A DNA stretch of 64,000 nt, from positions 1 through 64,000 of the IMG/VR virus record IMGVR_UViG_3300049432_000151. The stretch is one strand, 5' to 3'. Shown here in pieces: positions 1 through 64,000 of the stretch. Made by a program: the position numbers and the translations under genes. The notes under the pieces are model-generated. The model saw only the letters and a program-made list of their open reading frames with translations. It made no database searches and was not told where the DNA came from. Numbering within the stretch: position 1 is the stretch's first letter; each line of letters begins with the position of its first letter. This stretch comes from a virus.

Positions 1-255
1 CACCTTCACACCGCTGAGTCGTGGCCAGCAAGCGCGGACCGCTTCCCGCTGTTTCGCGAATCGTGCGGCGCGCGCCTTCCACCCGTCACGAGTGTTCATC
101 TCTGGCTCGATCGCTATCGGCACAGTGAACTCGATACGAGCAGCGTCGCACCTCAGCACCTGCGGAGCGAGCGTACGGATCAGCCTCCGCTGTCGCCGCT
201 TCGGCCGACCGTTCACGAGGTGTTGATAGTCGGCTGCTGACACGCGTTCGCTCAT
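1..255 (-). CDS. Partial CDS, possible RusA-like Holliday junction resolvase N-terminus
   Basis: Manual translation from ATG 255: MSERVSAADYQ...IEFTVPIAIEPEMNTRDGWKARAARFAKQREAV, open to the window edge; ATGA overlap with the upstream gene. Confidence 0.45.
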   Translation of the reverse strand, partial: MSERVSAADYQHLVNGRPKRRQRRLIRTLAPQVLRCDAARIEFTVPIAIEPEMNTRDGWKARAARFAKQREAVRACWPRLSGVKV

Positions 256-560
256 CCCTGTGCCGCCCGTTCTTGTGACCACGTCCGCATAGATCCGCCT
301 GGCGCCCACCGCAGTCGGTGCTCGCAGGACTTGCAGCGCGTCGACTTCAGCGTGACCGGAGCGCCGCAGTCGCTGCACGGTTTCTGGCCTTCAGGCAGCA
401 GAGCGATCCTCCGCTCCAGCGCCTTCATCTCAGCGGTCTTCGCCTCCATCCGCGCTGTCAGTATCGTGAGCTCGGCAGACGTGTCAGCGACGCGCGCTTT
501 GTACGCTTCAACCTCTTCGCGGACGAGCTTCAGCCGCTCGACGACGGTCACCGTGACCAC
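252..560 (-). CDS. Coiled-coil protein with C-terminal zinc ribbon
   Basis: CSDC...CKSC after a heptad-rich helix; lies in the operon. Confidence 0.6.
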   Translation of the reverse strand: MVTVTVVERLKLVREEVEAYKARVADTSAELTILTARMEAKTAEMKALERRIALLPEGQKPCSDCGAPVTLKSTRCKSCEHRLRWAPGGSMRTWSQERAAQG

Positions 561-808
561 CTCGACTTCGGTCCGCGCGTCGCCATCGCCGCGCGGTGTT
601 GCGTCAGCGGCCGCAGCTTGTTGTGCAGTGTGTTCCGGTGCACTCCGAGCTTCTTCGACGCCTGTGTGACGTTGCCGTTCGACTTTGCGAGCGCGGTCTT
701 GACGTAGCGTTCCTCGATCGCATCCATCAGCTGCGGCAGCGTGATGCCGCTCGAAAGGAGTTCGTCGACCAGCGACTGCAGCTGAGCGTCGATGTTCGGC
801 TCAGTCAT
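548..808 (-). CDS. Fis-family helix-turn-helix protein
   Basis: IEERYVKTALAKSNGNVTQASKKLGVHRNTLHNKL is a typical Fis/NtrC C-terminal HTH. Confidence 0.88.
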   Translation of the reverse strand: MTEPNIDAQLQSLVDELLSSGITLPQLMDAIEERYVKTALAKSNGNVTQASKKLGVHRNTLHNKLRPLTQHRAAMATRGPKSRWSR

Positions 809-1632
809 GCCGCCTCCATCGGAAGCGCCAGCGTCAGTTCAGACAACCGGCGCCGGATCGGATCCGCTAACTCCTCGCCCGGGAATCGATCGCAAAGCGC
901 ATCGAGATCGAAGTTGCTCGTCACGATCGTCCAGTCGCCCTTCCGCGCATTTCGGTACCGGCCGTCGAGAATCTCGAAGATGACGCCGGCGGCGTGCTCG
1001 CTTGCCTTCTCTTTCCCGAGGTCGTCGAGGACAAGCATCCGAGCTGCGACGCACTTCGACACGATCGCGTCGCGGGACTCTGCGTCGTTCGAGCGGTAGC
1101 TCGCGTGAACCTCGGACATCAGGTCCGGCACAAACACGTAGCGCCCCGTCGCACCCGCGACAATCCGATCAGCGAGGTACGCCGCGGCGACGGACGTCTT
1201 GAACGAGCCAGCCGGGCCCCACAGGAAGAGCCCGCGAGCTCCGTCGCCGAGAAGGTCGCAGGATGTTACGGCCTGACGCGCCACGGTCGGCAGGTGCTGG
1301 AGTGCGCGCGATCGGATGCGGTAGTCGATGGGCAAACCGCTGTGCCGCAGACGATTCCGGAGCTGCTCTTCCGAGTCGCGCGCTTCGCGCTTTGCGATCT
1401 CTGCGGCGACGGTCATGTCGCAGTCAGCGCACTGGATCATCCGGTCCTCCGGTAGTTCCACTCGACACCGGATGCACGCCCCGGTTCGCGAGAACGTCGG
1501 CAGCGGAACGGTGCTCGAAACGCTTTCGACCGCTGCCGCTCTGCGCGCTTCGTCCTGAATCTGGCGCAGCCGTTCGTGCATCAGCTCGGTCGGCTGTTCC
1601 TTTGGCTCCGCTACTACTTGGGCTTCTTCCAT
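805..1632 (-). CDS. DnaC/IstB-like helicase loader ATPase
   Basis: Walker A GPAGSFKT, Walker B LVLDDLGKE, TIVTSN, N-terminal CxxC..CxxC. Start uncertain (1632 or 1581). Confidence 0.88.
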   Translation of the reverse strand: MEEAQVVAEPKEQPTELMHERLRQIQDEARRAAAVESVSSTVPLPTFSRTGACIRCRVELPEDRMIQCADCDMTVAAEIAKREARDSEEQLRNRLRHSGLPIDYRIRSRALQHLPTVARQAVTSCDLLGDGARGLFLWGPAGSFKTSVAAAYLADRIVAGATGRYVFVPDLMSEVHASYRSNDAESRDAIVSKCVAARMLVLDDLGKEKASEHAAGVIFEILDGRYRNARKGDWTIVTSNFDLDALCDRFPGEELADPIRRRLSELTLALPMEAA

Positions 1633-2287
1633 TGCCTCGGCTCCACTTCGCAGAATTGCGAATCCACGTGCGCAGCGCTGCATCCCAGTCCTTGAATGAC
1701 GACCCTTTTGCCGTGTGGTGATCCACGAACGCTCCAACCTCTTCCTCGAAGTCGAGCATCGGAAACTTCTCAGCGGTCCATCGCTTCACTGAGTCACCTG
1801 GACTGAAGGAACCCGCATTCGCGCCCGCGCGCGGTTTATTGGACTTGTCTTCTTCTTCTCTTCTCTTCTCTTCTCTTCTAGGGGAAAGCGCGGGAGAATC
1901 CGGCGCTTTCCCGCAGCCGAGAGCCGAGACCACCTGAACGGCGGAGAGCGGCGCACCGCTCACCGCGGGGTAGCGACTCTCGGTGCGACGATCGATCCGC
2001 TGGTGCTCGTCATGCTTCGCGACCTGAAGGAGCACGCGGTCGTCTGCGATGTACGCGATGACGACACCAACGCTGACCATCTCTGCAACCGCGGTGGCGA
2101 AATCGGCGAGCTTTCGTTTCGAGAGCGGCTTCGTCTTGGCCTTGAGGACGGCCGGCGCCGCCTCAATGCGGCCGAAGTCGTCAACGTGAATGACGATGCG
2201 GTCGAACAGAAGCTGAGCCCACTCTGACATCCACTCGATCGATTCCGAGTAGCTGATGCTTTGGCTCAGCAGTCGACCTCTCGGCAT
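1424..2287 (-). CDS. Phage replication initiator (replisome organiser)
   Basis: N-terminal ...VDDFGRIEA winged-helix-type region, low-complexity RREEKRREEE linker, C-terminal KDWDAALRTWIRN motif; directly upstream of the DnaC-like gene. Confidence 0.78.
   Translation of the reverse strand: MPRGRLLSQSISYSESIEWMSEWAQLLFDRIVIHVDDFGRIEAAPAVLKAKTKPLSKRKLADFATAVAEMVSVGVVIAYIADDRVLLQVAKHDEHQRIDRRTESRYPAVSGAPLSAVQVVSALGCGKAPDSPALSPRREEKRREEEDKSNKPRAGANAGSFSPGDSVKRWTAEKFPMLDFEEEVGAFVDHHTAKGSSFKDWDAALRTWIRNSAKWSRGNGRSPSSSGAKGTADRADARTAAPDSGRSAQSGSGRKRFEHRSAADVLANRGVHPVSSGTTGGPDDPVR
1851..1880. repeat. (TTCTC)n tract inside the initiator gene, possibly in the origin region
   Basis: tcttcttctcttctcttctcttctcttcta; encodes RREEKRREEE. 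Confidence 0.5.
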
Positions 2288-3102
2288 CAGTTTTCCTTCC
2301 GTGTGACGTCGTCGGTAGCGGTGACTGCAGAAATGAGTTCATTCGCGCACCGAAGTGGGTCCGCGTGAATCTCTGACCCGGCAAAACGAATAGGCGTGTA
2401 GCCGAGTGATACGAGCATTCGGTCACGAGACCTGTCGGACGCGAATTTCGCTCGATCGCTGTGGTAATCGAAGCCGTCGCACTCGACGACCCACAGCCGG
2501 TCACTCCGCTGCGAATACACCACCGAGTCGGGACGGATGTGCTCATCTGTGAACGCGGGCTGAACAGCGACATGGATGCCGTAGCGACCACCGAGCACGA
2601 CATCGCTCAGGTAGTCTTTGGCGGCCGATCGCGCTTCGGTATCAGACTGACGAGCCGCCTCGCGCATAAGTTCGTCGTGATCGGGAAGTTGAAGAAACTC
2701 CTCGAGAGTCCTTTCCCATCTCCGCAGATCAGCGTGGTGGGCGCGTATCATCGTGCTGTTGCTCGGGCTGTGAAGTTGGCAGCCGAAAGGACCCAGTCGC
2801 CACACGCCGAGGGCGACAACGGAAAGGAAGAATGCGCGCTCGATCGGCGACTCGCAATGATCGAACACGCGGTCAACCAGGGCGCTATAACGCGTGTGCA
2901 GCGCACTCGCATACACCGCGGCCGAACTGGCGAGATCTGCCGCGGCGAACCACCTCTTTGCAGTCTGGTCAACGAAGTATCCGATGACTCGCCCTGCGGC
3001 CTGGCGATCATCGGAAGCACTGCGGATCATTTGTGCCGAATCCTGCGGAAACGATGGGTGACTGGGTCGCATGAGTCCTCCTATGGCGATTGTGCTCGTC
3101 AC
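2287..3102 (-). CDS. DUF559/Vsr-like endonuclease domain protein
   Basis: ESPIE..., RPD, VVECDGFDYH, DRSRDRML..GY..IRF motifs. Confidence 0.8.
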   Translation of the reverse strand: MTSTIAIGGLMRPSHPSFPQDSAQMIRSASDDRQAAGRVIGYFVDQTAKRWFAAADLASSAAVYASALHTRYSALVDRVFDHCESPIERAFFLSVVALGVWRLGPFGCQLHSPSNSTMIRAHHADLRRWERTLEEFLQLPDHDELMREAARQSDTEARSAAKDYLSDVVLGGRYGIHVAVQPAFTDEHIRPDSVVYSQRSDRLWVVECDGFDYHSDRAKFASDRSRDRMLVSLGYTPIRFAGSEIHADPLRCANELISAVTATDDVTRKEN

Positions 3103-3286
3103 TGGGCTCCCTCCTCTACAACCGGCAGTGAAGACGCAGCGCCGCTCTCCCGGAAGGTGTCGGCGCCGCGGGTCTCACGGTCTCCCGGGACGCGTGAGGA
3201 CCTGCCTTTCTCACTGGCGCCTCTTTGCACCGGAAGATGGAAGAGAGGGAGCTTCATGCGAACCTCCGGGAGTAGAATCCGCGGCC

Positions 3287-3658
3287 ATGCCGACGCCGCC
3301 GCGTACTGTCCTCGTAGAGCGCCTCCGAAGTTACGCCGACGACCTGACGGCGACCACTCAGCTCTGGGCTGCCGACGAGAGTGTCTCCGACACGCTGGCT
3401 GACACCGCGGGCGTCGCAAAATCGGCGAACAACCTCGGCGACGTGATCGAGAAACAATCGTTCGAGCACGTTGAGCCGATAACGGCGAACTACGTCGTCG
3501 ACTTCAACGCATCGATGAAGAAAATCGCGCAGAGCGCACCCAACGAAGAGCTGAAGGCTCAGCTGCTGGCGACGGTCGCAATGATGACGGCCTTCGTCGG
3601 AACGGAGCACGTCAGACTTACAGACGACGGATGGGAATTCGTCTCCGCTGATACGTAG
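3287..3658 (+). CDS. Hypothetical protein (moron inserted against the operon direction)
   Basis: ATG 3287 preceded by TAGAAT at 3273-3278; fills the gap between minus-strand genes. Confidence 0.6.
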   Translation: MPTPPRTVLVERLRSYADDLTATTQLWAADESVSDTLADTAGVAKSANNLGDVIEKQSFEHVEPITANYVVDFNASMKKIAQSAPNEELKAQLLATVAMMTAFVGTEHVRLTDDGWEFVSADT

Positions 3659-3663
3659 ACGCC

Positions 3664-4404
3664 TCACGCGGCCACCTCGCCGAAGAGCGACCGCTGCGTC
3701 GGCATCCGCTCAATCCAGTCAGCGAATCGCGCCGCCTCGCGCCAGTCGTTTGCACTGCGACCGTTCTTCCGGGCGTTGAAGCTCCACGCCATTGAGTCTG
3801 CGGAGTGAAGGCAGTCGCGCACCGTCTGGCTGGCAAGCGCCGTCATTTTCAGGCCGAAGCCGTGAAGCCGAAGATCAGGACGCAGCGTTCTGATTGCGAG
3901 GAGGATCGATTCGATCTCGCGAACGTTCGCGTTGCGCTTGCAGACTGATCCGACGCCGACCCACGTCCCAGGCGTGAGCCGCGACCCATACGCACGCAGA
4001 TGCAGAACGTAATCGTCGATCGTGTAGCCCTGCAGCACCGGCATCACATGAATGTCGAATCGGACAGCCGCGCGCATTGCGTCGTACCTCTCGATCGTCA
4101 GTCGCTGATGCTCGAGCACCGATAGTCCTGTCTTGGCCACGATCCACGGTTCGCACATGTAGTCCTGCGAAACCGCCGCGAGCATGCGACCACACCTGGC
4201 CCAGCGGTGAACCTGCTCCACGTACTCCTCCACGGACGCGCGATACCGCCCGTGAGTTGCGATTTCGCTGAACGCACCGGAGTCCATGATCCAGTCGCCG
4301 ACCGAGAAATCGGATCGCCGAGAGCGCAGACGGCTGACGCTGACGAACGAACGGCCGAAATGTCTCGCGTCCGAAGGTTGATGGAGGCCGACGAAGAACT
4401 TCAC
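3664..4404 (-). CDS. dpdA: DpdA-like DNA-guanine transglycosylase (TGT fold, 7-deazaguanine insertion)
   Basis: IMDSGAF, QDYMCEP, MPVLQG, VGVGSVCKR, LHGFG, SADSMAW: TGT/DpdA-type motifs in a phage context. Confidence 0.75.
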   Translation of the reverse strand: MKFFVGLHQPSDARHFGRSFVSVSRLRSRRSDFSVGDWIMDSGAFSEIATHGRYRASVEEYVEQVHRWARCGRMLAAVSQDYMCEPWIVAKTGLSVLEHQRLTIERYDAMRAAVRFDIHVMPVLQGYTIDDYVLHLRAYGSRLTPGTWVGVGSVCKRNANVREIESILLAIRTLRPDLRLHGFGLKMTALASQTVRDCLHSADSMAWSFNARKNGRSANDWREAARFADWIERMPTQRSLFGEVAA

Positions 4405-4574
4405 GCCGCCACCCCCAATCGTCGAGCCTTGTACTCAAGCGCGCGCGCCGCGTAGCGGTTACGACTCGCCGCGTTGTTGCAGGCTCGGCAGCCTCCACGG
4501 TTGAGACGGTTAGCCTTCGTCATCCGGTGTAGACCGCCGATACAGATGACGAGACGGGGACGACCGCGTTTCAT
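4401..4574 (-). CDS. Small Cys/His protein (CxxGxH...CRAC)
   Basis: ATG 4574 overlaps the methyltransferase stop codon. Confidence 0.5.
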   Translation of the reverse strand: MKRGRPRLVICIGGLHRMTKANRLNRGGCRACNNAASRNRYAARALEYKARRLGVAA

Positions 4575-5806
4575 GCGATCACCTCGCCTCTCCGCACTCG
4601 GTTGATCCGCGCAAAGATCCATTCCGCGACAACTGGAACAATGGCGTTTCCGATACCGCGGTAGCGTGCGCCATCCGGCCCTTCGATGCAGATCGGACAC
4701 AAGTCCAGTGATCGGGGTAACCCTGCAGGCGTTCGCACTCCAGCGGCGTCAACCGTCGCACCGAGGACGAGGTTGACGGGGCCGATGCCAGCGCTTCCGG
4801 CGGAGTCGTAGGTGCGCCCAGCGTTGCTGAGGATCGGGCGCGCGACGATGTAGTTTTCGCGCGACTCGTCAAACTTGTCGTTGCCGCCTGCGGTGAGAGG
4901 TTTGGCGACGACGAGTCGATTTCCCGCCGCTTCATCGACGCTGTAGCTACGGCCGCCGGTTCGTACGTCGACGCTGCCGGCGACGAGGAGATTGTGATGC
5001 TCGTCGCCGGCAGGTCCGCTGCTGCCCTTCGCCCACTTCGCGCTGATCGCCTGCTGGACGATCGCATGGTCACACTGCTGGTCGAGTGTGAAGCAGACGC
5101 CGCTCTCGGAGACTCCGAGCCCGTTCTGCTTTCGCACGGCTCCTCGAGTTGCGTTCTGGATGACGAAGGGCGTGTTGAGATCGGTCGTTCGCTGACCGCC
5201 CTGAGTGTTGCTTCCAAGCGTGCCGGCAACTTCCGTCCCCGCTTCGCCGCCCGACGCAGGATCCCGATCGCTGCGCGCTGGCTCAAAAAGAACCGCAGCG
5301 GCACGTTCCCACTCTCCAGAGTGATGTCCGACAAGGAACACGCGCTCGCGTCGTTGGGCGACGCCGAAAAATTGAGCGTTGAGAATCCGGTACGCGACGC
5401 CGTACCCGCACTGGACCAGCGAATCGAGGACGATCGCCATGTCGCGTCCGCGGTTCGAGGAAAGTAGCCCAGGGACGTTCTCAAAAACGAACCACTCAGG
5501 CCGAGACGCCTGAAGTATTCGTACAAGCTGGAAGAAAAGCCCGCTCCGCGAAGCCGCAAGTCCTCCTCGACGCCCGGCGACGCTGAGGTCCTGACACGGG
5601 AAACCGCCGGTGAGGATGTTGATGTGGGGCAGGTCTCGAGAGTCGCGGATGTCTCGATCGAAGGTGAGTCCCGGGTTTCCGAGTCGAGCGGCGTAAACAG
5701 CCCGCGCTGCATCGTTGATCTCGGCTGCCCAGACGGTCGACCAGCCGACTCGGCGAGCTGCAAGTCCGAACCCGCCGATGCCGCAGAACGCGTCGCCATG
5801 CTTCAC
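4571..5806 (-). CDS. C5-cytosine DNA methyltransferase, alpha-type chain (motifs I-VIII and X)
   Basis: FCGIGG (I), GFPCQD (IV), FENVPG (VI), QRRERVF (VIII), RYRGIGNAI (X). Motif IX is absent from this frame. Confidence 0.93.
   Translation of the reverse strand: MKHGDAFCGIGGFGLAARRVGWSTVWAAEINDAARAVYAARLGNPGLTFDRDIRDSRDLPHINILTGGFPCQDLSVAGRRGGLAASRSGLFFQLVRILQASRPEWFVFENVPGLLSSNRGRDMAIVLDSLVQCGYGVAYRILNAQFFGVAQRRERVFLVGHHSGEWERAAAVLFEPARSDRDPASGGEAGTEVAGTLGSNTQGGQRTTDLNTPFVIQNATRGAVRKQNGLGVSESGVCFTLDQQCDHAIVQQAISAKWAKGSSGPAGDEHHNLLVAGSVDVRTGGRSYSVDEAAGNRLVVAKPLTAGGNDKFDESRENYIVARPILSNAGRTYDSAGSAGIGPVNLVLGATVDAAGVRTPAGLPRSLDLCPICIEGPDGARYRGIGNAIVPVVAEWIFARINRVRRGEVIA
4579..5712 (-). CDS. Overlapping-frame methyltransferase beta-type chain carrying motif IX
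   Basis: The alternative frame is open from 5799 to 4579 and contains FFLSQRAAIGILRRAAKRGRKLP and RRLTPLECERLQGYPDHWT. Likely start MQRGLF at 5712. Confidence 0.72.
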   Translation of the reverse strand: MQRGLFTPLDSETRDSPSIETSATLETCPTSTSSPAVSRVRTSASPGVEEDLRLRGAGFSSSLYEYFRRLGLSGSFLRTSLGYFPRTADATWRSSSIRWSSAGTASRTGFSTLNFSASPNDASACSLSDITLESGNVPLRFFLSQRAAIGILRRAAKRGRKLPARLEATLRAVSERPISTRPSSSRTQLEEPCESRTGSESPRAASASHSTSSVTMRSSSRRSARSGRRAAADLPATSITISSSPAASTYEPAAVATASMKRREIDSSSPNLSPQAATTSLTSRAKTTSSRARSSATLGAPTTPPEALASAPSTSSSVRRLTPLECERLQGYPDHWTCVRSASKGRMAHATAVSETPLFQLSRNGSLRGSTECGEAR

Positions 5807-5970
5807 GCCACCTCCGCGACTGGTGCGCAGGAGGGAATCGCGTCATTCGGCAGGCAATGGCAGTTCGGCACGCCACACCGCTGGCACTGCTCATCGCGGA
5901 ACACGCTCGGCTGCGTGCACCCAACGAAGGCATGCGGTTGAAGCTCAACAAGTTCTTCGGTCTGGTCCAT
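5803..5970 (-). CDS. 55-aa Cys-rich hypothetical protein
   Basis: Manual translation MDQTEELVELQPHAFVGCTQPSVFRDEQCQRCGVPNCHC...; GTGA overlap with the methyltransferase start. Confidence 0.5.
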   Translation of the reverse strand: MDQTEELVELQPHAFVGCTQPSVFRDEQCQRCGVPNCHCLPNDAIPSCAPVAEVA

Positions 5971-6012
5971 TCGAGGGAGCTGCCGACGTCGTCGGCAGCT
6001 CGGACGACGGGA

Positions 6013-6834
6013 TCAGAAGCTGACGACGACGAGCAATTCCTTGAGACCGGTGCGCTCCATCGCCTCGTGGAAGGACTTCATCTCGTCCATCACCGCCTGG
6101 TCAGCAATCGCATCGATGAGCGGCGCGAAGAGCGTGACGATCGGGATGCCTTCCTTCTCAGTGAGGTCCACCTCGACGGGGATCTCGTAAGTCGCCTCAC
6201 TGCCTCGCGCGTACTGCACCTTCACGGTGATCGAAGACGGCAGCGTGGTTTCGGTTGTGCCGCCCTTCAGCGACAGGTTCACGTTGTAGCCGTTGGTGCT
6301 GTCGCCGCTGTCGTTGAGGATTGGCTCCGACGTCATCCGAATGTCCTTCGACACGACGAGCCGGCGGAACGACGCCATGACGAGCGGGTAATCGACGATC
6401 GACGGCGAGAGCGTCTGCAGCGCCCGGATGAGATCCTTGTGGCTCATCGGCTTGCCGAGCGCTGTCTTCAGCGCGAGCCACTGCTGCGACAGAACACGCT
6501 TGTAGGTGAACAGGTGCCGGCGATCGTCATCGTCAGGCGAGTACGTCGCACCGACACCAGTGAAGGTGACCGTCTGCTTCGCACCGTCTGCACGCTTGAA
6601 GCGTTTCGCGTACTCCGCGACGAGCTCCGCGAAAGACTCGACGGTGGAGACCGCGCCTTCGAACTTCACGAAGCGATCGATCTCGGTGTACTTCTGGTCG
6701 CGGTCGTCGTAGAGGAAGACGCGCCCGTCGGCGAGCGTGATCGTGGCTTCGCGCTTCGCGGCTGTGGCCGTGTTCTGGATGTGGGCGATTGCCTGCGTGA
6801 GGTTTTCGTAACCCTCAATGTCTTCGGTCTGCAT
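6013..6834 (-). CDS. DUF2303/YfdQ-like phage protein
   Basis: STVESFAELVAEY, SQQWLAL...MSHKDL pattern, size, and pairing with the upstream small gene. Confidence 0.65.
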   Translation of the reverse strand: MQTEDIEGYENLTQAIAHIQNTATAAKREATITLADGRVFLYDDRDQKYTEIDRFVKFEGAVSTVESFAELVAEYAKRFKRADGAKQTVTFTGVGATYSPDDDDRRHLFTYKRVLSQQWLALKTALGKPMSHKDLIRALQTLSPSIVDYPLVMASFRRLVVSKDIRMTSEPILNDSGDSTNGYNVNLSLKGGTTETTLPSSITVKVQYARGSEATYEIPVEVDLTEKEGIPIVTLFAPLIDAIADQAVMDEMKSFHEAMERTGLKELLVVVSF

Positions 6835-6861
6835 CGTTGCTCCTGTGGCCGTGACGGCCCG

Positions 6862-7248
6862 TTACTTGGTGGTTGTGGCGGCGGGATCGGTGACGGGCTG
6901 CGGCTTCGTGCGGCCGCCAAACATGCCGGTCGGCTGCACGAAGTCCGGATCGTCCGTGAATAGCTCGCCGCGCTTCGTGCCGTAGAGGCGTACCGGCATC
7001 GGCTTCGGCTTGGGCAACTTCACGTCGACATCCGCGAAGATGTCGATCTGCCCCTCGTCCTCGGGGTTGAAGTCGATCTTGATCGTGAGCGACGCGCCTT
7101 TCGAGTGGCGTGACACCGCGGCGACGCACACCTGGACCGCGTTCTCGATCGTGTCTTTGAGAGTGGTAGTGGTCCCTTCGAAGCGGGTCTGGATCATCTG
7201 CTCCAGCAGTTCGAAGGTGATGGTCTGGGCTTCAGCTGTTTGCTGCAT
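6862..7248 (-). CDS. YfdP-like partner of DUF2303
   Basis: GASLTIKIDFNP...VDVKLPKPKP...LYGTKRGELFTDDP. Confidence 0.6.
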   Translation of the reverse strand: MQQTAEAQTITFELLEQMIQTRFEGTTTTLKDTIENAVQVCVAAVSRHSKGASLTIKIDFNPEDEGQIDIFADVDVKLPKPKPMPVRLYGTKRGELFTDDPDFVQPTGMFGGRTKPQPVTDPAATTTK

Positions 7249-7389
7249 GGCTCTCCTCTGCTGCTGGTGCAGCGACTCAGTTCCGTGGTTGTCGATCGGC
7301 CGATCGATCGCGACGCCCGTCCTTTGCAGCAGCCCGCGCTCCTCAGGAGACCGAGCACTCGCACCGGGCGGCGCGACTCATCTGCCGAG

Positions 7390-7863
7390 CTAGGTCTTCC
7401 TCATGCGCCCCTCCTTCGTGATCGTCATGCCGGCATGTGGATGTGACCGGCGATTCGAGATCGGATGCAGGCGGTACCGCTCACCGGAGAGCGAGCAGTT
7501 CCCGAAGTAGTCGAGCGAAACCGATTGGCCGCAGGACGAGCAGTCGCCGACTCTCTGGTAGCGACAGATCTCACCGAGATCGTGGATGTCTCCGCATCGC
7601 AGCCGGCATCGTTCGACGCGATGACGATCGACGATCGAAGCTACGAACACGCGACCGTCAAGCGGCTCGACTCCGTAGAAGTCGCGGAGGAAATCAATTG
7701 GCCAAGTGACCACTGAGCCGGCGAAGGAAAGGACGCTACGCAGCGTGGCGACCAGTGACGCTGCGTAGCGGACAACGGAATGATGACTCAGGAGGGGAAC
7801 TGCGTTGGCAGCCTGAGTGGAAGAACCGGTCGCCGCAGGTGTGCGGAAGTTGATTACGGTCAT
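7390..7863 (-). CDS. Hypothetical protein with Cys motifs
   Basis: ATG 7863 overlaps the ASCH stop codon. Confidence 0.5.
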   Translation of the reverse strand: MTVINFRTPAATGSSTQAANAVPLLSHHSVVRYAASLVATLRSVLSFAGSVVTWPIDFLRDFYGVEPLDGRVFVASIVDRHRVERCRLRCGDIHDLGEICRYQRVGDCSSCGQSVSLDYFGNCSLSGERYRLHPISNRRSHPHAGMTITKEGRMRKT

Positions 7864-8339
7864 ACGTCGAGCTCCTCTCGGATCTGCAGCTCGACCGCGT
7901 CGGGGAGACGCCAGAAGTTCAGCGCTCCGCGGCAACGGATCGGCGTCACGCGGCGGACGTTCTCGAACTTGAAAGCGAAGCGGCCTTCATCAAAGTTGCC
8001 GAACGCGAACTCCTCGGCGGAGATGATCACGCCGCGCTTGCGCGCTTCGCCGGCTGATCCGACACTGAAGAACTCTTCCGTCGGCCGGCACTCGGTCAAG
8101 TCAGCGATTGCGAGCACCGAACCGGCGACGTCGAACGGATGCAGAAATGGCAGGTTGCTGAGCGCTTCGCGGTACAGAGGGTGATCCGTGGAAATCCGCC
8201 GATCGTCGGCTGTGAATCCCTTCGCCGCATGAATCGCCAGCTGCCCGCGGAACTTCGCCGGCCAGCTGCGGGTCTCCCACTGCTTCGCGCCGATCGCGAC
8301 GAGCGACGCCCACGGCTGCGTGAGGGTGAGCGCCATCAT
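7860..8339 (-). CDS. ASCH domain protein
   Basis: ALTLTQPWASLVAIGAKQWETRSW, LAIHAAK, RGALNFW. Confidence 0.92.
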   Translation of the reverse strand: MMALTLTQPWASLVAIGAKQWETRSWPAKFRGQLAIHAAKGFTADDRRISTDHPLYREALSNLPFLHPFDVAGSVLAIADLTECRPTEEFFSVGSAGEARKRGVIISAEEFAFGNFDEGRFAFKFENVRRVTPIRCRGALNFWRLPDAVELQIREELDV

Positions 8340-8554
8340 CAGAAGGCCTCCTCTTCGCTCTCATCGCGGTCGTCCGGCAGTCCGAGTAGGACGGCGCCGC
8401 GGCCGCCAGGAGCCCACCAAGCGGCTTCAGCCGCGGCCTCACGTTCGATCTCTTGGCGCCGCAGGTCCGCCCGCTGCTCTGCGAGGTGGTCGCAGTACGT
8501 CGAGCCGCACTCCTCGCAGGGCTCTTCCGGCTCGTCGCGTTCGTACGTGCTCAT
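8339..8554 (-). CDS. Small acidic Cys protein
   Basis: ATGA-coupled; CEECGSTYCDH. Confidence 0.5.
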   Translation of the reverse strand: MSTYERDEPEEPCEECGSTYCDHLAEQRADLRRQEIEREAAAEAAWWAPGGRGAVLLGLPDDRDESEEEAF

Positions 8555-8886
8555 GAGCGGAACTCCGTAGCGATCCACACGACCGCGTTGCGGCCGCGGC
8601 GCGTCTTTCGCTTCACACCGGCGTCACAGATCAGCGCGAGATCGACGAGCTCAGTGACGCGCCCGTTCGCAGTGGGCGAGCAGCCGAGGATCGCGACGCA
8701 CTCGTCCCAAGTTCGGCCGCCGTGCTTCGCCTTGCGGATGCACAGATAGACCTCGGTCCGCTGTTCCGAGGCGTGGTCAGCGATCGCCTGTGCAGCTTCG
8801 CGGGACGTTGACGATCCTGGCTGGTACGGCGCACCGACGTCGCCGGCGTTGCCGTAGCGGCGCTGCAGCTTGAGCTGCTCCGTCAC
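8551..8886 (-). CDS. Winged-helix DNA-binding phage protein
   Basis: TSREAA...GRTWDEC...GRVTEL..LALI.D.G.KRKTRRGRNAVVW. Confidence 0.7.
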   Translation of the reverse strand: MTEQLKLQRRYGNAGDVGAPYQPGSSTSREAAQAIADHASEQRTEVYLCIRKAKHGGRTWDECVAILGCSPTANGRVTELVDLALICDAGVKRKTRRGRNAVVWIATEFRS

Positions 8887-9188
8887 GACCGGACCTCCGG
8901 CTCAGCAGGATCACTGAACGCGACCGCGTGCGCATTGCCTGTAGAACGGCCGTCCAGCTTCGCGCCCGAACTTTCAGGATGTGGTTCACCGTCATGACGG
9001 GCAAGGAACCGAGATACCTCGCGGTCCTTCTTCCGGCCGAGTTTTAGGAAGCCGTGTCCGTCGCCGTTCACGCAGTCACGGAGGGAAGACGAGAAGATCA
9101 TCATCCTGCCGTGAGTGTTCTTTCTACGTGCGCGTTCTGCCTTCCCCGGCCGTCGCGCCGATCGACGTTTGTCGCTCGGTCTGCCCAT
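8883..9188 (-). CDS. Basic hypothetical protein
   Basis: GGAGG upstream of ATG 9188; GTGA overlap with the next gene. Confidence 0.45.
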   Translation of the reverse strand: MGRPSDKRRSARRPGKAERARRKNTHGRMMIFSSSLRDCVNGDGHGFLKLGRKKDREVSRFLARHDGEPHPESSGAKLDGRSTGNAHAVAFSDPAEPEVRS

Positions 9189-9346
9189 GTTCGGTTCTGC
9201 CTCCCTACTCGGTACGGTTGCGATCACGTTCAGTGGTCCTGCTTTCATTCGCTCTACCGGCTGCCGCGCATGTGTTGGAGAAGTACACGCGACAGTCGGC
9301 ACAACGCGCTCCGGCTCGGCTGGACCGGAGCGTTTCCTCAGTTGGC

Positions 9347-9865
9347 CTACGCGTACCTCCGCGTGCGCTGCTGTTGCTCACGACCTTCGAGGCGGAGACG
9401 CTCGAGCACGTACACGGCATCGGTGATCTCTTCGCGACTGAGTTCGCGCGCCTCGTGGCCATTGCGCGTGCGCAGTTCCGCGGTCAATGCGACTTCGAAG
9501 ACGATGTTCCCGTGGCGCGGACCCATGCCGTAGGCCGTGTCGCCTACGAACTGACCCGACCACCGGTCGTAGTCTTTGGTGGCGAAGAACGAGTGGCGCA
9601 GAACGACGGCGCCGGCGAGAAGGTCAGAGACCGCTGCATCGACGACACGTTCCCACTCGCCGTACAGTCGCTCGCGGCCGCGGACAACGATCACCTGCTC
9701 TCCGCGCTGGATCCGTTCGGGATCCGCGACAGCGACGATCTTGCGCACCATCTCCTGCGCCTGCTCAGCGTCACGCTTCGCCGCCTGCATTTCCTCTTCG
9801 TGCCGCTTCTGCATCTGAGTGATGGCGCCGAGCAGTTCGTTGCGACGCTGAACCGGAATGATCAT
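9347..9865 (-). CDS. Hypothetical protein
   Basis: ATGA-coupled to the nuclease gene. Confidence 0.6.
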   Translation of the reverse strand: MIIPVQRRNELLGAITQMQKRHEEEMQAAKRDAEQAQEMVRKIVAVADPERIQRGEQVIVVRGRERLYGEWERVVDAAVSDLLAGAVVLRHSFFATKDYDRWSGQFVGDTAYGMGPRHGNIVFEVALTAELRTRNGHEARELSREEITDAVYVLERLRLEGREQQQRTRRYA

Positions 9866-11247
9866 GAGAGCTCCTGAATGGTCGCGAGATCGATCTCGAT
9901 CGGACTGTCGCGCAGCGGCGGCCGACCATCGAAGAGATCCGCCACGTCACCGGCCGACGGTTCGTCGGGGCAGTTCGCGAGATCCCACGCGAGCTCGGCC
10001 ACCGTTCGATCCTTCATGCCGGTCTTGCCAGGCTTCTTCGTCGGGATCCCGCGCGCCTCAGCCAACGCGAGCAGGACTTCTTTCGGCTGGTGAACGTTGA
10101 ACCGGACCTCGATGTCTTTGTCGTAGGCGCGCTGCAGGAGGCGTTCGAAGATGTCCTTGTCGAGAATGCGCTTGGCATCAGTAGCGGACAGCTTCATGAC
10201 TGCCCACGGGTTCTCAACGCCGACGTCGAGCAGCTCCTCCCACACACGCTTCATGTCCGGTACTTCGGATTCGCCCTGCTCGAACGTAGGGCGCAGCGGG
10301 CCGAGCCCGCCGGTGTAGCCGTACTCCGCGACGTGCTCTTTCAACCGCGCTCGCCGCTCGTCCTGGAGAACTCGGTCAAGGAGGAACCGACGCATAAGTG
10401 AGGCTGGATCGGCGTCGGCGCGTTCGTTGATGATCGGGCACGCGGTCTCGCGGAATGAGCAGTTGGCGCAGTGATCGCCCGGCGTCGCGATGAAGTCCTG
10501 AGTCGCCTCGATGTACCGGGACTTCGCGAGCTGCAGCTCCTGAGTCTCGAGGCACTCGTCTTTGGTGAACGTCAGCGACCGGACGAGCGGGTTGCCGTAG
10601 GCGACGTACCGCATGAAGACGAAATCGACGCGGATGATCTCCGCCGGATAGATACCCCGCCACGCAGCCCACGCGTACTTCCGTGCCTGCTGATAGAAGC
10701 GAGACGACGGCTCGGCGATCGCGCTCTTCGACGGCGCGAAGATGTCGGACTTGTAGTCCTGAACGACCAGCGTGTGATCTTCGAGGTACAGCAGCGCGTG
10801 ATCGAGCTTGCAGCGCCAGAAGACGTTGCCTTTCGCTTCGACCGGAGTGCGCATCACGTCGTAGTCGATGGCGTCCGGCCATTCGACGACCTTCAGTTCG
10901 TCGTCAAACGCGATCCCGCCCTCGCGGGAGATCGAGTGCTCAACGTCGATCTCGTAGACGTTGAGAAAGCCGCGCACCACGAGCGCGAGCTCGTCGTAGT
11001 ACCTGAGCGACAGCGCGGTGCTGCGCACCGCCTGATCAATGAACTGTCCGATCACTGTGATGTCCGATCGACGCTCGTGATTCACGCAGTGATCGACGTA
11101 CAGCTCCATCACCACGTGTGCAGCGCGGCCGAAGAGGTAGTTTTGCGGCTCCGTTCCGCGCGGCGCGCCGTTCTGCCACAGGTAAAACTGCGCCGGGCAG
11201 CTGTCAAAGTACTTCTCGGCCGAGGTGCTGTGTAGGAAGCGGCTCAT
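9862..11247 (-). CDS. PD-(D/E)XK exonuclease (AddB/Cas4-like, probable Fe-S)
   Basis: SCPAQF, FGRAAH, KLD...QDYKS, QARKY, HCANCSFRETCP. Confidence 0.88.
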   Translation of the reverse strand: MSRFLHSTSAEKYFDSCPAQFYLWQNGAPRGTEPQNYLFGRAAHVVMELYVDHCVNHERRSDITVIGQFIDQAVRSTALSLRYYDELALVVRGFLNVYEIDVEHSISREGGIAFDDELKVVEWPDAIDYDVMRTPVEAKGNVFWRCKLDHALLYLEDHTLVVQDYKSDIFAPSKSAIAEPSSRFYQQARKYAWAAWRGIYPAEIIRVDFVFMRYVAYGNPLVRSLTFTKDECLETQELQLAKSRYIEATQDFIATPGDHCANCSFRETACPIINERADADPASLMRRFLLDRVLQDERRARLKEHVAEYGYTGGLGPLRPTFEQGESEVPDMKRVWEELLDVGVENPWAVMKLSATDAKRILDKDIFERLLQRAYDKDIEVRFNVHQPKEVLLALAEARGIPTKKPGKTGMKDRTVAELAWDLANCPDEPSAGDVADLFDGRPPLRDSPIEIDLATIQELS

Positions 11248-12236
11248 GATGCTTTCGCCTCCTTCTGTTTCCGGTCGGCGACGCGCTTGTTGATGCTGTC
11301 CAGCAGCACCTGCTCACGGCCCTTGTACGTGTGCAGCGCTGTCGCGCGATCGACGTCCTTCGTACCGAGCGCGTCGAAACCCAGCTTGATCTTCGCGAGG
11401 ACCTCCGGATCGGCTGGTTCCTCCTGGACTGAGTCCGCGACGATCTCTTCAGGCACATCGACGTCCGGCTCCTCGAGGTCGATGTCCGCCGGCGGCAGCG
11501 ACAGCTGGTTGCGGGAGACGAGCGTCCGGAACTCCTGCAGGTCGAGGTTCGGAGCGCGCAGGTGGAGGATGTAGTGAGTGGTCGTCTTACCTTCGAAGGT
11601 GATCGGCTCCGGCTCACGCGACAGCACGAGTGGGATCGAAGTCAGCTGACCGAACATCGTCATCATGTGATTGACCACGTCGAGGATGTTGCCAACGCCG
11701 TACTGCGAGCTGGTGTCGACCTGCCAGTAGCCGGAGACGGTGACGTTCGGAATGAAGATGCGCAGCCTGGCCTTCAGGCCGCACTTACCGGCGTTCCACT
11801 CGGCGCACTCCGCGACTTGGTTGCAATGACGTGTTTGCCAATCGCCCGTCTCGATGTTCAGACGCGTGGCTTCCACGCCGTCGCCCTGGCACATGAGCTT
11901 TGCGCCGTTCTTGCCCTGCGCCCACCACTCAATCGGATGCGGGATGACGAACGACTTGTCATCGTTCGGAAAGAAGACGTTGCTGAGAACGGTCGGCCGG
12001 TCGCCGTAGACGGCGGCGAACTTCTCGAGGATCTTCTTCCGCTCCTCAGGGTTGATGTGCGGGTCAGGGTCGCACCTGAAGTAGTCGATCTCCTTCGGGA
12101 ACTCGTTGCCACTGCGGGCAACGTCTTTGATTCCGAGCCGCAGCTTCCCGATGCGCGGCATCGAGACGCGCTTCGCGAACCCTTCGACGGATGAAAAGCG
12201 GCGGCGGGATACGCCGATCGGAGGACGCGCCGACAT
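11244..12236 (-). CDS. Gp3-like recombination directionality factor / annealing-module protein
   Basis: PRIGKLRLGIK...FPKEIDYFR, LMCQGDG, CGLKARLRIFIP, GYWQVDTSS. Confidence 0.72.
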   Translation of the reverse strand: MSARPPIGVSRRRFSSVEGFAKRVSMPRIGKLRLGIKDVARSGNEFPKEIDYFRCDPDPHINPEERKKILEKFAAVYGDRPTVLSNVFFPNDDKSFVIPHPIEWWAQGKNGAKLMCQGDGVEATRLNIETGDWQTRHCNQVAECAEWNAGKCGLKARLRIFIPNVTVSGYWQVDTSSQYGVGNILDVVNHMMTMFGQLTSIPLVLSREPEPITFEGKTTTHYILHLRAPNLDLQEFRTLVSRNQLSLPPADIDLEEPDVDVPEEIVADSVQEEPADPEVLAKIKLGFDALGTKDVDRATALHTYKGREQVLLDSINKRVADRKQKEAKAS

Positions 12237-13693
12237 CAGGCGACCTCCTGCTGTTCAACGATGGCCGTCGCGGTTTCGCTGAAGCGGATGATCTCGAGCG
12301 CTCCGCCATCGCGGTCCACTTCGGTCGCGAAGTAGGTGAAGCCGTCGCCGCGGATCTCCTCGAGGAAGATCGCGAAGGTGTTCGCGTCGAGGCGCTCGGC
12401 GCCGTCGAGGACAATGACGCGCAGCGCCGGCCGCAGGGCTCGCGCGATTGCGAGCGCAACCCGGATCTGCTGACTCTCAGCGACGTGCTGCAGTTCGTGT
12501 CCGTCGACGAGGATCCGGTCTCCGTCAATCGCTAGCGACCCCACGGGCAGCGCGGCCTTCGCGAGCAACTGCTGGCGCAACTCGCCGCTCACGACCTTGA
12601 CGGTCTGATCGAGGATGGACGCCTGGGCGGCTGCGTTCGCCGCGTCGCTCTCCATGCGCTCGACGTCCTCGAAGCGAGCGAGCACCTTCTCGTCAGACTG
12701 AATCGCCACGGAGAGTTCGTTCGCTCGGCGGATAGCGAGATTGACGTCCTCAACTTCCGCCGGCGTGGGAGGGGCGGACGTCGCGAGCGTGGCGAGCTCT
12801 GACTCGATCTCCGCTTGGCGTCTGACGGACTCGGCCTGCTGCTCATGCTTCCGTACGATGCGCCGTTTGATCTCCTCGATCTCGGCTTCGAGCGTGGCGA
12901 CGTCCTTCGCGATTCGGCTCTGCTCATCGCGCTCGCGCTGAACGTCCCGGCCAAGTCGCTCGACAGCTGCCGCGTGTTCTTTGGCCGCGAGCTGACGCGC
13001 CTCGACGCTCCCCTTCTTCTGCCGCGCCTCCGAGAGCGTCCGCGCGGCTTCCTCGCGCCGGGCGTCGGTGATCACCGGCTTCGCTGGCGGCAGCTGCTCT
13101 CGCGCTTCGGCCGCGGCCTTCTTCTTCTGGTCGGCGATCTTGTTCTGAGTCTTGCGCTCGTCGGCGTAGTAGTCGCGAAGCGTGTCGATGACGAGCAATC
13201 CGTGGCGGTCGAAGTCCACGCCGATCGGCGGCTCGAGCGCAGTTGCTGCGGTGAACCCCTCCTCCGTGAGCCGGACGTCGATCGCCTGGAGAAGGATTCG
13301 GACCTGTTCCTTCGCCGGCATCGCGAGCCAGGCGAGCGGATTGAAGTCGCGGTACTCGCCGAGGATCCGATCGATCTGCTCCTGCGGCTTCGGCACTTCA
13401 TGGCCGCGTTCATCGATCAGCTTGAAGTACTGGCCCTTCTCAGTGAACGAGCGGCGCAGAGTGAAGCCGTTGCTGAGCTCCAGTGACACGCTCGCCTTTG
13501 AGGCGCCGTCGTGAATCACGGACTTCGGGTTGTCCGTGCCCTTCACGCACAGCGACAGCAACTTCAGCGCAGTCGTCTTCCCTTGATTGTTCGCGCCGCG
13601 GTACAGGGTGAGCTTCGTTAGGTTGTCGAGAGAGAACTGGTCAAACTTCAGAATGTTCTCGGCCGAGATCTTAGTAACGGTGAGGCCGGTCAT
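12236..13693 (-). CDS. SMC/Rad50-like AAA ATPase
   Basis: Walker A GANNQGKTT, long coiled coil, degenerate signature AESQQ, Walker B IVLDGAERLD. Confidence 0.85.
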   Translation of the reverse strand: MTGLTVTKISAENILKFDQFSLDNLTKLTLYRGANNQGKTTALKLLSLCVKGTDNPKSVIHDGASKASVSLELSNGFTLRRSFTEKGQYFKLIDERGHEVPKPQEQIDRILGEYRDFNPLAWLAMPAKEQVRILLQAIDVRLTEEGFTAATALEPPIGVDFDRHGLLVIDTLRDYYADERKTQNKIADQKKKAAAEAREQLPPAKPVITDARREEAARTLSEARQKKGSVEARQLAAKEHAAAVERLGRDVQRERDEQSRIAKDVATLEAEIEEIKRRIVRKHEQQAESVRRQAEIESELATLATSAPPTPAEVEDVNLAIRRANELSVAIQSDEKVLARFEDVERMESDAANAAAQASILDQTVKVVSGELRQQLLAKAALPVGSLAIDGDRILVDGHELQHVAESQQIRVALAIARALRPALRVIVLDGAERLDANTFAIFLEEIRGDGFTYFATEVDRDGGALEIIRFSETATAIVEQQEVA

Positions 13694-14016
13694 CGGGAAA
13701 CTCCTCTCAACGCCTTCCGGCGGTTCTGCAGTTGATCAAGTGATTGGCGAAGCTCAGCACGTTGACGTTCGCGCTGTTCGTCGCGCTCGTGATCCCGCCG
13801 GTATGCAGCGAGTGCCTGCGTGTTCTCAGTCGTCTGCCGCTTCACGACCGGCTTCGTCGTGCGCCGTTGCTTCAGGCCGGTGAAGTCGATGACGATGCTT
13901 GCGAATAGCAACGCGGCAATGAAGGCGCAGAACAGATCGAGCGCCCGATTCGCCGGCGGAATGAGTGACACAGCGACAAGGCCGAGGCATGCGACGGCAC
14001 GCTGGCTGACCGTCAT
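13690..14016 (-). CDS. Small membrane protein with coiled-coil tail
   Basis: Two hydrophobic segments; translationally coupled. Confidence 0.55.
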   Translation of the reverse strand: MTVSQRAVACLGLVAVSLIPPANRALDLFCAFIAALLFASIVIDFTGLKQRRTTKPVVKRQTTENTQALAAYRRDHERDEQRERQRAELRQSLDQLQNRRKALRGVSR

Positions 14017-14375
14017 CGGCTCGCCTCCCACCTGCGGCGAATCTCAGCGGCGCGACGGCGGACGATCTCTCGCGCTTCTTTCGGCAGTTCGTATGTGTCG
14101 AACTTCCGGTGATGACCATCAGGTCCGCCGCACAGTGGCGCGCACCTGGAGTCGTCGTGTTTGATTTGCAGACCGCCGGTCGCTGTATGTGCAGCCTCGA
14201 CCTTCGAAGTCGAGCAGTTGCCGAAGCCTTTGCCTTTCAGTGCGCACGGATAGCCGCGGACCCACTTCCGATAGCCGGCGTCTCGGTTGAAGTGTCGCTT
14301 CGCAAATCGCAGCTTCGACGTGTCGACGTTAGCCGGTTCGCGGTCGTACTTCTTCGGCTTCGGGAGCGCCGTCAC
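14013..14375 (-). CDS. DUF968-like putative HNH nuclease
   Basis: YRKWVRGYPC, EAAH, KHDDSRCAPLC, HHRKFD. Confidence 0.72.
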   Translation of the reverse strand: MTALPKPKKYDREPANVDTSKLRFAKRHFNRDAGYRKWVRGYPCALKGKGFGNCSTSKVEAAHTATGGLQIKHDDSRCAPLCGGPDGHHRKFDTYELPKEAREIVRRRAAEIRRRWEASR

Positions 14376-14899
14376 GAGAGCCTCACCTCGTTGCCGCACT
14401 TGCACTCGCTGTTCAACGCGCTGCAGTTTTCACAGCGCAGGTTGATCGGCGCGCCCTGCATGTAGACGACGAGAGCAGCGGCCAGCATCAGCTCGTCCCC
14501 AGGCTCGATGTGCTCAAGAGCTGTAGCGAGCGGGATCAGCCGCTTGTACTCGACGCGACGCCACACAACGGGGCCGCAGTGACCACACGGCAGCGTGTAC
14601 GGCGTTGTCCGAGAGAGGACTTCGAAACCGGCGCTGCACCTTGGGCAGATGACCTTGAACGCGGTAGACGGTGCGAGGACGTTCTCCCGCTCAGCAAGCA
14701 CCGCCGCGAGCCGCGTGATGAACAGCTCGCTATCTTTTACGATCTGCCGCTTGAGCGCGAAGTTCTCATTCTCCGCAGCGCGAAGCGCCTGGCTTAGCTC
14801 CACCGCTTGCTCGCGATTGACGCCCGCCGCTGTGATCGCATGATCAGCGGTGAGCGTCGCTGTCTTGACTTCACTCGCTACGCTGTGGACACTGGACAT
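14372..14899 (-). CDS. Hypothetical zinc-finger protein
   Basis: CPRC...PCGHC and CENC...CKC. Confidence 0.55.
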   Translation of the reverse strand: MSSVHSVASEVKTATLTADHAITAAGVNREQAVELSQALRAAENENFALKRQIVKDSELFITRLAAVLAERENVLAPSTAFKVICPRCSAGFEVLSRTTPYTLPCGHCGPVVWRRVEYKRLIPLATALEHIEPGDELMLAAALVVYMQGAPINLRCENCSALNSECKCGNEVRLS

Positions 14900-14958
14900 G
14901 GACAGTTCTTCCTCTCTGCGGTCGTTCCGGGTACCAGCCGGACGGCCGCTTTTCCTTT

Positions 14959-15498
14959 TCAGGCCGTGGCTGCTCTCCGCGATTCGATGAAGCGCGGCGC
15001 GCGCTTCGGGCCGATGCGCAGGCGTGTCTGTTGATCCTCAGCGCGCGCGATGAAGGTCAGCAATGCGCAGCGCTCGCGTTCCACCACCCGGGCGACATCA
15101 GTCAGCTGAGCCTCGATGCGGATGGCATCGACGAGAGACATTTCGCCGTCGGCGACTAGCTGCCCGTGCTCGCCGAGGTACTCCCCTACTTCCTTCATCA
15201 GCACGCCGGCAGAAGTGAGCGAGGCCGGCTCACCGACCTCGTCGAAGCGCACGCCGGGCGTGTAGCCGAGCTCTTTCAGCAGGTACTGAACTTGGACTTC
15301 AGCGGTCCTCGCGCCTGCGGCACGGAGCGCACGCACGCCTTCGATGACGCGCTCGAGCGGCGAGTACTCGCCGTCGCCAGTCGGCTTCGGCTCGGCGCAG
15401 TACTTGTCCACAAGCGAGACGCTGACGCCCATTCCCGCGGCGACTGCCTTGCGATAGCCGGCGAACGCTTCGTGATTCGCTTCCCAGGGCATCGTCAC
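14959..15498 (-). CDS. CII-like phage regulatory protein
   Basis: KAVAAGMGVSVSLVDKY HTH, SPLERV, C-terminal ADGEMS helical domain; downstream of cro. Confidence 0.6.
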   Translation of the reverse strand: MTMPWEANHEAFAGYRKAVAAGMGVSVSLVDKYCAEPKPTGDGEYSPLERVIEGVRALRAAGARTAEVQVQYLLKELGYTPGVRFDEVGEPASLTSAGVLMKEVGEYLGEHGQLVADGEMSLVDAIRIEAQLTDVARVVERERCALLTFIARAEDQQTRLRIGPKRAPRFIESRRAATA

Positions 15499-15854
15499 GG
15501 GATCACCTCGGGGGTGGGTTCGGAGTCGCTCGATCCCTCCTCGTTGCGGGAGTCACGCGATGGCGATGACGCAGGAGCAAAAGAAGGAGATCCTGGAGAA
15601 GGCGGCGGAGTCCGCAAGCTTGGTTCAGGATCGGATTCTTGCGGCTGGCCTTCTCCTGGTCCTTGAAGAGCTGCGGCAGATTCGAGAGAAACTTCAGGGG
15701 AAGCGGACGATCTGACGCCGTACTTGATCGCCAGCGCGTCATAGACGCGGCGCCGGATCACATCACCCACAGGGTCGCCGTCCGCCAGCATCGACATGTT
15801 CGTGAGAGCGCCGAGGTCGGCGATCATTTCGTGGAGCGGGATGGCCGTCGTCAT
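15495..15854 (-). CDS. Hypothetical protein
   Basis: Coupled ORF with a low-complexity tail. Confidence 0.45.
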   Translation of the reverse strand: MTTAIPLHEMIADLGALTNMSMLADGDPVGDVIRRRVYDALAIKYGVRSSASPEVSLESAAALQGPGEGQPQESDPEPSLRTPPPSPGSPSFAPASSPSRDSRNEEGSSDSEPTPEVIP

Positions 15855-15857
15855 GAA

Positions 15858-16118
15858 CTACACCACCTCCGCCGCGAGGCGAAGTTCAGACACGCATCCG
15901 ACGAAGCCCGCGATCACATGGCGACCGCGGTTCTGAAGGTGTCGCGTGACGCGTGCAATCTCATCGGTTTCAAGTTGGTTCGCAGCGATGAACTCGCTCA
16001 GCGAACCGCGCCACACCTTGCGAGCGTCGTCTTCGCCGTCGAGATCGAAGAGGATGACGTCCGTCGATGCATCAACGACCGTGGCGGGCTCTGTTTTTCG
16101 TGCCGCTCTGCAGTTCAC
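15858..16118 (-). CDS. Hypothetical protein
   Basis: Coupled ORF. Confidence 0.5.
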   Translation of the reverse strand: MNCRAARKTEPATVVDASTDVILFDLDGEDDARKVWRGSLSEFIAANQLETDEIARVTRHLQNRGRHVIAGFVGCVSELRLAAEVV

Positions 16119-16360
16119 GCGACACCTCGCTGCGCGCGAAGCTGATGGAGTGAGAGAGGCTGAGAGACGAAGCGAGTCTCGCCGTCACATCCGATGAGCG
16201 TGACGACCGACCCAGCTCCAGAGCCCAGAGCGCTGTCGTACGCCGCGACCGCAGCGCACTGGTCGTCCTGGAACGCCACAACCGTGAACGCTCTGTCGGC
16301 GAACCGCGCCATCCGGAGAGGCAGCGGATTGAAGATCGTGACGTGGGCTTTCCGCTCCAT
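16115..16360 (-). CDS. Hypothetical protein
   Basis: Coupled ORF. Confidence 0.5.
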   Translation of the reverse strand: MERKAHVTIFNPLPLRMARFADRAFTVVAFQDDQCAAVAAYDSALGSGAGSVVTLIGCDGETRFVSQPLSLHQLRAQRGVA

Positions 16361-16626
16361 CAGACGGCCGCCTTTCGAAGCATTTCAGCGGGAGTGCGCG
16401 GGAAAATCCGACGGACGTAGCTCTCCGGCTGGTTCCACATTTCAGCCGTCACGGCGACTTCTTCCTCGCTCACGGGGGGCTGGTACCGGCGCGGTGCGAG
16501 GCGCTGGGAAAACTGGGCTGGCGTCAGCCCTAGCTTCTCAGCAATCTCGGATTTGAGCGGACGGGGTGTGTCGTCACTGTGTAGATAGAACCAGTGGTTC
16601 CAGTCCTTGGCGCGAGCTTGTCTCAT
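16360..16626 (-). CDS. Cro-like HTH regulator
   Basis: KSEIAEKLGLTPAQFSQRL HTH; divergent from the CI-like gene. Confidence 0.72.
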   Translation of the reverse strand: MRQARAKDWNHWFYLHSDDTPRPLKSEIAEKLGLTPAQFSQRLAPRRYQPPVSEEEVAVTAEMWNQPESYVRRIFPRTPAEMLRKAAV

Positions 16627-16699
16627 AAACGAGACTCAATTTAGGCAACGTGTCTCGTTTTGTCAATAGAAACTTCTTACGAAGTCTCGAATACGCGAC
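16620..16699. promoter_or_regulatory. Lysis/lysogeny switch: leftward sigma70 promoter and candidate operators
   Basis: Minus strand TTGACA(16666-16661)-N17-TAAATT(16643-16638); GTCTC-N6-GAGAC at 16620-16635, GTCTC-N6-GCGAC at 16684-16699, extra GTCTC half-site at 16652. Confidence 0.72.
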
Positions 16700-16715
16700 T
16701 ACCGTGCGGGAAGGA

Positions 16716-17696
16716 ATGCCGAAAAGATCGTCGGGAACGTCGCCGCGCGGCAGTGGCGGAGCCGTGGCTACGAGACAAATTGCGCTCCGGCAACTGGCTG
16801 CTAAGCTCGCAGCGCTGATCCCATCCGGCGCGGTCGACGCAGCCGCTCACGAAACAGGATTGAACCGGTCGACGATCTATAAATGGGCGCGTGGTCAACA
16901 GCAACCCGGCGCTATCGACTTGGCCGTGCTGGCGAACTACCTCGGAGTGATGGTCTCGGACCTTCTCGAAGACAAGCCGCTTCCTCGTGAGGCGACGCCG
17001 TACGAACGGAACGCAGCGTACAGACACCTCATTAACAGTCTCGAGCAAGTATCAGAAGCCGACCGCGAAGAAGTGATTCGGCAAGCCCTGTGGGTAGTGG
17101 CGCGGATCCGAGTTTCAGCTCTGCCGACCATCGTGCCGCTCGCCGAGAACGTGATCGCGTTCCCGACGCAACCGGACGATAGTGGCGATTTTCCCCCGCC
17201 GCCGATCGAGCCCTCCGATTTCATCGAGAAAGACACGGACTACCCGCGGCCGCTGCACACGTGGGTTCTGGAAGTGCCGGAGGTGGCTGCAGGCCCGCCG
17301 CGCCATGACGACGTTCTCCTCCCTACCTCGGAAGCTGAAGTGCTGAACACGTTTCGAGAAGCCGTTCCGAGCACAGCTCGCGAAGTCCGCGACGACCGCG
17401 TCCGCGTCATCAAGATCTACGGGAACTCAATGCATCCGGTGTTGCGCAACGGTTGGAAGGTTCGGATCGACCCCGCGCGATCGCTGTTCAGGCCCGGCAA
17501 AGCGATCGTTATGGTCTACATCAAGGACGAAGGATCGACGATCGGCCTCCTAGCCGAAGATGGCAAAGGAGGACTGAAGATCGTTAAGAGGAACCCCGAT
17601 TACGGTGGACCCGTGGAGATCCCGTTACGTGCCGGCGAGTGGTACCCGGTCGGCACGGTGACCACGATCGTCGAGGCGCCGGTGGACATCGAATGA
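16716..17696 (+). CDS. CI-like repressor (XRE HTH plus S24 peptidase-like domain)
   Basis: AAHETGLNRSTIYKWARG HTH, VAAG cleavage-type site, GNSMHP, NPDY. Confidence 0.85.
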   Translation: MPKRSSGTSPRGSGGAVATRQIALRQLAAKLAALIPSGAVDAAAHETGLNRSTIYKWARGQQQPGAIDLAVLANYLGVMVSDLLEDKPLPREATPYERNAAYRHLINSLEQVSEADREEVIRQALWVVARIRVSALPTIVPLAENVIAFPTQPDDSGDFPPPPIEPSDFIEKDTDYPRPLHTWVLEVPEVAAGPPRHDDVLLPTSEAEVLNTFREAVPSTAREVRDDRVRVIKIYGNSMHPVLRNGWKVRIDPARSLFRPGKAIVMVYIKDEGSTIGLLAEDGKGGLKIVKRNPDYGGPVEIPLRAGEWYPVGTVTTIVEAPVDIE

Positions 17697-18880
17697 AAGT
17701 CATCGCCGTCATGCTCGGCCTCATGCTGGCCGCGTCCACGCTGGCCGCTGAAGTGGCGTTCCGCGAGCCGGCGCTGCAAACCCCCAGCACGATCGATCTC
17801 GAAGCGCTGCAAGTGATCGACTTTGACTCGGACGGGGACCAGGACGTCTTGGCGATTGGCCGATGGCCGACTGGGTCCGGTCTTCTTCTGTACCAAAGCA
17901 ACAACGGTGTCTTGAACTGGTCTGCTCCGGCTCGGATGATCAATGTTCAGGGCCGAGTTACGCGGCTTCTGCCGGGCCGTGACGTCACTGGCGACGGCCG
18001 CATCGATCTCGTCGGAATCGTGGAGCAAGGCACGTTCTCGTTTCTTACTTCATGGCCGAACCCGGGAAACATCGGGTTCTCGTTCAGTTCGGGTTTCGAG
18101 CTGCCGACCGGCTACCGAGACGCAATAGTCACCGACATTACTGGGGATGAGGTTCCGGATGCGGTCGTGCTCACACCGCAGCAGGTGATTGTCCGAGCTG
18201 GTCTCCGCGACGGTGGTTATGCGGCCGAGGTGCGTTCCAACGTAACGACGAATGCGCGAGACTTCTTACCAACGGCGCTTGCCGCCGGCGACTTCAACGG
18301 CGACGGCAACGCCGACGTCGTCATCGCGTCGTCTGAGGCGCCAACGCAGAACGGATCCACGCGCGGAGACGTAACGATCTTGGCTGGCAGCCGCTCCGGC
18401 GCGCTCTCGCGGTTCGCCTCGTCGAATATCGCGGCCTCGCCGATCGCCGCGGCGAGTATGCGCAGCGCGCGAGGTCAAGTCGCGATTGTGACCTCTCATG
18501 CGCGCGGTATCGTTTCCACGGCGTTATTCACGACATCAGGGCTGATTTCGGCGAGCGGAACACACCACATGAATAGCTCTTCGGACTTGCGCCTGTTCGC
18601 TGTCGATGACGCGAATCTCGACGGGCAACCCGATGTCTGGTTGAGATCGCCCGACGCCGTTCTGGTCATTCCCGGCGCAAAGGATTTCCCAAGCGGCGAC
18701 GATCCTGTGGAGGTTCGCATTGGCGGCCTTGTGCTGACCGCTACCGCCGCGGACGTGAATGGGGACCGGCGCCCTGATCTCATCTTTGTAATCCGCGTCG
18801 GTTCTGTCGGCCGGGTTGCCGTCTATCTCAACACCTCGACCGTACCGGAACCGCCGCGCCGCAGAGCCATTCGGAAATGA
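17693..18880 (+). CDS. Secreted FG-GAP/VCBS repeat protein
   Basis: Signal peptide; DFDSDGDQDV, DVTGDGRIDL, DITGDEVPDA, DFNGDGNADV, DANLDGQPDV, DVNGDRRPDL; C-terminal PPRRRAIRK. Confidence 0.88.
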   Translation: MKVIAVMLGLMLAASTLAAEVAFREPALQTPSTIDLEALQVIDFDSDGDQDVLAIGRWPTGSGLLLYQSNNGVLNWSAPARMINVQGRVTRLLPGRDVTGDGRIDLVGIVEQGTFSFLTSWPNPGNIGFSFSSGFELPTGYRDAIVTDITGDEVPDAVVLTPQQVIVRAGLRDGGYAAEVRSNVTTNARDFLPTALAAGDFNGDGNADVVIASSEAPTQNGSTRGDVTILAGSRSGALSRFASSNIAASPIAAASMRSARGQVAIVTSHARGIVSTALFTTSGLISASGTHHMNSSSDLRLFAVDDANLDGQPDVWLRSPDAVLVIPGAKDFPSGDDPVEVRIGGLVLTATAADVNGDRRPDLIFVIRVGSVGRVAVYLNTSTVPEPPRRRAIRK

Positions 18881-18920
18881 CACGGCAGGCAACGCCGTCA
18901 ACGAGCGATAAAGGCCGCGC

Positions 18921-19622
18921 ATGACGCTTACCTGGGTAACGTTCAAGCAGTTCCGCGACTGGTTCGAGATCGCGTACTTCGTAGCCACGGTCCTGATGGC
19001 GCTCGCCGCGTGGGTTGCGTTGAAACACCTGAAGATCGCGAAGGCGACGCTCGAGCAGGCGCAGCGTGATCTGCAGGTCCGATCAAAACGTGAAGCGGTC
19101 TCTCTCGCTATCGAACTCTGCCGCGAGTATGGCACTGACTTCGGGAAGCGCTACGAGGCAGAAATGGTGGACCTGCACAAGAACGGTTTCGTCTTTTTCC
19201 GGTGGCCGATGAGCGACTTAGAGTTCGCGCATAGCTCAATCGTCAATCGTCAAGAGGCGGATCAGTGGGTGCTTCAGTTCACAAAGAATCGCGCCCTCGC
19301 GCTTCGAGCAGTGGCGATCCTCAACGAACTAGAAGCGTTCGCGCTGCCCTTCGCAGGCGGAGTCGCCGACGAAGAAGTGGCCTACCCTGTCATTGGGAAG
19401 TTGTTCATAGACGCCGTCCTCGGCTTCGCACCGTATCTGATCACGTTACGGGATGACAAAGACCGGAACATCATTTCCGGTAAGTTCCCCAACACCGTCG
19501 CTCTCTTCCGCCTGTGGTACGCGAGGTCTGGGCGCGCCGAGCTCGACGAAAAGCAAAAGCAGCTCGCTGCGGAGCAAAACAAGTTGCCCAAGCTCGAGCC
19601 AATCAAACCGATCGGGACATAG
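18921..19622 (+). CDS. DUF4760-like membrane-anchored protein
   Basis: N-terminal TM helix; ILNELEAFA...GVADEEVAY. Confidence 0.6.
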   Translation: MTLTWVTFKQFRDWFEIAYFVATVLMALAAWVALKHLKIAKATLEQAQRDLQVRSKREAVSLAIELCREYGTDFGKRYEAEMVDLHKNGFVFFRWPMSDLEFAHSSIVNRQEADQWVLQFTKNRALALRAVAILNELEAFALPFAGGVADEEVAYPVIGKLFIDAVLGFAPYLITLRDDKDRNIISGKFPNTVALFRLWYARSGRAELDEKQKQLAAEQNKLPKLEPIKPIGT

Positions 19623-19633
19623 CGGAGTCCGAA

Positions 19634-20542
19634 GTGAAGATCTTCATAAGCTGGTCAGGTGATTCGTCGCGGCGCATCGCGGAGGCTCTCGACAAATGGC
19701 TACGCCGCGTCATTCAGGCCGTTAAGCCGTTCGTCTCTTTCGATCTCGAGAAGGGGAAGCGATGGAGCTCTGAGATCGCTGCCGAACTTGAGCAATCCAC
19801 GTTCGGCATCATCATTCTTACTCCGGACAATATCGGGCAGGAATGGCTCCTTTTTGAGTCCGGAGCGCTATCGAAGCGCATCGCGGACGCCCGCGTGTTC
19901 ACCTATCTCTGCGGCGGTTTGAAGCCACCCGACATCTCTGGTCCCCTCGCTCAATTTCAACATACGGTTTCGACCAAGGATGACACGCTTCGACTCGTGG
20001 GAAATATCAACGCGCTGCTGGGCGCGGCCGCGCTTCGGGAAGAGGACCTTGCCGAGACATTCGAGCGATGGTGGCCTGAACTTGAGGCCGCCCTTGTGGA
20101 GGCGCTGAGGACCACTCCAAAACCTCAAAAGCGCTCGTCCGACGATCTGCTATCAGAAGTGCTCACCATCGTTCGCGACCTTCAGCGCCGGGCCGGACCG
20201 CGACGCGGCGCGAGCATATTGATCGACAGCGCTTTATCCGCCCCGCCAGCGCCGGTTCTGGGCATCGCAACAATTAAGATCGAGGCACAAGTTAGCAATA
20301 GACGCGAAGCGATCCTCTCCTGTGGTCTTTGCCACGGGCAAGTCGGAATTCACTTCTACGAAGGAGACGGTGAGCCGAAGCTGAACGACGTGCTCGGACT
20401 GTTCCACTACGACAAATGTCCAGGAGTGCCCATCGCTGGCGGACACATCGGAATAGTCGTGATTCGTGAGGAAGACAAGCCAGAGTACGGTATGTACGCG
20501 GCGCCGCGGCGAGACACGTCCGAGTACGCTTCAACTCATTGA
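19634..20542 (+). CDS. TIR domain protein
   Basis: KIFISWSG, DLEKGKRW, GIIILTPDN, WLLFESGA with the putative catalytic Glu; GTG start. Confidence 0.88.
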   Translation: MKIFISWSGDSSRRIAEALDKWLRRVIQAVKPFVSFDLEKGKRWSSEIAAELEQSTFGIIILTPDNIGQEWLLFESGALSKRIADARVFTYLCGGLKPPDISGPLAQFQHTVSTKDDTLRLVGNINALLGAAALREEDLAETFERWWPELEAALVEALRTTPKPQKRSSDDLLSEVLTIVRDLQRRAGPRRGASILIDSALSAPPAPVLGIATIKIEAQVSNRREAILSCGLCHGQVGIHFYEGDGEPKLNDVLGLFHYDKCPGVPIAGGHIGIVVIREEDKPEYGMYAAPRRDTSEYASTH

Positions 20543-20617
20543 GATGAGTTGCGAACGCTGCGTAGCTCGGCACGCGCCGCAGTGTCGCCCTGATTCCGCA
20601 GCCGGTAGTGTCCAGTC

Positions 20618-20656
20618 GTGCGTCGCCGCTTCGTCTTCTGCGCCGGCACCGCGACC
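20618..20656 (+). pseudogene. Truncated copy 1 of small gene X
   Basis: Encodes (M)RRRFVFCAGTAT, matching the 25110 gene; similarity ends just before the hydrolase 3' end. Confidence 0.7.
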
Positions 20657-20675
20657 GAAGGCCCCCGACTTACTC

Positions 20676-21953
20676 TTAGCGTCCTTCACAAACTCTTTTG
20701 AACCGAAGGATAGCGGACTGCTCGCCGACGATTCCGAGCGTGGCTGCCCACTTGTTCCGCCTGAACTCAAAAACGCACGGCTGCCCAGACGACACGTTCA
20801 AACACTGAAAGAAATTGCCGTCGGCGGTGATCCGTATGTAACCCACCAAGCCGAGCCGAACATCTATCGGCTGGGCGTAAGCGATGATGTCGTCTCCGCA
20901 TGTCGCAATCGAAGCACCGGCGATCGACGTTTCGAGAGCGCCGCTGCACCGGCTGTCTTCCGGCGCGGGGCAAGGGCGGGGCGGCTGAATTGGTACCGCG
21001 ACAGGTTGCGCCACCGCCGGTGATGCCGCGGGTTGGATAAGCGGCTCGAATCTTTGCTGATAAAAATCGACCAAAAGATCGTGTGTGGGATGATCTGGCG
21101 TGGTTGGTTTGACCACAGAGGAGTGATTCGTTCCGGGAAGCAACGTAGCCGGGCCGAAGTAGCGCCCCGCCGATTCGGCTGTCACAACTCGTTGCTTGGT
21201 GAGGAAGGGAATATACCGATAGTGAAGGATGAAATGATGTTCGTATGCTTCCATCCCCGTCAATCGCGGTATTCGCTTCAGATCAACCAAGCGTTTGAAT
21301 CGCGCGTCCAAATCCTTCAACAAATCACTACCCCATTGAAGATCCTGACCGGCCTCGTTCTCATACATCTCGGCGAGCCATTTCAACGAGTCCGCATTGT
21401 TCGATCCGTATGAGGGCGACGCGATCAGTAAAAGTCCTACCGTTTTGTCTTTGAAGTCCGGCCAATCTTCCGTTAGAAGGTAGCGCACAACCACGCCGCC
21501 GAGGCTGTGCGCCACGAACAAAATGTTGCGCGCATCCATCACTCTTCGGCCGAGCTGATCACGACGCTGTAGGCTGCGACTTACGGCATCGGCAGCGGCG
21601 CGGACACTGAAGTCAGAAGAGTCGGCCGCCGTGTAGTACCCGGCCAGAAAGATTCCGCTCTCTTTAAAACGCAGGTCTTTTTGTACGAGCTGCGGCCAGT
21701 ACGCTGGCGTCTTCCCTTCAGCGTACCAGGCATCTCCACTGTCCGACAGCAACCCGTGTACGTAGACGATCACGGTGTTCTTGCTTCGAGCCTCGAACCA
21801 CACGTTGTTCGGACGTGGTACTGCTTTCGAATAAACATCTCCTGCGGTCACTATCATCAGGAGAATCAGCGCGGATACGAATCGGTACGGTCTCGCGTAA
21901 GTCACAATCTCACCCTCAGACGAGCGTGGCTTGACGCGTCTCGATCGAGACAT
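20676..21953 (-). CDS. Alpha/beta hydrolase (esterase/lipase-like) with N-terminal hydrophobic segment
   Basis: YVHGL, AHSLGG nucleophile elbow, ASPSYGS, NHSSVVKP. Confidence 0.85.
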   Translation of the reverse strand: MSRSRRVKPRSSEGEIVTYARPYRFVSALILLMIVTAGDVYSKAVPRPNNVWFEARSKNTVIVYVHGLLSDSGDAWYAEGKTPAYWPQLVQKDLRFKESGIFLAGYYTAADSSDFSVRAAADAVSRSLQRRDQLGRRVMDARNILFVAHSLGGVVVRYLLTEDWPDFKDKTVGLLLIASPSYGSNNADSLKWLAEMYENEAGQDLQWGSDLLKDLDARFKRLVDLKRIPRLTGMEAYEHHFILHYRYIPFLTKQRVVTAESAGRYFGPATLLPGTNHSSVVKPTTPDHPTHDLLVDFYQQRFEPLIQPAASPAVAQPVAVPIQPPRPCPAPEDSRCSGALETSIAGASIATCGDDIIAYAQPIDVRLGLVGYIRITADGNFFQCLNVSSGQPCVFEFRRNKWAATLGIVGEQSAILRFKRVCEGR

Positions 21954-22197
21954 TCATGCCGGAACATCTCGACCGAAGCTTCACTCCTTCGACTGGGGAT
22001 ACTTTGGAGTGTGCGTCCGACGCTAAATCCCTACCCTAGTCAGTGACATTGTCCACCACTTCGACGCCGAGCGGACGCCGTGGACCTGGGAGCCCCGTCT
22101 GAGTTACGCCAACGGTGTGCCCTCCGGCCGATCTGCCCTGCGAAGAACGTCACCGAGCGCAGTGTCCGCGAGCGCGACGCCGTCGTAGCCTTTCGCG

Positions 22198-22426
22198 ATG
22201 CTTCGACGCTATGTCTTCTGCGCGGGTACCGCGACGTTGAGCGCAGCCGGTGGGCAACATCGTCGAGAACTGTGGATTGGCGTCGAGCTCGAGTCTCCGC
22301 GTGGGCGTCGACGTGCGAGCCTTCTCACGAGAGCATGGCTATGACCTCGTTCCCGCGGAGGCCTTCAGCGCCGAGGAGTTGGCCTCGATCGGTGTCGGCA
22401 CCTTCGCTCACCTTCAAATCGTGTAG
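22198..22426 (+). pseudogene. Frameshifted copy 2 of small gene X
   Basis: MLRRYVFCAGTATLSAAGGQHRRELWIGVE, then a shift near 22290 into LRVGVDVRAFSREHGYDLVPAEAFSAEELASIGVGTFAHLQIV*. Confidence 0.8.
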
Positions 22427-22515
22427 CGACTCCTTAGGAGGAAGCAACCGACCCTGACGACAGGTAAATACTGCACCGCCTAGTATCACCGCGGCCGTTG
22501 TTGATCGCCCCGTAC

Positions 22516-24783
22516 TTACTGAGCCGCCTGACTGCCGGCTTCGACCGTAGCGGTGACGGTGTAGGTAACCGGCCCCGGATAACCCTGTACGACGATCCAC
22601 CAAAGTCCGGCCGCCGGGTTGCGGTGGATACACTGCTCCGTTCGCGCACGTCCGCTTGCGGCACAGACGCGGCGATTACCTTTTGGTGGCTCGGCAAAGT
22701 TGGTATACAGGTCAACGTCCGATGAGCCTTGAACGTCGACGCGCAGGGTCTTTGCTTGGTTTGGGACTGTGATCGCATAGCTGCGCGCGCTATTGCGCGG
22801 CAGGGTTTCGCCAACTCTCGCTACGCCGCTCGTGAGGTCGAGGTACGGACATGACGAGGTGAAGTCGACCGTCTTCGTAGTCGGGATACTCACCGTCTGC
22901 GTCGTCGGCGAGAACTCGCAGAACGGCTTTGTCAGCGTTACTCCGTAGGTGCCCGCGACAAGGTCCGTCACGGTGTACACGCCAGTATCACCATTCGCCG
23001 TGAAGCTTAGCGGCGTGGCGCCTTTAGTCAAAGTAATGCTTGTATATGGCGACGGAACGCGAATTTGCAAGGAGTACGTCAAGCGCGCGGTCACCGTTGG
23101 ACTGACATCCGCCGCGGCTGCGTGTAGCGCGATCCACCAGCGACCGGGACGCGGAACCTCTGCTTCGCACATCCTTTCCCCGACGCCGGACACCCGGCAA
23201 GGAGTGGAAGCGCCTGTTGCTTTGGAGCCGAAAGTTGCAAACAGCTCTCCGCCAGCGGCGTCGCTACTTGTGACATTCAACCCTTGAGTTCCCGGAGGCA
23301 CATCGATCCAATAATATCGCCACCGACCGCGTTCGAGCCGCTGGCCTGCGGCTGGGTTTCCATCGAAGAGTGGAGTATCCACTTCCGCTCTAATTTCTTT
23401 CGGCGCCGGTGCAGGCAACTCCGCCGGCGCTGGGCTGAACCAGTTAGTGAAGGCCGTGCGGAACATGCCGTCGCGACGGTCGGAGAGCAGTAACACGGCG
23501 ATGACCAGCGCGCCTGCGATTGCGATCGGCAGGCCCCCTGCCCAATTGACTTTGGCGCCCGCGGATGGCGGGATCGCGGTCTCTGGTGCCGGCGCAGATT
23601 CAGCCAACTTCGAGCGAAAAAGCCACATGACAGCGACAAGCGCGAGAACAGCCCAAGAGACGATTCCGACCGTCGAGAAACCCGGGATGTCGAACCACGC
23701 TGCAGCAAGCCGGACGAGCCAGCCGGTCAAAGCACACGGCACCGCTGCGGCTACCGCTATTTGATACGAGCGCTGCAGCGTTCGCTGTCCAGTCATATCG
23801 GTACGCCACATCTTCGCGAGTGCCGCCGTCCCCAACGGCAGGATCAGGAAAAGGAGGAAGCCGACAAGCACTGTTCCAGCGACGAACGGTGCTCGAGCTG
23901 GGTCGATGAGGGTTGTCGGTGCAGTCGACGTGCGTAGATATTCAACGAGCTTCGGCGCGAAAGCTCGCGCGCCCAGAAGCAAGGTGCCGGCGGCAACCGC
24001 CGTCAGAAGGTACTGAAGGAGATATTTCGCTTGAGATCTAAATCCGCGTAAGAAGTCGTCATAGATGCGCTGGGCAACGATGGCGATCACGGCACCGACA
24101 GCTGCGGGAAAACGCACCGGTACCTGGGCAAGCGCGCTAGGAACCGCGATGGTGGTCATCCACACATCAGGGACCGCATCAAATGAACCCTGCGCGCGAC
24201 TTCGGACGATTGCAATGATGACCCAGGTGATGACTATCGGCAAGAGGAGGAGTAGGCGGATGTCTGCGAATCGATGAAGCGCTGCGATTAGTTTGACATC
24301 AGCGGCCGGGTACAGCGTTCTAGGCAAGGCGCGCCCGAGACTATCGAGTAACAGGATAACCAAGTAGGCGACCTGAGCGCTCGCGAGCCATCGCGGGATT
24401 GTGGAGTTGTTCTTCTCGTCGCTTGTATGGACGTCCACTACATATGCAGCGATAGTCGCGTGAGCCATCAGATACGCGAAGTAAACCTCCGGTCGCGTCG
24501 GCCGGTGGAGCACTAGTAGCGCCGTGGGAAAAGCGAGGAAAGCGACACCCAGAAGGGAGCCGACGCTGGATGCGAATGACGTGGCTGTACTCGCAACCAC
24601 GTGCAACACAACTGCGACTAGAAGAGTGGCGGTAGTAACGTCAACGCCAATCGCGTCGGCACGATCGCGTGAAAATCCGGAGATATAGACCGCCAGCGTG
24701 ATCCACAGTACCGCGTACACACAGATCACTGCGACGGTGTAGTCGCTGCGGAGCCAGGTGCTGGACTTCGGTTTCGCTGCCAC
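22516..24783 (-). CDS. Polytopic membrane protein with two C-terminal PPC-like domains
   Basis: Many TM segments; YWIDVPPG...PGRWWIAL and YAITVP...DVDLY...AGLWWIVVQGY. Confidence 0.78.
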   Translation of the reverse strand: MAAKPKSSTWLRSDYTVAVICVYAVLWITLAVYISGFSRDRADAIGVDVTTATLLVAVVLHVVASTATSFASSVGSLLGVAFLAFPTALLVLHRPTRPEVYFAYLMAHATIAAYVVDVHTSDEKNNSTIPRWLASAQVAYLVILLLDSLGRALPRTLYPAADVKLIAALHRFADIRLLLLLPIVITWVIIAIVRSRAQGSFDAVPDVWMTTIAVPSALAQVPVRFPAAVGAVIAIVAQRIYDDFLRGFRSQAKYLLQYLLTAVAAGTLLLGARAFAPKLVEYLRTSTAPTTLIDPARAPFVAGTVLVGFLLFLILPLGTAALAKMWRTDMTGQRTLQRSYQIAVAAAVPCALTGWLVRLAAAWFDIPGFSTVGIVSWAVLALVAVMWLFRSKLAESAPAPETAIPPSAGAKVNWAGGLPIAIAGALVIAVLLLSDRRDGMFRTAFTNWFSPAPAELPAPAPKEIRAEVDTPLFDGNPAAGQRLERGRWRYYWIDVPPGTQGLNVTSSDAAGGELFATFGSKATGASTPCRVSGVGERMCEAEVPRPGRWWIALHAAAADVSPTVTARLTYSLQIRVPSPYTSITLTKGATPLSFTANGDTGVYTVTDLVAGTYGVTLTKPFCEFSPTTQTVSIPTTKTVDFTSSCPYLDLTSGVARVGETLPRNSARSYAITVPNQAKTLRVDVQGSSDVDLYTNFAEPPKGNRRVCAASGRARTEQCIHRNPAAGLWWIVVQGYPGPVTYTVTATVEAGSQAAQ

Positions 24784-24951
24784 GGATTTTTTCCGTCATC
24801 ATACGCCACCGTCTGGTCAGACAGCGACGGTTCCGAATCGGCTTCGCAAACCGGTCGTGTCGACCGGTGTCACTGGCGCCACTGGCGCGGTCCTTCAATG
24901 GGGCAGAAGGCACTGGACTGACCGTGGCCTTCGAATGCTACGATGATCCCC

Positions 24952-25014
24952 GAATCGTGGATGGGCTGAGCGACTAACCTTCCCGAGCTTTCGGTCAGCT
25001 CATTGCGTAGATTC
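24952..25014 (+). ncRNA. Candidate structured small RNA, copy A
   Basis: Preceded by TGcTACGAT; GAATC...GATTC closing stem; near-identical to 25768-25828. Confidence 0.5.
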
Positions 25015-25109
25015 GTGTCAGCTAACTCCTGGCTTTACCCGGCCGAAGCCTCTGATTTCCGGCGCGTACCGCAGTTCAACCGCGCAATGGTCCATCGCAT
25101 GATCGCTTC

Positions 25110-25358
25110 GTGCACCGCCGCTTCGTCTTCTGCGCCGGCACGGCCACCATCAGAGCCGGTGGCCACGAACACCGCCGAGAATTATGGATCGGAGTGGAAG
25201 TTCGGCGTGACGTCGATGTCCGCGCATTCTCGCGAGATCACGGTTATGACCTGGTGCCGGCGGACGACTTCACCGCTGACGAGCTGGCGTCGATCGGCGT
25301 CCGGACGTTCGCTCTCCTGCACATCGACGGGGACTGCGGAAATACTTCCTCACCGTAG
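25110..25358 (+). CDS. Small gene X, intact copy (82 aa, unknown function)
   Basis: Homology to the two degenerate copies shows many synonymous differences. Confidence 0.75.
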   Translation: MHRRFVFCAGTATIRAGGHEHRRELWIGVEVRRDVDVRAFSRDHGYDLVPADDFTADELASIGVRTFALLHIDGDCGNTSSP

Positions 25359-25408
25359 TAGACTTGCAGCAGACGCAACGGTAGCTCGGCCCTACTCGCG
25401 CCCACCTA

Positions 25409-25750
25409 ATGCCAGTCTGCGGCACTGTCGTTGCGCCATCGGCGGACACGAACACTCCTCGTGTGCCGATCGGCGGGACGCGACTAGAACTCGCAATCAA
25501 ACGCGCGATCGCCGACATCGAAGCCTCGGGGCGCATGGTGCTGATGCCGGCGGACTTCGGCATCCCGGAACGCCGCTGCTTCACCCCGACCGAGCTCGCG
25601 CCGTTCCTCTACATCTGCCCGAAGACGGTGCAGCGGATGATTGATGACGAGATCCTGCTCGCGCTTCCGATGCGCGAGCGCGGTGAGCCGAAGATTCCCT
25701 ACTCCGCGGTCGTGTACTACTTCCTGCGGCAGCAGGGAGCGATGAACTGA
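25409..25750 (+). CDS. Excisionase/MerR-like HTH protein
   Basis: FTPTELAPFLYICPKTVQRMIDDEILLA...KIPYSAV. Confidence 0.65.
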   Translation: MPVCGTVVAPSADTNTPRVPIGGTRLELAIKRAIADIEASGRMVLMPADFGIPERRCFTPTELAPFLYICPKTVQRMIDDEILLALPMRERGEPKIPYSAVVYYFLRQQGAMN

Positions 25751-25767
25751 TCTGTTACGATTGCCGC

Positions 25768-25828
25768 GAATCGTGGATGGGCTGACCTACTGACCCTGCC
25801 CGAGTTTTCGGTCAGCTCATCCAGATTC
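25768..25828 (+). ncRNA. Candidate structured small RNA, copy B
   Basis: Preceded by TGtTACGAT; GAATC-G-TGGATGGGCTGACC...GGTCAGCTCATCCA-GATTC long stem. Confidence 0.5.
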
Positions 25829-25833
25829 ACTTC

Positions 25834-26007
25834 CTACTTCTCCTTCCGAACTCCCTTGAACGGCTTGTCATCGGACGTCTTCCGGTCCAAGAACTTGCCG
25901 GTCTCCGTGTCGCGCTTCGTCCAGTCGTCCGTCTTCGGGTTGTGAACCTGAGAACGGTCACGAACTGCGCCGACGCGACCGGGGCCCTTCGGTGGGTTTG
26001 TTGCCAT
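25834..26007 (-). CDS. 57-aa basic protein of the type often found next to HTH-ImmA/IrrE genes
   Basis: Strong SD GGAGGTG; MATNPPKGPGRVGAVRDRSQVHNPKTDDWTKRDTETGKFLDRKTSDDKPFKGVRKEK; below the ORF-track cutoff. Confidence 0.8.
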   Translation of the reverse strand: MATNPPKGPGRVGAVRDRSQVHNPKTDDWTKRDTETGKFLDRKTSDDKPFKGVRKEK

Positions 26008-26035
26008 TGTCTCTCACCTCCTCTCTATTGAGATT

Positions 26036-27124
26036 TCAGCGCACAACGCGCAGCGCCGTCTGATCTTTGAAATAGATGTCTCGCAGCCTTGACTCGACCG
26101 TCATGAGGTTGTGCTCGAAGTCGTCGGCGGCCCAGCCGAGGTCCGTCTCGCACGTCGTGATCACCTTCTGCATCAGCGACGGCTGCTCGAGCGTTATGTC
26201 GAGTTCACGCGGTTCCCTCTTCCGGAATCCAAGAGCGGAAAACTTTGACCACATGTAGCGCTGCTGGTTTGCGGTCAGTTTGCCCAGATCACCGGCACGT
26301 TTCAGCAGCGATGCCATGGATACCTTCCAGTACGGTTTCAAGCGGGCAAGCTGCGGCAACGTGATGTTGTTCAGGCTCGTGCGAATGTCGACCGCAGGCA
26401 TCAAGAACTCCGCTGCGAACGCGTCTGCCTGCGCCTCCATCTCCGGGTTTGGGTGCGTGTGCATGACCAAGTGGCCGACCTCATGCGCAAGCGAATAGCG
26501 GTACCGGTCTCCCGGGAGACAGGAGTTCAGAAAGAACATCGGCGGCAAGCCTGGGTACCAGCGGCTAACCGCATCGAGGAGCGTCGTCTCAAAATCGAGC
26601 ACGAACACCAGGCCACCTGCGCCCTCAACAAGTTGAGTGAGGTTGCTCACCGGGCCCGACGGCACGCGCCACATGGCGCGGACGTGGCGTGCTATCTCAA
26701 CGGCGTCCCGCGATTCGAGCGGGTCGTCGACGTCGATCAGCGGAAAGACATAGTCGCTCTCGAAGTCGATCGATTTGAGAATCTCTTCGAGGTGAATCCG
26801 AATGGTGTCAATGAGCGCGTGAAGGCGCGCGAGCTGCCTCTTCGGCATGATCGCGCGCTTACGGTGGTAAATCTCCGTCACCCCTGTGCCGCTGTGCCGC
26901 CGGCCTGGCCGAGTAAAAAAGGCGGGTGTCCGCCCAAGCTGTGCGCTCAGCCGCTCGAGGAAAGCGTTATCAACGCCAGTCTCCTGAGCTTCCATCCTCG
27001 ACAGCTTTCCTTGAGCGATCTCCAACCGCGCAGCGAGCTCCGTCTGCGTCAAGCCATCGGCTTCGCGCGCGAGCACGAGCATTTCTGGATTGATCGAGAT
27101 GCGATCGCCGAACAAGTCAGCCAT
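26036..27124 (-). CDS. XRE-HTH plus ImmA/IrrE (DUF955) metallopeptidase
   Basis: LAREADGLTQTELA HTH; RYSLAHEVGH (HExxH); EAQADAFAAEFLMP. Confidence 0.93.
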   Translation of the reverse strand: MADLFGDRISINPEMLVLAREADGLTQTELAARLEIAQGKLSRMEAQETGVDNAFLERLSAQLGRTPAFFTRPGRRHSGTGVTEIYHRKRAIMPKRQLARLHALIDTIRIHLEEILKSIDFESDYVFPLIDVDDPLESRDAVEIARHVRAMWRVPSGPVSNLTQLVEGAGGLVFVLDFETTLLDAVSRWYPGLPPMFFLNSCLPGDRYRYSLAHEVGHLVMHTHPNPEMEAQADAFAAEFLMPAVDIRTSLNNITLPQLARLKPYWKVSMASLLKRAGDLGKLTANQQRYMWSKFSALGFRKREPRELDITLEQPSLMQKVITTCETDLGWAADDFEHNLMTVESRLRDIYFKDQTALRVVR

Positions 27125-27773
27125 TCTTCTTCTCGTCTGATTTGGATTTGAAGGGCACAACCTTCGCTGCGTCCTTCTTTACTCTTACGGTCGTCTGCGG
27201 CGCTGAATGCCGGGGTGGCATCGCGGAGATCGGCTGCGTGCGCGCGTTCGGGTAAGGAAGATCGATCGAGTAGGCGACGCTGTCGACGCCAACCTGCTTC
27301 GGGAAGACGACGTGAGCGGATGAGATCGCGGTACCGAAACGATCCAGGATGTAGCCAGCATCTAGACAAGCTGTGCTTTCAAGGAAGCCAGCCATGTCGC
27401 CATTTGCGAATTGCAGCGACTGCTGAGTCTCAATGTTCCGCGACCGCTTGTGAGAATCGAGCTTTTTGAAACGTACGCAAGCCGCGCCGTCGATGACCAA
27501 CAGGAACATACCGCGCCGTTCCACAAATTGAATCCCGGCGACACCGTCGAACCGGCGCTTCACAGCGGCGACGATAAAATCGCGAATGTCAGAAGCCTGA
27601 CTGCGAGCGTGAAGCTTGATCCTCTGCTCCTCCGGCAGGCGAAAATACTCGTCGAACCCTTCATGAACGCAGTTGGCGATCTCCTGAAGATGCGGCCGGA
27701 GGTGCCGTTTGACCTTCTCTCTCGGTATCCAGACTTTGACGTCACCCTTCACTTTTACCTCTCTCTCTAACAT
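27117..27773 (-). CDS. Putative toxin-like partner of the HTH-ImmA/IrrE protein
   Basis: VRFKKLD...SRNIETQQ...LDAGYILD; overlaps the peptidase start. Confidence 0.55.
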   Translation of the reverse strand: MLEREVKVKGDVKVWIPREKVKRHLRPHLQEIANCVHEGFDEYFRLPEEQRIKLHARSQASDIRDFIVAAVKRRFDGVAGIQFVERRGMFLLVIDGAACVRFKKLDSHKRSRNIETQQSLQFANGDMAGFLESTACLDAGYILDRFGTAISSAHVVFPKQVGVDSVAYSIDLPYPNARTQPISAMPPRHSAPQTTVRVKKDAAKVVPFKSKSDEKKNG

Positions 27774-27832
27774 GTTGAATTTGCTGCTTGTGGGCGAGCG
27801 GACACGAAAGAGATTTGCTTTTGATCCTCTCG

Positions 27833-27860
27833 ATTATACAGGGCGATTGACCCCTGTCAA
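27833..27860 (-). promoter_or_regulatory. Consensus sigma70 promoter with overlapping inverted repeats
   Basis: TTGACA(27860-27855)-N16-TATAAT(27838-27833); ACAGGG-N8-CCCTGT and TTGAC-N4-GTCAA overlap it. Confidence 0.8.
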
Positions 27861-27979
27861 CGCCAAAAGTCGGCCTTTCCTGGAATCGTCGCGGGGACAG
27901 GTCCGGACAAATTCGACTCCCTGATCACCCCGGCCTAACTCGCCTCATCGGACAGGCCGGGTCTAGCACCCTGCGCGGC

Positions 27980-28189
27980 ATGAAGATGCCCTGCACTGAT
28001 CCGAACTGCTCCGAAGGCAAGCTCACCGTCATCCGCTCGCGCCATTACCCCGAGGCATCGCAGACGCGGCGTGTCTACCGTTGCGACCGATGCGGCCGGC
28101 TCGCTTCGTCCAGTGAAAAGCTGACGAACGGCAACCGGGCGTCGACCTACCTGCCGCCCGCGAAAAAGTTCTCGCCATCCACCTGCTAG
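27980..28189 (+). CDS. Ogr/Delta- or NrdR-like zinc ribbon, possible late regulator
   Basis: CTDPNC...VIRSR...RRVYRCDRCG...SSE. Confidence 0.65.
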   Translation: MKMPCTDPNCSEGKLTVIRSRHYPEASQTRRVYRCDRCGRLASSSEKLTNGNRASTYLPPAKKFSPSTC

Positions 28190-28213
28190 ACGCGGCTCAG
28201 AAAGTGAGGAGTT

Positions 28214-29071
28214 ATGCAGCTCGTTATCGAAACTGCTACCTGTAGCACGTTCGCGGTTGCTCGTGAACCAGGAAAACCGCATCATTTCGCTACGGTGCCG
28301 ATGGTGCGACAAGCACTCAGCACCCCCGCCGAAGCAGCGCAATCCGACACGGACAATGTGATGGGCGAACAGCGGACGGTAGTCCGTTCGGCCGTGGTCC
28401 GGATGGTCGCGCGGTACGTTGCTCTTCGTCAGCGCGGACGGATTCGTTCCGCCGCCGGCCAAATAGCCATCGATGAGAGCCGCACCGGGCGCCTCCGGAT
28501 CACGGACGCGGACCTTGACGGGCTCACCGATGTCCAAACACTCGACCTGATCGCGCTGGCATCGCTGCGACGAGCGATCTACGCGGCACCTGAGAAGCGG
28601 ACCGACGTCCGCTACGCCAGCGGAAACCTGATGCGGTCAGTCGCGCCGCTCCGCGTCATCGCGCAGATCGTCAGGTCAAGGCCGGCTCGCCACTCGGCGT
28701 CGTCTCCCGAAGATAGTGAGCTCAACCTCTGGCTGACGACAGTCGCCTCGAAGCTCCATCACATTCCGCGCGAGAACGCGTTGGCAATACTCGAGGCGGA
28801 GACGCGACGCTTCCGCCTGGTCGAGATTCGGAACGAGCTGCAGGCGGCGCGGTCTGCCGTACAGCGGTTTCGCAGCGGCGGCAAGAACGCAAAGAACCTG
28901 AGGCGCCTCGCTGATGAGCGCGTCGCGGAGATCCGCTCTCGCGAGGCGTTCGAGTCGGACCGCCTCACCCGGCTCGTTCGGACCCGGCTCTACAAAGACG
29001 GGCTTGAGCTGCTGTGGCGCGTCTGCACCGAGACGCCGGAGATCGAAGCCTACTGCTTCGGAGAAGAATGA
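28214..29071 (+). CDS. Hypothetical protein
   Basis: GAGGAG SD; 285 aa. Confidence 0.6.
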   Translation: MQLVIETATCSTFAVAREPGKPHHFATVPMVRQALSTPAEAAQSDTDNVMGEQRTVVRSAVVRMVARYVALRQRGRIRSAAGQIAIDESRTGRLRITDADLDGLTDVQTLDLIALASLRRAIYAAPEKRTDVRYASGNLMRSVAPLRVIAQIVRSRPARHSASSPEDSELNLWLTTVASKLHHIPRENALAILEAETRRFRLVEIRNELQAARSAVQRFRSGGKNAKNLRRLADERVAEIRSREAFESDRLTRLVRTRLYKDGLELLWRVCTETPEIEAYCFGEE

Positions 29072-29283
29072 ACCTTGTCGTCAGTCACCCCACATCGCGC
29101 GGCGGCGGAAGGCTGCTCCTGCCGGTCTGGGGGACTGCGCACATCGCACTTGGCGGGCGCGTCTATGACGTCCCGCTGCTGGGCGAAAGCGTTGAAACAC
29201 TCGTTGGGCTCGAAGTGGATGGCATGTCGCTCGACAAGGGCGAGGTCTGGTTCGAAGACATCCGCGAGGCGCACTCCCATTGA
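29068..29283 (+). CDS. Hypothetical protein
   Basis: ATGA-coupled. Confidence 0.5.
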   Translation: MNLVVSHPTSRGGGRLLLPVWGTAHIALGGRVYDVPLLGESVETLVGLEVDGMSLDKGEVWFEDIREAHSH

Positions 29284-29855
29284 AGTCCGCATTCGATGAG
29301 ATCCGTGCGGATGAGTACTCTGTCGCGAACGAAGCGGCGCAGCTCGGCCTGCTGCTGATCAACAAGGTCGAAGAACACGAGCACCTGCAGCCAGCGAACA
29401 TCGGGTACGTCTTTCGAGATGACGAGATCCGGCGCCGCGGCAAGGTGGTTGGTGCCGAGGCAATCCTCGTCGAACGCATTCTGCAAAGCGACCCGCGATA
29501 CGCGCGGCTCGTAAAGTGGGCGTTTCTCCGGGTCTTGGGCGCCGCCGAGCTGCCCGACTTCATCGTCCTCATCGACCACAACATCTGGGAAGGGCTCGAC
29601 GTAGAGCAGCGCCTCGCGCTCGTGGACCACGAGTTGTCGCATTGCTCTTACCAGACCGAGGACGACGGCGCGACCCAGAAGTTCCGCAAAGATGGATCGC
29701 CCCTCTGGGCCGTGCGCGGGCACGACGTTGAGGAGTTTGCGTCAGTGGTCCAGCGCAACGGCCTATGGAACGCCGAGCTGGTAACGTTCGCGCGCGCAAT
29801 CGTCGATTCCTTGGCGACCCGCGGCACACCGGCTTACCTCGACGGAGCGCAGTAG
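29280..29855 (+). CDS. Putative phage metallopeptidase
   Basis: DFIVLID...W...ALVDHELSH...HDVEEF..VVQRNG. Confidence 0.82.
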   Translation: MKSAFDEIRADEYSVANEAAQLGLLLINKVEEHEHLQPANIGYVFRDDEIRRRGKVVGAEAILVERILQSDPRYARLVKWAFLRVLGAAELPDFIVLIDHNIWEGLDVEQRLALVDHELSHCSYQTEDDGATQKFRKDGSPLWAVRGHDVEEFASVVQRNGLWNAELVTFARAIVDSLATRGTPAYLDGAQ

Positions 29856-29858
29856 CAA

Positions 29859-30167
29859 CTATTTGATCGTGCCCGCGTCCTTGCTGCACGATGTCCAATC
29901 GTTGAGGCAGTTTTGATGGCATTTGTCCTGGATCGCGCCATTCTCTTCCTTCGATAGCTCCGCGCGGCGGCCCCGATGTAGAGCGTTGCACTTCTTCAGG
30001 CAGTTGCCGATCGCGAGGTTGCATCGGCCCTGTTTGTCATCAGGTTTTTTCGCGACGACCTTCGGCTTCTTAGTCTTCGATACCGTGGTGGTGGTCTGAG
30101 ATTGCGTCGCGGGCAAAAGCGCGACGAAGGCGAACATAACCGCAAGCGCTAACGCTGATCTCACCAT
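29859..30167 (-). CDS. Secreted Cys-rich small protein (moron)
   Basis: Signal peptide; C-x6-C-x3-C...C-x3-C-x6-C; GGAG SD. Confidence 0.65.
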   Translation of the reverse strand: MVRSALALAVMFAFVALLPATQSQTTTTVSKTKKPKVVAKKPDDKQGRCNLAIGNCLKKCNALHRGRRAELSKEENGAIQDKCHQNCLNDWTSCSKDAGTIK

Positions 30168-30242
30168 GATTGATCTCCTGTTTCCGCTTCATGGAAGGAG
30201 AGCCATCCGGCTGCAAACCCCTACCCGCAAAATGGAACCGAC

Positions 30243-30572
30243 ATGACTGAACGAGGAGAGGGCTTCGTCGCGTCGAACCTGGCGAGCATGGCCGCAGAGA
30301 TCGCTGCTCTCGACGCTGCTCCCGCTCCGCTCGTTGATCAGATCGTGGTGGACGCATCCGCACAGGGCTCACCCGCCGTCGTGTCGCTTCGGTGCGGTGA
30401 TGAGGAGTTCGGGTGGCATGAGGTCCCCGGCGGACTTGCCGCCGTCTTCCAGCACGTGATGACACTCACCCATGAGTACGGCACGCGAATTGTCGAGGTC
30501 CACGGGAAGCATGAAGCCGTTGATCGATGGCTCGTACAACCCCTGAAGGACTACGGCCACGCTGTTCGGTAG
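30243..30572 (+). CDS. Hypothetical protein
   Basis: ORF with plausible composition. Confidence 0.5.
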   Translation: MTERGEGFVASNLASMAAEIAALDAAPAPLVDQIVVDASAQGSPAVVSLRCGDEEFGWHEVPGGLAAVFQHVMTLTHEYGTRIVEVHGKHEAVDRWLVQPLKDYGHAVR

Positions 30573-30683
30573 CGCTGATTGTCGAACGGCCAAAGTCCAG
30601 TACCGAACGTGCGTCACTGACGGTCTTCACTCCGCCGACCTATGCGAACAGAGTAGGACGATTACAGTCACGAAATCAGGCGA

Positions 30684-31736
30684 CTACCCTGCAACGCCGG
30701 AGAGCACGGCCTTCACCGTGGTTGCCGGCACATCCATTTGGAAGCTCTTGGACGATTGCCTGAGGATTGGACCGATAGGTTCACTGAAATCGCCGAGGTA
30801 CGTATTCGCAGCGTCGAAAACACTAAAGTAGACACTGATGCTCAACTCTTTATCGGAAGCGTTGAAAGCTGATCCAACGATAGATGTTCTGCTTCCAGAC
30901 TTAACGACACGCCACCCGGATATGCTCCAACGTTTATCGGCACCGCTGAAATCACCGCCGACGGGAGTCGCAAACTCGGCGCTGAAAGCCTTCTGAACTT
31001 CGCCGACCTCCTTAATACGTTGTTCGAGACGACGTCGCTCTTCATGAGGCAACCCGCTAGTTTGGCTCTTTGCGTACAACGCCGAAAAGAGTAGGGAAAC
31101 GAGGTTACGATCGGCGTTCGTAGCGACCGCCCCCTCGAGTAGGACTATCGCTTCATCCCATCGTTGCGTGCTCGTCAGCGAATCTGCGAGTGCGGCAACG
31201 CGCTGGGGATCATTTGGCAGTTCCTTTAGCAGCGCACGGCGAACATTGATCGCCGACTGCCAATCGGATGAGGCTTCGAAGTACCACGCCATCAGGTTTC
31301 TGGCTCGCACATCACGTGGATCACGAATGAGTACGTCGCGCAAGAGACGGCGAGCCTTCTCGCGCTGCTCCGGCGTGGCCGTTCGCGGCAATCGCGTAGG
31401 CGCTGATTCAGGGACTCTCACAACTGCAGGACCAAGACTAGTACCCGCGAGCAAGTCCCAAGCAGCGTCTAGGTCGCGTTCTGCCTCTAGCTGTGTCGTG
31501 CGCTCCGACGTGCGAGCCGTGGTGAGGTAGTTCGATACAACAATGACGCTATTAGTCACGCCGATAGTCAGACCCAATGCGGCAATCACTAACGTGACGC
31601 GATCCTTTGTTGCCATCCGGTCGGCCGCCGTAGGCGCCCGGGCTCCCTTGGGCGCTGGCGCGTTTGAGGCGTCGTCAGTTGAGGTTTCTGATTTAGTGGT
31701 GATGTCGCTCTCGGACATTTGCCCTACTCCCTGCAC
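30684..31736 (-). CDS. Membrane-anchored TPR protein with C-terminal beta domain (moron)
   Basis: One TM helix, TPR-like helices (DPRDVRARNLMA, LPNDPQRVAALA); visibly more AT-rich codons. Confidence 0.65.
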   Translation of the reverse strand: MQGVGQMSESDITTKSETSTDDASNAPAPKGARAPTAADRMATKDRVTLVIAALGLTIGVTNSVIVVSNYLTTARTSERTTQLEAERDLDAAWDLLAGTSLGPAVVRVPESAPTRLPRTATPEQREKARRLLRDVLIRDPRDVRARNLMAWYFEASSDWQSAINVRRALLKELPNDPQRVAALADSLTSTQRWDEAIVLLEGAVATNADRNLVSLLFSALYAKSQTSGLPHEERRRLEQRIKEVGEVQKAFSAEFATPVGGDFSGADKRWSISGWRVVKSGSRTSIVGSAFNASDKELSISVYFSVFDAANTYLGDFSEPIGPILRQSSKSFQMDVPATTVKAVLSGVAG

Positions 31737-31884
31737 CGCGGTGCTACGCGTGTTGCCGGCTGTCTCTCTGACGACTAATGATTCCCATCGGTGAGGCCTC
31801 CACCGGCAAACATGCGCATTCCACAGGTAGTGAACTGGTTTTCTGAATTTGTGGCGTGCGGATTCACGTTCCGTCCGTAAGCAT

Positions 31885-32514
31885 ATGCTTCCCTACGTCC
31901 AGTCGTACAACGACCCGAAGATCGAGAAGGCGTATCACCGCTACCTGAAGGGTGACTCTCAGCGGGCCATCGCCAAGGCGCTGAACATCCCGCCGCGGAC
32001 GGTCGCTCGGTACTGCAAGAAGGACGGCTGGCAATCGGAGCGTGAAGCCCGTCACGTGGCAGCAGAGGCCCCAAACGTGGCAGCAGTGGCAGCAACCGTC
32101 CAGACGCCTGCTGCCACCGAGGGACCTGTTCCGGAGAGTCGGATGGTCGGCATGGAGCGGATGCTCGGCGCACAGCAGCAGCTCACCGGGCTACTCGTCG
32201 AGGCGTTCAAGAAGGACGTCGAGAAGACGATCGCCGACGCGGCCACTGTCGGCAAGCCGATGAGCCGGTCGCAAATCGCGCAGCTCACGTCGCTCGGCAA
32301 CAACCTGCTAACGATGCAGCGCAAGGCGTGGTGTGTACCGGACAAGATCGAGACGAAGGACACCACGCCAACCGCGCCTGATCGCGTGCGCACCCTGAAG
32401 GATGACGAACTCCAGAACCGCCTCACCGAGGCCCGTCGAGCTCGAGAAGAGGCCGATCGAAGAAGAGGAGCTGCTGCTCCTCGAGGAGGATCTGCGACGC
32501 CGAGCGTCAACTAG
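31885..32514 (+). CDS. terS: Terminase small subunit
   Basis: N-terminal HTH (SQRAIAKALNIPPRTVARY...GW); immediately upstream of TerL. Confidence 0.75.
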   Translation: MLPYVQSYNDPKIEKAYHRYLKGDSQRAIAKALNIPPRTVARYCKKDGWQSEREARHVAAEAPNVAAVAATVQTPAATEGPVPESRMVGMERMLGAQQQLTGLLVEAFKKDVEKTIADAATVGKPMSRSQIAQLTSLGNNLLTMQRKAWCVPDKIETKDTTPTAPDRVRTLKDDELQNRLTEARRAREEADRRRGAAAPRGGSATPSVN

Positions 32515-33958
32515 CCTGCACGAGTTCGTTGCGCAGGCGTGGCACGTCGTCGAGCCCGCAGTACCGTTCAAAGACAACTGGCACGTCGGCGCGATCTGCG
32601 AGCACCTCGAGGCCATCTACCGGGGCGAGATCCTGCGGCTGCTCATCAACGTTCCATTCCGCACGGCGAAGTCCACGATTGTCAGCGTCATGTCACCGGC
32701 GTGGCAGTGGATTCATCGGCCGGCTCACAAGTTCCTCTGCGGGTCGTACGCGGCGAAGCTGGCGATCCGCGACAACCTCAAGATGCGGCGGCTGATCCAG
32801 TCGCCGTGGTACCAGGAGCGCTGGGGCCGCGGCTTCAACCTCGTCGACAACAGCGACTGGGGCGACCCTGACGGCTTCAAGCTCACGGACGACCAGAACC
32901 AGAAGGTCCGGTTCGAGAACGACCGCACCGGATACCGCATCGCGTTCGGGTTCGACGGCGGCGTGATGGGCGATGGCGGCAACACCGTCATCATCGACGA
33001 CCCTCACGATCGCAACCAGGCACACTCCGAGAAAGAGCGCGACAGGCATCTCACCACGTTCGACGAGGCGGTTACGACTCGTCTCAATGACCCAACGCGA
33101 GATTCGATCGTGATCATCATGCAGCGACTGCATGAGAGCGATCTCTCAGGTCATGTGCTCGCGAAGGGCGGCTACGAACACGTCCTGATCCCGATGCACT
33201 ACGACCCGAAGCGGTCGCGTGTGACGGTAACCGGGTGGGAAGATCCGCGCACGGAAGAGGGCCAGTTGATGCACCCCGATCGGTTCCCTGAGCCGGTCGT
33301 CGCGCAGATCGAAAAGGACATCGGCCCGTACGCGGCGGCCGGGCAGCTCGAGCAGCGACCCGCGCCATCGGAAGGCGGCATCCTCAAAAAGCAATGGTGG
33401 CGGTTCTACAACGACGACGAGCTGCCGGAGACGTTCGATCGCGAGTGCCAGATGTGGGATCTCGCGTTCAAGAAGACAAAGACGTCGAACTTCATCGCTG
33501 GCCAGGCGTGGGGCAAGAAGGGAGCGAACTGCTACCTGAAGCCCGACGAGGTCTACGCGCGGCTCGACTTCCCCGAAACGATCAAAGCAATGAAGGCGTT
33601 CTCGGTCCGGTATCCGCGCGGAGCTAAGCTGGTCGAGGACAAGGCCAACGGGCCCGCGGCGATCTCGACGCTGAAAAATGACATCGCGGGCCTCATGCCC
33701 GTGGGCGAGGACGGCGGAGCCGAGGGCGTTGCGCATTCAGTCGCTCCATACATAGCCGCTGGCAACGTCTTCCTGCCGAACCCATACGACCGCCAGGGCA
33801 ATCAGCGGCCTGACCGCGCTTGGGTATTGAGGCTCATCGCAAACGCGGCAACGTTTCCGAACGGGTCCATTCCGGCCGGGTCGCACGGTGACGACATCGT
33901 CGCGATGGTTTACGCAATTCACTACCTGATGCACCGACCGAAGGCGAGGGTGATCTGA
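32402..33958 (+). CDS. terL: Terminase large subunit
   Basis: INVPFRTAKS, IIDDPH, IIMQRLHESDL, QLEQRP, WDLAFK, VEDKANG, HGDDIV. Confidence 0.95.
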   Translation: MTNSRTASPRPVELEKRPIEEEELLLLEEDLRRRASTSLHEFVAQAWHVVEPAVPFKDNWHVGAICEHLEAIYRGEILRLLINVPFRTAKSTIVSVMSPAWQWIHRPAHKFLCGSYAAKLAIRDNLKMRRLIQSPWYQERWGRGFNLVDNSDWGDPDGFKLTDDQNQKVRFENDRTGYRIAFGFDGGVMGDGGNTVIIDDPHDRNQAHSEKERDRHLTTFDEAVTTRLNDPTRDSIVIIMQRLHESDLSGHVLAKGGYEHVLIPMHYDPKRSRVTVTGWEDPRTEEGQLMHPDRFPEPVVAQIEKDIGPYAAAGQLEQRPAPSEGGILKKQWWRFYNDDELPETFDRECQMWDLAFKKTKTSNFIAGQAWGKKGANCYLKPDEVYARLDFPETIKAMKAFSVRYPRGAKLVEDKANGPAAISTLKNDIAGLMPVGEDGGAEGVAHSVAPYIAAGNVFLPNPYDRQGNQRPDRAWVLRLIANAATFPNGSIPAGSHGDDIVAMVYAIHYLMHRPKARVI

Positions 33959-34242
33959 TGCTCATGACGATCATTACGATTTTCGTCGTCACGCAGCTCG
34001 CGATCGCCGCCGTTGTGCTGCCGATCGCCTACATCCGGCGCCACGTTTACCGCCGAAAGATGCTGTCGTTCTGCATGCGCGACTCGAATGGCGAGATCTA
34101 CATCGTTGATCCGCAGACCGGCACGGCCCACAACTTCTCCAAGCTGCTCACGGAACGGATGACGCCGTACAAACCGCGTTCTCCTCGGCAATCGAAGCGA
34201 GCACGCAGTCGCTTCCGTCGCCATCTCGCCGGGGCGCAATAG
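33958..34242 (+). CDS. Small membrane protein
   Basis: N-terminal hydrophobic helix; coupled to TerL. Confidence 0.5.
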   Translation: MLMTIITIFVVTQLAIAAVVLPIAYIRRHVYRRKMLSFCMRDSNGEIYIVDPQTGTAHNFSKLLTERMTPYKPRSPRQSKRARSRFRRHLAGAQ

Positions 34243-34245
34243 CGG

Positions 34246-36684
34246 ATGAGGAACTTTCTTTCACTCCGCGGAGCCGGCGTTCTGCCTGGTATTCCGCGCA
34301 GTGACTCGTCTCCTCTCGCCGGCTTGCCCGTCCTGTTTCCGAACGGCACTCAGTCGCGTGACGGTGCTGTGTTCACTCGCGACCAGCCACCCGGAACGCA
34401 GCGACGCACGCACGACGAGATCGCATGGGAGGCGGTCAACCGTCTCTTCAGCTCGTCGCAGATGACGGGAACGTACGCGCCGAAGGAGGCATACGCGCTG
34501 TCGCCATGGATGGCGCCGGCGATCAACGCATTCGCAGGGACCGTGGCAGCTCGGACCTTCCGCGTCATGGAGCGGAAGAAGGTGCTCGACGAGCACTGGC
34601 TCCTCGACCTGATCGCACGCCCCAACAGGATGCTCCGCACGAGCGAATACGCGCTGCTGTACTACACCGCCGCGCTGTGGCGCTACGACGGCGAAGTGTT
34701 CTGGGAGCTTGAGTACGGCAGTGACCCAAAGAAGAAGCCGGGTGACCGCCGAAGCGTCAAGGCGCAACCCACAGCGATCTGGCTCTGGCACCGCGGCTGC
34801 GTGACGCCGGCGCTCGACTCGCGGACCCGCGAGTTCCTCGGATGGGAGATCAATTTCGAAGGCGCTCGGAAGTTCGTTGATCGCCTCGACATGCTGCACC
34901 TCCCGCAGTTCGACCCAACGAAATTCAATCCGCTCGGCCCATCGCGCGGCACGTCGATCTGGCAGGCGAAGCGTCTCGCGATGACAAACGAGATCCGCGC
35001 GCAGCGTTGGAATACCGAATGGTGGAGTCGCGGTATCGCGCCGTCAGTCGCGTTCGTGAACAAAGATGGCAACGCCGTCGGCGACTCGCCGGAAGCGGAA
35101 GAGCAGTTCTTGGCCAAAGTGAAAGCGAAGGTCGCCGGAAAGAACGGCGAGCCGATGCTATTCCTCGGTGACTGGGTCATCCAGCAGCTCGAGGCCTCGC
35201 AGCGCGACGCTCAGTTCATCGAGGGCATGGACCAGAACCGTAAGGCGATCCTAGCCGGCAACACGCCGCCGATTGCGATGGGTGACAACGAAGCAAACTA
35301 CGCGAACGCCAATGCGCAGATCAAGGCGTGGCTGTCGTTCGACGTCATTCCTGCTCTTTCGTTCTTCGCATCGTGCATCGACGTCACGTTCATTTACGAC
35401 GAGCCGCGGATCTGGACGGACTTCTCGACCGACGACATCGATGAGCTGCAGGAGGGCAAGGCAGCCCGTGTCGAACGGTATGTGAGCCTCATCCAGGCGC
35501 GTCACTCGCCGAAAGTCGCGGCACAGATCGCCGGCATCGACGTTGACCCGAGCATGCCCGGCTACGACCAGGTGTTCCTCTCGTTCTCGCAAATCCCGTA
35601 CGAGTACGCCGTCGAAGGCCAGAGCGTCAGCGTGTCAAAGGATGACGACCCAATGGGCGCCGACGCCGTACCAGCACAACAGGCCGCGGCTCGACCGAAA
35701 CCCGTCGGGCAGGCAGCCGCAGACGAACCGACACCGCCAGCGGCCGCCGCCAAGAACGTCGAGCCAGCGCAGCGGACCCTCCGCATCGCGGTGCCGACCG
35801 ATCCAACTCCGACACGAATTGTGAAGCCTATGTCATCCCGAGCCGCAGACAGGGCTGACGACAAGATTCTCCGCGTCATTCTCGAGATCGTCGGCAAGGA
35901 CACGAAGAAGCTCCGAGACAAGTCGCGTACATACCAGCTCCGCGCGTTCCAGGTCGGAACGGAGCAGGTCGGGAACGCTCTCGGTTTGGAGAAGTTCCTG
36001 CCGATCGACAACCCGCGTGTGATCGCGTTCCTTGAGGAGCGCGGCAACCTCATAACGTCGGTCCCGGAAGGCGTGGCGAACCGCATCTTCGCGAAGACGA
36101 CAGGCCTGATTGAGAAGGGCACTACGCCGGAAGACATCGGGACCATCATCCGCAAAGACTTCAACGTCCTCTCCGACTTCAAGGCGAGGCAGATCGGCCG
36201 GCAGGAAGTCGGCTCAGCGCTCAACGGCGGCCGTCACCTGCAGATGGTCGAAGAGGGCGTCGACGGTCGCGAGTGGCTATCGTCGAAAGACGCGCGCGTC
36301 CGGGACTCTCATGTCAGCGTCGACGGTGAAGTTGTCGAGGGCGTCGACGCGAAGTACTCGAACGGATTGCGCTACCCGCAGGATCCGGAAGGCGACGCAT
36401 CAGAGACGATCAACTGCCGATGCATTGAACTGCCTGCTGTCGGCGGCGGGCAGCGCGCAGCTCGTTGCGCCGCACACCTGCGCGCGATCGGCGCGCTGGC
36501 CATTCGTGAGGCTGCAGCACAGAACGAAACGATCGACGAGCGCGCCGGGTACTGGCGTGCAGTCGTGCTGGCGAAGGATGTTCGGGCGATCGAGCGGCAG
36601 ATGGCCAGTGCCATCAGCTCGGTCATCAACGGCTGGCGCGCGCCGATTCTGAAGGCGCTCGCTGAACTCGGCGTCGCGAAGTAG
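34246..36684 (+). CDS. Portal protein fused to MuF (SPP1 gp7-like) head morphogenesis domain
   Basis: HK97-type portal motifs (LIARPN, DGEVFW, RDAQFIEG, NYANA) followed by EWLSSKDARVRDSH...YPQDP...INCRC. Confidence 0.88.
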   Translation: MRNFLSLRGAGVLPGIPRSDSSPLAGLPVLFPNGTQSRDGAVFTRDQPPGTQRRTHDEIAWEAVNRLFSSSQMTGTYAPKEAYALSPWMAPAINAFAGTVAARTFRVMERKKVLDEHWLLDLIARPNRMLRTSEYALLYYTAALWRYDGEVFWELEYGSDPKKKPGDRRSVKAQPTAIWLWHRGCVTPALDSRTREFLGWEINFEGARKFVDRLDMLHLPQFDPTKFNPLGPSRGTSIWQAKRLAMTNEIRAQRWNTEWWSRGIAPSVAFVNKDGNAVGDSPEAEEQFLAKVKAKVAGKNGEPMLFLGDWVIQQLEASQRDAQFIEGMDQNRKAILAGNTPPIAMGDNEANYANANAQIKAWLSFDVIPALSFFASCIDVTFIYDEPRIWTDFSTDDIDELQEGKAARVERYVSLIQARHSPKVAAQIAGIDVDPSMPGYDQVFLSFSQIPYEYAVEGQSVSVSKDDDPMGADAVPAQQAAARPKPVGQAAADEPTPPAAAAKNVEPAQRTLRIAVPTDPTPTRIVKPMSSRAADRADDKILRVILEIVGKDTKKLRDKSRTYQLRAFQVGTEQVGNALGLEKFLPIDNPRVIAFLEERGNLITSVPEGVANRIFAKTTGLIEKGTTPEDIGTIIRKDFNVLSDFKARQIGRQEVGSALNGGRHLQMVEEGVDGREWLSSKDARVRDSHVSVDGEVVEGVDAKYSNGLRYPQDPEGDASETINCRCIELPAVGGGQRAARCAAHLRAIGALAIREAAAQNETIDERAGYWRAVVLAKDVRAIERQMASAISSVINGWRAPILKALAELGVAK

Positions 36685-36712
36685 CGCGCTTCCACGACGA
36701 AGGAGAACGAAC

Positions 36713-39073
36713 ATGCCGGACATCATCACGCCGTTCGAGATCGCGCGGCACCCACTCCGCGGCACGAAAGAGATCAGCTCTGAACGGATCGTGCTCGTCG
36801 CCGCCGAGATGCGCGCGGCCGATGGCGCGAGCGACGAGCGGCCGATCGTCGAGATCACTTCGACGTCGACCGGTGAGGATCGCCACGGCTCGACGATCAT
36901 CGAGTGGGACGACGCCACGTTCATGCGCACCGGTCACGTGTTGTGGGCGCACGACATCGTTCCGGCATACCCGTTCGTGGGCAAGAAGCTGTCGTCTCGG
37001 AAGGTGGGAAACAAGTCGGTCTCCGAGGTCGAGCTGCTCGTCAACCTGTGGCGCCACATGAACTGCAATCTCGCCGCGTTCCTCTGGGAGGCGTACCGCG
37101 ATCACGGGATGGGCGCCATGTCCCGGGCGTTCATTCCTAAGGTGTGGAAGAACCGGACAGCGACCACGATCCCGACCGAGCTCGCGGAGAACATCGAGTA
37201 CCTGAAGGTCGAGCAGACCGAAGAGAGCTTCGTCAACGTGCCTTCGAACCGCGACTCTTTGGCACGCGCCATCGAACGTAAGCGCACTGCCGGCACATTC
37301 AACGACCAGCTCGCCCGGATGCTCGGATACGAGTTCACGCCGATCATCCTCCGAACTGAAAAGGAACCGTCAATGCCGACACGTACCCTCGAGTCTTTCC
37401 GATCCGATCTCGCGGGAGTTCTCACCCGCTGTGGATGTGAGCCGTACCGCGAGCCGAAACCCGAATCGCTGACGGACGAAGAGAAGACCACAGAGCTCGC
37501 GCTAATGACGGAGATGGCGGTCGCGATCCTCGCCACCATGGATGTCGCGCTGCGCGGCTGGAAGGCGACCCTCGAGAACTTTCAAAGGAACATCTACACG
37601 AACGTGGTCGTCGACGCGATGTATCGCATCGAGGGCCTGATCTGGCGCGCGAAGGAATGGTACGGGGCAGACCTCGTTCTCGCGATTCCGGAGCTCAGTG
37701 CCGACGATATGGAGAGGATTGCTTCCGCGGCGCCTGGCGCTGCAACTCGAGGTATCCGCTACGTCCAGCGCACGGTTCTGCCGACGACCGAGCGAGCTGC
37801 AACGCGCGCGAAGGTGACGGAACTCCTCCGCTGCTGCGGCTGCGGTCCTTACGAGGAACCGAAGCCCACGCTTCCGTCAGACGACGCGACGCGCGCTGCC
37901 GAAGTGACGATCCTCCGTGAACTCGCAGATCTCGCGATGCAATTGGCGGAAGCAGGCATGAGAGGCTGGAAGGGCGCCGAGACGGAGCAGTTGCGCGGCA
38001 TGTCGTCGAGCCGCGTTTACGACGGCATGTGGCTCTTCGACTGGTGCGCCCGCTCACTGAGTGAGTGGTACGGCGAAGAGATTGACGCGATGCCTACCGT
38101 CGATCTCGTCGAGGTGGAGCGCGCATTGAAGGGCAGCGTGGCTGGGATCCGCGCCGGCGCCGTATTCGCGAAGAAGAACCTCGAGAAGATCGACCAGGTC
38201 ATCGAGATCATGACCGAGCTCCGTGCGGCCGCGAACAAGCCGACCGCGGACGACATCCCGGCGGAGGAGCGCAAGCGTCAGGCTCGAGCTGTTCAGTTCA
38301 TCCGAATGGCCGGGCCGTTTGAGTTCGCGTCAACGCAGGTGAATCTTGAAGGCGAGGCGGCCGAGAAGATCCTCGCCCTGGCCGCGACGATTCCTGATGA
38401 CGCGCTTGCAGAGAAGGGTCGCGAGACCGAACCGCACGTGACGGTGAAGTTCGGGATAGATCCAGAAGTCGGCGCGGTGTCGCTCGCCGAGACAATCGAA
38501 AACTCCGACTCCGCGAAGGAGATGGCAGAGCGCGGCGCAACGATGACACTCGGTGCGACCGCAATCTTCGAAGCTGACGAATATGACGTCGTCTTTGTCA
38601 CGGTCGACTCCCCCGACCTCCTCCTGCTGAACAAGATCATCTCCGAAGACGTGCCGGTCACGGACACGCATCCTGAGTACATCCCGCACGTGACGCTCGC
38701 CTATGTGAAGAAGGGCGAGGGTCAGAAGTTCGCCGGCGACGAGACTCTCGCCGGCACGATCGTCACGTTCGACGCGATCACCTACTCCGACGTCGACGGG
38801 AACACTACGGACATTCAGTTCGCCGCCGAAGCTGCCCGAGCCGAAACGGAGACCGGTGAACGCAGCGGCATCCGGATCAACGGCGTGCCGATCGAACAGA
38901 TCGCCGGCGTGACCTCATTCATCAGAATCAAAGACACCGGCAGCGTGGCGCGCGAGCACGTCACGACCAGCCAACCCATTCGTGTGCTCGCACCGGACGC
39001 TTCGCGAGATCGCCGCGAGGAGAGTCCCGCCACCGGGCGATCAGGTCTTTACGTGAAGCTGCTCAGCGACTGA
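36713..39073 (+). CDS. HK97-type prohead protease plus duplicated helical domain plus 2H phosphoesterase (Acb1-like)
   Basis: DRHG, LWAHD, MSRAF, EESFVNVPSN; two CGCxPYxEPKP...GWK...EWYG repeats; PHVTV and PHVTLAY motifs. Confidence 0.85.
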   Translation: MPDIITPFEIARHPLRGTKEISSERIVLVAAEMRAADGASDERPIVEITSTSTGEDRHGSTIIEWDDATFMRTGHVLWAHDIVPAYPFVGKKLSSRKVGNKSVSEVELLVNLWRHMNCNLAAFLWEAYRDHGMGAMSRAFIPKVWKNRTATTIPTELAENIEYLKVEQTEESFVNVPSNRDSLARAIERKRTAGTFNDQLARMLGYEFTPIILRTEKEPSMPTRTLESFRSDLAGVLTRCGCEPYREPKPESLTDEEKTTELALMTEMAVAILATMDVALRGWKATLENFQRNIYTNVVVDAMYRIEGLIWRAKEWYGADLVLAIPELSADDMERIASAAPGAATRGIRYVQRTVLPTTERAATRAKVTELLRCCGCGPYEEPKPTLPSDDATRAAEVTILRELADLAMQLAEAGMRGWKGAETEQLRGMSSSRVYDGMWLFDWCARSLSEWYGEEIDAMPTVDLVEVERALKGSVAGIRAGAVFAKKNLEKIDQVIEIMTELRAAANKPTADDIPAEERKRQARAVQFIRMAGPFEFASTQVNLEGEAAEKILALAATIPDDALAEKGRETEPHVTVKFGIDPEVGAVSLAETIENSDSAKEMAERGATMTLGATAIFEADEYDVVFVTVDSPDLLLLNKIISEDVPVTDTHPEYIPHVTLAYVKKGEGQKFAGDETLAGTIVTFDAITYSDVDGNTTDIQFAAEAARAETETGERSGIRINGVPIEQIAGVTSFIRIKDTGSVAREHVTTSQPIRVLAPDASRDRREESPATGRSGLYVKLLSD

Positions 39074-39130
39074 GACGTCGGGAGCTAACGCAGCCGCAAC
39101 CGTTCCACTCATTCACCCTTCAACCGCACG

Positions 39131-39160
39131 AGGCCGCCGCGAGGCGGTCTTTGTCTTTTC
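39131..39160 (+). terminator. Hairpin with U-rich tail before the capsid gene
   Basis: AGGCCGCC-GCGA-GGCGGTCT followed by TTGTCTTTT. Confidence 0.5.
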
Positions 39161-39170
39161 AGGAGAAAAG

Positions 39171-40448
39171 ATGGCTACCAAAGATGTGACGCTCAATGAC
39201 GTTGCCAATTTCGTCTTCGAGCAGATGTTCAACGACCCGAAGCTCCGTGAGGTTCCGGAGAACGAGCGCGCGGCATACGTCGCCAAGCGCTTCAATGCTC
39301 TCGCCGAGGAAGTCGCTGAGGCTCGCGCCGAGGCGAAGGTCACCGGCATCCGCACGCAGATGACCGAGCTGCAGTCGGCGATGACCGAGATGCAGGAGCG
39401 CGCGACGCGCGCCGAGAAGTTCCGCGCCAACGACCACGGCTTCCACCGCGGCATCGATGGCAAGCTCCAGCCGAACGTCTCCCGCGAGACGGCGGAGACG
39501 CTCGTCACGATGATCCGCGCCATGAAGGACAAGGAGTTCGAAAAAGCACGCGCCGTTTCGAGCGGCGTGGGCGCTGAAGGCGGATTCCTCCTCCAGACCG
39601 ATGTCGCTGCCGACATCCTTCGCCTCGTCCCTGACACCGGTCTGTATCCGCAGATTGCGCGTCCGTGGCCGATGGGAACGAAGAAGGTCGACATCGGCAG
39701 CGTGCTCTCTCAGATGGGTGCGTACTGGCCCGAAGAGAACAACGCGATCACGCCGAGCTTCCCTGGCTTCGGAAAGGTCTCGCTCGAGGCGAAGTTGCTC
39801 GGCGCGCTGATCCCAGTTCCTCTGACACTCATCGAGGATTCCACCCCCGAGCTCGGCCAGCTCTTCGCTGATCTGATCCGGGAGTGCATCGCACTCGAGA
39901 TTGACCGCGTCGCCATCGTAGGCAAGTCGGCCGCGAACGGCGGAACGGATCCGTTTGACGGTCTGCTCAACTCCACGGGCATCAAGGTGAAGGTCATGGA
40001 CAATGGCCACACCTCGTTCAAGAACATCGGCTGGGAGTATCTGCAGGACCTGCAGGACACCGTGCCGGAAGGTGCTCGCGACGACAACTCGTACCTCATC
40101 AACCAGTCGGTGTTCAACTTCCTGCGCAAGCAGAAGGACGCCGACGGTCAGCCGATCTGGCAGCGTCCTGCTGACGGTGAGCCGGGCACGTTGTGCGGTA
40201 AGCCGTACTTCAAGACCGAGCGGATGCCGGCGTACAGCGCGGCCGCTCAGCCTTCCAAGCGCAGCGCGCTGTACGGCAACTGGAAGAAGTGGGCAATCTT
40301 CGGCAACCGCAAGGAGCTGACGATCGCCACCTCTGACGTTGCGGGTGACGCATTCAAGAACGTGCAGCTGATCCTGCGCGGAATCACGCGGGTCGGCTTT
40401 GCTTCGTTCGGGCCAGCGATCTCCACGCTCGAGACTGCGGCGAACTAG
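39171..40448 (+). CDS. Major capsid protein (HK97 fold, with N-terminal coiled-coil delta-like domain)
   Basis: EGGFLL, AYWPEE, KLLGALIPV..TLIEDS, LRKQKDADGQPIW, LYGNW. Confidence 0.93.
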   Translation: MATKDVTLNDVANFVFEQMFNDPKLREVPENERAAYVAKRFNALAEEVAEARAEAKVTGIRTQMTELQSAMTEMQERATRAEKFRANDHGFHRGIDGKLQPNVSRETAETLVTMIRAMKDKEFEKARAVSSGVGAEGGFLLQTDVAADILRLVPDTGLYPQIARPWPMGTKKVDIGSVLSQMGAYWPEENNAITPSFPGFGKVSLEAKLLGALIPVPLTLIEDSTPELGQLFADLIRECIALEIDRVAIVGKSAANGGTDPFDGLLNSTGIKVKVMDNGHTSFKNIGWEYLQDLQDTVPEGARDDNSYLINQSVFNFLRKQKDADGQPIWQRPADGEPGTLCGKPYFKTERMPAYSAAAQPSKRSALYGNWKKWAIFGNRKELTIATSDVAGDAFKNVQLILRGITRVGFASFGPAISTLETAAN

Positions 40449-40546
40449 TTCGCGTCAGCCTCCCCTCGTCTCTTCTCCCATCATCAACCATCTGATCGGT
40501 GCGGCGCGCTCCAGCCTGGGGCGCGTCGCACTCAGGAGACACGGCT

Positions 40547-41242
40547 ATGCCGTTCAACGAAAACAACGTGTTCTACCAGGACCCAGTCCTGCTGCCGGGC
40601 GCGCAGGTCACGCCTCGCATCGTCAACGCGGACGTCAGCCTTCCGGCGACACCGTTCGACTTTGCGGATGCTCAGACGCTCTTCGCGAATCTGAACATTC
40701 ACGAGTTCCTCGTCACCGCCCTCGCTGGCGCGAACAACGACCTCGCGTTCATCGCGCGGACGCCGGGCACCACGCCGACGGTTCGCGTAACGTTCACCGT
40801 CGCTGGCAACAACACCCCCCTCTCGATCGCAGTGGTCGGTGAGGACATCACCGTCAACGTCGCAACCGGCGCCGGTGGTGCTGCTACGTCGACGGCTGCG
40901 CAGGTGAAGGCGGCGATCGAAGCGCACGCTGCGGCGAGCGCTCTGGTCGTCGTCGAGCTCGCGCCGGCCAATGATGGCACCGGTGTCGTCACTGCCCTGG
41001 CTCAGACCCCGCTCGCTGGGCCCACGGGCACCACGCCGACGATGGACGTCAAACTCCAGCACGGCATCACCGCGACCACTCTCGCGGACCATTCCGCCTT
41101 CGCACAGAAGACCGCCGCGTCCGTCGAGTTCAAGACGTTCGCGAACGTCGCGTCGAAGGGTCAGTGGGTCCTCGACCGCGGCGCCGACGCTGACGAAGTG
41201 TTCGCCGTCAGCATCGTCGCGCAGTACCGCCCGAAAGCGTAA
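40547..41242 (+). CDS. Probable capsid decoration protein with an inserted beta domain
   Basis: Follows the capsid gene; insert NNDLAFIAR...ITVNVAT...TSTAAQVKAAI. Confidence 0.55.
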   Translation: MPFNENNVFYQDPVLLPGAQVTPRIVNADVSLPATPFDFADAQTLFANLNIHEFLVTALAGANNDLAFIARTPGTTPTVRVTFTVAGNNTPLSIAVVGEDITVNVATGAGGAATSTAAQVKAAIEAHAAASALVVVELAPANDGTGVVTALAQTPLAGPTGTTPTMDVKLQHGITATTLADHSAFAQKTAASVEFKTFANVASKGQWVLDRGADADEVFAVSIVAQYRPKA

Positions 41243-41275
41243 CCGCGCAACCCAACCATCATCAACGCATTCCGA

Positions 41276-41303
41276 GTGAGGGGCGGCTTCCGCCGCCTCT
41301 CAC
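41276..41303 (+). terminator. Strong hairpin after the decoration gene
   Basis: GTGAGGGGCGGC-TTCC-GCCGCCTCTCAC; no U tract. Confidence 0.4.
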
Positions 41304-41315
41304 GCTGGAGAATCG

Positions 41316-41714
41316 ATGCGATTCGAGATCACAACCGCGGTCCACTTCGGCTACATGCGGACGCCGGGTGTCTATGACGACATGACCGAAGCTGATGCGG
41401 CGAACCTGTCGGCACCGCGGGCAGGGCTGCCACACGGGTACGGGCGTGCCGTTGCTGAAGAGAACTCGCCAGTGGTGGCGCCCGTTGTCGCACCGCTTCA
41501 GCCGGCAGTCGAGGACACAAATGATGAAACCACCGCAGAGAAATCCGAGCCGCCCTCCAGCGGAACGGGATCGAATGATCCGGCAACAGGATCATCGAAC
41601 ACGGATCCGAAACAACCTGCCGAGTTCACCTGCCCCACCTGCAGCAAGTCCTTCACCGAGTCCGCAGACCCGGCAGTCTCCCTCTCCGGACACAGACGTT
41701 CGAAGAAACACTGA
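41316..41714 (+). CDS. Hypothetical protein with C-terminal C2H2-like finger
   Basis: FTCPTCSKSF...LSGHRRSKKH. Confidence 0.6.
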   Translation: MRFEITTAVHFGYMRTPGVYDDMTEADAANLSAPRAGLPHGYGRAVAEENSPVVAPVVAPLQPAVEDTNDETTAEKSEPPSSGTGSNDPATGSSNTDPKQPAEFTCPTCSKSFTESADPAVSLSGHRRSKKH

Positions 41715-41724
41715 GGAGTGACGC

Positions 41725-41898
41725 GTGCCAGGCGGCTACTCACACAGCAACGTCGAGGACTTCGAGCGGAACGAGGGTGATCGCAAGGCTTCGAACCTGC
41801 GGATCGCGTTGCTCGTGATGCTCTGGGACCTGCTGCTTCACCTCATCGACGTTCGATACGGGTCACTTTTCCGCGCGTTGTTTGAGTACAGGTTCTAA
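41725..41898 (+). CDS. 57-aa hydrophobic hypothetical protein
   Basis: GAGGAG SD, GTG start; manual translation. Confidence 0.45.
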   Translation: MPGGYSHSNVEDFERNEGDRKASNLRIALLVMLWDLLLHLIDVRYGSLFRALFEYRF

Positions 41899-41901
41899 CC
41901 G

Positions 41902-42204
41902 ATGGCGAAGAACGGGCCCGACCAGTACGACGTGATCATCACTAATCCGAGCGAGGTCATACCTCTCGGCGATGAATTGCCGATCAGGGGAACAGTTCTG
42001 ATCGTGGCTCGAGAGGAGAACGTCGGGCGGCCAAAGTTCGGCGTTGTCGGCGTGCTCTCTCCCGTGAGCTCCGGTAAGCGGCTGCGTCGAGAAGACGTCG
42101 TAACGCTTGACCATCCTGGCGGCATACGCCTCAGCCAGTACGGCATAACCGGTGGCAACGTCGGCGACGGTGTGACGATCATCCATGGAGGCTGGTCACT
42201 GTGA
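41902..42204 (+). CDS. Hypothetical protein
   Basis: In the operon; GTGA overlap with the next gene. Confidence 0.6.
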   Translation: MAKNGPDQYDVIITNPSEVIPLGDELPIRGTVLIVAREENVGRPKFGVVGVLSPVSSGKRLRREDVVTLDHPGGIRLSQYGITGGNVGDGVTIIHGGWSL

Positions 42205-43925
42205 AGTTACTTGCCTCACTGGTTGCCGTGTCGCTCCTTGCGGGACCGGTATTCGCGCAGAACCGCGAGGTCGACGCGAACATCTACGTCAACGGCCAGC
42301 CGGTGACCGCGCTGAACCCGTTGCCGATTACGGGCCTCGCCGGCGGTGGCGGCGGCGGTTCGGTGCAGCTGCAATTGAGGAGCGCGCTGAGCGTCTGGAC
42401 GGATCTCGGCTACTGCGCCGGCTGTCTCAACATGCCGATCCAAGGCACAGTTTCAATCACCGGATCCGTAGCGGTTACAGGAGGCCTCACCGACGCTCAG
42501 CTTCGGGCGAGCGGTGTAGCCGTGACCGGCACTTTCTGGCAGGCGACACAACCGGTGAGCGGCACGCTCGGCCGGTCGTGGACTCTTGCCAGCGGCACAG
42601 ACAGCGTCGCTATCTCAGGTTCGATCTCGAACACGTCGTTCAACGTCGGCAACTTCCCGTCCACATACGACACCAGCGATCGCGCCGCGCGTCTGCTGGG
42701 CATCGTGTACGGCGAACAGGGCCAGCTCGCGCAGCGCACGACGACGCGCGACCTGTTCATGCAACTGCGGACCGGAGGCGCTGAGTACGACGCACGGCAG
42801 ATCCGGACCATTACCGAAACTCTCGTCACCAAGGGCGCCGGAGCCGTCGTCGCCGAATCGTTGGCCGTCCGTTGCGTCAACGCTGCCGGCAACGCCTTTG
42901 AGTCGTGCGCAGGCGCAGGCGGTCCGGGCGGTGGAACCGTGGCGATCGACCAGACCGGAACAGCAAACGACGTCGAAGTCACGAACTCCTCGATCGCCGT
43001 CACGGGAACATTCTGGCAGGCTACCCAACCCGTGAGCGGCACCTTCTGGCAGGCGACGCAGCCTGTCAGCGGTCCTGTGACAGACGCGCAGCTCCGCGCG
43101 ACCGCGGTTCCGGTCTCCGGTACGTTCTGGCAAGCAACGCAACCAGTCAGCGGGCCGCTCACGGACGCGCAGTTGCGCGCGACGGCGGTGCCGGTCAGCG
43201 GCTTCCCGACGACCGCGGCGTCCACCGCTGTGGCGGTCCGGTGCGTGAACACAGCCGGCAACGCGTTCGAAGCGTGCGGCGGCTCGAGCTCGGGCGGAGG
43301 TGCGACGGCAACAGCAGCCGCGCCGACGTATCTGGAAGGTGCAGCCGCAGCTCTTTCGGTTGACCTCAGTGGGGGCTTGCGCGTCGAGACGAAGTACGGT
43401 GGCGCTCACAGTTCAGTGACGCCAGCCGACGCAGCGATGACGGGCGGCTACGCCGAGGCAGAGGCAGCAGCGCTAGACTCGAGCGGCGTGGTCGAAGGCG
43501 ACATCACGCGCAACAAATCGGACATTGAAGGCCGGCAGTTCATGCGGACCGATCATCCGAACAGCTTCTTCTGTGCGATGACGTCGACGGCTGTCGCGGC
43601 CACGGTCATCACCGGGTGCGTCGGTGCCGGCGGCGCAACGATGGCGTCACCTGGAGCTGGGCTGCGGCGCTACATCACGGACATTTCATACAACTCCTCG
43701 ATCATCTCCACGACGGCGAACTTTATGCAGCTCAGCTACGGCACCGGCGCTACCTGCGCGACCGGCAACGTGCCGTTCTATCGTGGCAGCAACTCGGTGG
43801 CGTTTCTCACTGTCACAGAGCCGATCGTCACTCCGATCCGCACCGGCGTGGCCACAGACGTTTGCTTCATTCACCCTGGCGCCGGCACGAGGCAGATCAA
43901 CATCCGCGGCTACGTCGCGCCGTAA
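42201..43925 (+). CDS. Signal-peptide fibre/decoration-like protein with GTFWQATQPVSG repeats
   Basis: MKLLASLVAVSLLAGPVFA-Q; 4x GTFWQATQPVSG, 3x TDAQLRA, 2x VRCVN.AGNAFE.C. Confidence 0.75.
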   Translation: MKLLASLVAVSLLAGPVFAQNREVDANIYVNGQPVTALNPLPITGLAGGGGGGSVQLQLRSALSVWTDLGYCAGCLNMPIQGTVSITGSVAVTGGLTDAQLRASGVAVTGTFWQATQPVSGTLGRSWTLASGTDSVAISGSISNTSFNVGNFPSTYDTSDRAARLLGIVYGEQGQLAQRTTTRDLFMQLRTGGAEYDARQIRTITETLVTKGAGAVVAESLAVRCVNAAGNAFESCAGAGGPGGGTVAIDQTGTANDVEVTNSSIAVTGTFWQATQPVSGTFWQATQPVSGPVTDAQLRATAVPVSGTFWQATQPVSGPLTDAQLRATAVPVSGFPTTAASTAVAVRCVNTAGNAFEACGGSSSGGGATATAAAPTYLEGAAAALSVDLSGGLRVETKYGGAHSSVTPADAAMTGGYAEAEAAALDSSGVVEGDITRNKSDIEGRQFMRTDHPNSFFCAMTSTAVAATVITGCVGAGGATMASPGAGLRRYITDISYNSSIISTTANFMQLSYGTGATCATGNVPFYRGSNSVAFLTVTEPIVTPIRTGVATDVCFIHPGAGTRQINIRGYVAP

Positions 43926-43949
43926 TCCACCAACCAACAAAGGAGCAAC

Positions 43950-44405
43950 ATGAAACGAGCACTCGTCCTCGTCCTGGCACTGGTGTGCCTCTTCACCCTC
44001 ACGTCGTGCGTCGGCAATCCTCCACCGCATTCGGGAGCGACACTCGACGCGCCGGAGCGGATCCTGCTCCCTGCAGCGAAGTCGGCCTGCGCCATCTACA
44101 CGAAAGCGCGGCCGCAGGTTGCCGCATTCAAAGCGTGGGCGACTGTGAACTGGAACGCGACGGTTCCAGGGACGAACACTCCGATCATTGCGGCCGAGAT
44201 GAAAGCGACACTCCTCGAGTTCGACGCATACGTGCCCGCGCTGAAGATCGTAGGCAACGCGTCGTGCTCGGCCAGCCTCGTCGAATACGAGTCAGCACTC
44301 TCTCCTCTTCCATCTGAGCGGCATTTCGATTGGGACCGCGTGCTCAACATCACCGCGAAGGTCGCCGGCGTCGCACTCGACCTCCATCAGCAGGGGGCGT
44401 TCTAG
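43950..44405 (+). CDS. Putative lipoprotein
   Basis: MKRALVLVLALVCLFTLTS-C lipobox-like. Confidence 0.7.
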   Translation: MKRALVLVLALVCLFTLTSCVGNPPPHSGATLDAPERILLPAAKSACAIYTKARPQVAAFKAWATVNWNATVPGTNTPIIAAEMKATLLEFDAYVPALKIVGNASCSASLVEYESALSPLPSERHFDWDRVLNITAKVAGVALDLHQQGAF

Positions 44406-44407
44406 CC

Positions 44408-44758
44408 ATGGCGCTAAAGACAGGTGATAAGGCCACACCGCCTGCCGTGAGCGCGAGCCCAGAATCCGTTGAGACGGCAACGGCAACTGCACCAACTCCC
44501 GGACCGAAGCCGGATGGAATCGTCATCAATCCCGCTCGCGAGAGCCGGAAGCTCACCATCCTGACGATTGAGGAAGGTCCCGAGGTCCTCGCCGAGACGA
44601 CCGTCGACGGTGACGCATCCGCAGTGATTGGCCGTGTACTCGAGGCGGTCAAGAAGCACGGGGTCACCGTCATCCGCGTCTGGCAGCACGGCGAGGGGAA
44701 GCTGATCGCCGAAGCGCTTCGGCAGGTCGCGGGGCTCAAAGTTCTCGAGCTGAAGTGA
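44408..44758 (+). CDS. Hypothetical protein
   Basis: ATG 44408, in the operon. Confidence 0.55.
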   Translation: MALKTGDKATPPAVSASPESVETATATAPTPGPKPDGIVINPARESRKLTILTIEEGPEVLAETTVDGDASAVIGRVLEAVKKHGVTVIRVWQHGEGKLIAEALRQVAGLKVLELK

Positions 44759-44766
44759 GGTACCCC

Positions 44767-46194
44767 ATGAAACGCACTCTCTCAGCGGCGATCGTCGCGG
44801 CAACGCTCGTGGTCTATCCAGCCTGCGCGCAGTTCGACTTTCGCGGCATCGGCACGCACACGATGACCTATCAGGTCTTCAAGAACGCTCCAACGTTGCC
44901 ATCGGTCTCAAAGCTCGGCGAGACGCTCATCGTCATGGACCCGTTGTGCAACTGCCTGAAGATCTCGATGAACGGCACGGCGTTCCAAACGCTCGTTCAG
45001 ACACCGGGCGCGGGCGGTACCGTTCTCAGTGTCTTCGGCCGTGGCGGCGCGGTCGTGGCGAACTTCGGCGACTACACGGGTGCGCAGGTCCAGGCGACGC
45101 CATTCAACACGATTGCCGGTACGAACGTTCAGACGCAGCTGCAGCAGATCGACGCACGGATCACCGCGTCCGCGATCACGACCGTGTTCGGCCGGGCCGG
45201 AGCTGTTGCTGGCCTCGCTGGCGACTACACCGCCGTAAAGATCACCTCGACCGCTTCAGGCTCGATCGGATCCACCGACGTGCAGGCAGCGATTGCTGAG
45301 ATCGCGAGTGAGAAGTTGGACGGCACCGTCGCCAACACCTATACCGCGCTCCAGACCTACAACTCACCAACCGCTGCGGTGAGGATCAAGCCGTCGTCGG
45401 CTCCGGGCGCAAACGCGAAGCTCTTCGAGCTGCGGTCTAACCTCGATGCGTCACTCGCATGGTGGGATGCCGAAGGCGACGAGACCGTCAACAGCAGCTA
45501 CCTCACTTCCGGATCGATCGACACACTCACCGCCCTGACTCTCAAGACTGCGGGCGTCACGCGCGCTACGATCAATTCGACTGGGGCTACGTTCGCAGGC
45601 GTACTGGCGGCGCCGCAGGCAGTCTTTAATTACACGAACGGCGGAGCAGTCATCGGAACCACGATCGTGGTGACGAACGCTCTGGGTAGTAACGGCATCG
45701 GCGTGGACTCTACGGCCACTGCAACTGGCGCAATCGGCTTGAAGGGCACGGCCACCAACACGTCCGGCATCGGTGTCAGCGGTACCTGTTCGGCCGCTGC
45801 GAACTGTATCGGCGTGCGTGCCGAAACTACCAGCACAAACGTGAACGCGACCGCCATCACCGCGGCGGCGGCGCGCGGAACGACTGTGTTCGCTCAAGCG
45901 AATGACGCCCTGAACACCAAGTCGACAATCGTCGCTCGTGACTTCGGTCAGGCAGCGGACACCAAGATGATCGATGCGCAGAGCTCGGGCGGCACTTCGG
46001 TGGGCTGGATTGATCGCGAGGGTGACGCCGGGTTCAAGACGATCACCATCACGGCCACGGCGTTCGCCTCACTTGGGACGCCTACGAACGGGTCGATCTA
46101 CTACTGCAACGACTGCACGATCGCAAACCCGTGTGCGGGCAGCGGGACCGGTGCACTCGCGAAACGCTTGAACGGCGTGTGGGTCTGCAACTGA
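44767..46194 (+). CDS. Signal-peptide fibre-like protein
   Basis: MKRTLSAAIVAATLVVYPACA-Q; 2x VFGR.GAV....GDYT; Cys-rich C-terminus. Confidence 0.75.
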   Translation: MKRTLSAAIVAATLVVYPACAQFDFRGIGTHTMTYQVFKNAPTLPSVSKLGETLIVMDPLCNCLKISMNGTAFQTLVQTPGAGGTVLSVFGRGGAVVANFGDYTGAQVQATPFNTIAGTNVQTQLQQIDARITASAITTVFGRAGAVAGLAGDYTAVKITSTASGSIGSTDVQAAIAEIASEKLDGTVANTYTALQTYNSPTAAVRIKPSSAPGANAKLFELRSNLDASLAWWDAEGDETVNSSYLTSGSIDTLTALTLKTAGVTRATINSTGATFAGVLAAPQAVFNYTNGGAVIGTTIVVTNALGSNGIGVDSTATATGAIGLKGTATNTSGIGVSGTCSAAANCIGVRAETTSTNVNATAITAAAARGTTVFAQANDALNTKSTIVARDFGQAADTKMIDAQSSGGTSVGWIDREGDAGFKTITITATAFASLGTPTNGSIYYCNDCTIANPCAGSGTGALAKRLNGVWVCN

Positions 46195-46244
46195 TCAGGC
46201 CCGTCCCCCGCTCATTCCCACAGATCGACCGTCAAGGAGTTCTG

Positions 46245-49200
46245 ATGATGAAGAGACTCGCAATCGCGGTTCTGCTGATGCTGACGCTGCCCGCGTCCGC
46301 ACAGTACAACCGCCCTTCAACGTCGACATCGACGTACATCTGGGCGTTCAAGCCGACCGCTGTGGCGCCTCCTGTCGCCGAGACTGGCGTGGGTAAGATC
46401 TATCTCGATCCGACCTGCGGCTGCCTGAAGTGGAGTTACAGCGGGTCCGTCTGGGCAAACCTCTACACGCCTGGGCTTGTCTACGTCGCCACCTTCAACG
46501 GCCGGACGCAGGCGGTCGTCCCAGCAAACGGGGACTACACCGCGACACAGGTGACAAACACGCCGGCCGGGGCGGTAGCCGGCACGACGGTGCAGAGCGC
46601 ACTGAATGAACTTGACACTGAGAAGGCGCCGCTCGCCTCGCCTACCTTCACGGGCACCGTTACGGTGCCCTCGCCGTTCACCCTGGGCGCCACGTCGATC
46701 ACGGTCACCGGGACGGAGATCAATCGACTCGCCGGGGTCGCGTCGAACGTTCAGACACAGATCGATGCGAAAGCGCCTCTCGCGTCGCCGGCATTGACCG
46801 GAACGCCATCCGCACCGACAGCAGCGGTGGACACGAACACGACGCAGATCGCAACGACTGCGTACGTCGTCGGTCAGGCGTACCTGAAAAGTGCGACTGC
46901 AGCGTCGACATACGAGACGCAGGCGGCACATGCGGCCGACGTCTCTACGATCAACGCCGCCATCGCGCTGAAGGCGCCACTCGCATCTCCGACGTTCACA
47001 GGAACGGTCACAGCTCCGTCAATCACCGGCGGCATCACGCCCGGCACCGCTTCGACGTCCACGACAATCGCAAAGAGTGGCATCGGCAGCAGCGTCGCCG
47101 TTCAGGTGCAAGCCTCAGCCGCAGCTGACCGAGCGCTGATGTCGCTGTCAGCTGGCGACGGCACGACGTCCGGACGATTCTCCTTCGTTGACTACATTGC
47201 CAACGAGACGACACCTCAGAGGTGGCGCGCGGGTATGAATGGGACGAAGGACTTTGTCGTCCGTGATGAAACGGGGACGCGGACCCCGATCAGCATCGCG
47301 CAGTCAGACGGGACGATCATTCTCACCGCCCCGAGTGCGGCGGCTGTCTTTATGAACACGGGCTACGCGCGGCTGAGGCATGCCGCGGCTGGAAACACGA
47401 CGTTCGACGTTCAATCCAACGGAGCAGCAAACAACGCGTCGATCGGCATCATGAGCGGCGATGGGACAACGTCTAGCCGCTTCGCTGTTGTCAGCTTCGC
47501 TTCCTCTGAGACGGTTCCTCAGTCTTGGGCAACGGGCATGTATTCCAGCAAGAACTGGGTCGTCAGGGACGACACGGCTGGGCGCACACCAATCTCCATC
47601 GCTCAGACCGACGGCCTCGTCTCAATCGCGAACGGCTTGAGCGTCACCTCCGCAAGCGGCAACACCTTCGTAGCGATCACAACGGTCGCCGATGCGGTTG
47701 CTCGAGTCCACGCCAATTCGGCGACTCACGCGGCGCAGGTTGACGTCGTTTCAGGTAACGCAACGACCTCATCTCGAAACTCGTTCATTCGTATTCGGTC
47801 GAGTGAAACAGCGACGCAAGAGTGGCGCATCGGAATGGAGGCTAGCAAGAACTTCTCAATCAACGACACGACGGCGGGTAAGTCGCGCATCGTTTTGCGG
47901 CAGGACGTGCCGGGCCTCGTCGGTATCAATGGCTCACCGTCCGCTGGCACGCTCGATGTTCGACCCGCGGACGGCTCGGTTGCAGCGTCAGTGGCAGCGA
48001 CGGCGCCAAACACAACCGGTGCTGCAACAGTTCGGGTGTCCAGCGGAGACGGTACAACGTCCGCGCGGGCTGCGTACCTCGACGTGGTCTCAAGCGAAAC
48101 GTCGACTCAGCGATGGATCGCGGGCATGAACGGCACTAAGAACTTCGTCGTGACCGACATTACCGGCTCTCGAACGCCGATCAGCGTTGCTCAGACCGAC
48201 GGTGGCGTCACCTTTTCTGCTCGCATCGGAGTCGGCGTCGCGGCGGCGACCGGGTTGGAGCGCATTAAAGGCTACGGCACTGATGCTTCCGAATACCTGA
48301 CCATCGAAAACGCAAGCACGACAGGTGCTTCGATCATGAACTCCGTGGCCGGGAACGGAACGACGTCGAGTCGCAACTCCTACCTCCGCCTTTTTTCGAA
48401 TGAGACGATTACGCAAGAGTGGCGAGCTGGGATGCAGGGCGACAAGACCTACAGAATTCGCAACCAGACCGCATCCCGAGATCAGATGGTGTTTCGCGAC
48501 GATCTCGCGTACGTAGGTATCAATGCCACACCGTCCTATCACCTCGATGTTCAGGACGCGACAGCGAGTGCAACAGTTCGGGTCCGCTCTTCTGCCGCTG
48601 CCACCAATGCGATCTTTCGCGCTGAAGGCGGAAGTGGAACGAGCGTAGCTGGCGTCATTCTCTCGGCGGGCGACGGCACCACCTCTAACCGTAACGCGTA
48701 CACGCAATTCGTAGCCAACGAAACGTCCTCGCAAACGTGGAACGCGGGAATGGTTGGTTCAAAAGATTGGCGCATCTCGGATGCAACGGGTGCGCGCGTT
48801 CCGCTCAGCATCGCGCAGACCGACGGCCTCGTCACGTTCGCTAATGGCCTCGACGCCAGCACGGGTGATCAGCGGGTGAAGGGCTACAAGTTGCAGGCTT
48901 TCACACTGCGCATCGTGAACACGGCCGGGGTGATTCAGCACTCGATCTTCGCCACGTCCACGGCGTTCGCGACCACGATCACTGGAGCCACAGCGACGCT
49001 AGCGAACACACCGACCGTCGACGCGGCGACGCCGTTCGTGTCAGGCGGCGGGCTGATGTCGGGAGCGACTGAGAACTTCGTGTTCGACACAGCTACCGCA
49101 CAGGGAGTCGAGATTATCGGGGTCGCAAGCGTGGAGTTCTATTCCGCTGGCGCGACTGGCACAGCAGCGCCGCCGCTTCCACTCTTTCACTTGCGCAACA

Positions 49201-49337
49201 TCAACGTAAACGGCACCACGATCACGCGACCCGCAATCGGGTTTTACAACTCACTCTCGGCGGCGTGGAATCTCACGACGGCGAACCTCGCAGCCGGCAA
49301 GGAAATCCGGGTCAAATTCCTCGGCTACATCAAATGA
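46245..49337 (+). CDS. Signal-peptide tail-fibre-like protein with six ~100-aa repeats
   Basis: MMKRLAIAVLLMLTLPASA-Q; 3x KAPLASP; 6x G(D/N)xTTSxR...ET..Q.W..GM. Confidence 0.8.
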   Translation: MMKRLAIAVLLMLTLPASAQYNRPSTSTSTYIWAFKPTAVAPPVAETGVGKIYLDPTCGCLKWSYSGSVWANLYTPGLVYVATFNGRTQAVVPANGDYTATQVTNTPAGAVAGTTVQSALNELDTEKAPLASPTFTGTVTVPSPFTLGATSITVTGTEINRLAGVASNVQTQIDAKAPLASPALTGTPSAPTAAVDTNTTQIATTAYVVGQAYLKSATAASTYETQAAHAADVSTINAAIALKAPLASPTFTGTVTAPSITGGITPGTASTSTTIAKSGIGSSVAVQVQASAAADRALMSLSAGDGTTSGRFSFVDYIANETTPQRWRAGMNGTKDFVVRDETGTRTPISIAQSDGTIILTAPSAAAVFMNTGYARLRHAAAGNTTFDVQSNGAANNASIGIMSGDGTTSSRFAVVSFASSETVPQSWATGMYSSKNWVVRDDTAGRTPISIAQTDGLVSIANGLSVTSASGNTFVAITTVADAVARVHANSATHAAQVDVVSGNATTSSRNSFIRIRSSETATQEWRIGMEASKNFSINDTTAGKSRIVLRQDVPGLVGINGSPSAGTLDVRPADGSVAASVAATAPNTTGAATVRVSSGDGTTSARAAYLDVVSSETSTQRWIAGMNGTKNFVVTDITGSRTPISVAQTDGGVTFSARIGVGVAAATGLERIKGYGTDASEYLTIENASTTGASIMNSVAGNGTTSSRNSYLRLFSNETITQEWRAGMQGDKTYRIRNQTASRDQMVFRDDLAYVGINATPSYHLDVQDATASATVRVRSSAAATNAIFRAEGGSGTSVAGVILSAGDGTTSNRNAYTQFVANETSSQTWNAGMVGSKDWRISDATGARVPLSIAQTDGLVTFANGLDASTGDQRVKGYKLQAFTLRIVNTAGVIQHSIFATSTAFATTITGATATLANTPTVDAATPFVSGGGLMSGATENFVFDTATAQGVEIIGVASVEFYSAGATGTAAPPLPLFHLRNINVNGTTITRPAIGFYNSLSAAWNLTTANLAAGKEIRVKFLGYIK

Positions 49338-49747
49338 GCATGCGTAACCGCATCGCCTCTGTCGTCGTGACCATTGGCCTCATCGCGGCCACGCTGGGCA
49401 ACGCGCTACTCCTCGTGAGCTGCGCGAGCGAGCGGACGGTGCGACGCGAGTCCGCGTACCTCCTCGCGGCGACGACCGCTGACATGGAAACGACGTTCGC
49501 CGTAGTACGCCGCGGAGGCGCCGAGGCCAACCCGGTCATGAAGCCCTTTGTAGACCGCGGCAGGCCTGCAACCTACGCGCTGCAGCTCGCGATCGACGGA
49601 GCACTCATCTGGTACGCGATGCGACTGAAAGAACGTGGCGACCCGCGATGGCACTGGCCACTCCGGATCGTCGCATTCGGCCATCTCGGCGCAGCAACTT
49701 GGAACGCGACACAGATCCGCAAAGCGGAGAAGGATAAAGATCGATGA
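49334..49747 (+). CDS. DUF5658-like membrane protein / lipoprotein
   Basis: LLVS-C; ADMETT...GGAEANPVM. Confidence 0.6.
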   Translation: MSMRNRIASVVVTIGLIAATLGNALLLVSCASERTVRRESAYLLAATTADMETTFAVVRRGGAEANPVMKPFVDRGRPATYALQLAIDGALIWYAMRLKERGDPRWHWPLRIVAFGHLGAATWNATQIRKAEKDKDR

Positions 49748-50175
49748 AACGATTCACTCTCGCAGCACTCCTCCTGCTCGTCTCGCTCTCAGCATTCGGC
49801 GACGGCAAGGTCGTCACGCCTGCGCCGGAGGATCCGGTCGAGGCATGGCGCTTCCTCGACGTTCGCAACGCGATCGCTGATCCGGCCGCGCCTGTGGCCA
49901 TCATCGAGGTGGGCTACTTCACAAAGTCGGGTAAGTTTCATCACGCCTCGACGGTGAACCTGCAGGGCCCGGCGTATCACCAGTTCCTCGGCGCGATCGT
50001 CACCGTGGCCGATGCCGCCTACGAAGCGACCCTGACCATGATGGTGACCAAGGCCGACGGAACGACGGTGACCGTCCCCGACACTCAGTCGATCTTCCGC
50101 TTCCGCATCGCGAAATACCTTCTCGCTATCGGCGAGCTGCCCGCCAGCGTCACCGCCGAGAAGCTCCCGAAGTAA
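49744..50175 (+). CDS. Secreted hypothetical protein
   Basis: MKRFTLAALLLLVSLSAFG signal peptide. Confidence 0.7.
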   Translation: MKRFTLAALLLLVSLSAFGDGKVVTPAPEDPVEAWRFLDVRNAIADPAAPVAIIEVGYFTKSGKFHHASTVNLQGPAYHQFLGAIVTVADAAYEATLTMMVTKADGTTVTVPDTQSIFRFRIAKYLLAIGELPASVTAEKLPK

Positions 50176-50184
50176 GGAACTGAC

Positions 50185-50748
50185 ATGCTCGTCACTCCCG
50201 AAGAGGCGGCCTCCTTCATCGGAGGCGAAGCGAACGCCCAAGATCCGACTCTCGTGCGCCTGACGGCAGCCGTCTGCTCCGCCGTACAGAAATCGTGTGG
50301 CCGCTTCTTCGAGTACGCCGAGAGAACCGACTACGTGCGCGGCTTCGGGCTCGACTACGTCTTTCTCACGGACGCGCCGATCGCCGAGATTGTCGAGGTG
50401 CGCATTGATCCGACCGGCTTGTTCGCCGGCGGGACCGTGCCGATCGATCAATTCTTCTTCCGTCCGGGAGAGGATGACCGCCGGCTTTGGTGGCGAAACG
50501 GTAAGTTTCCCGAAGCCGACATCGTAGCGCGCGTCACTCGGCGCGCGGGGTATCAGGTAACCGGCGACACCCAGCCACAGCTGCCCGCCGACATCAAGAC
50601 GGTCATCCTCGATGAGATCGCGGCGCGGATACAGCGTGGTTCGGCCGAGGTGATGAAGTCGGAGACGATCGGCAGCTACAGCTACACCAGATTTGACGGT
50701 GCGTTCAATCCTCAGAACCTCGCGTGGCTGCGCCCTTACCGGCTATGA
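50185..50748 (+). CDS. Head-tail adaptor (gp6/gp15-like)
   Basis: LVTPEEA..FI, CGRFF, AGY...LPADIK, SETIGSYSY, LRPYR. Confidence 0.85.
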   Translation: MLVTPEEAASFIGGEANAQDPTLVRLTAAVCSAVQKSCGRFFEYAERTDYVRGFGLDYVFLTDAPIAEIVEVRIDPTGLFAGGTVPIDQFFFRPGEDDRRLWWRNGKFPEADIVARVTRRAGYQVTGDTQPQLPADIKTVILDEIAARIQRGSAEVMKSETIGSYSYTRFDGAFNPQNLAWLRPYRL

Positions 50749-51065
50749 ACAATCTCCTTCGGCACCGCTGCGCGATCGAACGACGGGACGCAGTCCAGGC
50801 TAGCGCCTCCGGCGAAACCATTCAGAACTGGCAGACGATCGCGGATGGCGTTCCGTGCCTACTCGATGCGAAGGGCGGCTCCGCGCGGCAAGGCGAGTAC
50901 GGTCGTACGACGCCCGTCAACTTCGTCGGCTTCTTCCGGTGGATGACCGATCTCCAGGTGGACGATCGCATCGTGGTGAACGATCAACGCTACGCCGTCA
51001 CCTTTCTCGCGGACCGTAGCGGGCACCACATCGAGGCGGACCTAGCGCTCGTAATCGCACCGTGA
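50745..51065 (+). CDS. Head closure protein
   Basis: HRCAIER...WQTIA..VPC, DRIVV...Y.V. Confidence 0.75.
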   Translation: MNNLLRHRCAIERRDAVQASASGETIQNWQTIADGVPCLLDAKGGSARQGEYGRTTPVNFVGFFRWMTDLQVDDRIVVNDQRYAVTFLADRSGHHIEADLALVIAP

Positions 51066-51472
51066 GCGTCGAGTGGGATCCGAAATTTGATGCGCAGCTC
51101 GATGACGTCATCCGGAAGAAGCTCACGAACATCGTCCGTCGAATAGCGCGAAAGGTTGACGACCTGTTTCGATTGCCGAAGTCGGGCCGCTTCTACGGTA
51201 AGCATCAAGCCTCCGCACCAGGCGAGGCTCCGGGCATTGAGACGGCCGCGCTGCGAAAAAGCGTGACAACGTCCGTACAGAAAGTGGGCGACTCCTGGGC
51301 GGGAGACGTCGGCCCCTCACTGCAATCAGGTCGGGCGGAGATCGCCAGCATGCTGGAGTTCGGAACGTCGAACATCGAGCCCCGACCAGCCTGGCGGCCG
51401 GCACTTGAAGCGGTCATCGCTGAAGAAGAGCGAGTTGGCAGCAACACAGTCACAATCACAACGGAGGCCTGA
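51062..51472 (+). CDS. HK97 gp10-like tail component
   Basis: HQASAPGEAP..ET..LR.S, LEFGTSNIEPRP.WRPA. Confidence 0.85.
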   Translation: MSVEWDPKFDAQLDDVIRKKLTNIVRRIARKVDDLFRLPKSGRFYGKHQASAPGEAPGIETAALRKSVTTSVQKVGDSWAGDVGPSLQSGRAEIASMLEFGTSNIEPRPAWRPALEAVIAEEERVGSNTVTITTEA

Positions 51473-51885
51473 TGCAGAGTGTCAAGCAGAGTCTCCGCGC
51501 GCGAGCGATCGCGGACGCGACGCTCGTTGCCGCGTTGGGTGGGCAGTACTTCTATCACCGCAATCCCGCAACGTCGCTCAGTCAGCTGCTGACCGATGCG
51601 ACCAAAGCGGTCGTGACGTACTGGCTCGTCGTCGGAACGCCGGATGAGGAACTGCCGAGGTCCGACGAGTTGTATCAGATGGACATTTGGTCGAAGACCG
51701 CAGACAAGAACGACGCGGTCGCGGAGCTGCTCGTTGCACGCTTCGATCAGAAGCCGCTCGCTATGACAGGCCGCCGGCTCGGCCGCATCGTGCACGTCGC
51801 TCCAGTGCTCGAGTTCTATGAGCCCGAGACCGAGCTTCACCACAAAGCGATTCAGTTTCGAATCATCAGCTACGCCGCATCGTAA
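51472..51885 (+). CDS. Tail terminator protein
   Basis: LVAALGG, YQMDIWS; position before the tail tube gene. Confidence 0.7.
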   Translation: MQSVKQSLRARAIADATLVAALGGQYFYHRNPATSLSQLLTDATKAVVTYWLVVGTPDEELPRSDELYQMDIWSKTADKNDAVAELLVARFDQKPLAMTGRRLGRIVHVAPVLEFYEPETELHHKAIQFRIISYAAS

Positions 51886-51946
51886 CCAACTTTCGGCCGT
51901 TCGGCCGGCTCACCACCAATCTCAAACCGCATAGAAGGAGATCACC

Positions 51947-52513
51947 ATGGGTGACGTAGCGAAACTTTTCAACGGGCCGGTGCAGATGCTTATCGACATC
52001 GCCGGCTCGCTCGCCGACATCGGCTTCACGAAGGGCGGCCTGAAGATCGATGTGACGCCGAAGGTGCAGGCGTTCACCGTTGATCAGCAGGGCGACACTG
52101 AAGTGAAGCGCGTGCTCAAAGGTGTCGACGTGAAGGTGATGTTCTCCTGCGCCGAGTACACGCTCGACAATCTGAAGCGTGCGCTGGTCAATGGCATCAC
52201 CCTTCAAGACGACGTTACGGCCACGAAGAAGAAGCTGTCCATCCGTCCTCTCGCTGGAAAGTCGTTGGCGGGGACGAAGTGGGTCTTTAAGCCGATCGAT
52301 CCGCTGACCGGCGTCGGCAGCATCGATGCGAACACGTGGGTCACGGTGCCGAAAGGCGTTCCGGATGAATCCACTGTGTCGCTCCTTCTGTCTCCGGACG
52401 ACCTGACGCTGATCCCGATCACGCTCGACTGTCTCCCGGATAGCGCGAACAAAGATGAGGTCATCTTCTTCGGCGACGGCTCCGTCGTCGACGCGAACGA
52501 GTCCGGCTTCTAA
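51947..52513 (+). CDS. Major tail tube protein
   Basis: DIGFTKGG, VDQQG, AEYTLDNL; strong SD. Confidence 0.8.
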   Translation: MGDVAKLFNGPVQMLIDIAGSLADIGFTKGGLKIDVTPKVQAFTVDQQGDTEVKRVLKGVDVKVMFSCAEYTLDNLKRALVNGITLQDDVTATKKKLSIRPLAGKSLAGTKWVFKPIDPLTGVGSIDANTWVTVPKGVPDESTVSLLLSPDDLTLIPITLDCLPDSANKDEVIFFGDGSVVDANESGF

Positions 52514-52553
52514 ACGAAAGGACGGGGAGGCTTGCCCTCCCCGCCTCAATTCA

Positions 52554-52904
52554 ATGTCAGAAACGAAACCGACCGAAGTTATCGATGCGGACGCGTTCGA
52601 TCCGCTCCCGACCCGCCAGGTCAAAATCGGCAGCAGCGCGTACGGCGCTCTCTCGGTCCTCGACGTGGACCAGCTGACGCTCATGAAGCTGAAGCGATTC
52701 GATGACCACCTGAAGCTGCTCGAGCTGAATGAGCAGATCGCGTTCATCTCCGGCCTGATCATGAAGTTCGTTCCGACGCTGCCGTCCGAAGTCCTTTCCG
52801 ACTGGCCTGCGAACAAGCTGATCTGGCTCCTCGGCAAGGTGACGGCTCCGCCCAAAGGCGAGGTGGCCGACCCTTTAGCGATGAGCCCAGCCGCATCGAA
52901 TTAG
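52554..52904 (+). CDS. Tail assembly chaperone (gpG-like)
   Basis: Between tube and tape measure genes; slippery C CCT TTA near its end. Confidence 0.75.
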   Translation: MSETKPTEVIDADAFDPLPTRQVKIGSSAYGALSVLDVDQLTLMKLKRFDDHLKLLELNEQIAFISGLIMKFVPTLPSEVLSDWPANKLIWLLGKVTAPPKGEVADPLAMSPAASN

Positions 52905-53182
52905 CGCAGCAGTTTGCGGCTCTCGCTGCGTTCTACGGCTGGGATCACGATTCGATGATGGGACTGTCGTCGCGTCAGGTGCAGGCGTATCACCGGCAGA
53001 TCGGCCGCCTCCGAGCCGCGAACGACATGCGTCTGCTGAGGATCATCCGAGCGCCTCATCTGAAGCCGGACGCGCAGAACGATCTGTGGCGTGAGCTGCA
53101 GCAGGAAGCGCGCGGCACCCCTGAGAAGACGATCACAGTTTCCAACAACGAAGAACTGAAGCATCTGCTACGCAGACAGTGA
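52871..53182 (+). CDS. Tail assembly chaperone -1 frameshift extension (gpGT-like)
   Basis: The -1 frame is open from CCCTTTA (52871-52877): SDEPSRIELAQQFAALAAFYGWDHDSMMGL... Confidence 0.72.
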   Translation, partial: PFSDEPSRIELAQQFAALAAFYGWDHDSMMGLSSRQVQAYHRQIGRLRAANDMRLLRIIRAPHLKPDAQNDLWRELQQEARGTPEKTITVSNNEELKHLLRRQ

Positions 53183-53190
53183 GGTAATCG

Positions 53191-54693
53191 ATGGGTCTAC
53201 TCGGCAAATGGTTTGTCCGCGTCGAAGTCGACAAGGGCAAGGCGACGCGTGACGTCCGCCAATTTGAAGCCGACGTAGATCGTTCAGCAAAGGCGGTTCA
53301 GCGTTCTACCAAGCAGCTGGGTGGCGAATCGTTCAACCAGCTGAAGCGCGCGACGATGGGTTTCGACAACGTCGCGGAATCACTCGGCGACGTTGGCGGG
53401 AAAGCCGGCTCTCTCGTCGGAAAGATCACCCTCGTTACCCTCGCGCTGCAGCAGGGCTGGAGGGTCGGCCGATCGTTCGGGCAGGCGATCGGCGTCAACT
53501 ACGCAGCGTGGGACGGTCTGATTGGCAGCATCAAGACCCACACAAAAAGCGTCGTCGACAACATCGGCGACATCGAGCTCGCGCTGCTGCGAATCGCCAC
53601 ACTGCAGAACGTCGACGTCAACCAGGGCAACCTTCTCGCTCCGATCAAAGCCGGCAGCAGTCTTCGCGGAGCGCGCATGGGAATGTACATGGCGGATCCC
53701 GGTGCCGAGCTGGCGAAGCAGTTCCGGACCGAGCAGGAGAAGCTGGCCGACGTTATGGGCACCCGCCTGCTTCAGATGGACATTGAGGCCGCGCAGGTGA
53801 CGAACAACACGGTCCGTCTTCGCGACCTGACGCTCCAGATGATCGAGCGACAGGCCTACGAACTGAAGCAGCAGGGCTTCGATGAAACCGCGATTAAGTA
53901 CCTCACCGATCGCGCCAAGGCCGTGGAGCGGCTCAGAGCAGCGGAGGAAGACCGGCTCCCCACGTCCGGTGGTCCCGGCTTCTTGTCGGCGAAGCTGATG
54001 ACCCCGCAAACCGACGAAGAGGGACGACTCGCTGCAGCGGCGCAGTCGAACGACTTTGCCGCGGCGGTGGCCTCAGGAGCGCGCTCCTTCGCCGGGGCTA
54101 ACCTGACGGCCGCTCGCACGACACTTGGCAAGCTTTCCGACGAGTACCGTCGCAACGCCGAGACTATGGTGAACGTCTACCGCGATGCGACGATGGCGGT
54201 TGAGGGGCTGTTCACGGACGTTCTGTACGCCGGAATCACCGGCAACCTCGATCAGATCGATGACGCATTCAAAGCGACACTGAAAAGCATCGCGCGCGAG
54301 ATCTCGAGCTTCCTGGCGCAGAAAGCGGTGATGAAGCTCTTCGGTATGGCGCTCGGTGCCGGCGGCGGATTCGTGGCCGCGGCGGACGGCGGCGTGTTCA
54401 AGGGCGGCATCTCAACGCCGATGCGCGCATTCGCGTCAGGCGGCGTCGTGACTCAGCCCACCGTCGGCCTCGTCGGGGAGGGTCGATACAACGAAGCCGT
54501 CGTGCCTCTGCCTGACGGCAACTCGATACCGGTGGTTATGAGCGGCGACCGCGAGGTCGTGGTTCGCATCACGAACATGCTGGTCAATGATCCTGCCGCC
54601 GCTCGCGTGTCATCGGAGGAGATTATCAACACCGTTCAGACAGACATCCTCCGCGGCGGTCCGACCTACCGCGCGATCCGGTCGAGGAAATAG
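53191..54693 (+). CDS. Tape measure protein (short, 500 aa)
   Basis: Ala/Gly-rich helical; C-terminal FASGGVV..PT..LVGEG..EAVVPL. Confidence 0.85.
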   Translation: MGLLGKWFVRVEVDKGKATRDVRQFEADVDRSAKAVQRSTKQLGGESFNQLKRATMGFDNVAESLGDVGGKAGSLVGKITLVTLALQQGWRVGRSFGQAIGVNYAAWDGLIGSIKTHTKSVVDNIGDIELALLRIATLQNVDVNQGNLLAPIKAGSSLRGARMGMYMADPGAELAKQFRTEQEKLADVMGTRLLQMDIEAAQVTNNTVRLRDLTLQMIERQAYELKQQGFDETAIKYLTDRAKAVERLRAAEEDRLPTSGGPGFLSAKLMTPQTDEEGRLAAAAQSNDFAAAVASGARSFAGANLTAARTTLGKLSDEYRRNAETMVNVYRDATMAVEGLFTDVLYAGITGNLDQIDDAFKATLKSIAREISSFLAQKAVMKLFGMALGAGGGFVAAADGGVFKGGISTPMRAFASGGVVTQPTVGLVGEGRYNEAVVPLPDGNSIPVVMSGDREVVVRITNMLVNDPAAARVSSEEIINTVQTDILRGGPTYRAIRSRK

Positions 54694-54696
54694 CCA

Positions 54697-55071
54697 GTGC
54701 CGGCATACGAGGAGTTCCCGGTACTGTCGGACGAAGCGGTCATCCGTCACGGCAGGTTCAAGTACCAGCGGCCGAACGTGAAGACCGACTACGAGGCCGG
54801 GCCCGAAGAGGTTCGGCTCCTGACGAGTCAGGGTCGGTACAGCGAGATACCAGTCACGATGGTGCTCCGCGCTGACACGGACTTTCAAACTGTGATGACG
54901 TTCCTGGAAGCGCGCGGCATGGAAGCGGAGCCGTTCTACTACACGCATCCGTTCCTCGGTCGCGGGCTCGTTCGCTACAACTCCAGCGAGCTGGAAATCG
55001 ATCCGATCATCAACGGCAACCCGGCTTGGTTCCAAATCGAACTGGTCTTCCGAGGTCAGTGGAATGCTTAG
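54697..55071 (+). CDS. Distal tail protein (lambda gpM-like)
   Basis: TFLEARG...PFYYTHP; follows the tape measure gene. Confidence 0.65.
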   Translation: MPAYEEFPVLSDEAVIRHGRFKYQRPNVKTDYEAGPEEVRLLTSQGRYSEIPVTMVLRADTDFQTVMTFLEARGMEAEPFYYTHPFLGRGLVRYNSSELEIDPIINGNPAWFQIELVFRGQWNA

Positions 55072-55624
55072 CATCCCAGCGTTCGTCGCAGAGAAGGAGA
55101 AGCGCTCCGGGAAGGCGTTTCTCCACCTGCTCGAGATCGAATACTCGGACGGACAGTTCGTGAGGTACGTCCGGTACGACAAGCCGAACAGCGGCTGGGA
55201 AACTGAGCCGGGACAATGGCAGTCGTCGATCGCGCCCGACGGCTCACCACTCCTCTTCGAGGGTGTCTTCTGGTCGCCATTCCCGATGTCAAAGCCGACA
55301 CGGTCAGAGTCAGCGAACGGAGAGATTCCGGTACTCGACATCTCAATCTCCGGCGTAGGCCGAGAGATCGCTTCAATACTCGAGTTCTACGATATAGAGC
55401 AGCGGCCCGGGCGCACCGTCCGCGTTCACCCGGATCATCTCGCGGATCCGACAGCGAAGCGGGAATCGAAGTTCATCGTGAAGTCCGCGCGCGTGCTCGC
55501 CAACACCGCGATCATCACGGTGACACCGCTCATCTTCGACCCGCTGGCGACGTACCTCCCGCGGCAACGCGTCAGCTCGGCGAAGTTCCCCGGGATCCTC
55601 GGCGCCGGTCACTCCATTCGATAA
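55064..55624 (+). CDS. Minor tail protein (gpL-like)
   Basis: HLLEI, FWSPFP, NGEIP.LDISISGV, YLPR. Confidence 0.65.
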   Translation: MLSIPAFVAEKEKRSGKAFLHLLEIEYSDGQFVRYVRYDKPNSGWETEPGQWQSSIAPDGSPLLFEGVFWSPFPMSKPTRSESANGEIPVLDISISGVGREIASILEFYDIEQRPGRTVRVHPDHLADPTAKRESKFIVKSARVLANTAIITVTPLIFDPLATYLPRQRVSSAKFPGILGAGHSIR

Positions 55625-55627
55625 CAC

Positions 55628-55969
55628 ATGCGATTCTCACAGCAGGCCGCGCAGGCTCTCACCAGCCTGGTCGGGATGAAGTACGCCCGGATGAATTGCT
55701 GGCGTGTCGTCCAGTTCGCGTACAACGTGCAAGGCGTAAAGCTGCCCGACTACTGGTCAGCGCTTTCGCTGTTCCGAACGCTCGGTCCTACTGAGGAGCG
55801 TCAGCCGTTCGACGTGGCTGTCATTCGGAACCACTCGATCGTCACCAACCACGTCGGCCTCTACCTCGGCGACGGTCAGATCCTGCACTCCATGGAAGAC
55901 ACAGGCGTCGTCTGTCAGCCGCTCTCGCGCATCGAGCGAGTGGTCGGCTTCCTCCGCCTCCACACCTGA
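55628..55969 (+). CDS. NlpC/P60 tail protein (gpK C-terminal-like)
   Basis: NCWRVV..Y, HVGLYLGDGQILH. Confidence 0.88.
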   Translation: MRFSQQAAQALTSLVGMKYARMNCWRVVQFAYNVQGVKLPDYWSALSLFRTLGPTEERQPFDVAVIRNHSIVTNHVGLYLGDGQILHSMEDTGVVCQPLSRIERVVGFLRLHT

Positions 55970-58900
55970 TGATCAAAGTTCACGTACCCACTGGCCTGCC
56001 GACCTCTGGCGGGAAGCTGGAGTTCTGCTCGTACGAGCGCGACTTCCGTCCTGGCGCTTCGGTCGCGGACTACCTGATCGAGCTGGCCATCCTGCCGGAG
56101 CTCGTGTCACACGTCATCTACAACGGCGGATCGCTCTCACCGGAGAAGACTGTCCGGTATCGGACGAAGCCGAAGGGCTTCTGGCGCCGCATGCTCCGGC
56201 TGAGTCCCGCGAAAATCGCCGTCCTTCAGTCCGATCTCGAAGCAGCCACACCTCGCGACGGTGATGAGTTTCATGTCATCCCGAGCGTCGAAGGAAAGAA
56301 CGCCGCTCAGATCCTCGGAGCGGTAAGTGCCGCCGTCGTCATTGCCGCCGGCTTCTACGTTGGCGGTCCATCTGGAGCTCTGTTCGCGGCGAAGGCTTGG
56401 GGTCTCTACGCGTACGCCGCTGGATCGTTCGCCGGCTCGCTGCTCACACCGCGCGCGGACAACATCAAAGCGCCTGGCGACGACGGTCCGACAACTCACA
56501 CGTGGGGCGGTCTGCTGAATGAAGACCGAGAGGGCGTTCCCGTCCCCATTGTGTTCGGTAAGAACCGCACCGGCATCGTGCGTGTGGGCGCTTTCATCCG
56601 ACGCAGCAAAGGCATTCCAGGTTACACGAATGGCGTCGAGACGCTGCACATCCTCGGGCTCGTCTCAGTCGGTCCGGTGCACTCGATCGGCGACATTCGG
56701 GTGAACGACCAGCCGTACACGAACTTCCCCGGCGTGACCGTCGAGACGCGCCTGGGCACAACAGGCCAAGCGCCGCTGAAGGGTTTCAGCGTTGTAGCTA
56801 ACACGTTCCCGCTGAGTGTCGAGCTCACGCCGAGCGGCTACACCTATTCGACTCGCGCGAACTTTCCGGTTGATTCGCTTGAGGTGTTGCTCACGATCCC
56901 CGCTCTGTTCCACGTTGACGAGGATCGCGGCGAGCAGAAGACCAACGCGACGCGTTACCGGTACCGCCATCGCCTGAAGGGTGGAGCCTTCGGAGCGTGG
57001 ACGGATGTCGAGGTGAAACGCTCTTCGCGGAGCGCAGTGCTTGAGACCGTCCGCATCGAGAACCTCACACGCGGCGAGTACGACGTCGAGATCCAGTTTG
57101 TCAGCGCTGACCACGTCAATGACCAGCGTGATGCGTGGAAAATCTTCCTCACCGGTGTCACCGAGGAGCTGGAGGATCTACGCACGTATGACGGCTATGC
57201 AATGGTGGCTGTGCGCGCGATCGCGCGTGAGGACCTGAACGGGCAGATCCCGAACATCTCCGTACTCTGCGAAGGTCTCGAGCTGGAGACGTGGAACGGA
57301 TCCGGGTTCACAGCGCCGGCGTACCTTTCCGGTGCCGAGGAAATCGGCCGTTCCCCGGCGTGGATCATTCTGAAGCTGCTGCGCGACCGATCCGTCAGGG
57401 ATGCGGTAACAGGCGAATACACCTACGAGGCGTTCGGTCTCGGCGACTGGATCACGGACGATCAAATCGACCTCGACTCCTTCCTCACGCTCGCCGACCG
57501 CGCGAATGAGGCGGTAACCGCCAAGCGGATCGTGAAGGATTCGAACGGCGCTGAGAACGCCGAGGAGTTTCAGGAGCCGCGCTTCCTGCTCGACATCGTC
57601 GTCAACCAAGAGCAGCGCGCGCTCGAGCTCATTCGCACATTGTTGGCAACGTGCCGGGCATTCCTTGTCTTCTCTGGCAACCAGTGGCGAGTTGTCTGCG
57701 AGATGCCCAAGACGCCGGTTCAGCTCTTCACGATGGGCAACATCAAGAAGGGTTCCTTCTCGATCGCCTACAACGCAGACCGGACAATCAACGCCCTCGT
57801 CCCGCAGTTCATCGACGCGGATCGCGACTACGAATTCACGACACACGAGCCGATCGACGGCCCGGGTGTGACGCACTACAACCAGCCGCGACGTAGCGAA
57901 AACCAGCAGTTTGTGGGCATCACGCGCCGGACTCAGGTCATCCGCGAAGCGCTCTACAACCTGAACAAGCGGTGGTACATCCGTCGGTTGATCGGGTTCA
58001 CGGCCGGAACCGCCGGAATCCTTGCCGAAGCCGGAGATCTGATTCACGTACAGCACGACATCCCGCAGTGGGGCTTCGGCGGTTGCGCGCTTGCGAGTAC
58101 TCCCAACGGCCTCACCAGCTCGGACACTCTCGTCGTGCTCGGCCGCGAGGTCACCCTCGAGGCGGGTAAGACTTACCAGCTCGTCGTCCGATTCCAAGAT
58201 GGATCCCATGACGAAGGTGAGTCTCGCACCGTAGCGGACGGCCCTGGGACGTACAGTGCGCTCTACGTCACGACGCCGTTCTCACGCCCCGTACAGGAGA
58301 ACGACATCTGGTGGTTCGGCGAGGTCTCGCCGCAGCCGTGCACCGTCGTTGAGATCGCTGAGACGGACGGCGACGAGGATGAGCGGCAGCTTCTCGCCGT
58401 CGAGTACAACGAGTCGATCGAGAACGACGAGACGGTCGTCGTCGTACCGCAGTTGTCGAACCTGCCGAGGTTCCTCGCTCCCCCTCCTCCGATCACATCG
58501 GGCGAAGCGAAAGAGATCATCTCCGCGCGCAACGATGGCCGGTGGTCATCGACGATCGTCGTCCAGTGGACGCCACCGACAGCGCAGAGCGGCTACGGGG
58601 TTTACTCGCACGCCGATGTAGACATTTCGTTCGATGGCGGCACGTCGTGGGTGCCGGCGCCGAACGGCCAAGGGCTGGGCTCCGACTACCGCATCACGGA
58701 CGCAGAGCACGGCACTCCGTACAAGTTCCGCATCACACCTATCTCCACACGTGGTATCGCGAACCGGGCAGGCGCGTTCACGACAGCGTCACTGACGACA
58801 CAGGGCAAAACGACCGCACCGCCGACACCGACCGGTTTCGTTGGTGCGGTGGAGGATGGCGTATTCCTCTTCTCGTGGAACCCGGTTGCAATCGATGACC

Positions 58901-61308
58901 TGCAGCGTGAGGTGGAGTACGAGGTTCGCACTTCGAATCCCGCTAACTGGAAGACCGATCTCACCGGCCTGCTTTGGCGCGGGAAGACGATCCGCTTTCA
59001 GATTGACGACCCGACGCAGCGGTCGTACACGCTGTACCTCCGTGCGGTCGACAAGTTCTCGAACTACTCCGCTGGCGCCGCAACGACCACCCTGACCGAT
59101 ACAGCGCCTGCAGCTCCGTCGATCATCTCGATCACAAGATTCAAGAATCAGCTGAAGGTGAAGGTCGGGGCGGCCGCTGACAGCGACGTGTTCGCGCAAC
59201 GCCTGCATGCCTCGCAGTCAACAGGCTTCACGCCTGATGAGAGCAGCATTGTCAGCGGTATCGTCGGCCCGAACGGCGGCGAGTTCGTCGTCCCGATTAC
59301 CGCATCGGGCAACTGGTATTTCAGGCTCGCGGCTGAGGATTGGCTGTCCGATCGGCTGAACGACTGGATCTACTCGCCGCAGGCCTCGAGCTCAATCATC
59401 GTGGTCTCACCGGTTGATCCCACCGCTGTGACGCTGACGATCCTCGATCGCCCGGACAAGCCGATGGGGTCCGTGAGGAATCCGGACAACACGGTGATGC
59501 CGATCAAGCTGAAGGCAGCGAACGTCGGCTTCACTTTCAGCGACGTCGTCAATCCGGCGAACTCGCTCATTGGGTTTGACGTTCTCATATACGAGAGCGT
59601 CGATGGTCCGTCAACGCCGGCGGCGCAGCACTTCCTCACGAACGTCGCGGACCGCGCGCATTTGTTTCTGAACTTTCAGCCGAAAGGCGCGAGCACCTAC
59701 ATCGCGGCGGTGCGCGCCGTCTACGTCGACGGGCTGACGTCGAATCTTGTCACCCATACGGGAGTCGTGATTCCCCAGGAGACGAATCCGAACTTCCGCG
59801 ACGCTGATGATCGCAACGTCACCGCACTTGCGGAGAGCTTCGAAGGAGCCGGCGTTCCAACAGGCATCACTGTGCCAATTGGGACGATCATCACGGTGGC
59901 CAATGGGCTTCTAATCCTAGCAACGACGGCATCCGGCGCCAAGATCACGTGGAATCTAGCGACGTGGGTGGCGGCGTACCTTGACCGCCACTACGCGCTC
60001 TCCGAAGCGGTTGTTCTGCTGCGCGTCTTGTTCAGTGGCGCGTCGTACAACCAAGCGGCGCGTCCCTACATTGAAAAAGGCGCATCTACTTACAACCTCG
60101 ATCCTGTAGCGGTTGACGGCAACCTGCACACTTATCGTCTAAAAGTCGGCGGTGTAACAACCTCCGCGGAAATCATCTCCCTGGTTGTGCCGGCCGCGTT
60201 CATGCCGAGTGGCTCGGCAGTGGCCTTGTCTGCCATTGCCGTCGCGTACGAGAACTTCGATGAGTCGCTCGACGGCTACATGGACCGCGCGCAACGAGCG
60301 CGCGATCAGTTTGGAAAGGATCCGACAGGAGGAGGCTTCTTCCTCCAGTCGCCATTTCGAAACTCCGACGACAGCGGGCAGATCACTCTCATCGACGGTA
60401 ACGGGATGACGTGGCTGCGCACCGGCGGCGGTGCGGAGTTCGCGCTAAAGTATGCCCACAAGATTGTGCTGTCTGACGTTTACGACGGCCTCGTTCTCAA
60501 CTGGGACACGCTGTACGGCAGCAACCCCTCAGTCGATCCTCCGGTACGAAAACCGTCAGCCAGCAACAAAGCCCGCTTCATCGTGGAAGCGGTTGCGCCC
60601 GTTCAGCCTAACCCCGCCGCGTATCCGGTTCGCCGGTACGCGGAGATCACGATGGTCAACGACTCCAACTTCCAAGTGAACCTGATGGAGTCATACGGCG
60701 GAACAAAGGGTAGCTATCGCGACGTCGCGCCGGCGACTCCCGGGTGGAACGTTGCTGCGAAGAAGAGTCAGATTCTCAAACACGCGACGCATTCGCACAG
60801 CGCGAACGATGGCAGTGACGGATGGTACGACTTCACACCCCTAAGCCCAGCCACATTGCCGAACACCGGCGCCGCGTACTATCGCGTGGTCGCGTGGTTG
60901 AAGACCACGTTTCCAGTTCAGAAGAAAGCGAACGGTTCGTATTACTGGGTGAAGTTGCTGCTCGATGCCTGGGCGTCCGCACCCGTGGCCGCGTCGAACC
61001 CGCTCACTTTATCCAGCGCTGGACTGGCGAATCTGCAGCTCACATTCAAGGGAGTCACTGACGGTACCGAAGCCCGAATGCCGGTTGTGTTTGCCGCGTC
61101 GACGCTCGGGGCGATGCAGTCGTACGCCCACGCGTTGAAGTTCGACTGGTGGTCGACGGTGCTCGAATCCGGAGCGCCCGGCGGAGCTGAGCCGAGCGCC
61201 GTGTACCTTGACGCGGTCGAGGTCTACTGGATGAACAGCGCGGCTTACTCGCCCGTCACTTCGACGCAGGGCTACAACATCAATCTCATCGCCGGGGAGG
61301 CGTTCTAA
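55969..61308 (+). CDS. Tail tip/host specificity protein (gpI-like N-terminus fused to gpJ-like body)
   Basis: PRDGDEFHVIPSVEG, VPVPIVFG, RLGTTGQAPL, SPAWI, IDLDSF, LFTMGNI, FnIII-like segments. Confidence 0.9.
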   Translation: MIKVHVPTGLPTSGGKLEFCSYERDFRPGASVADYLIELAILPELVSHVIYNGGSLSPEKTVRYRTKPKGFWRRMLRLSPAKIAVLQSDLEAATPRDGDEFHVIPSVEGKNAAQILGAVSAAVVIAAGFYVGGPSGALFAAKAWGLYAYAAGSFAGSLLTPRADNIKAPGDDGPTTHTWGGLLNEDREGVPVPIVFGKNRTGIVRVGAFIRRSKGIPGYTNGVETLHILGLVSVGPVHSIGDIRVNDQPYTNFPGVTVETRLGTTGQAPLKGFSVVANTFPLSVELTPSGYTYSTRANFPVDSLEVLLTIPALFHVDEDRGEQKTNATRYRYRHRLKGGAFGAWTDVEVKRSSRSAVLETVRIENLTRGEYDVEIQFVSADHVNDQRDAWKIFLTGVTEELEDLRTYDGYAMVAVRAIAREDLNGQIPNISVLCEGLELETWNGSGFTAPAYLSGAEEIGRSPAWIILKLLRDRSVRDAVTGEYTYEAFGLGDWITDDQIDLDSFLTLADRANEAVTAKRIVKDSNGAENAEEFQEPRFLLDIVVNQEQRALELIRTLLATCRAFLVFSGNQWRVVCEMPKTPVQLFTMGNIKKGSFSIAYNADRTINALVPQFIDADRDYEFTTHEPIDGPGVTHYNQPRRSENQQFVGITRRTQVIREALYNLNKRWYIRRLIGFTAGTAGILAEAGDLIHVQHDIPQWGFGGCALASTPNGLTSSDTLVVLGREVTLEAGKTYQLVVRFQDGSHDEGESRTVADGPGTYSALYVTTPFSRPVQENDIWWFGEVSPQPCTVVEIAETDGDEDERQLLAVEYNESIENDETVVVVPQLSNLPRFLAPPPPITSGEAKEIISARNDGRWSSTIVVQWTPPTAQSGYGVYSHADVDISFDGGTSWVPAPNGQGLGSDYRITDAEHGTPYKFRITPISTRGIANRAGAFTTASLTTQGKTTAPPTPTGFVGAVEDGVFLFSWNPVAIDDLQREVEYEVRTSNPANWKTDLTGLLWRGKTIRFQIDDPTQRSYTLYLRAVDKFSNYSAGAATTTLTDTAPAAPSIISITRFKNQLKVKVGAAADSDVFAQRLHASQSTGFTPDESSIVSGIVGPNGGEFVVPITASGNWYFRLAAEDWLSDRLNDWIYSPQASSSIIVVSPVDPTAVTLTILDRPDKPMGSVRNPDNTVMPIKLKAANVGFTFSDVVNPANSLIGFDVLIYESVDGPSTPAAQHFLTNVADRAHLFLNFQPKGASTYIAAVRAVYVDGLTSNLVTHTGVVIPQETNPNFRDADDRNVTALAESFEGAGVPTGITVPIGTIITVANGLLILATTASGAKITWNLATWVAAYLDRHYALSEAVVLLRVLFSGASYNQAARPYIEKGASTYNLDPVAVDGNLHTYRLKVGGVTTSAEIISLVVPAAFMPSGSAVALSAIAVAYENFDESLDGYMDRAQRARDQFGKDPTGGGFFLQSPFRNSDDSGQITLIDGNGMTWLRTGGGAEFALKYAHKIVLSDVYDGLVLNWDTLYGSNPSVDPPVRKPSASNKARFIVEAVAPVQPNPAAYPVRRYAEITMVNDSNFQVNLMESYGGTKGSYRDVAPATPGWNVAAKKSQILKHATHSHSANDGSDGWYDFTPLSPATLPNTGAAYYRVVAWLKTTFPVQKKANGSYYWVKLLLDAWASAPVAASNPLTLSSAGLANLQLTFKGVTDGTEARMPVVFAASTLGAMQSYAHALKFDWWSTVLESGAPGGAEPSAVYLDAVEVYWMNSAAYSPVTSTQGYNINLIAGEAF

Positions 61309-61769
61309 TGTTCAAGTCGATCACTGCTCTCCGAGCTGCTTCAGAGCAGCTCCTGAGTTCATTCATCAGTTTCCGCGACGGGGGCGAGCTCGACGCTGCG
61401 ACAGACGTCAGCGGCGGCCAGAAGAAAGTTCATGAAGCTCGCGGCGTGGGCAAACGCGCGAAGACCTTCCTCGAGCTTGCCGATCGTTACATCAGCGATC
61501 CCGGGTTCAATGCTCTTCCACCCGATCTCCAGGAGGACATGACAACGCTGAAGACGGAAGCCTCGCTCGTCGCGGCGGAATTGGGTGATGCCGTCGATCC
61601 GGACGCCATCTTCGCGAGACTTTCGCCCGAGCAGAAAGCGGCCATCACGGACGCCCTATTCGTGAATGACAGCGCGGTCCTCGAGCACGCGAAGGCGCGG
61701 CTCAAAGGACAGAAACGCGGGTTACCCGCCGGGGCGGCGCCGGTCGGCGACTCGAAACCCAAGAAGTAA
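61308..61769 (+). CDS. Hypothetical protein
   Basis: Coupled to the tail tip gene. Confidence 0.6.
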   Translation: MFKSITALRAASEQLLSSFISFRDGGELDAATDVSGGQKKVHEARGVGKRAKTFLELADRYISDPGFNALPPDLQEDMTTLKTEASLVAAELGDAVDPDAIFARLSPEQKAAITDALFVNDSAVLEHAKARLKGQKRGLPAGAAPVGDSKPKK

Positions 61770-61830
61770 CCCATCCGACAGAACCCAACGAAATCAGGCG
61801 AGCGATCTCGCCATGCCGGAGGTGTGCGCA

Positions 61831-62202
61831 ATGCCAGATATAGAGGAGGGGAGGTTGTCGATCAGGAAAAGATCAGAACCTCCTTCGCCGGACGACGAGA
61901 TGATCGACCTCTTTCAGTTTCAGGCGCGGACAGAGCAGCGCCTCGACGATCACGATGATGAGATCGAGCGCTCACGCTCGGCTCGCGAGGAGTACATCCC
62001 TCGATTTCAGAACATGGAGAAAGTGGTGCTCGAGTTGACGAACACGGTCGTACCGAAACTAACGAACGCGATTGACGCCATGACCACGGAGCTCGTCGCG
62101 CAACGCACATACCGAGCTGTGATGGTGAAGATCTTCAGCTGGGGCCTAGCCACCGCGACAGCGATCGCGATCGCTGTAATCAGCGCGAAGCTCGGCGCGT
62201 AG
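61831..62202 (+). CDS. Coiled-coil protein with C-terminal TM (holin-like)
   Basis: Single C-terminal TM helix; precedes the endolysin; start uncertain. Confidence 0.5.
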   Translation: MPDIEEGRLSIRKRSEPPSPDDEMIDLFQFQARTEQRLDDHDDEIERSRSAREEYIPRFQNMEKVVLELTNTVVPKLTNAIDAMTTELVAQRTYRAVMVKIFSWGLATATAIAIAVISAKLGA

Positions 62203-62239
62203 TCATCCCTCCTCGTACCCCCCAAAAGGCAGGCGACCC

Positions 62240-62761
62240 TTGTTCAAGATTGTCTTTGACAACGCTGCGCGCGACGCGGCTCGGATCAGCACGCTCGATC
62301 GACAAGTCATCACCGACCTAGCGACAGCTGCGGGTATCCCATTCGTAGTCATTACACGTACGGCCTCCACACCAGAAGAGCAGGCCTTGGCCATGTACCG
62401 CAACTGCGTGGTCGACGGTCCGCAGAACGACCTCGATATGTACAGCAAGTACGGAGATCTCGTCGTTCAGGTCTACATCGATCACGTTGAGAAGGGCGTG
62501 ACGGCGCAGGCCGTGGTCGTGGGGGCAATGACGCGGATGATCAAGCAGATCGGACCCGAGCGAGTCTCGCACCACTGCGTAACCGACTGGAGCAAGCTGC
62601 ACGTCCTCGACATCTCGAGCTCGCGCATCGAAGCAGCGAAGCGGGCCCCGTTCGAGGCTGCGATCGCAGCCGACAAGCGGATCAGCCGGCACTTCTCGCC
62701 GTTCACAAAACCAAAGGATCCAGCGTTCCACCTCGAGATCCTGCAGTCGGCGAACGCATGA
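62240..62761 (+). CDS. Putative endolysin, peptidase M15-like
   Basis: ITRTASTPEEQ, SHH-x-LDI, FHLEI metal-ligand pattern. Confidence 0.65.
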   Translation: MFKIVFDNAARDAARISTLDRQVITDLATAAGIPFVVITRTASTPEEQALAMYRNCVVDGPQNDLDMYSKYGDLVVQVYIDHVEKGVTAQAVVVGAMTRMIKQIGPERVSHHCVTDWSKLHVLDISSSRIEAAKRAPFEAAIAADKRISRHFSPFTKPKDPAFHLEILQSANA

Positions 62762-63036
62762 GCCTGGTCGCGGTTGTGTCGCCGGCCGAGCGGTCGATGC
62801 GTGCTCTCTCTGACTACGCTCGAGCTGTATGTCCAGCCGAAGTGATGACGCTCGACCTCTCGCACCGCGACGTGCTCGAGGCGCTCATCGGAAAGCGGTA
62901 CCTCTGCGGCGACGACGGCACGGTGCTGCCGACGCGTCAAGGTCTCTGCCCGTCATGTGCTGGCCACGTCGAGCCTTTCGACGCGCACAGACGAGATGTC
63001 GTGGGCCGGCTGTGGAGCGAGCTGCAGGCAATGTGA
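62758..63036 (+). CDS. Hypothetical protein with zinc ribbon
   Basis: YLCGDDG...CPSC. Confidence 0.5.
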   Translation: MSLVAVVSPAERSMRALSDYARAVCPAEVMTLDLSHRDVLEALIGKRYLCGDDGTVLPTRQGLCPSCAGHVEPFDAHRRDVVGRLWSELQAM

Positions 63037-63107
63037 GACCGCGTGGCGCGGGTCGCGTCGCGTCCTCGTAGTAGCCGGACAAATCCAACCAAACATCGAG
63101 GTGCGCA

Positions 63108-63536
63108 ATGATGAAGCGTGCCGTGCTCGCCGCCCTTGTGGCGGCGTTTTCATTTCAGTGCGCGTCGCGGCCACGGCCGAGTCCGACGCCAAGGAACCCG
63201 ATCGCCGCTTGCGTCGTGTCCTGTCCGGACGGATTCAGTTTTCGTCGGCAGCATCTCTGCCGCGCTGGCCGTCGGCACTTCGAGGAAGGCCGCGCCATCG
63301 GAGAAAACGTAACTCGCGGCGCCGACGGCGGGATCCTCTCCGCTTTCTGGATTTTCTGCATCGGCCAGTGGAAGCCGGACGGCACCTGCACCGAGACAGC
63401 TGACTACCCGAAAGAAGACGTCGAACTGCAGTCGTGCAGCTCGCTGATCCACTCCATCGACAGCAGCCGCGAGCCGTCTGAGCGCGGGCGCCGTGAAGGC
63501 GAACCGCTGCCGTGGAACCTGCCTGCGAACCCTTAG
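63108..63536 (+). CDS. Cys-rich putative lipoprotein
   Basis: MMKRAVLAALVAAFSFQ-C. Confidence 0.55.
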   Translation: MMKRAVLAALVAAFSFQCASRPRPSPTPRNPIAACVVSCPDGFSFRRQHLCRAGRRHFEEGRAIGENVTRGADGGILSAFWIFCIGQWKPDGTCTETADYPKEDVELQSCSSLIHSIDSSREPSERGRREGEPLPWNLPANP

Positions 63537-63568
63537 CCCTTAACCCACAACCCGAAAGGAATCACCTC

Positions 63569-64000
63569 ATGCGCTTCATCAGCGGTCAGCTCCGCATCAC
63601 CATCGGTATGCTCATTCTCCTCGTGTCGCTGCCCGCGGTCGCCGGCGACGTCGTCCTGCCGTTCTACAACGCTGACGGCTTCACGTCCGCGGTCGTGTAC
63701 TCGAATCGCACCGCTTCGGACATTGCTCTCCCGTCCGACAGTCGGGTCAGCCCTTCGGTCGCTGAGATCGTGAAGGCTCAGGCGGCGATCCGAAAGACCG
63801 TCACGCTTCCCAGCTTCGGCGTGCTCTCCGTCCCAGCGCCGGCGGGTTTGACGGTGTACGCGGAACTGACGTCTCCGTTCGGTGCGGTCATTCGCATCAA
63901 GCCGCTCCAGGCCGTTGCGAGTGCAAACCTCTACGAGCTGCTCACGAGCGACGGCTACAACTCGGCCATCTTCATCGGAGCTCTCTCGCCGACCGTCGCT
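63569..64000 (+). CDS. Secreted protein, partial
   Basis: AAGGA SD; MRFISGQLRITIGMLILLVSLPAVA-G; open to the window edge. Confidence 0.65.
   Translation, partial: MRFISGQLRITIGMLILLVSLPAVAGDVVLPFYNADGFTSAVVYSNRTASDIALPSDSRVSPSVAEIVKAQAAIRKTVTLPSFGVLSVPAPAGLTVYAELTSPFGAVIRIKPLQAVASANLYELLTSDGYNSAIFIGALSPTVA

What the first reader, a model, noticed from the sequence alone, without database searches (positions are those of the whole stretch)
24936..25828. Duplicated candidate structured sRNA, each copy with its own extended -10 promoter
Seen: two ~60-nt elements (24952-25014, 25768-25828), both 6-7 nt after TGnTACGAT. They share a GAATC/GATTC closing stem, an ATGGGCTGA/TCAGCTCAT stem and a CCGA-GYTT-TCGG hairpin, and differ mainly in a 13-14 nt bulge (GCGACTAACCTTC vs CCTACTGACCCTGC). 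They flank gene X and the HTH gene. Inference: an undescribed phage sRNA with a constant scaffold and variable loop (guide, antitoxin or protein decoy); alternatively a DNA recombination hairpin bounding a cassette.
Basis: partly seen in the sequence, partly recalled or inferred. Interest (0 to 1): 0.7.

Follow-up and report, generated by a model that had tools for sequence, protein, structure and literature searches.

The report
Duplicated promoter-plus-hairpin module in soil phage
An uncultivated soil phage carries two copies of an ~80-base unit, a promoter-like box followed by a long imperfect hairpin, which most likely marks the structured start of two rightward transcripts but has no relative anywhere and no expression data.

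Summary
Two co-oriented ~80-nt units (24936-25016, 25753-25829) each consist of TGnTACGAT, a non-conserved 6-7-nt spacer and a 62-66-nt imperfect hairpin. They flank gene X and an excisionase-type HTH gene in an 85-kb IMG/VR phage record from soil. They are the only two copies in that record. The 18 differences fall mostly outside the box and the stems. The only two changes inside stems are G-C to G.U, which pair only on the + strand.

No known family matches: Rfam gave 0 hits, there is no tRNA, and neither copy passes the terminator scan. I found no homolog in 50,697 phage records, IMG/VR, JGI metagenomes, two related phage contigs or 17 genomes. Covariation therefore cannot be tested beyond the two copies, and no RNA run exists.

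My best reading (about 0.45) is a duplicated rightward promoter whose transcript begins with the hairpin, acting in cis. Copy 1 leads into gene X-HTH. Copy 2 fires antisense into an inserted, convergent 57-aa/HTH-ImmA module and towards the late genes.

The recombination-site idea lacks any recombinase in the record. This is a real but orphan element of moderate interest.

The parts
24936..24944 (+). TGCTACGAT, an extended -10-like box (copy 1)
   Evidence: The same TGnTAnnnT form lies 8, 9 and 21 nt before same-strand start codons at three other intergenic places of the record.
24951..25016 (+). Hairpin copy 1: closing stem CGAATC/GATTCG, an internal loop, a 10-pair main stem with G.U pairs, a 14-nt 5' bulge and an apical CCGA-GCTT-TCGG
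   Evidence: The covariance model scores it at 91.4 bits. The + strand folds at -27.2 kcal/mol (z -2.3), the - strand at -19.2 (z -0.2).
25031..25050 (+). Weak terminator-like hairpin followed by TCTGATTTCC, downstream of copy 1
   Evidence: Listed by the simple scan, but not chosen in the minimum-energy fold of 24950-25065. Doubtful.
25110..25358 (+). Gene X, 82 aa, from an uncharacterised ~75-aa family, with its own -10-like box 6 nt before the GTG start
   Evidence: 39 representatives at E<=1e-3; alignment A4; no Pfam or PHROG hit; upstream alignment.
25409..25750 (+). HTH gene, 113 aa, excisionase/MerR-type
   Evidence: The window's own protein matches HTH_17 only weakly (E 0.044). Its ortholog in L032 matches HTH_17 at 3.5e-8. 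The two proteins align at 37% identity, E 2e-12.
25753..25761 (+). TGTTACGAT, an extended -10-like box (copy 2), 2 nt after the HTH stop codon
25767..25829 (+). Hairpin copy 2: GAATC/GATTC plus a 14-pair stem, with the same apical region
   Evidence: The covariance model scores it at 89.8 bits. The + strand folds at -33.1 kcal/mol (z -5.0).
25834..26007 (-). 57-aa ORF, convergent with copy 2; any rightward transcript from copy 2 is antisense to it
   Evidence: phrog_12550 at 2e-25; 61-70% identical to small proteins of Streptococcus, Staphylococcus and Microcystis phages; third-position G+C 0.77.
25978..25993 (+). Terminator-like hairpin followed by GGGTTTGTTG on the + strand, at the 5' end of the 57-aa ORF. 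It would end a ~235-nt antisense RNA.
   Evidence: a simple consensus scan only. The number of such sites in the region equals the shuffle expectation.
26036..27160 (-). HTH-ImmA/IrrE (Peptidase_M78) gene of the convergent module. With the 218-aa gene (27117-27773) and the perfect TTGACA-16-TATAAT promoter (27860-27833), it is inserted relative to the related phage L032.

Best explanation
The unit is a duplicated promoter-leader cassette read on the + strand. TGnTACGAT acts as an extended -10 promoter of the housekeeping-sigma type. Transcription starts about 7-8 nt downstream, at the G of GAATC, so the RNA begins with the 62-66-nt irregular hairpin and has essentially no single-stranded 5' tail.

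The hairpin works in cis on its own transcript. It acts either as a 5'-terminal protective or insulating structure, or as a polymerase-modifying leader.

Copy 1 supplies an upstream, leadered transcript for gene X-HTH, which also has its own leaderless-type promoter. Copy 2 fires into the convergent 57-aa/HTH-ImmA module that is inserted here. It makes RNA antisense to that module and may carry rightward transcription on towards the Zn-ribbon gene and the packaging and late genes.

Shown: the repeat itself, its boundaries, the fold common to both copies, the + strand bias of the stem changes, and the use of the same box type before other genes.

Inferred: that the boxes fire, where transcription starts, where the RNAs end, and what the hairpin does.
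For: 1. The box sits at a fixed distance while the spacer is not conserved. The 9-mer differs only at its free 'n' position, whereas the 6-7-nt spacer differs at 4 of 6 aligned columns.

2. Differences avoid the box and the stems. Only 2 of 50 box or paired columns differ, against 16 of 32 other columns (Fisher 1.3e-6, but the structure was read from these same sequences). A structure-free test on the two longest identity runs gives p = 0.019.

3. Both stem changes are C/T opposite G, and one further pair is G.U in both copies. On the - strand these become C.A mismatches, and copy 1 folds no better than shuffles there (z -0.19, against -2.33 on the + strand).

4. TGnTAnnnT is rare in the record: 15 sites, 6 of them intergenic. 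Of the 4 intergenic sites away from the element, 3 lie 8, 9 and 21 nt before a same-strand start codon. That placement fits the -10-to-start distances described for leaderless-rich bacteria: ANNNT at -6 to -13, and leaders of 5 nt or less counted as leaderless (passages of PMC6448022).

5. The hairpins are not protein-coding. A 1-nt indel shifts the frame between the copies on the - strand (read directly).

6. Neither simple promoter scan finds another + strand promoter-like site between 27.8 and 45 kb. The element-linked boxes and gene X's own box are thus the nearest recognisable rightward promoters upstream of the late genes.

7. There is a precedent. HK022 putL and putR are two ~70-nt RNAs of similar sequence downstream of early promoters, and putL is folded from the third transcribed base (passages of PMC9378689).
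Against: - There is no transcript evidence at all. The only public run holding the stretch is the source soil DNA.
- With two sequences there is no compensatory change: 0 of 21 pairs changed on both sides. The conservation could partly reflect gene conversion between paralogous copies.
- TGnTAnnnT is not enriched in intergenic DNA over base composition. Shuffles give 9.0 +/- 3.0 against 6 observed, and 885 of 1000 shuffles give 6 or more.
- No -35 element is shared between the copies.
- Copy 1 is an unremarkable hairpin energetically, ranking 4,084 of 24,280 windows.
- Gene X has its own conserved upstream signals, so copy 1 is not needed for it.
- Copy 2 points at a convergent operon, which is an odd place for an mRNA promoter.
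- The box ACGAT(T) can also pair with (G)AATCGT of the closing stem (read). If the box is itself transcribed from farther upstream, it could belong to an alternative fold rather than a promoter.
- The host is unknown.
Confidence: 0.45

Rival explanations
1. The two copies are stand-alone trans-acting small RNAs. Each copy would make a short RNA with a constant hairpin scaffold and a divergent 13-14-nt bulge that pairs with a target or decoys a protein.
For: Each copy has its own promoter-like box. The bulge is the most divergent internal part. A weak hairpin followed by a T-rich run lies after copy 1 at 25031-25050, and a terminator-like site at 25978-25993 follows copy 2.
Against: The bulges are still 9 of 14 identical. 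Their longest pairing runs anywhere in the 85-kb phage are 10 nt (200 of 200 shuffled bulges do at least as well) and 14 nt (32 of 200). The terminator-like sites are weak, and the one after copy 1 does not form in the minimum-energy fold. The CRISPR-repeat, tRNA and all other Rfam models do not match the element. Host targets could not be searched because the host is unknown.
Confidence: 0.15
2. The hairpin is a put-like, polymerase-modifying leader. It would stay bound to the RNA polymerase that made it and make that polymerase terminator-resistant, so that rightward transcription crosses the inserted convergent module and the long late operon.
For: The layout matches HK022 put: two similar ~65-70-nt structured RNAs that begin at or near promoters (passages of PMC9378689). 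Both copies are co-oriented with the more than 35 kb of + strand late genes. A clear + strand hairpin with a T-run sits inside that operon at 39130-39151. No other + strand promoter-like site was seen upstream of the late genes.
Against: put is described as two stem-loops in a V shape. This element is one long stem with an apical mini-hairpin. The two copies are in tandem rather than divergent. Nothing here tests polymerase binding. The promoter scans are crude.
Confidence: 0.1
3. The hairpins are transcript ends rather than starts. They would be terminators, insulators or RNase III-type processing hairpins that bracket the gene X-HTH unit. Copy 2 would end both that unit and the convergent ImmA operon, and copy 1 would stop incoming transcription.
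For: Copy 2 starts 17 nt after the HTH stop codon and 6 nt beyond the stop of the 57-aa ORF on the other strand. Copy 2 folds well on both strands, at -33.1 and -36.8 kcal/mol. Its 19-20 nearly continuous pairs are about the length I recall RNase III substrates to be (recalled, not from a call).
Against: Neither copy is followed by a T-run on either strand, and the terminator scan lists neither. The record does hold classical hairpin-plus-T-run sites, at 39130-39151 and at the 83.2-kb palindrome. Copy 1 follows no gene on either strand and folds poorly on the - strand. This reading also leaves the conserved box at a fixed distance unexplained.
Confidence: 0.1
4. The copies are DNA-level sites: recombination hairpins of the attC or IS200/IS605-end type, or protein-binding sites, that bound a cassette holding gene X-HTH.
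For: The repeats are direct, fold on the same strand and flank a two-gene segment.
Against: The 85-kb record, 87% complete, has no match to Phage_integrase, Resolvase or Y1_Tnp. The related contig L032 has X, HTH, Zn-ribbon gene and the 285/301-aa gene in the same order without the repeats, so X-HTH is backbone and not cargo. Source contigs show no joint or deletion form (contigs only, so this is weak). The two copies sit at opposite ends of their neighbouring - strand cargo.
Confidence: 0.07
5. The element is a short-leader mini-ORF attenuator. Both copies carry the in-frame mini-ORF GTG GAT GGG CTG xxx xxx stop (24957-24977 and 25773-25793). A ribosome translating it would melt the 5' arm of the hairpin.
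For: The mini-ORF is present in both copies, and its stop is kept through a TAA to TGA difference (read). Leaders of 5 nt or less count as leaderless in mycobacteria (passage of PMC6448022).
Against: The GTG lies 11-12 nt after the box, whereas start codons lie 6-8 nt after it at the leaderless-type genes of this record and at gene X. There is no Shine-Dalgarno sequence. Both internal differences change the amino acid. A stop within 7 codons, and one of three possible substitutions keeping a stop, are both easily chance.
Confidence: 0.05
6. The copies are a neutral remnant of a segmental duplication and have no function of their own.
For: There are only two copies, no homolog anywhere, and the region is an island with repeated gene X fragments.
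Against: The differences are clustered rather than spread (run test p = 0.019). The flanks show no residual similarity. Both changes in the stems preserve pairing.
Confidence: 0.08

Closest known systems
HK022 putL/putR polymerase-utilisation RNAs
   Same: Two copies in one phage, ~65-70 nt each, similar in sequence and irregularly paired. They lie at or just after promoters, and putL folds from the third transcribed base (passages of PMC9378689).
   Different: put forms two stem-loops in a V shape with a triplex. This element forms one long interrupted stem with an apical mini-hairpin. The put sites serve divergent early operons, whereas these copies are in tandem, 816 bp apart. No sequence relation was tested and no activity is known.
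5'-terminal stabilising stem-loops of bacterial and phage mRNAs (ompA-type; recalled, not from a call)
   Same: The hairpin is predicted to begin at the first transcribed bases with no free 5' tail.
   Different: Such stabilisers are usually short and are not conserved as a ~65-nt unit with a fixed apical hairpin and bulge. Stability was not measured here.
Lambda OOP-type short antisense RNA (recalled, not from a call)
   Same: Copy 2 has its own promoter-like box and points into the 3' end of a convergent gene (the 57-aa ORF). A possible end lies at 25978-25993.
   Different: The hairpin itself lies beyond the stop codon of the ORF. Copy 1 has no convergent gene. No RNA has been observed.
Q/AlpA-type late promoters with a promoter-proximal terminator
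   Same: A strong -10 box is followed closely by a hairpin, next to an HTH gene and upstream of late genes. ACGAT-type -10-like boxes figure in those systems; PalpB has CACGAT (passage of PMC9371919).
   Different: Those systems need a binding element between -35 and -10, a -10-like pause box in the initially transcribed region, and an intrinsic terminator with a U-tract. No second box and no U-tract are present here.

Membership tests
Any Rfam 15 family | Score at or above the family's gathering threshold | tested here: not met
   There were 0 matches in the whole window. In E-value mode over 24850-26050 only three chance-level rows appeared. The best on the element was mir-761 at 17 bits against a gathering score of 82, E 2.6.
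tRNA / tmRNA-like | Cloverleaf recognised by ARAGORN | tested here: not met
   0 genes in the window.
Intrinsic terminator | G+C-rich hairpin followed by a 7-8-nt U-tract (as stated in PMC9371919) | tested here: not met
   The hairpin is present, but the tails are GTGTCAGC and ACTTCCTA on the + strand and CGGGGATC and GCGGCAAT on the - strand. Neither copy is listed by the terminator scan.
HK022 put RNA | Two ~70-nt copies of similar sequence downstream of promoters | tested here: met
   Two copies, each with a promoter-like box 6-7 nt upstream. That the boxes are promoters is inferred.
HK022 put RNA | Two stem-loops joined at a bifurcation (V shape) | tested here: not met
   The consensus fold is a single interrupted stem of 17 pairs plus a 4-pair apical hairpin, with no bifurcation.
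HK022 put RNA | Cis antitermination through binding the beta' zinc-binding domain | not testable with these tools
   Needs transcription assays.
Integron attC / IS200-IS605 end hairpins | A cognate tyrosine recombinase (IntI) or Y1 transposase in the element or genome | tested here: not met
   PF00589, PF00239 and PF01797 each gave 0 matches in the 85-kb record. The record is 87% complete, so absence is not proven.
Integron attC / IS200-IS605 end hairpins | The hairpins bound mobile cargo | tested here: not met
   The enclosed genes X and HTH are backbone genes, kept in the same order next to the Zn-ribbon and 285/301-aa genes in L032, which has no repeats.
CRISPR repeat mimic (solitary repeat / RNA anti-CRISPR; recalled concept) | Similarity to a CRISPR repeat family | tested here: inconclusive
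   No Rfam CRISPR-DR model matches the element. The only CRISPR-DR row lies at 26011-26036, E 9.6. The host's own repeats are unknown.
Trans-acting base-pairing sRNA | A seed with better-than-chance complementarity to a target | tested here: inconclusive
   Within the phage there is none beyond shuffles. The host genome is unknown.

The most novel reading that the evidence does not exclude
The hairpin is a put-like RNA that modifies the RNA polymerase transcribing it. It would occur in a phage unrelated to the lambdoid HK022 group, and whose promoters look like those of leaderless-mRNA bacteria. It would be duplicated so that rightward transcription can run through an inserted, convergently transcribed ImmA-type module and on through the long late operon. 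Protein-independent RNA antitermination would then be a recurrent phage invention, and this would be a second structural class of it.
Probability: 0.1. Interest if true: 0.7.

Novelty: new member of a known kind. Interest (0 to 1): 0.35.

Why it matters
If the boxes fire, this is a compact, portable cassette of a promoter plus a structured 5' end, which a phage has copied to drive two transcription units. One of the two is aimed head-on at an inserted regulatory or defence-type module.

That would be a tidy example of how phages keep their own transcription programme running across acquired cargo. It would also be a candidate for a new cis-acting RNA class, either a 5' protection element or a polymerase-modifying leader.

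As it stands, the element is known from one uncultivated soil phage, with two copies, no relatives and no RNA data. Its value is that of a well-delimited candidate that can be tested with a few reporter constructs. It is not yet a discovery.

Tried and rejected
Homolog hunting all came back empty.
- IMG/VR scan with ATGGGCTGA-N8-30-TCAGCTCAT: 28 loci. None resembles the element outside the arms when inspected.
- IMG/VR scan with CCCGAGYTTTCGGTCAGC: 6 loci, all one coding family. Scan with CGAATCGTGGATGGGCTG: 2 loci, one coding family.
- JGI metagenome scan with GGATGGGCTGA-N10-30-GGTCAGCTCAT: 12 loci. Nine are one repeated hairpin directly before an ORF, and three are singletons. None is alike in loop or flanks.
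- blastn against 50,697 phage records: no match for the 1,251-bp region, and only E~3-9 noise for each 83-85-nt unit.
- Covariance model R1: only the two known copies in the record. It found 0 in the records of L031, L032, L045 and L046, one E 2.9 row in nine loci totalling 102 kb, and 0 in 17 genomes of the class of the one MAG that holds a gene X fragment.

Protein-anchored routes.
- HTH protein: no relative in genome contigs or viral contigs.
- ImmA protein: none in viral contigs.
- Gene X: L031 and L032, L045, and L046 and L047. The word-indexed protein search found only the window's own protein.
- I did not read L045-L047 by eye; they were covered only by the covariance model.

Expression. 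No RNA holder is listed. The only run is the source soil DNA. Laying it showed the source contig only, with no variants, joints or loose ends at the elements.

Ideas dropped.
- A remnant HTH-gene 3' end upstream of copy 1: the flank similarity is not significant.
- Protein coding through the hairpin on the - strand: the frame is not kept between the copies.
- Hammerhead-like CUGA motif: not conserved between the copies.
- Intergenic enrichment of TGNTANNNT as evidence: the binomial test gave 0.005, but composition-matched shuffles give more sites than observed. Only the placement argument is kept.
- Analogous box-plus-hairpin modules in the two related records: none. The one look-alike, CGAATTCGTG after TGCTACTTT in L032, lies inside a conserved coding stretch.

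Gene X function. There is no Pfam or PHROG hit. The profile search against PDB sequences gave only weak rows, best E 0.0064 with no stretch passing on its own.

Supplementary files of the papers were not opened. They may hold put alignments that I could not compare.
Full report
**What is there**

The window is the first 64 kb of an 85,049-bp IMG/VR virus record (linear, CheckV estimate 87% complete, 61.5% G+C). The only public run that holds the stretch is a soil metagenome, probably its source.

- TGCTACGAT lies at 24936-44 and TGTTACGAT at 25753-61.
- Each box is followed by a spacer of 7 or 6 nt that is not conserved.
- Then comes a 62-66-nt imperfect hairpin, at 24951-25016 and 25767-25829.

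The exact 18-mer GAATCGTGGATGGGCTGA and the 15-mer TTTCGGTCAGCTCAT are shared. The 18-mer occurs twice in the window, and 0 of 100 shuffles gave two matches. The gapped core occurs twice in the whole record, and TGNTACGAT occurs only at these two places in the window. Beyond the box on the left and GATTC on the right the flanks are unrelated: 118 of 500 and 26 of 500 shuffles score at least as high. The repeat is therefore a discrete unit of about 80 nt, present twice and 816-817 bp apart on the same strand.

**Structure**

RNAalifold on the two copies gives the structure I had written by hand:
- a 5-pair closing stem, GAATC/GATTC;
- two further pairs and a 10-pair main stem;
- a 14-nt 5' bulge;
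- an apical CCGA-GYTT-TCGG hairpin.

This makes 21 pairs in all. No pair has changed on both sides. Two pairs are G-C in copy 2 and G.U in copy 1, and one pair is G.U in both copies. All three become C.A mismatches on the - strand.

In line with this, copy 1 folds at -27.2 kcal/mol on the + strand (z -2.3) but only -19.2 (z -0.2) on the - strand. Copy 2 folds well on both strands, at -33.1 and -36.8.

Single-sequence folds disagree on the apical part, so only the stems and the small apical hairpin are common to both copies.

The 18 differences between the units are clustered. Only 2 fall in the 50 box or paired columns, against 16 in the other 32 columns. Fisher's test gives 1.3e-6, but the structure was derived from the same two sequences. 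A structure-free test on the two longest identity runs gives p = 0.019.

As raw hairpins the copies are not exceptional in this G+C-rich genome. They rank 287 (copy 2) and 4,084 (copy 1) among 24,280 windows of 70 nt.

**Not a known family**

- Rfam 15 at gathering thresholds gave 0 matches in the window.
- E-value mode on 24850-26050 gave three chance-level rows.
- ARAGORN found no tRNA or tmRNA.
- Neither copy has a T-run after the stem on either strand, and the terminator scan lists neither.
- The hairpin is not coding. The one ORF that crosses copy 2 on the - strand (25717-25830) has no start in copy 1, and a 1-nt indel shifts the frame.

**No relatives**

I searched by exact core patterns in IMG/VR and in JGI metagenomes. 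Every hit was a chance match to the arms or to a coding region when I looked at loops and flanks. blastn against 50,697 phage records gave nothing for the region and only E~3-9 noise for the units.

A covariance model built from the two copies recovers them at 91 and 90 bits. It finds nothing in the records of the two related phage contigs, in a MAG with a gene X fragment or in a further contig. It gives one E 2.9 row in 102 kb of loci and nothing in 17 genomes of that MAG's class.

No RNA run is listed. Laying the source run showed one contig across the region, with no variants and no joints.

**Context**

- To the left lie a CI-like repressor (HTH_3 plus Peptidase_S24, 16650-17696), then FG-GAP and TIR genes.
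- Next comes an island with a hydrolase and a 755-aa membrane/PPC protein on the - strand.
- Gene X (82 aa) belongs to an uncharacterised ~75-aa family with 39 representatives at E<=1e-3 among 1.84 billion proteins. It has no Pfam, PHROG or PDB relative.
- Two degenerate gene X starts lie at 20618 and 22198. The second is broken by a 7-nt insertion. This had been noted by the first stage.
- The HTH protein is of the excisionase/MerR type (HTH_17 through its L032 ortholog).
- To the right lie a Zn-ribbon gene (27980-28189), a 285-aa gene, terS, terL (32402-33958) and portal, followed by more than 30 kb of + strand late genes.

In the related contig L032 the order is X, HTH, Zn-ribbon gene, 301-aa gene, with only 63 nt between HTH and the Zn-ribbon gene. 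In the window, 2.2 kb lie between these two genes. This stretch holds copy 2 and a - strand module. The module consists of a 57-aa ORF (phrog_12550, 61-70% identical to small proteins of Streptococcus, Staphylococcus and Microcystis phages), an HTH-ImmA/IrrE fusion, a 218-aa gene and a perfect TTGACA-16-TATAAT promoter.

So X-HTH is backbone, and the elements are additions that bracket it. Neither L031 nor L032 has the element or an analogous module.

**Is the box a promoter?**

TGNTANNNT occurs 15 times in the record, and 6 of these lie in my crude intergenic set. This is not an enrichment over base composition: shuffled intergenic DNA gives 9.0 +/- 3.0 sites. The motif is in fact depleted in coding DNA.

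What counts is placement. Of the four intergenic sites away from the element, three lie 8, 9 and 21 nt before a same-strand start codon. Gene X and its L032 ortholog likewise have a -10-like hexamer 6-7 nt before the start.

That is the layout of leaderless genes. In Mycobacterium smegmatis 79% of mapped promoters have ANNNT at -6 to -13, and 24% of transcripts have leaders of 5 nt or less (passages of PMC6448022).

By that rule, transcription from the element boxes would start at the G of GAATC, which is the first base of the hairpin. The host is unknown. terL gave no taxonomic lead.

**Most likely mechanism**

I read the unit as a duplicated promoter-leader cassette transcribed rightward, whose RNA begins with the hairpin and acts in cis (confidence 0.45).

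Copy 1 gives a leadered transcript into gene X-HTH. Between them is only a weak, doubtful hairpin with a T-rich tail at 25031-25050. Copy 2 fires 2 nt after the HTH stop into the convergent module. Its RNA is antisense to the 57-aa ORF, with a possible end at 25978-25993, or it continues towards the late genes.

Neither simple scan sees another + strand promoter-like site between 27.8 and 45 kb, although these scans are insensitive.

What the hairpin does is inference. It could be a 5'-terminal protective structure. More boldly, it could be a polymerase-modifying leader like HK022 put, which also comes as two similar ~70-nt RNAs at promoters, with putL folded from its third base (passages of PMC9378689). 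The element fails the defining two-stem V shape of put, so it is not a member of that family. I give the functional analogy about 0.1.

**Rivals**

- Trans-acting sRNAs with a variable bulge (0.15). The bulges are 9 of 14 identical and have no better-than-chance targets in the phage (the energy scan agrees). No good terminators follow.
- Terminator, insulator or processing hairpins (0.10). The position of copy 2 fits, but there is no T-run, copy 1 follows no gene, and the conserved box is left unexplained. The record does use classical terminators elsewhere.
- DNA recombination site (0.07). No tyrosine recombinase, serine recombinase or Y1 transposase is in the record. X-HTH is backbone, and no deletion form appears in the source contigs.
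- Mini-ORF attenuator (0.05). Both copies hold GTG GAT GGG CTG xxx xxx TAA/TGA, but the GTG is 11-12 nt from the box, against 6-8 nt at the leaderless-type genes here.
- Neutral duplication remnant (0.08). The clustering of differences argues against it.
- A Q/AlpA-type promoter with a proximal terminator was considered (passages of PMC9371919). It needs a second -10-like box and a U-tract terminator, and neither is present.

**Verdict**

This is a real, sharply bounded, two-copy element on the + strand that has not been described before. It is most simply a promoter with a structured 5' leader that the phage has duplicated, with one copy facing an inserted convergent module.

It is an orphan: one genome, no relatives, no RNA data. 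The mechanism therefore rests on anatomy alone. Interest is 0.35, and I class it as a new member of a known kind (phage cis-acting or small structured RNA candidates).

The first of these might have supplied the homologous loci needed for a covariation test.

Noticed in passing
record G000 83,195-83,265 (outside the window): A near-perfect ~30-pair palindrome, by far the most stable 70-nt fold in the record (-60.4 and -55.2 kcal/mol on the two strands), followed by GCTTTTC. It may be a strong bidirectional terminator or another palindromic site.
   Followed up: partly
window 25110-25358; also 22198-22426 and 20618-20660: Gene X belongs to an uncharacterised ~75-aa family with 39 representatives at E<=1e-3 in 1.84 billion proteins and no Pfam, PHROG or PDB relative. 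Its conserved motifs are ELWIGIE and FSRDHGYDLIPADG. The copy at 22198 is split by a 7-nt insertion, and the copy at 20618 is cut after about 13 codons.
   Followed up: partly
window 25753-27979, compared with L032 1841-1903: Relative to a related phage contig, 2.2 kb are inserted between the HTH gene and the Zn-ribbon gene. The insert holds element copy 2 and a - strand module: the 57-aa ORF, an HTH-ImmA/IrrE fusion, a 218-aa gene and a perfect TTGACA-16-TATAAT promoter at 27860-27833.
   Followed up: partly
window 25834-26007 (-): The 57-aa ORF (phrog_12550) is 61-70% identical to small proteins in 16 phage records of Streptococcus, Staphylococcus and Microcystis. That is unusually conserved across phyla for a protein of unknown function.
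   Followed up: no
record G000 72,936 (-), 77,044 (-), 78,674 (+) (outside the window): Extended -10-like boxes TGnTA[CA]GxT lie 8, 9 and 21 nt before start codons, which suggests leaderless or near-leaderless genes. The motif TGNTANNNT is strongly depleted in coding DNA: 9 sites in about 75 kb of coding sequence.
   Followed up: partly
window 39130-39151 (+): A clear hairpin with a T-run (GAGGCCGCCGCGAGGCGGTCTT followed by TGTCTTTTCA) sits inside the + strand late operon, after the 786-aa head gene.
   Followed up: no
window 27925-27960 and L031 3935-3960: A shared CCGGCCTAAC...TCGGA string lies upstream of the Zn-ribbon gene in the window and upstream of gene X in L031. It may be a common regulatory site, or it may be chance.
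   Followed up: no
L033-L035, L038-L040, L042-L044 (metagenome contigs): A repeated hairpin lies directly before an ORF start in nine soil or sediment contigs and looks like a multicopy mobile element. It shares only the 11-nt arms with the phage element, so I judge the match to be chance.
   Followed up: no

Follow-up and report, generated by a model that had tools for sequence, protein, structure and literature searches.

Background

Acb1 is a viral phosphodiesterase reported to hydrolyse 3'3'-cGAMP and other CBASS signals (Hobbs 2022, PMC9117128). The accessible text of that report describes a catalytic tetrad in the FBB1 enzyme (H44, T46, H113, T115), base-stacking aromatics at Y12, W74, F107 and W147, and an adenine-reading E141. 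A mobile lid, which shuts over the bound ligand, is described as C-terminal in Acb1 (residues 145–152) and N-terminal in 2H PDE-9 (PMC9117128; 10.1101/2025.08.21.671373). Activity on nucleotide messengers is reportedly not universal among phage 2H phosphodiesterases, two of the seven structural groups tested being inactive on all 18 messengers, and 13 of 75 such enzymes reside in proteins with additional domains; 'proteases' appear among these partners, named as a class only in the accessible text (Doherty 2025, 10.1101/2025.08.21.671373).

The carriage of 2H domains in phage heads has also been proposed. Iyer et al. predicted in 2017 and 2022 that head-packaged 2H domains counter nucleotide signalling, with packaged and injected enzymes of 2H-MuF and 2H-portal fusions acting on SMODS, cNMP or CRISPR nucleotide signals (PMC5512222, PMC9503650). 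As far as the accessible sections of these papers go, MuF and portal proteins are the only 2H carriers named; assemblin-like peptidases are placed at the C-termini of polyvalent proteins (PMC5512222), and a capsid-processing serine peptidase is named as a carrier of Nudix, not of 2H (PMC9503650). Prohead proteases have recently been reported to activate CBASS (PMC12991175, 2026). A search of openly accessible main texts found no paper on a 2H or Acb1 domain joined to a prohead protease, the word 'proteases' in Doherty 2025 being the nearest mention; a megaphage preprint has solo Acb1 only, which was not found in its proteome.

A protease-2H gene in the head gene cluster

The locus described here differs from these systems in its carrier, a prohead protease-scaffold protein with the protease portion at the N-terminus, and resembles the Iyer systems in that an effector of the polyvalent-protein clade is fused to a head-internal protein. 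It lies in a window of 64,000 nucleotides, positions 1 to 64,000 of IMG/VR record IMGVR_UViG_3300049432_000151, an uncultured virus whose 85-kb record is 87% complete. The ORF list and translation give a single unbroken reading frame on the + strand (36713..39073, 786 aa), coding in order for a putative protease, two Cys/helix repeats, a RAGAVF motif, a 2H phosphoesterase and a conserved C-terminal tail. Upstream is a portal-MuF fusion gene (34246..36684, +; 812 aa; PF04860 and PF04233) without a 2H domain, and downstream the gene of an HK97-type major capsid protein (39171..40448, +; 425 aa; PF05065, E 2.5e-32). The capsid protein has a scaffold-like N-terminal segment, with phrog_206 'head scaffolding' at aa 22–87, and also matches phrog_10 and phrog_617. 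The protease-2H protein has 25 homologues, nine of which span 99–100% of the query, and the resulting family alignment (A1) holds 26 sequences. A scan with A1 found no relatives among 185,579 species genomes.

Several lines of indirect evidence point to an HK97-type (S78-like) prohead protease homologue in the N-terminal part of the protein (aa 1–215; 36713..37357, +). Residues 40–191 match positions 23–165 of phrog_617 (E 4e-6), HK97 gp4 matches an overlapping part of the same family (39–170, E 2.4e-16), and family members P0022 and P0026 match phrog_80, the family of gp4 itself (E 7.4e-6 and 6.4e-3). In the ESM Atlas, PF04586 labels 18 of 30 feature matches of the domain, and the structure search gives a TM of 0.63 to a cluster that is 93% PF04586. 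When gp4 is added to the alignment (MAFFT --add), its H65 aligns with H80 (36950–36952) and the serine of its GMSVGF motif (S114) with that of AMSRAF, S137 (37121–37123); H65 and S114 are presumably the catalytic pair of gp4, and the two candidate catalytic positions here are each at least 90% conserved across the 26 sequences of A1. Direct detection failed: PF04586 (Peptidase S78) finds nothing in the N-terminal 236 aa up to an E of 10 and nothing in the whole record, the A1 profile finds nothing in the PDB for the N-domain, tblastn of this domain finds no match in 50,697 phage records, and hhalign of the N-domain alignment against the single HK97 gp4 sequence gives only 1.3%. The assignment therefore rests on transitive PHROG homology, the ESM Atlas, motif alignment and synteny. 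The original prediction had called this a head maturation protein, a description in keeping with both the portal-MuF/HK97-type capsid synteny and the transitive protease homology.

The 2H domain

Residues 532–704 (38306..38824, +; limits taken from the structural alignment in the ESM Atlas) are a real 2H phosphoesterase domain, recognized by PF13563, phrog_755, the ESM Atlas structure and the pv2H HMM, and the match is far beyond chance. The top Pfam match is PF13563, a generic family, which scores 36.6 bits on the 186-aa domain stretch (E 5.8e-9, gathering score 27) and 31.6 bits on the whole protein, and which 16 of 17 head-family members match at E<=0.01. The domain structure has a TM of 0.83 to a viral 2H cluster, while for the full-length protein the ESM Atlas offers a poor model (pTM 0.29). 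At 225 bits with the pv2H HMM, it is the sole 2H domain in the 85-kb record. The domain is at least as conserved as the remainder of the protein, with 46–75% versus 32–66% identity to the query.

The 2H superfamily is marked by two H-x-T/S motifs some 80 residues apart, each preceded by a hydrophobic strand. Both motifs are present, EPHVTVKFG at aa 573–581 (38429–38455) and YIPHVTLAY at aa 656–664 (38678–38704). The first catalytic motif, H575-V-T577 (38435..38443, +), retains its His in 163/163 and its Thr in 162/163 domains of the wider clade, and the second, H659-V-T661 (38687..38695, +), its His in 162/163 and Thr or Ser in 155/163. The full HxT/HxT tetrad is intact here and in 153 of the 163 clade domains, with both histidines in 162. 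Among the 17 head-family copies H46, T48 and T132 (domain numbering) are invariant and H130 nearly so, Arg replacing the second His in homologue P0009. On these residues the domain is apparently catalytically intact. The preliminary reading of the window had proposed a 2H-prohead protease fusion at 38305–38825 with two HxT motifs about 84 aa apart. H575 and H659 are separated by exactly 84 residues, the structure search returns nearly the same limits, and the fusion itself is upheld by the single ORF, the PF13563 score and the HK97-type protease homology at the N-terminus.

Relationship to Acb1 and to ThpR/LigT

Profile comparisons support the view that the characterised enzymes nearest to the domain are viral phosphodiesterases of the Acb1 type and not E. 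coli ThpR/LigT. Among the PHROGs only phrog_755, to which T4 Acb1 belongs, is clearly matched (E 2.6e-9), and the best solved-structure matches are 9Q2G and 9Q2Y, which represent 2H PDE-9 of Acb1's structural group 3; 9Q2G is the best PDB match of profile A3 (E 7.6e-5). In hhalign an Acb1 profile gives 96.4% with the domain, over 81 columns that take in both HxT motifs, and a ThpR profile gives 1.9%. An Acb1 HMM finds 159 of the 163 clade domains; a ThpR HMM finds 0/163 and has no match in the phage genome, and the clade HMM in turn finds 0/114 ThpR sequences, the ThpR comparator being a narrow profile of enterobacterial sequences at >=74% identity. As to whether the domain clusters with RNA-repair 2H enzymes, which the original prediction had named as grounds for abandoning it, these profile results thus speak against such a grouping.

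Kinship with Acb1 does not extend to membership in its Pfam family. PF23474 gives 18.4 bits on the whole protein and 22.5 on the domain alone against a gathering score of 27, whereas T4 Acb1 itself scores 202.7; sub-threshold matches at E<=0.01 occur in 11 of 17 head-family members, the best at 7.6e-5. The domain was accordingly rejected as a Pfam Acb1 member, and the earlier description 'Acb1-like' holds for relatedness (phrog_755, the two PDE-9 structures and hhalign) but not for membership. It was likewise rejected as a TIGR02258 ThpR/LigT protein, at 21.5 bits, far under the cut-off of 65.7, together with the hhalign and HMM results above. LigT_PEase (PF02834) scores 22.1 bits, about equal to Acb1, and matches 7 of 17 family members.

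Both motifs of the Acb1 tetrad are aligned with those of the domain by hhalign and by the 9Q2G alignment. F619 aligns with W73 of T4 Acb1 (W74 of FBB1), and Phe occupies this position in 162/163 clade domains. At the position of Acb1 F107 the present protein has His, and the clade has H in 120, Y in 19, F in 10, Q in 12 and R in 2 of 163 domains. Y12, W147 and E141 fall outside the aligned region, so that the base-stacking comparison covers the W74 and F107 positions alone. A Tyr three residues ahead of the second His is conserved. The domain shares with T4 Acb1 (gp57B) and 2H PDE-9 the HxT/HxT tetrad, phrog_755 and the best solved-structure sequence matches; it differs in being about 30 residues longer and below the PF23474 gathering score, and in being fused and late-expressed, whereas T4 Acb1 is a solo protein of 150 aa.

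Repeats, internal start and C-terminal tail

Between the protease and 2H domains are two tandem Cys/helix repeats of ~115 aa (CGCxPY ... WYG; aa 222–345 and 346–480; 37376..38152, +), which share 29% identity over 115 aa (BLASTP, E 9e-18). They have no Pfam or PHROG family match, are kept in the homologues of A1, and occupy a scaffold-like position. A helical motif, RAGAVFxKKNLxKIDQ (38150..38257, +), precedes the 2H insert and is conserved in A1 homologues both with and without 2H. The string 'ARAV', which might mark cleavage sites, was seen by eye both before the 2H domain (QARAVQF) and ahead of the mature part of the capsid protein (KARAVSSG). All 17 head-family 2H copies share R531, but the other 146 clade domains vary at this position. 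After the 2H domain, a C-terminal tail with the signature IRIKDTG..REH..IRVLAPDA..YVKLLSD (38849..39070, +) is again common to A1 homologues with and without 2H and has no Pfam or PHROG match; we infer that it may be a capsid-targeting segment. T4 internal proteins carry a capsid-targeting sequence that is cut by the head protease, and their cargo is ejected with the DNA; they offer an analogy for a cargo that would be taken into the prohead, trimmed and ejected.

A putative internal translation start (37361..37375, +) is formed by AAGGA at 37361–37365, a 7-nt spacing and an in-frame ATG at 37373 (Met221), at the boundary between the protease domain and the repeats. In 19 of the 26 family members a Met lies within three alignment columns of Met221, the surrounding linker being otherwise variable, and the sister phage L004 has GGAGGAG and an ATG at aa 222 as a counterpart. 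Initiation at Met221 from this Shine-Dalgarno sequence may yield a protease-free product of repeats, 2H and tail at higher copy. In phage lambda, C and Nu3 are nested genes, the scaffold product being started inside the protease gene, and the putative Met221 product would be analogous.

Movement of the 2H cassette

The 2H domain belongs to a large clade, with 4287 representative proteins found at E<=1e-3, of which 2209 reach E<=1e-10. The best 150 of the 4287 matches are mostly giant multi-domain proteins of 1–4.8 kaa, and the domains in the clade proteins scanned include ART-PolyVal, GGDEF, Zeta_toxin and M48. Among the matches listed, the nearest relatives outside the family (52–62% identity) are portal+2H+MuF, 2H+MuF and portal+2H proteins. 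Sequence comparison thus shows the domain to be akin to the 2H domains that phages carry in polyvalent and portal/MuF proteins, the same clade as in the systems of Iyer et al., with Acb1 and 2H PDE-9 as remoter kin.

Six related loci were found on viral contigs (L004–L009), none with a 2H domain in the protease gene. In the sister phages L004 and L005, which have the same gene order, the cassette is instead inserted between the portal and MuF domains of portal+2H+MuF proteins of 959 and 1034 aa, the reverse of the arrangement in the present phage; L006–L009 have no 2H in either gene. In the 2H tree the head-protein copies lie to one side of a branch supported at 100/99, and the host-gene label requires three changes, both in the ML tree and across the bootstrap set (5–95% range 3–3). 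By gene order and phylogeny, the cassette of these sister phages has moved between the protease gene and its portal-MuF neighbour.

Function of the fusion

The domain order and intact tetrad described above probably, though by no means assuredly, reflect a capsid-assembly polyprotein in which a catalytically competent 2H domain rides as cargo on an HK97-type protease and a scaffold-like region. The protease end, the conserved C-terminal tail or both would carry the chain into the procapsid, where maturation proteolysis would release the 2H domain inside the head. The freed enzyme would then either accompany the DNA when the next cell is infected or do its work late in the producing cell. Its predicted target is a nucleotide second messenger of the host, which the two histidines would cleave without a metal ion. 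Cyclic di- and trinucleotides of CBASS would be the most likely substrates, though type III CRISPR signals or other oligonucleotides are also possible. As a rule, prohead proteases and scaffolds are broken down and leave the head, and retention of the 2H cargo is therefore an assumption of this model. An immune-nucleotide substrate is likewise not guaranteed, given the two of seven phage 2H groups that were inactive on 18 messengers.

That same inactivity leaves room for an enzyme directed at RNA, either a Usb1-like RNase or a processor of 2',3'-cyclic-phosphate or 2'-5' ends, which would attack host RNA or heal the cuts of defence nucleases. RNase activity is one of two options given for polyvalent-protein 2H domains in the accessible text of Iyer et al. 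2017 (PMC5512222), the best Pfam match bears the generic name '2'-5' RNA ligase superfamily', and the LigT_PEase and TIGR02258 scores point the same way. This explanation is credible but unlikely, since the TIGR02258 score is so far below its cut-off, the ThpR and clade HMMs exclude each other's sequences, and the 85-kb record, at 87% completeness, shows no Rnl1, Rnl2 or RtcB (PF09414, PF09511, PF01139) and no KptA (PF01885); in the same accessible text, these 2H versions are said never to be associated with RNA ligases (PMC5512222). Far less probable is a non-catalytic 2H fold serving as a mere scaffold or spacer module. Its location in the scaffold-like part of the protein, its absence from nine of the 25 homologues and the lost second His of P0009 would be accommodated, but hardly the near-universal retention of both histidines and the tetrad across the clade, with the same catalytic residues kept in solo 2H proteins and in unrelated fusion contexts.

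The original prediction offered two mechanisms, an antidote tethered to the immune trigger and an enzyme packaged for delivery. Prohead proteases are reported to cut a loop of the CD-NTase and to switch on CBASS at a late stage of infection (PMC12991175; see also 10.1101/2023.05.21.541620), and here the 2H domain and protease are translated as one chain from a late structural operon that would ensure co-expression. The 2H enzyme might thus act late in the producing cell beside the very protease that trips CBASS, packaging being irrelevant. This is slightly more doubtful than an RNA substrate: the protease genes of L004 and L005 lack the domain and their portal-MuF genes have it, the host-gene label changes at least three times within one clade, and most clade members among the matches listed have no protease, being giant polyvalent proteins or fusions with portal or MuF domains. 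Use of Met221 would leave much of the 2H unattached to the protease, and a diffusible small-molecule signal would give little reason for physical tethering. Capsid-loaded cargo is favoured over tethering because of the L004/L005 arrangement and the mostly giant polyvalent proteins of the clade, facts that weigh against the first of the two predicted mechanisms and that the second simply fits. A combination of the two is also conceivable but improbable, slightly more so than tethering: protease-linked forms and abundant Met221 scaffold-2H-tail forms would tie the enzyme physically to the event that it masks. Late copies would sit at assembling procapsids, where the active protease would trip protease-sensing CBASS, and freed enzyme would stay in the head, be injected, and pre-empt nucleotide signalling in the next host.

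Implications

The general idea of head-packaged 2H enzymes was in print in 2017 and 2022, and a protease-scaffold host is a variant of it; the present case therefore illustrates the idea well without being unexpected. Because prohead proteases have been reported as a direct CBASS trigger (2026), a protease-linked 2H domain is a convenient test of the timing and location of an antidote. The family is also a natural experiment, with the cassette on the protease-scaffold, on the portal-MuF protein or absent in sister phages. If the enzyme does act both at the procapsid and after injection, the hopping of the cassette would mark a general strategy of procapsid-resident anti-signal enzymes. At stake is whether phage virions bring in signal-degrading enzymes as cargo, as predicted: should the 2H domain degrade immune nucleotides and be loaded into the capsid, it would provide experimental proof of a prediction that is eight to nine years old, in what is apparently its first test.

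A 2H domain in the prohead protease gene

The full record is linear, 85,049 bases long, ~62% GC and 87% complete by CheckV, with the window covering its first 64 kb; no tRNA genes were found. In the late operon, the large terminase gene (32402–33958) is followed by a portal-MuF fusion gene (34246–36684; PF04860 and PF04233), whose product carries both domains in one 812-aa chain with a Pro/Ala-rich linker at ~aa 430–590. The next gene (36713–39073, plus strand) is one unbroken 786-aa ORF encoding a prohead protease-scaffold protein with a 2H phosphoesterase domain (aa 532–704), and it precedes the HK97-type major capsid gene (39171–40448; PF05065) and the tail genes. The N-terminus of the capsid protein (39171–39560) contains a ~130-aa coiled segment matching the head-scaffolding family phrog_206 (E = 0.0018), which suggests that a delta-domain-type scaffold may be present besides the repeats encoded within the protease gene.

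The original prediction of two HxT motifs about 84 residues apart within a head maturation protein is borne out. The motifs lie at aa 573–581 and 656–664, with H575 and H659 spaced by exactly 84 residues, and the gene sits between portal-MuF and capsid with an N-terminal prohead protease homologue. This is a real 2H domain: with 36.6 bits, aa 530–715 alone pass the PF13563 gathering score of 27. The domain alone gives 22.1 bits against PF02834 LigT_PEase (gathering score 23.3) and 15.6 bits against 2H-SAK, and the NCBIfam ThpR equivalog scores 21.5 bits versus a cut-off of 65.7. It is the single 2H copy in the record.

When 1.84 billion representatives were searched exhaustively, the domain matched 4287 proteins at E ≤ 1e-3, of which 2209 reach E ≤ 1e-10 and 90 reach E ≤ 1e-30. 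A clade set of 163 domains was assembled from 17 head-protein-family copies and 146 from the best 150 of the 4287 representatives. Both histidines are kept in 162 of these domains and the complete H-x-T/S pair in 153; the exceptions are HxC (seven), HxA (one), HxM (one) and P0009, in which the second histidine is replaced by arginine. The HxC carriers are more distant clade members, and P0009 is a full-length homologue that reads IPRITLAY at the second motif and keeps the remainder of its 2H domain. Another relative, P0032 (624 aa), has two to three tandem 2H copies and exceeds the PF23474 gathering score (43.6 bits).

The N-domain is accepted as an HK97-type prohead protease homologue on indirect evidence and gene position. 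The Pfam S78 model PF04586 matched neither the N-domain nor the whole record, a PDB profile search and a tblastn search of 50,697 phage records returned no match for the N-domain, and hhalign against HK97 gp4 as a single sequence gave 1.3%. Three lines of evidence support the homology. First, the N-domain matches phrog_617 at positions 23–165 (E = 4e-6), gp4 matches an overlapping stretch of the same family (39–170, E = 2.4e-16), and gp4’s own phrog_80 is matched by two family members (E = 7.4e-6 and 6.4e-3). Second, 18 of 30 ESM Atlas feature hits are labelled PF04586, and an ESM Atlas structure search reaches a cluster that is 93% PF04586 (TM 0.63). Third, when gp4 is added to the family alignment, H65 aligns with H80 and the GMSVGF serine (residue 114) with the AMSRAF serine S137, each at a position at least 90% conserved. 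We take H65 and S114 to be the catalytic pair of gp4.

Among 8000 scored candidates, 25 proved to be homologues of the whole protein in a word-based search. Their alignment shares an N-domain of ~215 aa, one or two Cys/helix repeats, a RAGAVFxKKNLxKIDQ motif and a conserved C-terminal tail. Here, two Cys/helix repeats (CGCxPY ... WYG) stand in tandem (37376–38152; 29% identity across 115 aa, E = 9e-18), and this ~115-aa module matches no Pfam or PHROG family. At the repeat position, some homologues (P0015, P0016 and P0023–P0025) instead show a longer insert that is Cys-rich and resembles a zinc ribbon. The 2H domain is optional, present in 16 of the 25 homologues and absent from nine, and in five of the 16 carriers it directly follows the N-domain instead of preceding the tail.

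Relationship to Acb1

The original prediction described the domain as Acb1-like, and that description stands as kinship and fails as family membership. At 22.5 bits, the domain alone falls below the PF23474 Acb1 gathering score of 27, and T4 Acb1 (from NC_000866) scores 202.7 bits against PF23474 and 228.5 bits against phrog_755. The latter is also the sole clear PHROG match of the 2H domain (37.8 bits, E = 2.6e-9; next E = 0.006). The best solved structures by sequence for the domain alone are 9Q2G (E = 9.7e-4) and 9Q2Y (E = 2.6e-3), and a profile of 12 mostly solo 2H relatives again finds 9Q2G (E = 7.6e-5), then plant CPDase 1FSI (E = 0.0076) and FBB1 Acb1 7T26 (E = 0.12), with no LigT/ThpR entries in this PDB search. 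Both 9Q2G and 9Q2Y are 2H PDE-9, which has an N-terminal lid, shares structural group 3 with T4 Acb1, and cleaves 3'3'-cGAMP while sparing 2'3'-c-di-AMP (Doherty et al. 2025, 10.1101/2025.08.21.671373).

Reciprocal profile comparisons agree. An Acb1 profile was built from T4 Acb1 and 76 of 78 listed proteins, those of at least 130 aa. The 163-domain profile aligns with it over 81 columns spanning both motifs (hhalign 96.4%, E = 1.2e-9), and its comparison with an E. coli ThpR profile gives 1.9%. The Acb1 HMM matches 159 of the 163 clade domains at E ≤ 1e-3 and a ThpR HMM matches none of the 163; in the other direction, the clade HMM matches 73 of 77 Acb1 sequences and none of 114 ThpR sequences, the ThpR comparator set being a narrow one. 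Among 17 family members at E ≤ 0.01, PF13563 matches 16, PF23474 11 and PF02834 seven, and ESM Atlas neighbours are viral clusters with mixed PF13563/PF23474 labels (TM 0.83). These profile results and the missed PF23474 threshold place the domain, at the level of sequence, in a 2H clade of viruses whose kinship with Acb1 and PDE-9 is remote but specific; by Pfam’s definition, the domain falls outside the Acb1 family. Acb1 contacts its ligand through Y12, W74, F107, W147 and E141 (Hobbs 2022, PMC9117128), two of which (W74 and F107) lie inside the aligned region. F619 occupies the W74 position (F in 162 of 163 domains) and His653 the F107 position (H/Y/F in 149 of 163).

A cassette exchanged between adjacent head genes

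Most of the best 150 of the 4287 representatives are long proteins: in the 163-domain set, 61 host proteins have at least 2000 aa, 35 have 1000–2000, 60 have 300–1000 and seven have <300. Four large 2H proteins that were scanned also contain ART-PolyVal, GGDEF, Zeta toxin or M48 domains, the marks of ‘polyvalent proteins’ (Iyer et al. 2017, PMC5512222). The giant same-clade proteins P0040, P0044 and P0035 carry a GGDEF cyclase, ART-PolyVal or Zeta-toxin module, and a putative signal-degrading module and a signal-making module share a single chain there. Among the matches listed, the closest relatives outside the head family are 52–62% identical to the 2H domain; the architectures are portal+2H+MuF (P0027, P0028, P0030 and P0031), 2H+MuF (P0029) and portal+2H (P0033, P0034 and P0036).

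A scan of IMG/VR identified six related loci. Two of them, L004 and L005, encode close capsid homologues (E = 1e-169 and 1e-148) in the same gene order as the subject phage, and carry 2H inside portal-MuF proteins of 959 and 1034 aa, exactly at the portal/MuF linker; the next gene, the protease (584 and 545 aa), is without it. The subject phage is their mirror image, with 2H in the protease gene and none in portal-MuF. The other four loci, L006–L009, have no 2H in either gene. In an IQ-TREE analysis of 29 domains from the 163 (25 head-protein copies and four others), a branch supported at 100/99 sets apart the head-protein copies, with which the outlier P0041 also groups. The protease versus portal/MuF label requires three changes on this tree (bootstrap 5–95% range 3–3), of which the starred branches by themselves force just one. 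The either/or gene pattern and the label changes together suggest that the cassette has probably moved more than once between the adjacent protease and portal-MuF genes.

Proposed role of the fusion

The 2H domain is read as cargo because its carriers share procapsid residence, not proteolysis. Anatomy, conservation and cassette mobility are demonstrated; for loading, release, delivery and substrate, we infer the following scheme. The protease-scaffold chain would bring 2H into the prohead, and the maturation protease would release it. The freed domain would be at hand for the next infection, and possibly late in the current one; its target would be a host nucleotide messenger, cut by a two-histidine, metal-independent mechanism. 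All 17 head-family copies have Arg at residue 531 (38303–38305), just ahead of 2H, a position that varies among the other 146 domains. Visual inspection shows ‘ARAV’ ahead of 2H (QARAVQF) and again ahead of the mature portion of the capsid protein (KARAVSSG); it is a possible maturation-cleavage motif.

The gene may also yield a second product. An AAGGA sequence, a 7-nt spacer and an in-frame ATG at 37373 (Met221) fall exactly at the protease/repeat boundary (37361–37375). A methionine lies within three columns of this position in 19 of 26 family members, within a variable linker, and L004 has GGAGGAG and an ATG at the equivalent place (aa 222). These features make a nested, protease-free repeat-2H-tail product plausible by analogy with lambda C/Nu3, the precedent for a scaffold product nested in a protease gene.

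Prohead proteases have been reported to activate CBASS by cleaving a CD-NTase loop (2026 report, PMC12991175), and the original prediction offered two readings, 2H as an antidote tethered to a likely immune trigger of this kind or 2H packaged for delivery at the next infection. The proposal of tethering is weakened by the either/or pattern, since L004 and L005 carry 2H in portal-MuF beside a protease gene without it. An RNA-directed role has some backing, as an RNase is one of two functions proposed for such domains, the other being degradation of nucleotides from host counter-invader systems (Iyer et al. 2017, PMC5512222), and of the seven phage 2H groups assayed, two showed no activity on any of 18 messengers (Doherty et al. 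2025, 10.1101/2025.08.21.671373). It too is weakened, as Rnl1, Rnl2, RtcB and KptA were all absent from the 85-kb record and by the profile comparisons the clade resembles Acb1 and not ThpR. A purely structural role is unlikely because the catalytic tetrad is so highly conserved across the clade. The observation behind the original prediction is upheld, and its interpretation is supported in part.

Much of the cargo reading has antecedents. Domains of the 2H type occur in polyvalent proteins and as MuF or portal fusions, where they are described as never linked to RNA ligases, and assemblin-like peptidases are placed C-terminally in polyvalent proteins (Iyer et al. 2017, PMC5512222). The MuF and portal fusions were taken to suggest head packaging and injection against SMODS, cNMP and CRISPR signalling, and the capsid-processing serine peptidase was named as a carrier for Nudix domains (Iyer et al. 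2022, PMC9503650). Extra domains, ‘proteases’ among them, were noted in 13 of 75 phage 2H PDEs (Doherty et al. 2025, 10.1101/2025.08.21.671373). A literature search found no paper on a 2H/Acb1 domain on a prohead protease-scaffold protein and no packaging test of such a domain. The carrier here is a prohead protease-scaffold protein, whereas the 2H carriers in the available text of the two Iyer papers are polyvalent proteins, MuF and portal. The fusion is of the head-packaged 2H effector kind already predicted in print, and its new elements are the protease-scaffold carrier and the clear swapping of the cassette between adjacent head genes.

What the first reader, a model, noticed from the sequence alone, without database searches (positions are those of the whole stretch)
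42201..50175. 8-kb cluster of signal-peptide-bearing fibre-like proteins inside the head-neck operon
Seen: between capsid and head-tail adaptor, six of seven consecutive genes start with Sec or lipoprotein-type signals. Three are large with phage fibre hallmarks (KAPLASPTFTGT, VFGR.GAV...GDYT, GTFWQATQPVS) and paired cysteines. No conventional cytoplasmic side-fibre gene follows gpJ in the window. Known: tailed-phage structural proteins normally fold and assemble in the cytoplasm without signal peptides. Inference: an undescribed pathway in which fibres are exported, disulfide-folded in the periplasm and attached to virions at lysis with lipoprotein helpers, or a phage-encoded cell-surface appendage.
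Basis: partly seen in the sequence, partly recalled or inferred. Interest (0 to 1): 0.85.

Follow-up and report, generated by a model that had tools for sequence, protein, structure and literature searches.

The report
Phage fibre proteins carrying export signals
An uncultivated soil phage puts ordinary bacterial secretion signals and paired cysteines on three fibre proteins encoded between its capsid and neck genes, so they probably fold outside the cytoplasm where tailed-phage particles are built.

Summary
Seven co-oriented, tightly packed late genes lie between the capsid/decoration genes and the head-tail connector. Six begin with Sec-type or lipoprotein-type leaders, each preceded by a ribosome-binding site.

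Three are fibre proteins:
- g1 has a repeat shaft and a jelly-roll knob predicted to trimerise.
- g4 and g5 are paralogs with tail-fibre repeats.

The leaders are conserved:
- 7 of 7 proteins sharing the g4/g5 N-terminal module have one.
- So do 86 of 120 proteins sharing g4's near-invariant cysteine-rich C-terminal tag.
- So do 6 of the 9 relatives covering at least 80% of g1.

Within these families, leader-bearing members carry about three times more cysteine, mostly in even numbers, and glutamine near the predicted cleavage site. Export and oxidative folding are therefore well supported, at about 0.8.

What happens next is inference. I rate docking onto particles at lysis at 0.38 and a role off the particle at 0.35. 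The "lipoprotein helper" idea has no support, because g2 and g7 are orphans.

This scan has found leader-bearing phage fibres many times on other DNA. My literature searches found no paper describing the route.

The parts
42201..43925 (+). g1, 574 aa. Sec-type leader (aa 1-20), extended shaft with four GTFWQATQPVS units and two VRCVN..C hairpins, and a C-terminal jelly-roll knob (aa about 445-574).
   Evidence: sequence and motifs; 2563 relatives, all unnamed; knob pLDDT 83-96, the rest poor; best Z 7.8, a generic jelly-roll; trimer score 0.71 against best control 0.00.
43950..44405 (+). g2, 151 aa, predicted lipoprotein (lipobox LTSC).
   Evidence: No Pfam or NCBIfam family. One weak PHROG of unknown function.
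44408..44758 (+). g3, 116 aa. The only gene of the block without a leader; no hydrophobic segment.
   Evidence: No family hit.
44767..46194 (+). g4, 475 aa. Sec-type leader, about 60-aa N-module with CxC, two FGR..GAV..GDYT units, a body of unknown fold, and a C-terminal cysteine-rich tag.
   Evidence: paralog of g5, 27% identity over 468 columns, E 4e-26. P0122 is 73% identical through leader, N-module and stalk, then diverges; leader helix and a three-strand N-module at pLDDT 84-88.
46063..46191 (+). Last 43 residues of g4: a four-cysteine C-terminal tag that is nearly invariant across otherwise unrelated proteins.
   Evidence: at the very C-terminus of 115 of 120 listed hits; 21 copies, mean 72% amino-acid identity but only 36% identity at third codon positions of conserved residues. 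No Pfam, PHROG or NCBIfam model.
46245..49337 (+). g5, 1030 aa. Sec-type leader, N-module, tail-fibre repeat region (aa about 85-265), six repeats of about 100 aa (aa about 270-900), and a C-terminal knob.
   Evidence: PHROG tail-fibre families, best E 1.8e-12, repeat region only. P1/P7 S-type and P2-type fibres, 14-18% of the query; six repeats. P0242 and P0243 share repeats and knob, and both have leaders.
49334..49747 (+). g6, 137 aa. N-terminal hydrophobic segment ending in LVSC (lipoprotein or signal-anchor), with a DUF5658 match.
   Evidence: PF18902, E 1.2e-5, 26.4 bits against cut-off 25.2; one strong hydrophobic peak only.
49744..50175 (+). g7, 143 aa. Sec-type leader; orphan.
   Evidence: only itself found.
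39171..42204 (+). Upstream flank: HK97-type major capsid protein (39171-40448), a 231-247-aa virion structural or decoration-like protein (40499/40547-41242), and two small genes (41316-41714, 41902-42204). The last overlaps the g1 start by 4 nt.
   Evidence: PF05065, E 2.5e-32. (phrog_8757)..
50185..51885 (+). Downstream flank: a 187-aa gene at the connector position (no family hit), then head-completion (PF05521/DUF3599), a 136-aa gene, and tail-completion gp17-like.
55969..61308 (+). J-like central tail fibre, 1779 aa, with no leader. It is followed only by small ORFs.
   Evidence: PF24801, PF13550, fn3..

Best explanation
The block encodes three homotrimeric fibre proteins (g1, g4, g5) and four small proteins. 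They are transcribed and translated with the late structural genes.

Six of the seven are sent through the host Sec translocon. g1, g4, g5 and g7 would be cut by signal peptidase I, three of them leaving an N-terminal glutamine. g2, and perhaps g6, would take the lipoprotein branch. The fibres then fold with disulfide bonds in the periplasm of a two-membrane host, apart from the cytoplasm where heads and tails are built. I rate this part at about 0.8. It rests on sequence evidence and is shown by no experiment.

The next step is inferred. The mature fibres keep the same N-terminal module and the same bodies as leaderless fibres of other uncultivated phages, and they sit at the same place in the genome. 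They are therefore most likely accessory host-binding fibres. They could meet finished particles only when the holin breaches the inner membrane, and would dock on them during lysis.
For: **Export and oxidative folding**
- Canonical leaders sit behind ribosome-binding sites.
- Leaders are conserved in 7 of 7 proteins with the g4/g5 N-module, in 86 of 120 tag-family proteins, and in 6 of the 9 hits covering at least 80% of g1. Two more of those nine have hydrophobic N-termini without a basic residue.
- In the g1 family, leader-bearing members have 1.07 Cys per 100 aa against 0.38 (p 4e-6). Their counts are 14 even and 6 odd, against 31 even and 44 odd. The g5 family shows the same direction.
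- [AGS]Q occurs in residues 15-36 in 16 of 23 and 54 of 86 leader-bearing members, against 13 of 97 and 7 of 34 of the others.

**Late, structural context**
- Start and stop codons overlap or nearly abut. There is no internal promoter or terminator signal and no shift in composition.

**Fibre nature**
-.
- g1 knob trimer score is 0.71 against a best control of 0.00. That mark was reached by 20 of 30 solved pairs and 1 of 23 single chains. The runs agree in at least 83% of contacts and partner pLDDT is at least 80.

**Same role as virion fibres**
- 71 of 80 g1-family loci in viral contigs are leaderless. One of these leaderless types has an N-domain matching a PHROG 'virion structural protein'.
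- Leaderless fibres L109 and L124 begin directly with the g4/g5-type N-module. In L109 the gene lies just after TerL, portal and a putative capsid gene.
- Tips are swapped behind a conserved N-part, as in receptor-binding proteins.
- The arrangement recurs in unrelated phage contigs:
  - L120: six of seven leader-bearing genes right after the capsid gene.
  - L085: three between portal and capsid.
  - L052: a 1004-aa leader-bearing g1 relative two genes after the portal.
  - L038: four leader-flagged genes, including a g1-family member, after an unannotated 814-aa ORF that gave no PHROG hit.
  -.
Against: - No trained signal-peptide predictor and no experiment is behind the leader calls. My rule has false positives.
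- My searches found no tailed phage reported to export a virion part. A later check of a similar report in this scan priced the bold reading at about 10 in 100.
- Where g1 relatives are leaderless they carry a separate N-terminal domain, which the leader-bearing ones lack. That could mean loss of the particle-binding part.
- The 1779-aa J-like protein may suffice for adsorption.
- No virion-side docking protein is identified.
- The small proteins are orphans.
- 4 of 16 tag proteins in viral contigs have no leader, so export is not obligatory for the tag.
- The host is unknown. A two-membrane host is inferred only from lambda-type tail-tip genes and lipoprotein signals.
Confidence: 0.38

Rival explanations
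1. The fibres are exported but never become part of the particle. They act in the envelope of the infected cell, or as free lectins or enzymes released at lysis. For example, they could bind or cut receptor polysaccharide as it is assembled at the periplasmic face. That would keep progeny from being lost on debris and keep the cell from being superinfected.
For: - All the export evidence above applies.
- Leader-bearing g1 relatives lack the N-domain of the leaderless ones.
- Many tag-family proteins carry pectate-lyase or beta-helix domains (PF12708, PF13229).
- The tag is under strong purifying selection, yet no conserved phage-encoded partner lies within 10 kb in 24 loci. That fits a host ligand.
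- Exported non-virion proteins inside late operons are known (lambda Lom, T5 Llp; recalled, not from a call).
Against: - 8 kb and three large mosaic fibres is a heavy investment for a role off the particle.
- The mature N-module is conserved, and it equals the N-terminus of leaderless fibres at the same genomic position.
- g1, g4 and g5 have no enzyme domain.
- A periplasmic fibre cannot reach surface receptors without a route across the outer membrane, and none is encoded here.
Confidence: 0.35
2. The N-terminal segments are not cleaved export signals. The fibres stay in, or at the inner face of, the cytoplasmic membrane as signal-anchored or merely hydrophobic-tailed proteins, and join the particle in the usual way.
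For: - The leader calls are heuristic only.
- g6 has an over-long hydrophobic stretch.
- Matrishin et al. 2023 (passages read) suggest that the signal peptides predicted on Porphyromonas phage capsid proteins are cleaved by the prohead protease. A predicted leader need not mean export.
Against: - The c-regions are canonical, with a proline and small residues at -3 and -1, and two lipoboxes are present.
- Cysteine enrichment and even parity are seen only in leader-bearing family members.
- Glutamine is enriched at the predicted cut.
Confidence: 0.12
3. A prophage-borne cell-surface appendage of the lysogen, analogous to the Bdellovibrio MAT fibres. It would be expressed outside the lytic cycle as a lysogenic-conversion trait.
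For: - It has the same layout as MAT fibres: leader, conserved N-domain, trimeric shaft, swapped tips.
- The contig's right end holds host-like genes, so the element may be a prophage.
Against: - The block has no promoter or terminator of its own and no compositional difference.
- It is translationally coupled to structural genes on both sides.
- No outer-membrane transport or anchor component is recognisable.
Confidence: 0.08

Closest known systems
Bdellovibrio bacteriovorus mosaic adhesive trimer (MAT) fibres (Caulton et al. 2024, PMC10769870; passages read)
   Same: A signal peptide is followed at once by a conserved N-terminal domain. The shaft is trimeric and phage-fibre-like. C-terminal tips are swapped, and some are TNF-like with disulphides.
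   Different: MAT fibres are encoded by a predatory cell and shown by experiment to be on its surface. Their N-domain is about 130 aa, against about 60 here. 13 of 21 carry an S74 domain, and none does here. No sequence link was found: PDB phmmer was blank, and MAT N-domains were not available to compare.
Leaderless side tail fibres of cultured phages (P1/P7 S, P2-type, coliphage tail fibres)
   Same: They share the KAPLASPTFTGT-type repeat region with g5, at 33-49% identity over 14-18% of g5 and by PHROG tail-fibre families.
   Different: They have no leader, and by established knowledge they assemble in the cytoplasm. They are usually encoded after the tail-tip genes, not between capsid and neck genes.
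Leaderless members of the same families in uncultivated phages (L015, L109, L124 types)
   Same: They have the same GTFWQATQPVS shaft or the same N-module plus FGR..GAV..GDYT unit. In L109 the gene lies just after the putative capsid gene.
   Different: They have no leader and about a third of the cysteine content. The L015 type has an extra N-domain matching a virion structural PHROG.
Exported non-virion proteins of phage late regions (lambda Lom and Bor, T5 Llp, PBSX XepA)
   Same: They are phage-encoded, leader-bearing, envelope-located proteins. The XepA entry title ('PBSX exported protein') and its beta-sandwich appeared among the g1 knob matches at Z 6.3, which is within the noise band.
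   Different: They are small and are not fibres. Their roles (exclusion, serum resistance, lysis-linked) are recalled from memory, not from a call. No homology was shown.
Leader-bearing genes of Porphyromonas gingivalis phages obeying the Bacteroidetes Q-rule (Matrishin et al. 2023, PMC10367356; passages read)
   Same: They are phage genes with signal peptides whose cleavage exposes glutamine. The authors read this as adaptation to the host's secretion system.
   Different: In that paper these are five genes of unknown function, plus capsid and spanin genes. The passages I read do not mention fibres. The host phylum here is unknown, and GC is 62%.
phi29 gp8.5 head fibre (recalled, not from a call)
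   Same: A trimeric fibre gene lies directly after the capsid gene.
   Different: It has no leader and is attached to the capsid in the cytoplasm. No similarity was tested.

Membership tests
Sec / signal peptidase I substrates | Basic n-region, uncharged hydrophobic core of 7-15 residues, and small residues at -3 and -1 | tested here: met
   g1, g4, g5 and g7 by inspection and by my own rule. Not a trained predictor.
Sec / signal peptidase I substrates | Cleavage and translocation shown | not testable with these tools
   Needs N-terminal mass spectrometry, PhoA/BlaM fusions and fractionation.
Bacterial lipoproteins (signal peptidase II) | Lipobox [LVI][ASTVI][GAS]C at the end of a leader | tested here: met
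   g2 has LTSC at residues 17-20. g6 has LVSC, but after a 21-residue hydrophobic stretch, so g6 is inconclusive.
Phage tail fibre (PHROG 454, 7032, 2631, 8713) | Profile match | tested here: met
   g5 only, in the repeat region, with E from 1.8e-12 to 3.5e-5. g4 is linked to g5 by BLASTP, E 4e-26.
Phage tail fibre (PHROG / Pfam) | Profile match for g1 | tested here: not met
   g1 has no PHROG, Pfam or NCBIfam family. The fibre reading of g1 rests on architecture, the knob fold and the predicted trimer.
Bdellovibrio MAT fibres | Signal peptide directly followed by a conserved N-domain, with variable tips | tested here: met
   7 of 7 N-module proteins have leaders, and tips differ.
Bdellovibrio MAT fibres | Homology of the N-domain (about 130 aa) to MAT N-domains | not testable with these tools
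   No MAT N-domain sequence or structure was at hand. PDB phmmer was blank.
Bdellovibrio MAT fibres | S74 chaperone-protease domain (subfamily) | tested here: not met
   No PF13884 hit.
Moron / lysogenic-conversion cassette | Own promoter and terminator, and deviating composition | tested here: not met
   These are consensus scans only.
C1q/TNF-like trimeric jelly-roll knob | Fold match clearly above background | tested here: inconclusive
   Best Z is 7.8 (rmsd 2.8 A, 95 aligned). C1q and TNF rows score Z 6.3-6.8. The tool's stated noise band is 7-8.

The most novel reading that the evidence does not exclude
Two-compartment assembly of a tailed phage. Heads and tails are built in the cytoplasm. 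The host-recognition fibres are exported by Sec, disulfide-bonded (and possibly N-terminally cyclised at glutamine) in the periplasm, and snap onto finished particles in the seconds between holin triggering and cell rupture. The near-invariant 43-residue cysteine tag would then be a shared distal or docking module of a large, undescribed class of exported soil-phage fibres.
Probability: 0.3. Interest if true: 0.9.

Novelty: new variant of a known kind. Interest (0 to 1): 0.68.

Why it matters
Textbook assembly of tailed phages is wholly cytoplasmic. If receptor-binding fibres of many soil phages are routed through the periplasm, several things change:
- How such phages are annotated: leader-bearing late genes are now often dismissed as morons.
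- How their fibres must be expressed for structural or host-range work: periplasmic expression with disulfides.
- What limits their host range: dependence on host Sec, Dsb, signal peptidase and perhaps glutaminyl cyclase.

If the fibres never join the particle, they would be a new class of phage-made envelope or released proteins derived from receptor-binding proteins.

Either way, two large unnamed families are defined here. The g1 shaft family has more than 2500 proteins. The four-cysteine C-terminal tag family has at least 115 proteins. Both are testable by expression and mass spectrometry.

Tried and rejected
- **Family libraries.** Pfam, PHROG and NCBIfam gave nothing for g1, g2 (one weak PHROG), g3, g4 and g7.
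- **PDB sequence search.** It was blank for g1 and g5. For g4 there was one chance-level row (E 0.91).
- **g4 fold search.** Best Z 3.4 on a poor model (mean pLDDT 56.7). No conclusion.
- **ESM Atlas.**
  - g4: hyaluronidase- and Mtd_N-like leads, all under 0.9.
  - g1: unnamed viral clusters at 0.92.
- **Close relatives of the phage.** The capsid protein found none in viral contigs. g4 and g5 as single queries found none there either.
- **N-module alignment A1.** It found one weak locus in genome contigs (a Peribacteria MAG, L081, not followed up) and none in metagenome contigs. The second metagenome scan that was allowed was not used.
- **Host identity.** Not obtained. No tRNA in the window. 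Cluster look-up gave no names or accessions.
- **Conserved helper or docking partner.** All-against-all BLAST of neighbours in 24 tag loci found none. This covered only 10 kb on each side.
- **Synteny with this phage.** tblastn of the late proteins against all fetched loci gave only TerL-level matches.
- **Expression.** One run holds the block, and it is the probable source sample.
- **Literature.**
  - (signal peptide with tail fibre, tailspike, periplasm, secreted) listed no paper on exported fibres of tailed phages.
  - (four motif strings) found no paper.
  - Only listings were seen for those searches. The two papers cited elsewhere were read as passages only. Supplementary files were not opened and could hold relevant tables, for example the Porphyromonas phage gene lists.
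- **Rejected ideas.**
  - Recent horizontal spread or gene conversion as the reason for tag conservation: synonymous sites are scrambled.
  - Mis-called starts: ribosome-binding sites are present and leaders are conserved.
  - A Tat signal: no twin arginine.
- **Not run.** Complex prediction was not used on fibre-helper pairs, because nothing but adjacency suggested they bind.

Full report
**What is there.**

The window is the first 64 kb of an 85,049-bp contig held as a virus record from soil. Its late operon runs rightward in this order:
- large terminase;
- portal fused to a Mu-F-like domain;
- protease/scaffold with a 2H phosphoesterase;
- HK97-type capsid protein (39171-40448);
- a decoration-like virion protein (PHROG 8757) and two small genes;
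- the block in question;
- a connector-position gene (no family hit), head-completion, tail-completion, tube and tape-measure genes;
- lambda-type tail-tip genes, including an NlpC/P60 K-like protein and a 1779-aa J-like protein.

After J come only small ORFs of at most 225 aa.

**The observation.**

Seven genes fill 42201-50175 with gaps of 50 nt or less, or with overlapping stop and start codons. Six have N-termini with a basic start, an uncharged hydrophobic core and either a small-x-small site or a lipobox:
- g1, g4 and g5 end in VFA, ACA and ASA followed by Q.
- g7 ends in SAFG.
- g2 has LTSC.
- g6 has LVSC after an unusually long hydrophobic stretch.

Shine-Dalgarno-like sites precede the leader starts of g1, g2, g4, g5 and g7, and g6 overlaps the g5 stop. 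There is no promoter-like site on the coding strand. Terminator-like sites are no more frequent than in shuffles (9 against 9.6), and composition does not shift. A run of six in seven arose in 0.7% of shuffles of my crude flags over the contig. Cysteines are paired as described: g1 has five close pairs, mature g4 has eight cysteines, and g5 has a CxC.

**The three large proteins are fibres.**

- g5 matches tail-fibre PHROGs and the constant part of P1/P7 S-type and P2-type fibres, but only over its repeat region. The rest is six repeats of about 100 residues and a terminal knob.
- g4 is a paralog of g5: 27% identity over 468 alignment columns, E 4e-26.
- g1 belongs to a very large unnamed family. 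It has 2563 proteins at E of 0.001 or better among the 8000 candidates scored and 419 relatives in viral contigs. Only one weak match turned up in 50,697 cultured-phage records.
- The g1 model is confident only for the last 130 residues or so, which form a jelly-roll. The best structural matches are viral protrusions, phage cement and turret proteins, C1q and TNF. None rises above the aligner's noise band.
- Three copies of residues 400-574 of g1 were predicted to form a trimer. The score was 0.71 against a best control of 0.00. That mark was reached by 20 of 30 solved pairs and 1 of 23 single chains. The runs agree in at least 83% of contacts and partner pLDDT is at least 80. This supports a trimer but does not show one.

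**The leaders are part of the families, not accidents.**

- The leader plus the ~60-residue N-module of g4 and g5 recurs in P0122, P0243, P0266, P0330 and P0356. That makes 7 of 7 with a leader.
- P0122 is 73% identical to g4 through leader, N-module and stalk, and then carries a different distal part. P0243 keeps g5's leader, N-module and knob. This is the mosaic pattern of receptor-binding proteins.
- Of the 9 hits that cover at least 80% of g1, 6 pass my leader rule, 2 have hydrophobic N-termini without a basic residue, and 1 does not pass.
- Across all listed g1 hits only 23 of 120 pass, and in viral contigs only 9 of 80 loci do. The others have soluble N-terminal domains, one type of which matches a 'virion structural protein' PHROG.
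- The same fibre families therefore exist in leaderless and leader-bearing forms.

**Two independent signs that the leaders work.**

- Cysteine content. In the g1 family, leader-bearing members have 1.07 cysteines per 100 residues against 0.38 (Mann-Whitney p 4e-6). Their counts are mostly even (14 even, 6 odd, 2 with none). The others have 31 even, 44 odd and 22 with none. The g5 family shows the same direction with few cases (p 0.04).
- Glutamine at the cut. A small residue followed by glutamine lies in residues 15-36 of 16 of 23 and 54 of 86 leader-bearing members, against 13 of 97 and 7 of 34 of the rest. A glutamine at +1 of signal peptidase I substrates is described as a Bacteroidetes trait, and was noted on Porphyromonas phage genes of unknown function (Matrishin et al. 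2023, passages read). The host here is unknown, and 62% GC would be unusual for that phylum (recalled). I draw no host assignment from it.

**A by-product: a C-terminal tag.**

- The last 43 residues of g4 (46063-46191) hold four cysteines. They are nearly invariant at the very C-terminus of 115 of 120 listed hits, whose bodies are otherwise unrelated. Some of those bodies carry pectate-lyase or beta-helix domains.
- 86 of those 120 pass the leader rule.
- In 21 DNA copies, amino-acid identity averages 72%. Third codon positions of conserved residues agree only 36% of the time. The conservation is therefore selection on the peptide, not recent transfer.
- In viral contigs, 12 of 16 tag ORFs that my gene caller recovered have leaders, against 59 of 482 ORFs overall. 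Four do not.
- No conserved partner gene lies near the tag genes.
- No family library and no paper I could search holds the tag.

**The arrangement recurs.**

- L085: a 157-aa, a 666-aa (tagged) and a 715-aa leader-bearing gene lie between the portal and capsid genes.
- L052: a 1004-aa leader-bearing g1 relative lies two genes after the portal.
- L038: four leader-flagged genes, including a g1-family member, follow an 814-aa ORF that gave no PHROG hit.
- L084 and L091: a tagged leader-bearing gene follows an ORF that groups by BLAST with the L085 portal, and a g1 relative follows a few genes later.
- L120: six of seven genes right after the capsid gene carry leaders, among them 1386-aa and 762-aa proteins.
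- L109 and L124: leaderless fibres begin directly with the g4/g5-type N-module. In L109 the gene lies after TerL, portal and a putative capsid gene.

**What it most likely is.**

Export and oxidative folding of these fibres is the reading that explains all the following together: the leaders and their conservation, the lipoboxes next door, the cysteine pattern and the glutamine. I put it near 0.8.

The fate of the fibres is open. For docking on particles at lysis:
- the place in the structural operon;
- the coupling to structural genes;
- the receptor-binding-protein style of mosaicism;
- the fact that the mature chains look like ordinary leaderless fibres found at the same genomic position.

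Against docking:
- I found no precedent.
- No docking protein is identified.
- g1-type relatives have lost a separate N-domain.
- The large J protein may suffice for adsorption.

A role off the particle, such as binding or cutting receptor polymers in the periplasm or acting as free proteins after lysis, is nearly as likely. A lysogen surface appendage and non-functional leaders are less likely. The small proteins g2, g3, g6 and g7 have no relatives, so a helper role is a guess.

**Relation to earlier work of this scan and to print.**

This scan has flagged leader-bearing phage fibres on many other genomes. 764 notes hold the search words, and eight were shown. One was checked later and priced at 80 in 100 for what was seen and 10 in 100 for the bold reading. 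Those are unchecked notes and not evidence, but they tempered my odds and gave me the Matrishin paper.

The closest published system I could read is the Bdellovibrio MAT fibre family. It has the same leader, conserved N-domain, trimeric shaft and swapped-tip layout, but it is cell-encoded. My searches listed no paper describing export of tailed-phage fibres.

Noticed in passing
window 46063-46191 (end of g4); loci L082-L105: A 43-residue, four-cysteine C-terminal tag is nearly invariant at the protein level across at least 115 otherwise unrelated, mostly leader-bearing proteins. Synonymous sites are scrambled. It is in no family library.
   Followed up: partly
L120:9388-19100: A second, unrelated 48.7-kb phage contig has six of seven leader-bearing genes (110, 1386, 762, 133, 124 and 102 aa, plus one leaderless 602-aa gene) directly after its capsid gene.
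   Followed up: partly
contig 65388-67007, minus strand (beyond the window; L106:1388-3007): A 539-aa leader-bearing protein (ASA then Q) has a long Ala/Thr/Glu-rich, probably helical middle. Its C-terminal part is rich in alternating aromatic and glycine residues and looks like an outer-membrane barrel. No Pfam family.
   Followed up: no
contig 78703-85037 (beyond the window; L106, L107): Host-like genes: a response-regulator diguanylate cyclase and an M13 peptidase with a lipoprotein signal. The record may therefore be a prophage with a host flank. A CHAP plus PG-binding lysin lies at 67246-68091 on the minus strand.
   Followed up: partly
window 17693-18880, plus strand: A leader-bearing 396-aa protein in the early region has several D.D/N.DG..D-type loops. 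It looks like FG-GAP/VCBS-type repeats by eye only.
   Followed up: no
contig 68605-69312, minus strand (beyond the window): A 235-aa leader-bearing protein has a very cysteine-rich C-terminal 50 residues.
   Followed up: no
window 44408-44758 (g3): This is the only leaderless gene of the block. Another first-stage note reads it as a dead terminase-nuclease-like protein. I found no family match and did not test that reading.
   Followed up: no
L054:26-6571, L068:50-5761, L076:1533-8921: In three other phage contigs, leader-bearing g1 relatives lie 0.6-3.8 kb (one to five ORFs) downstream of a giant 1900-2460-aa protein.
   Followed up: no
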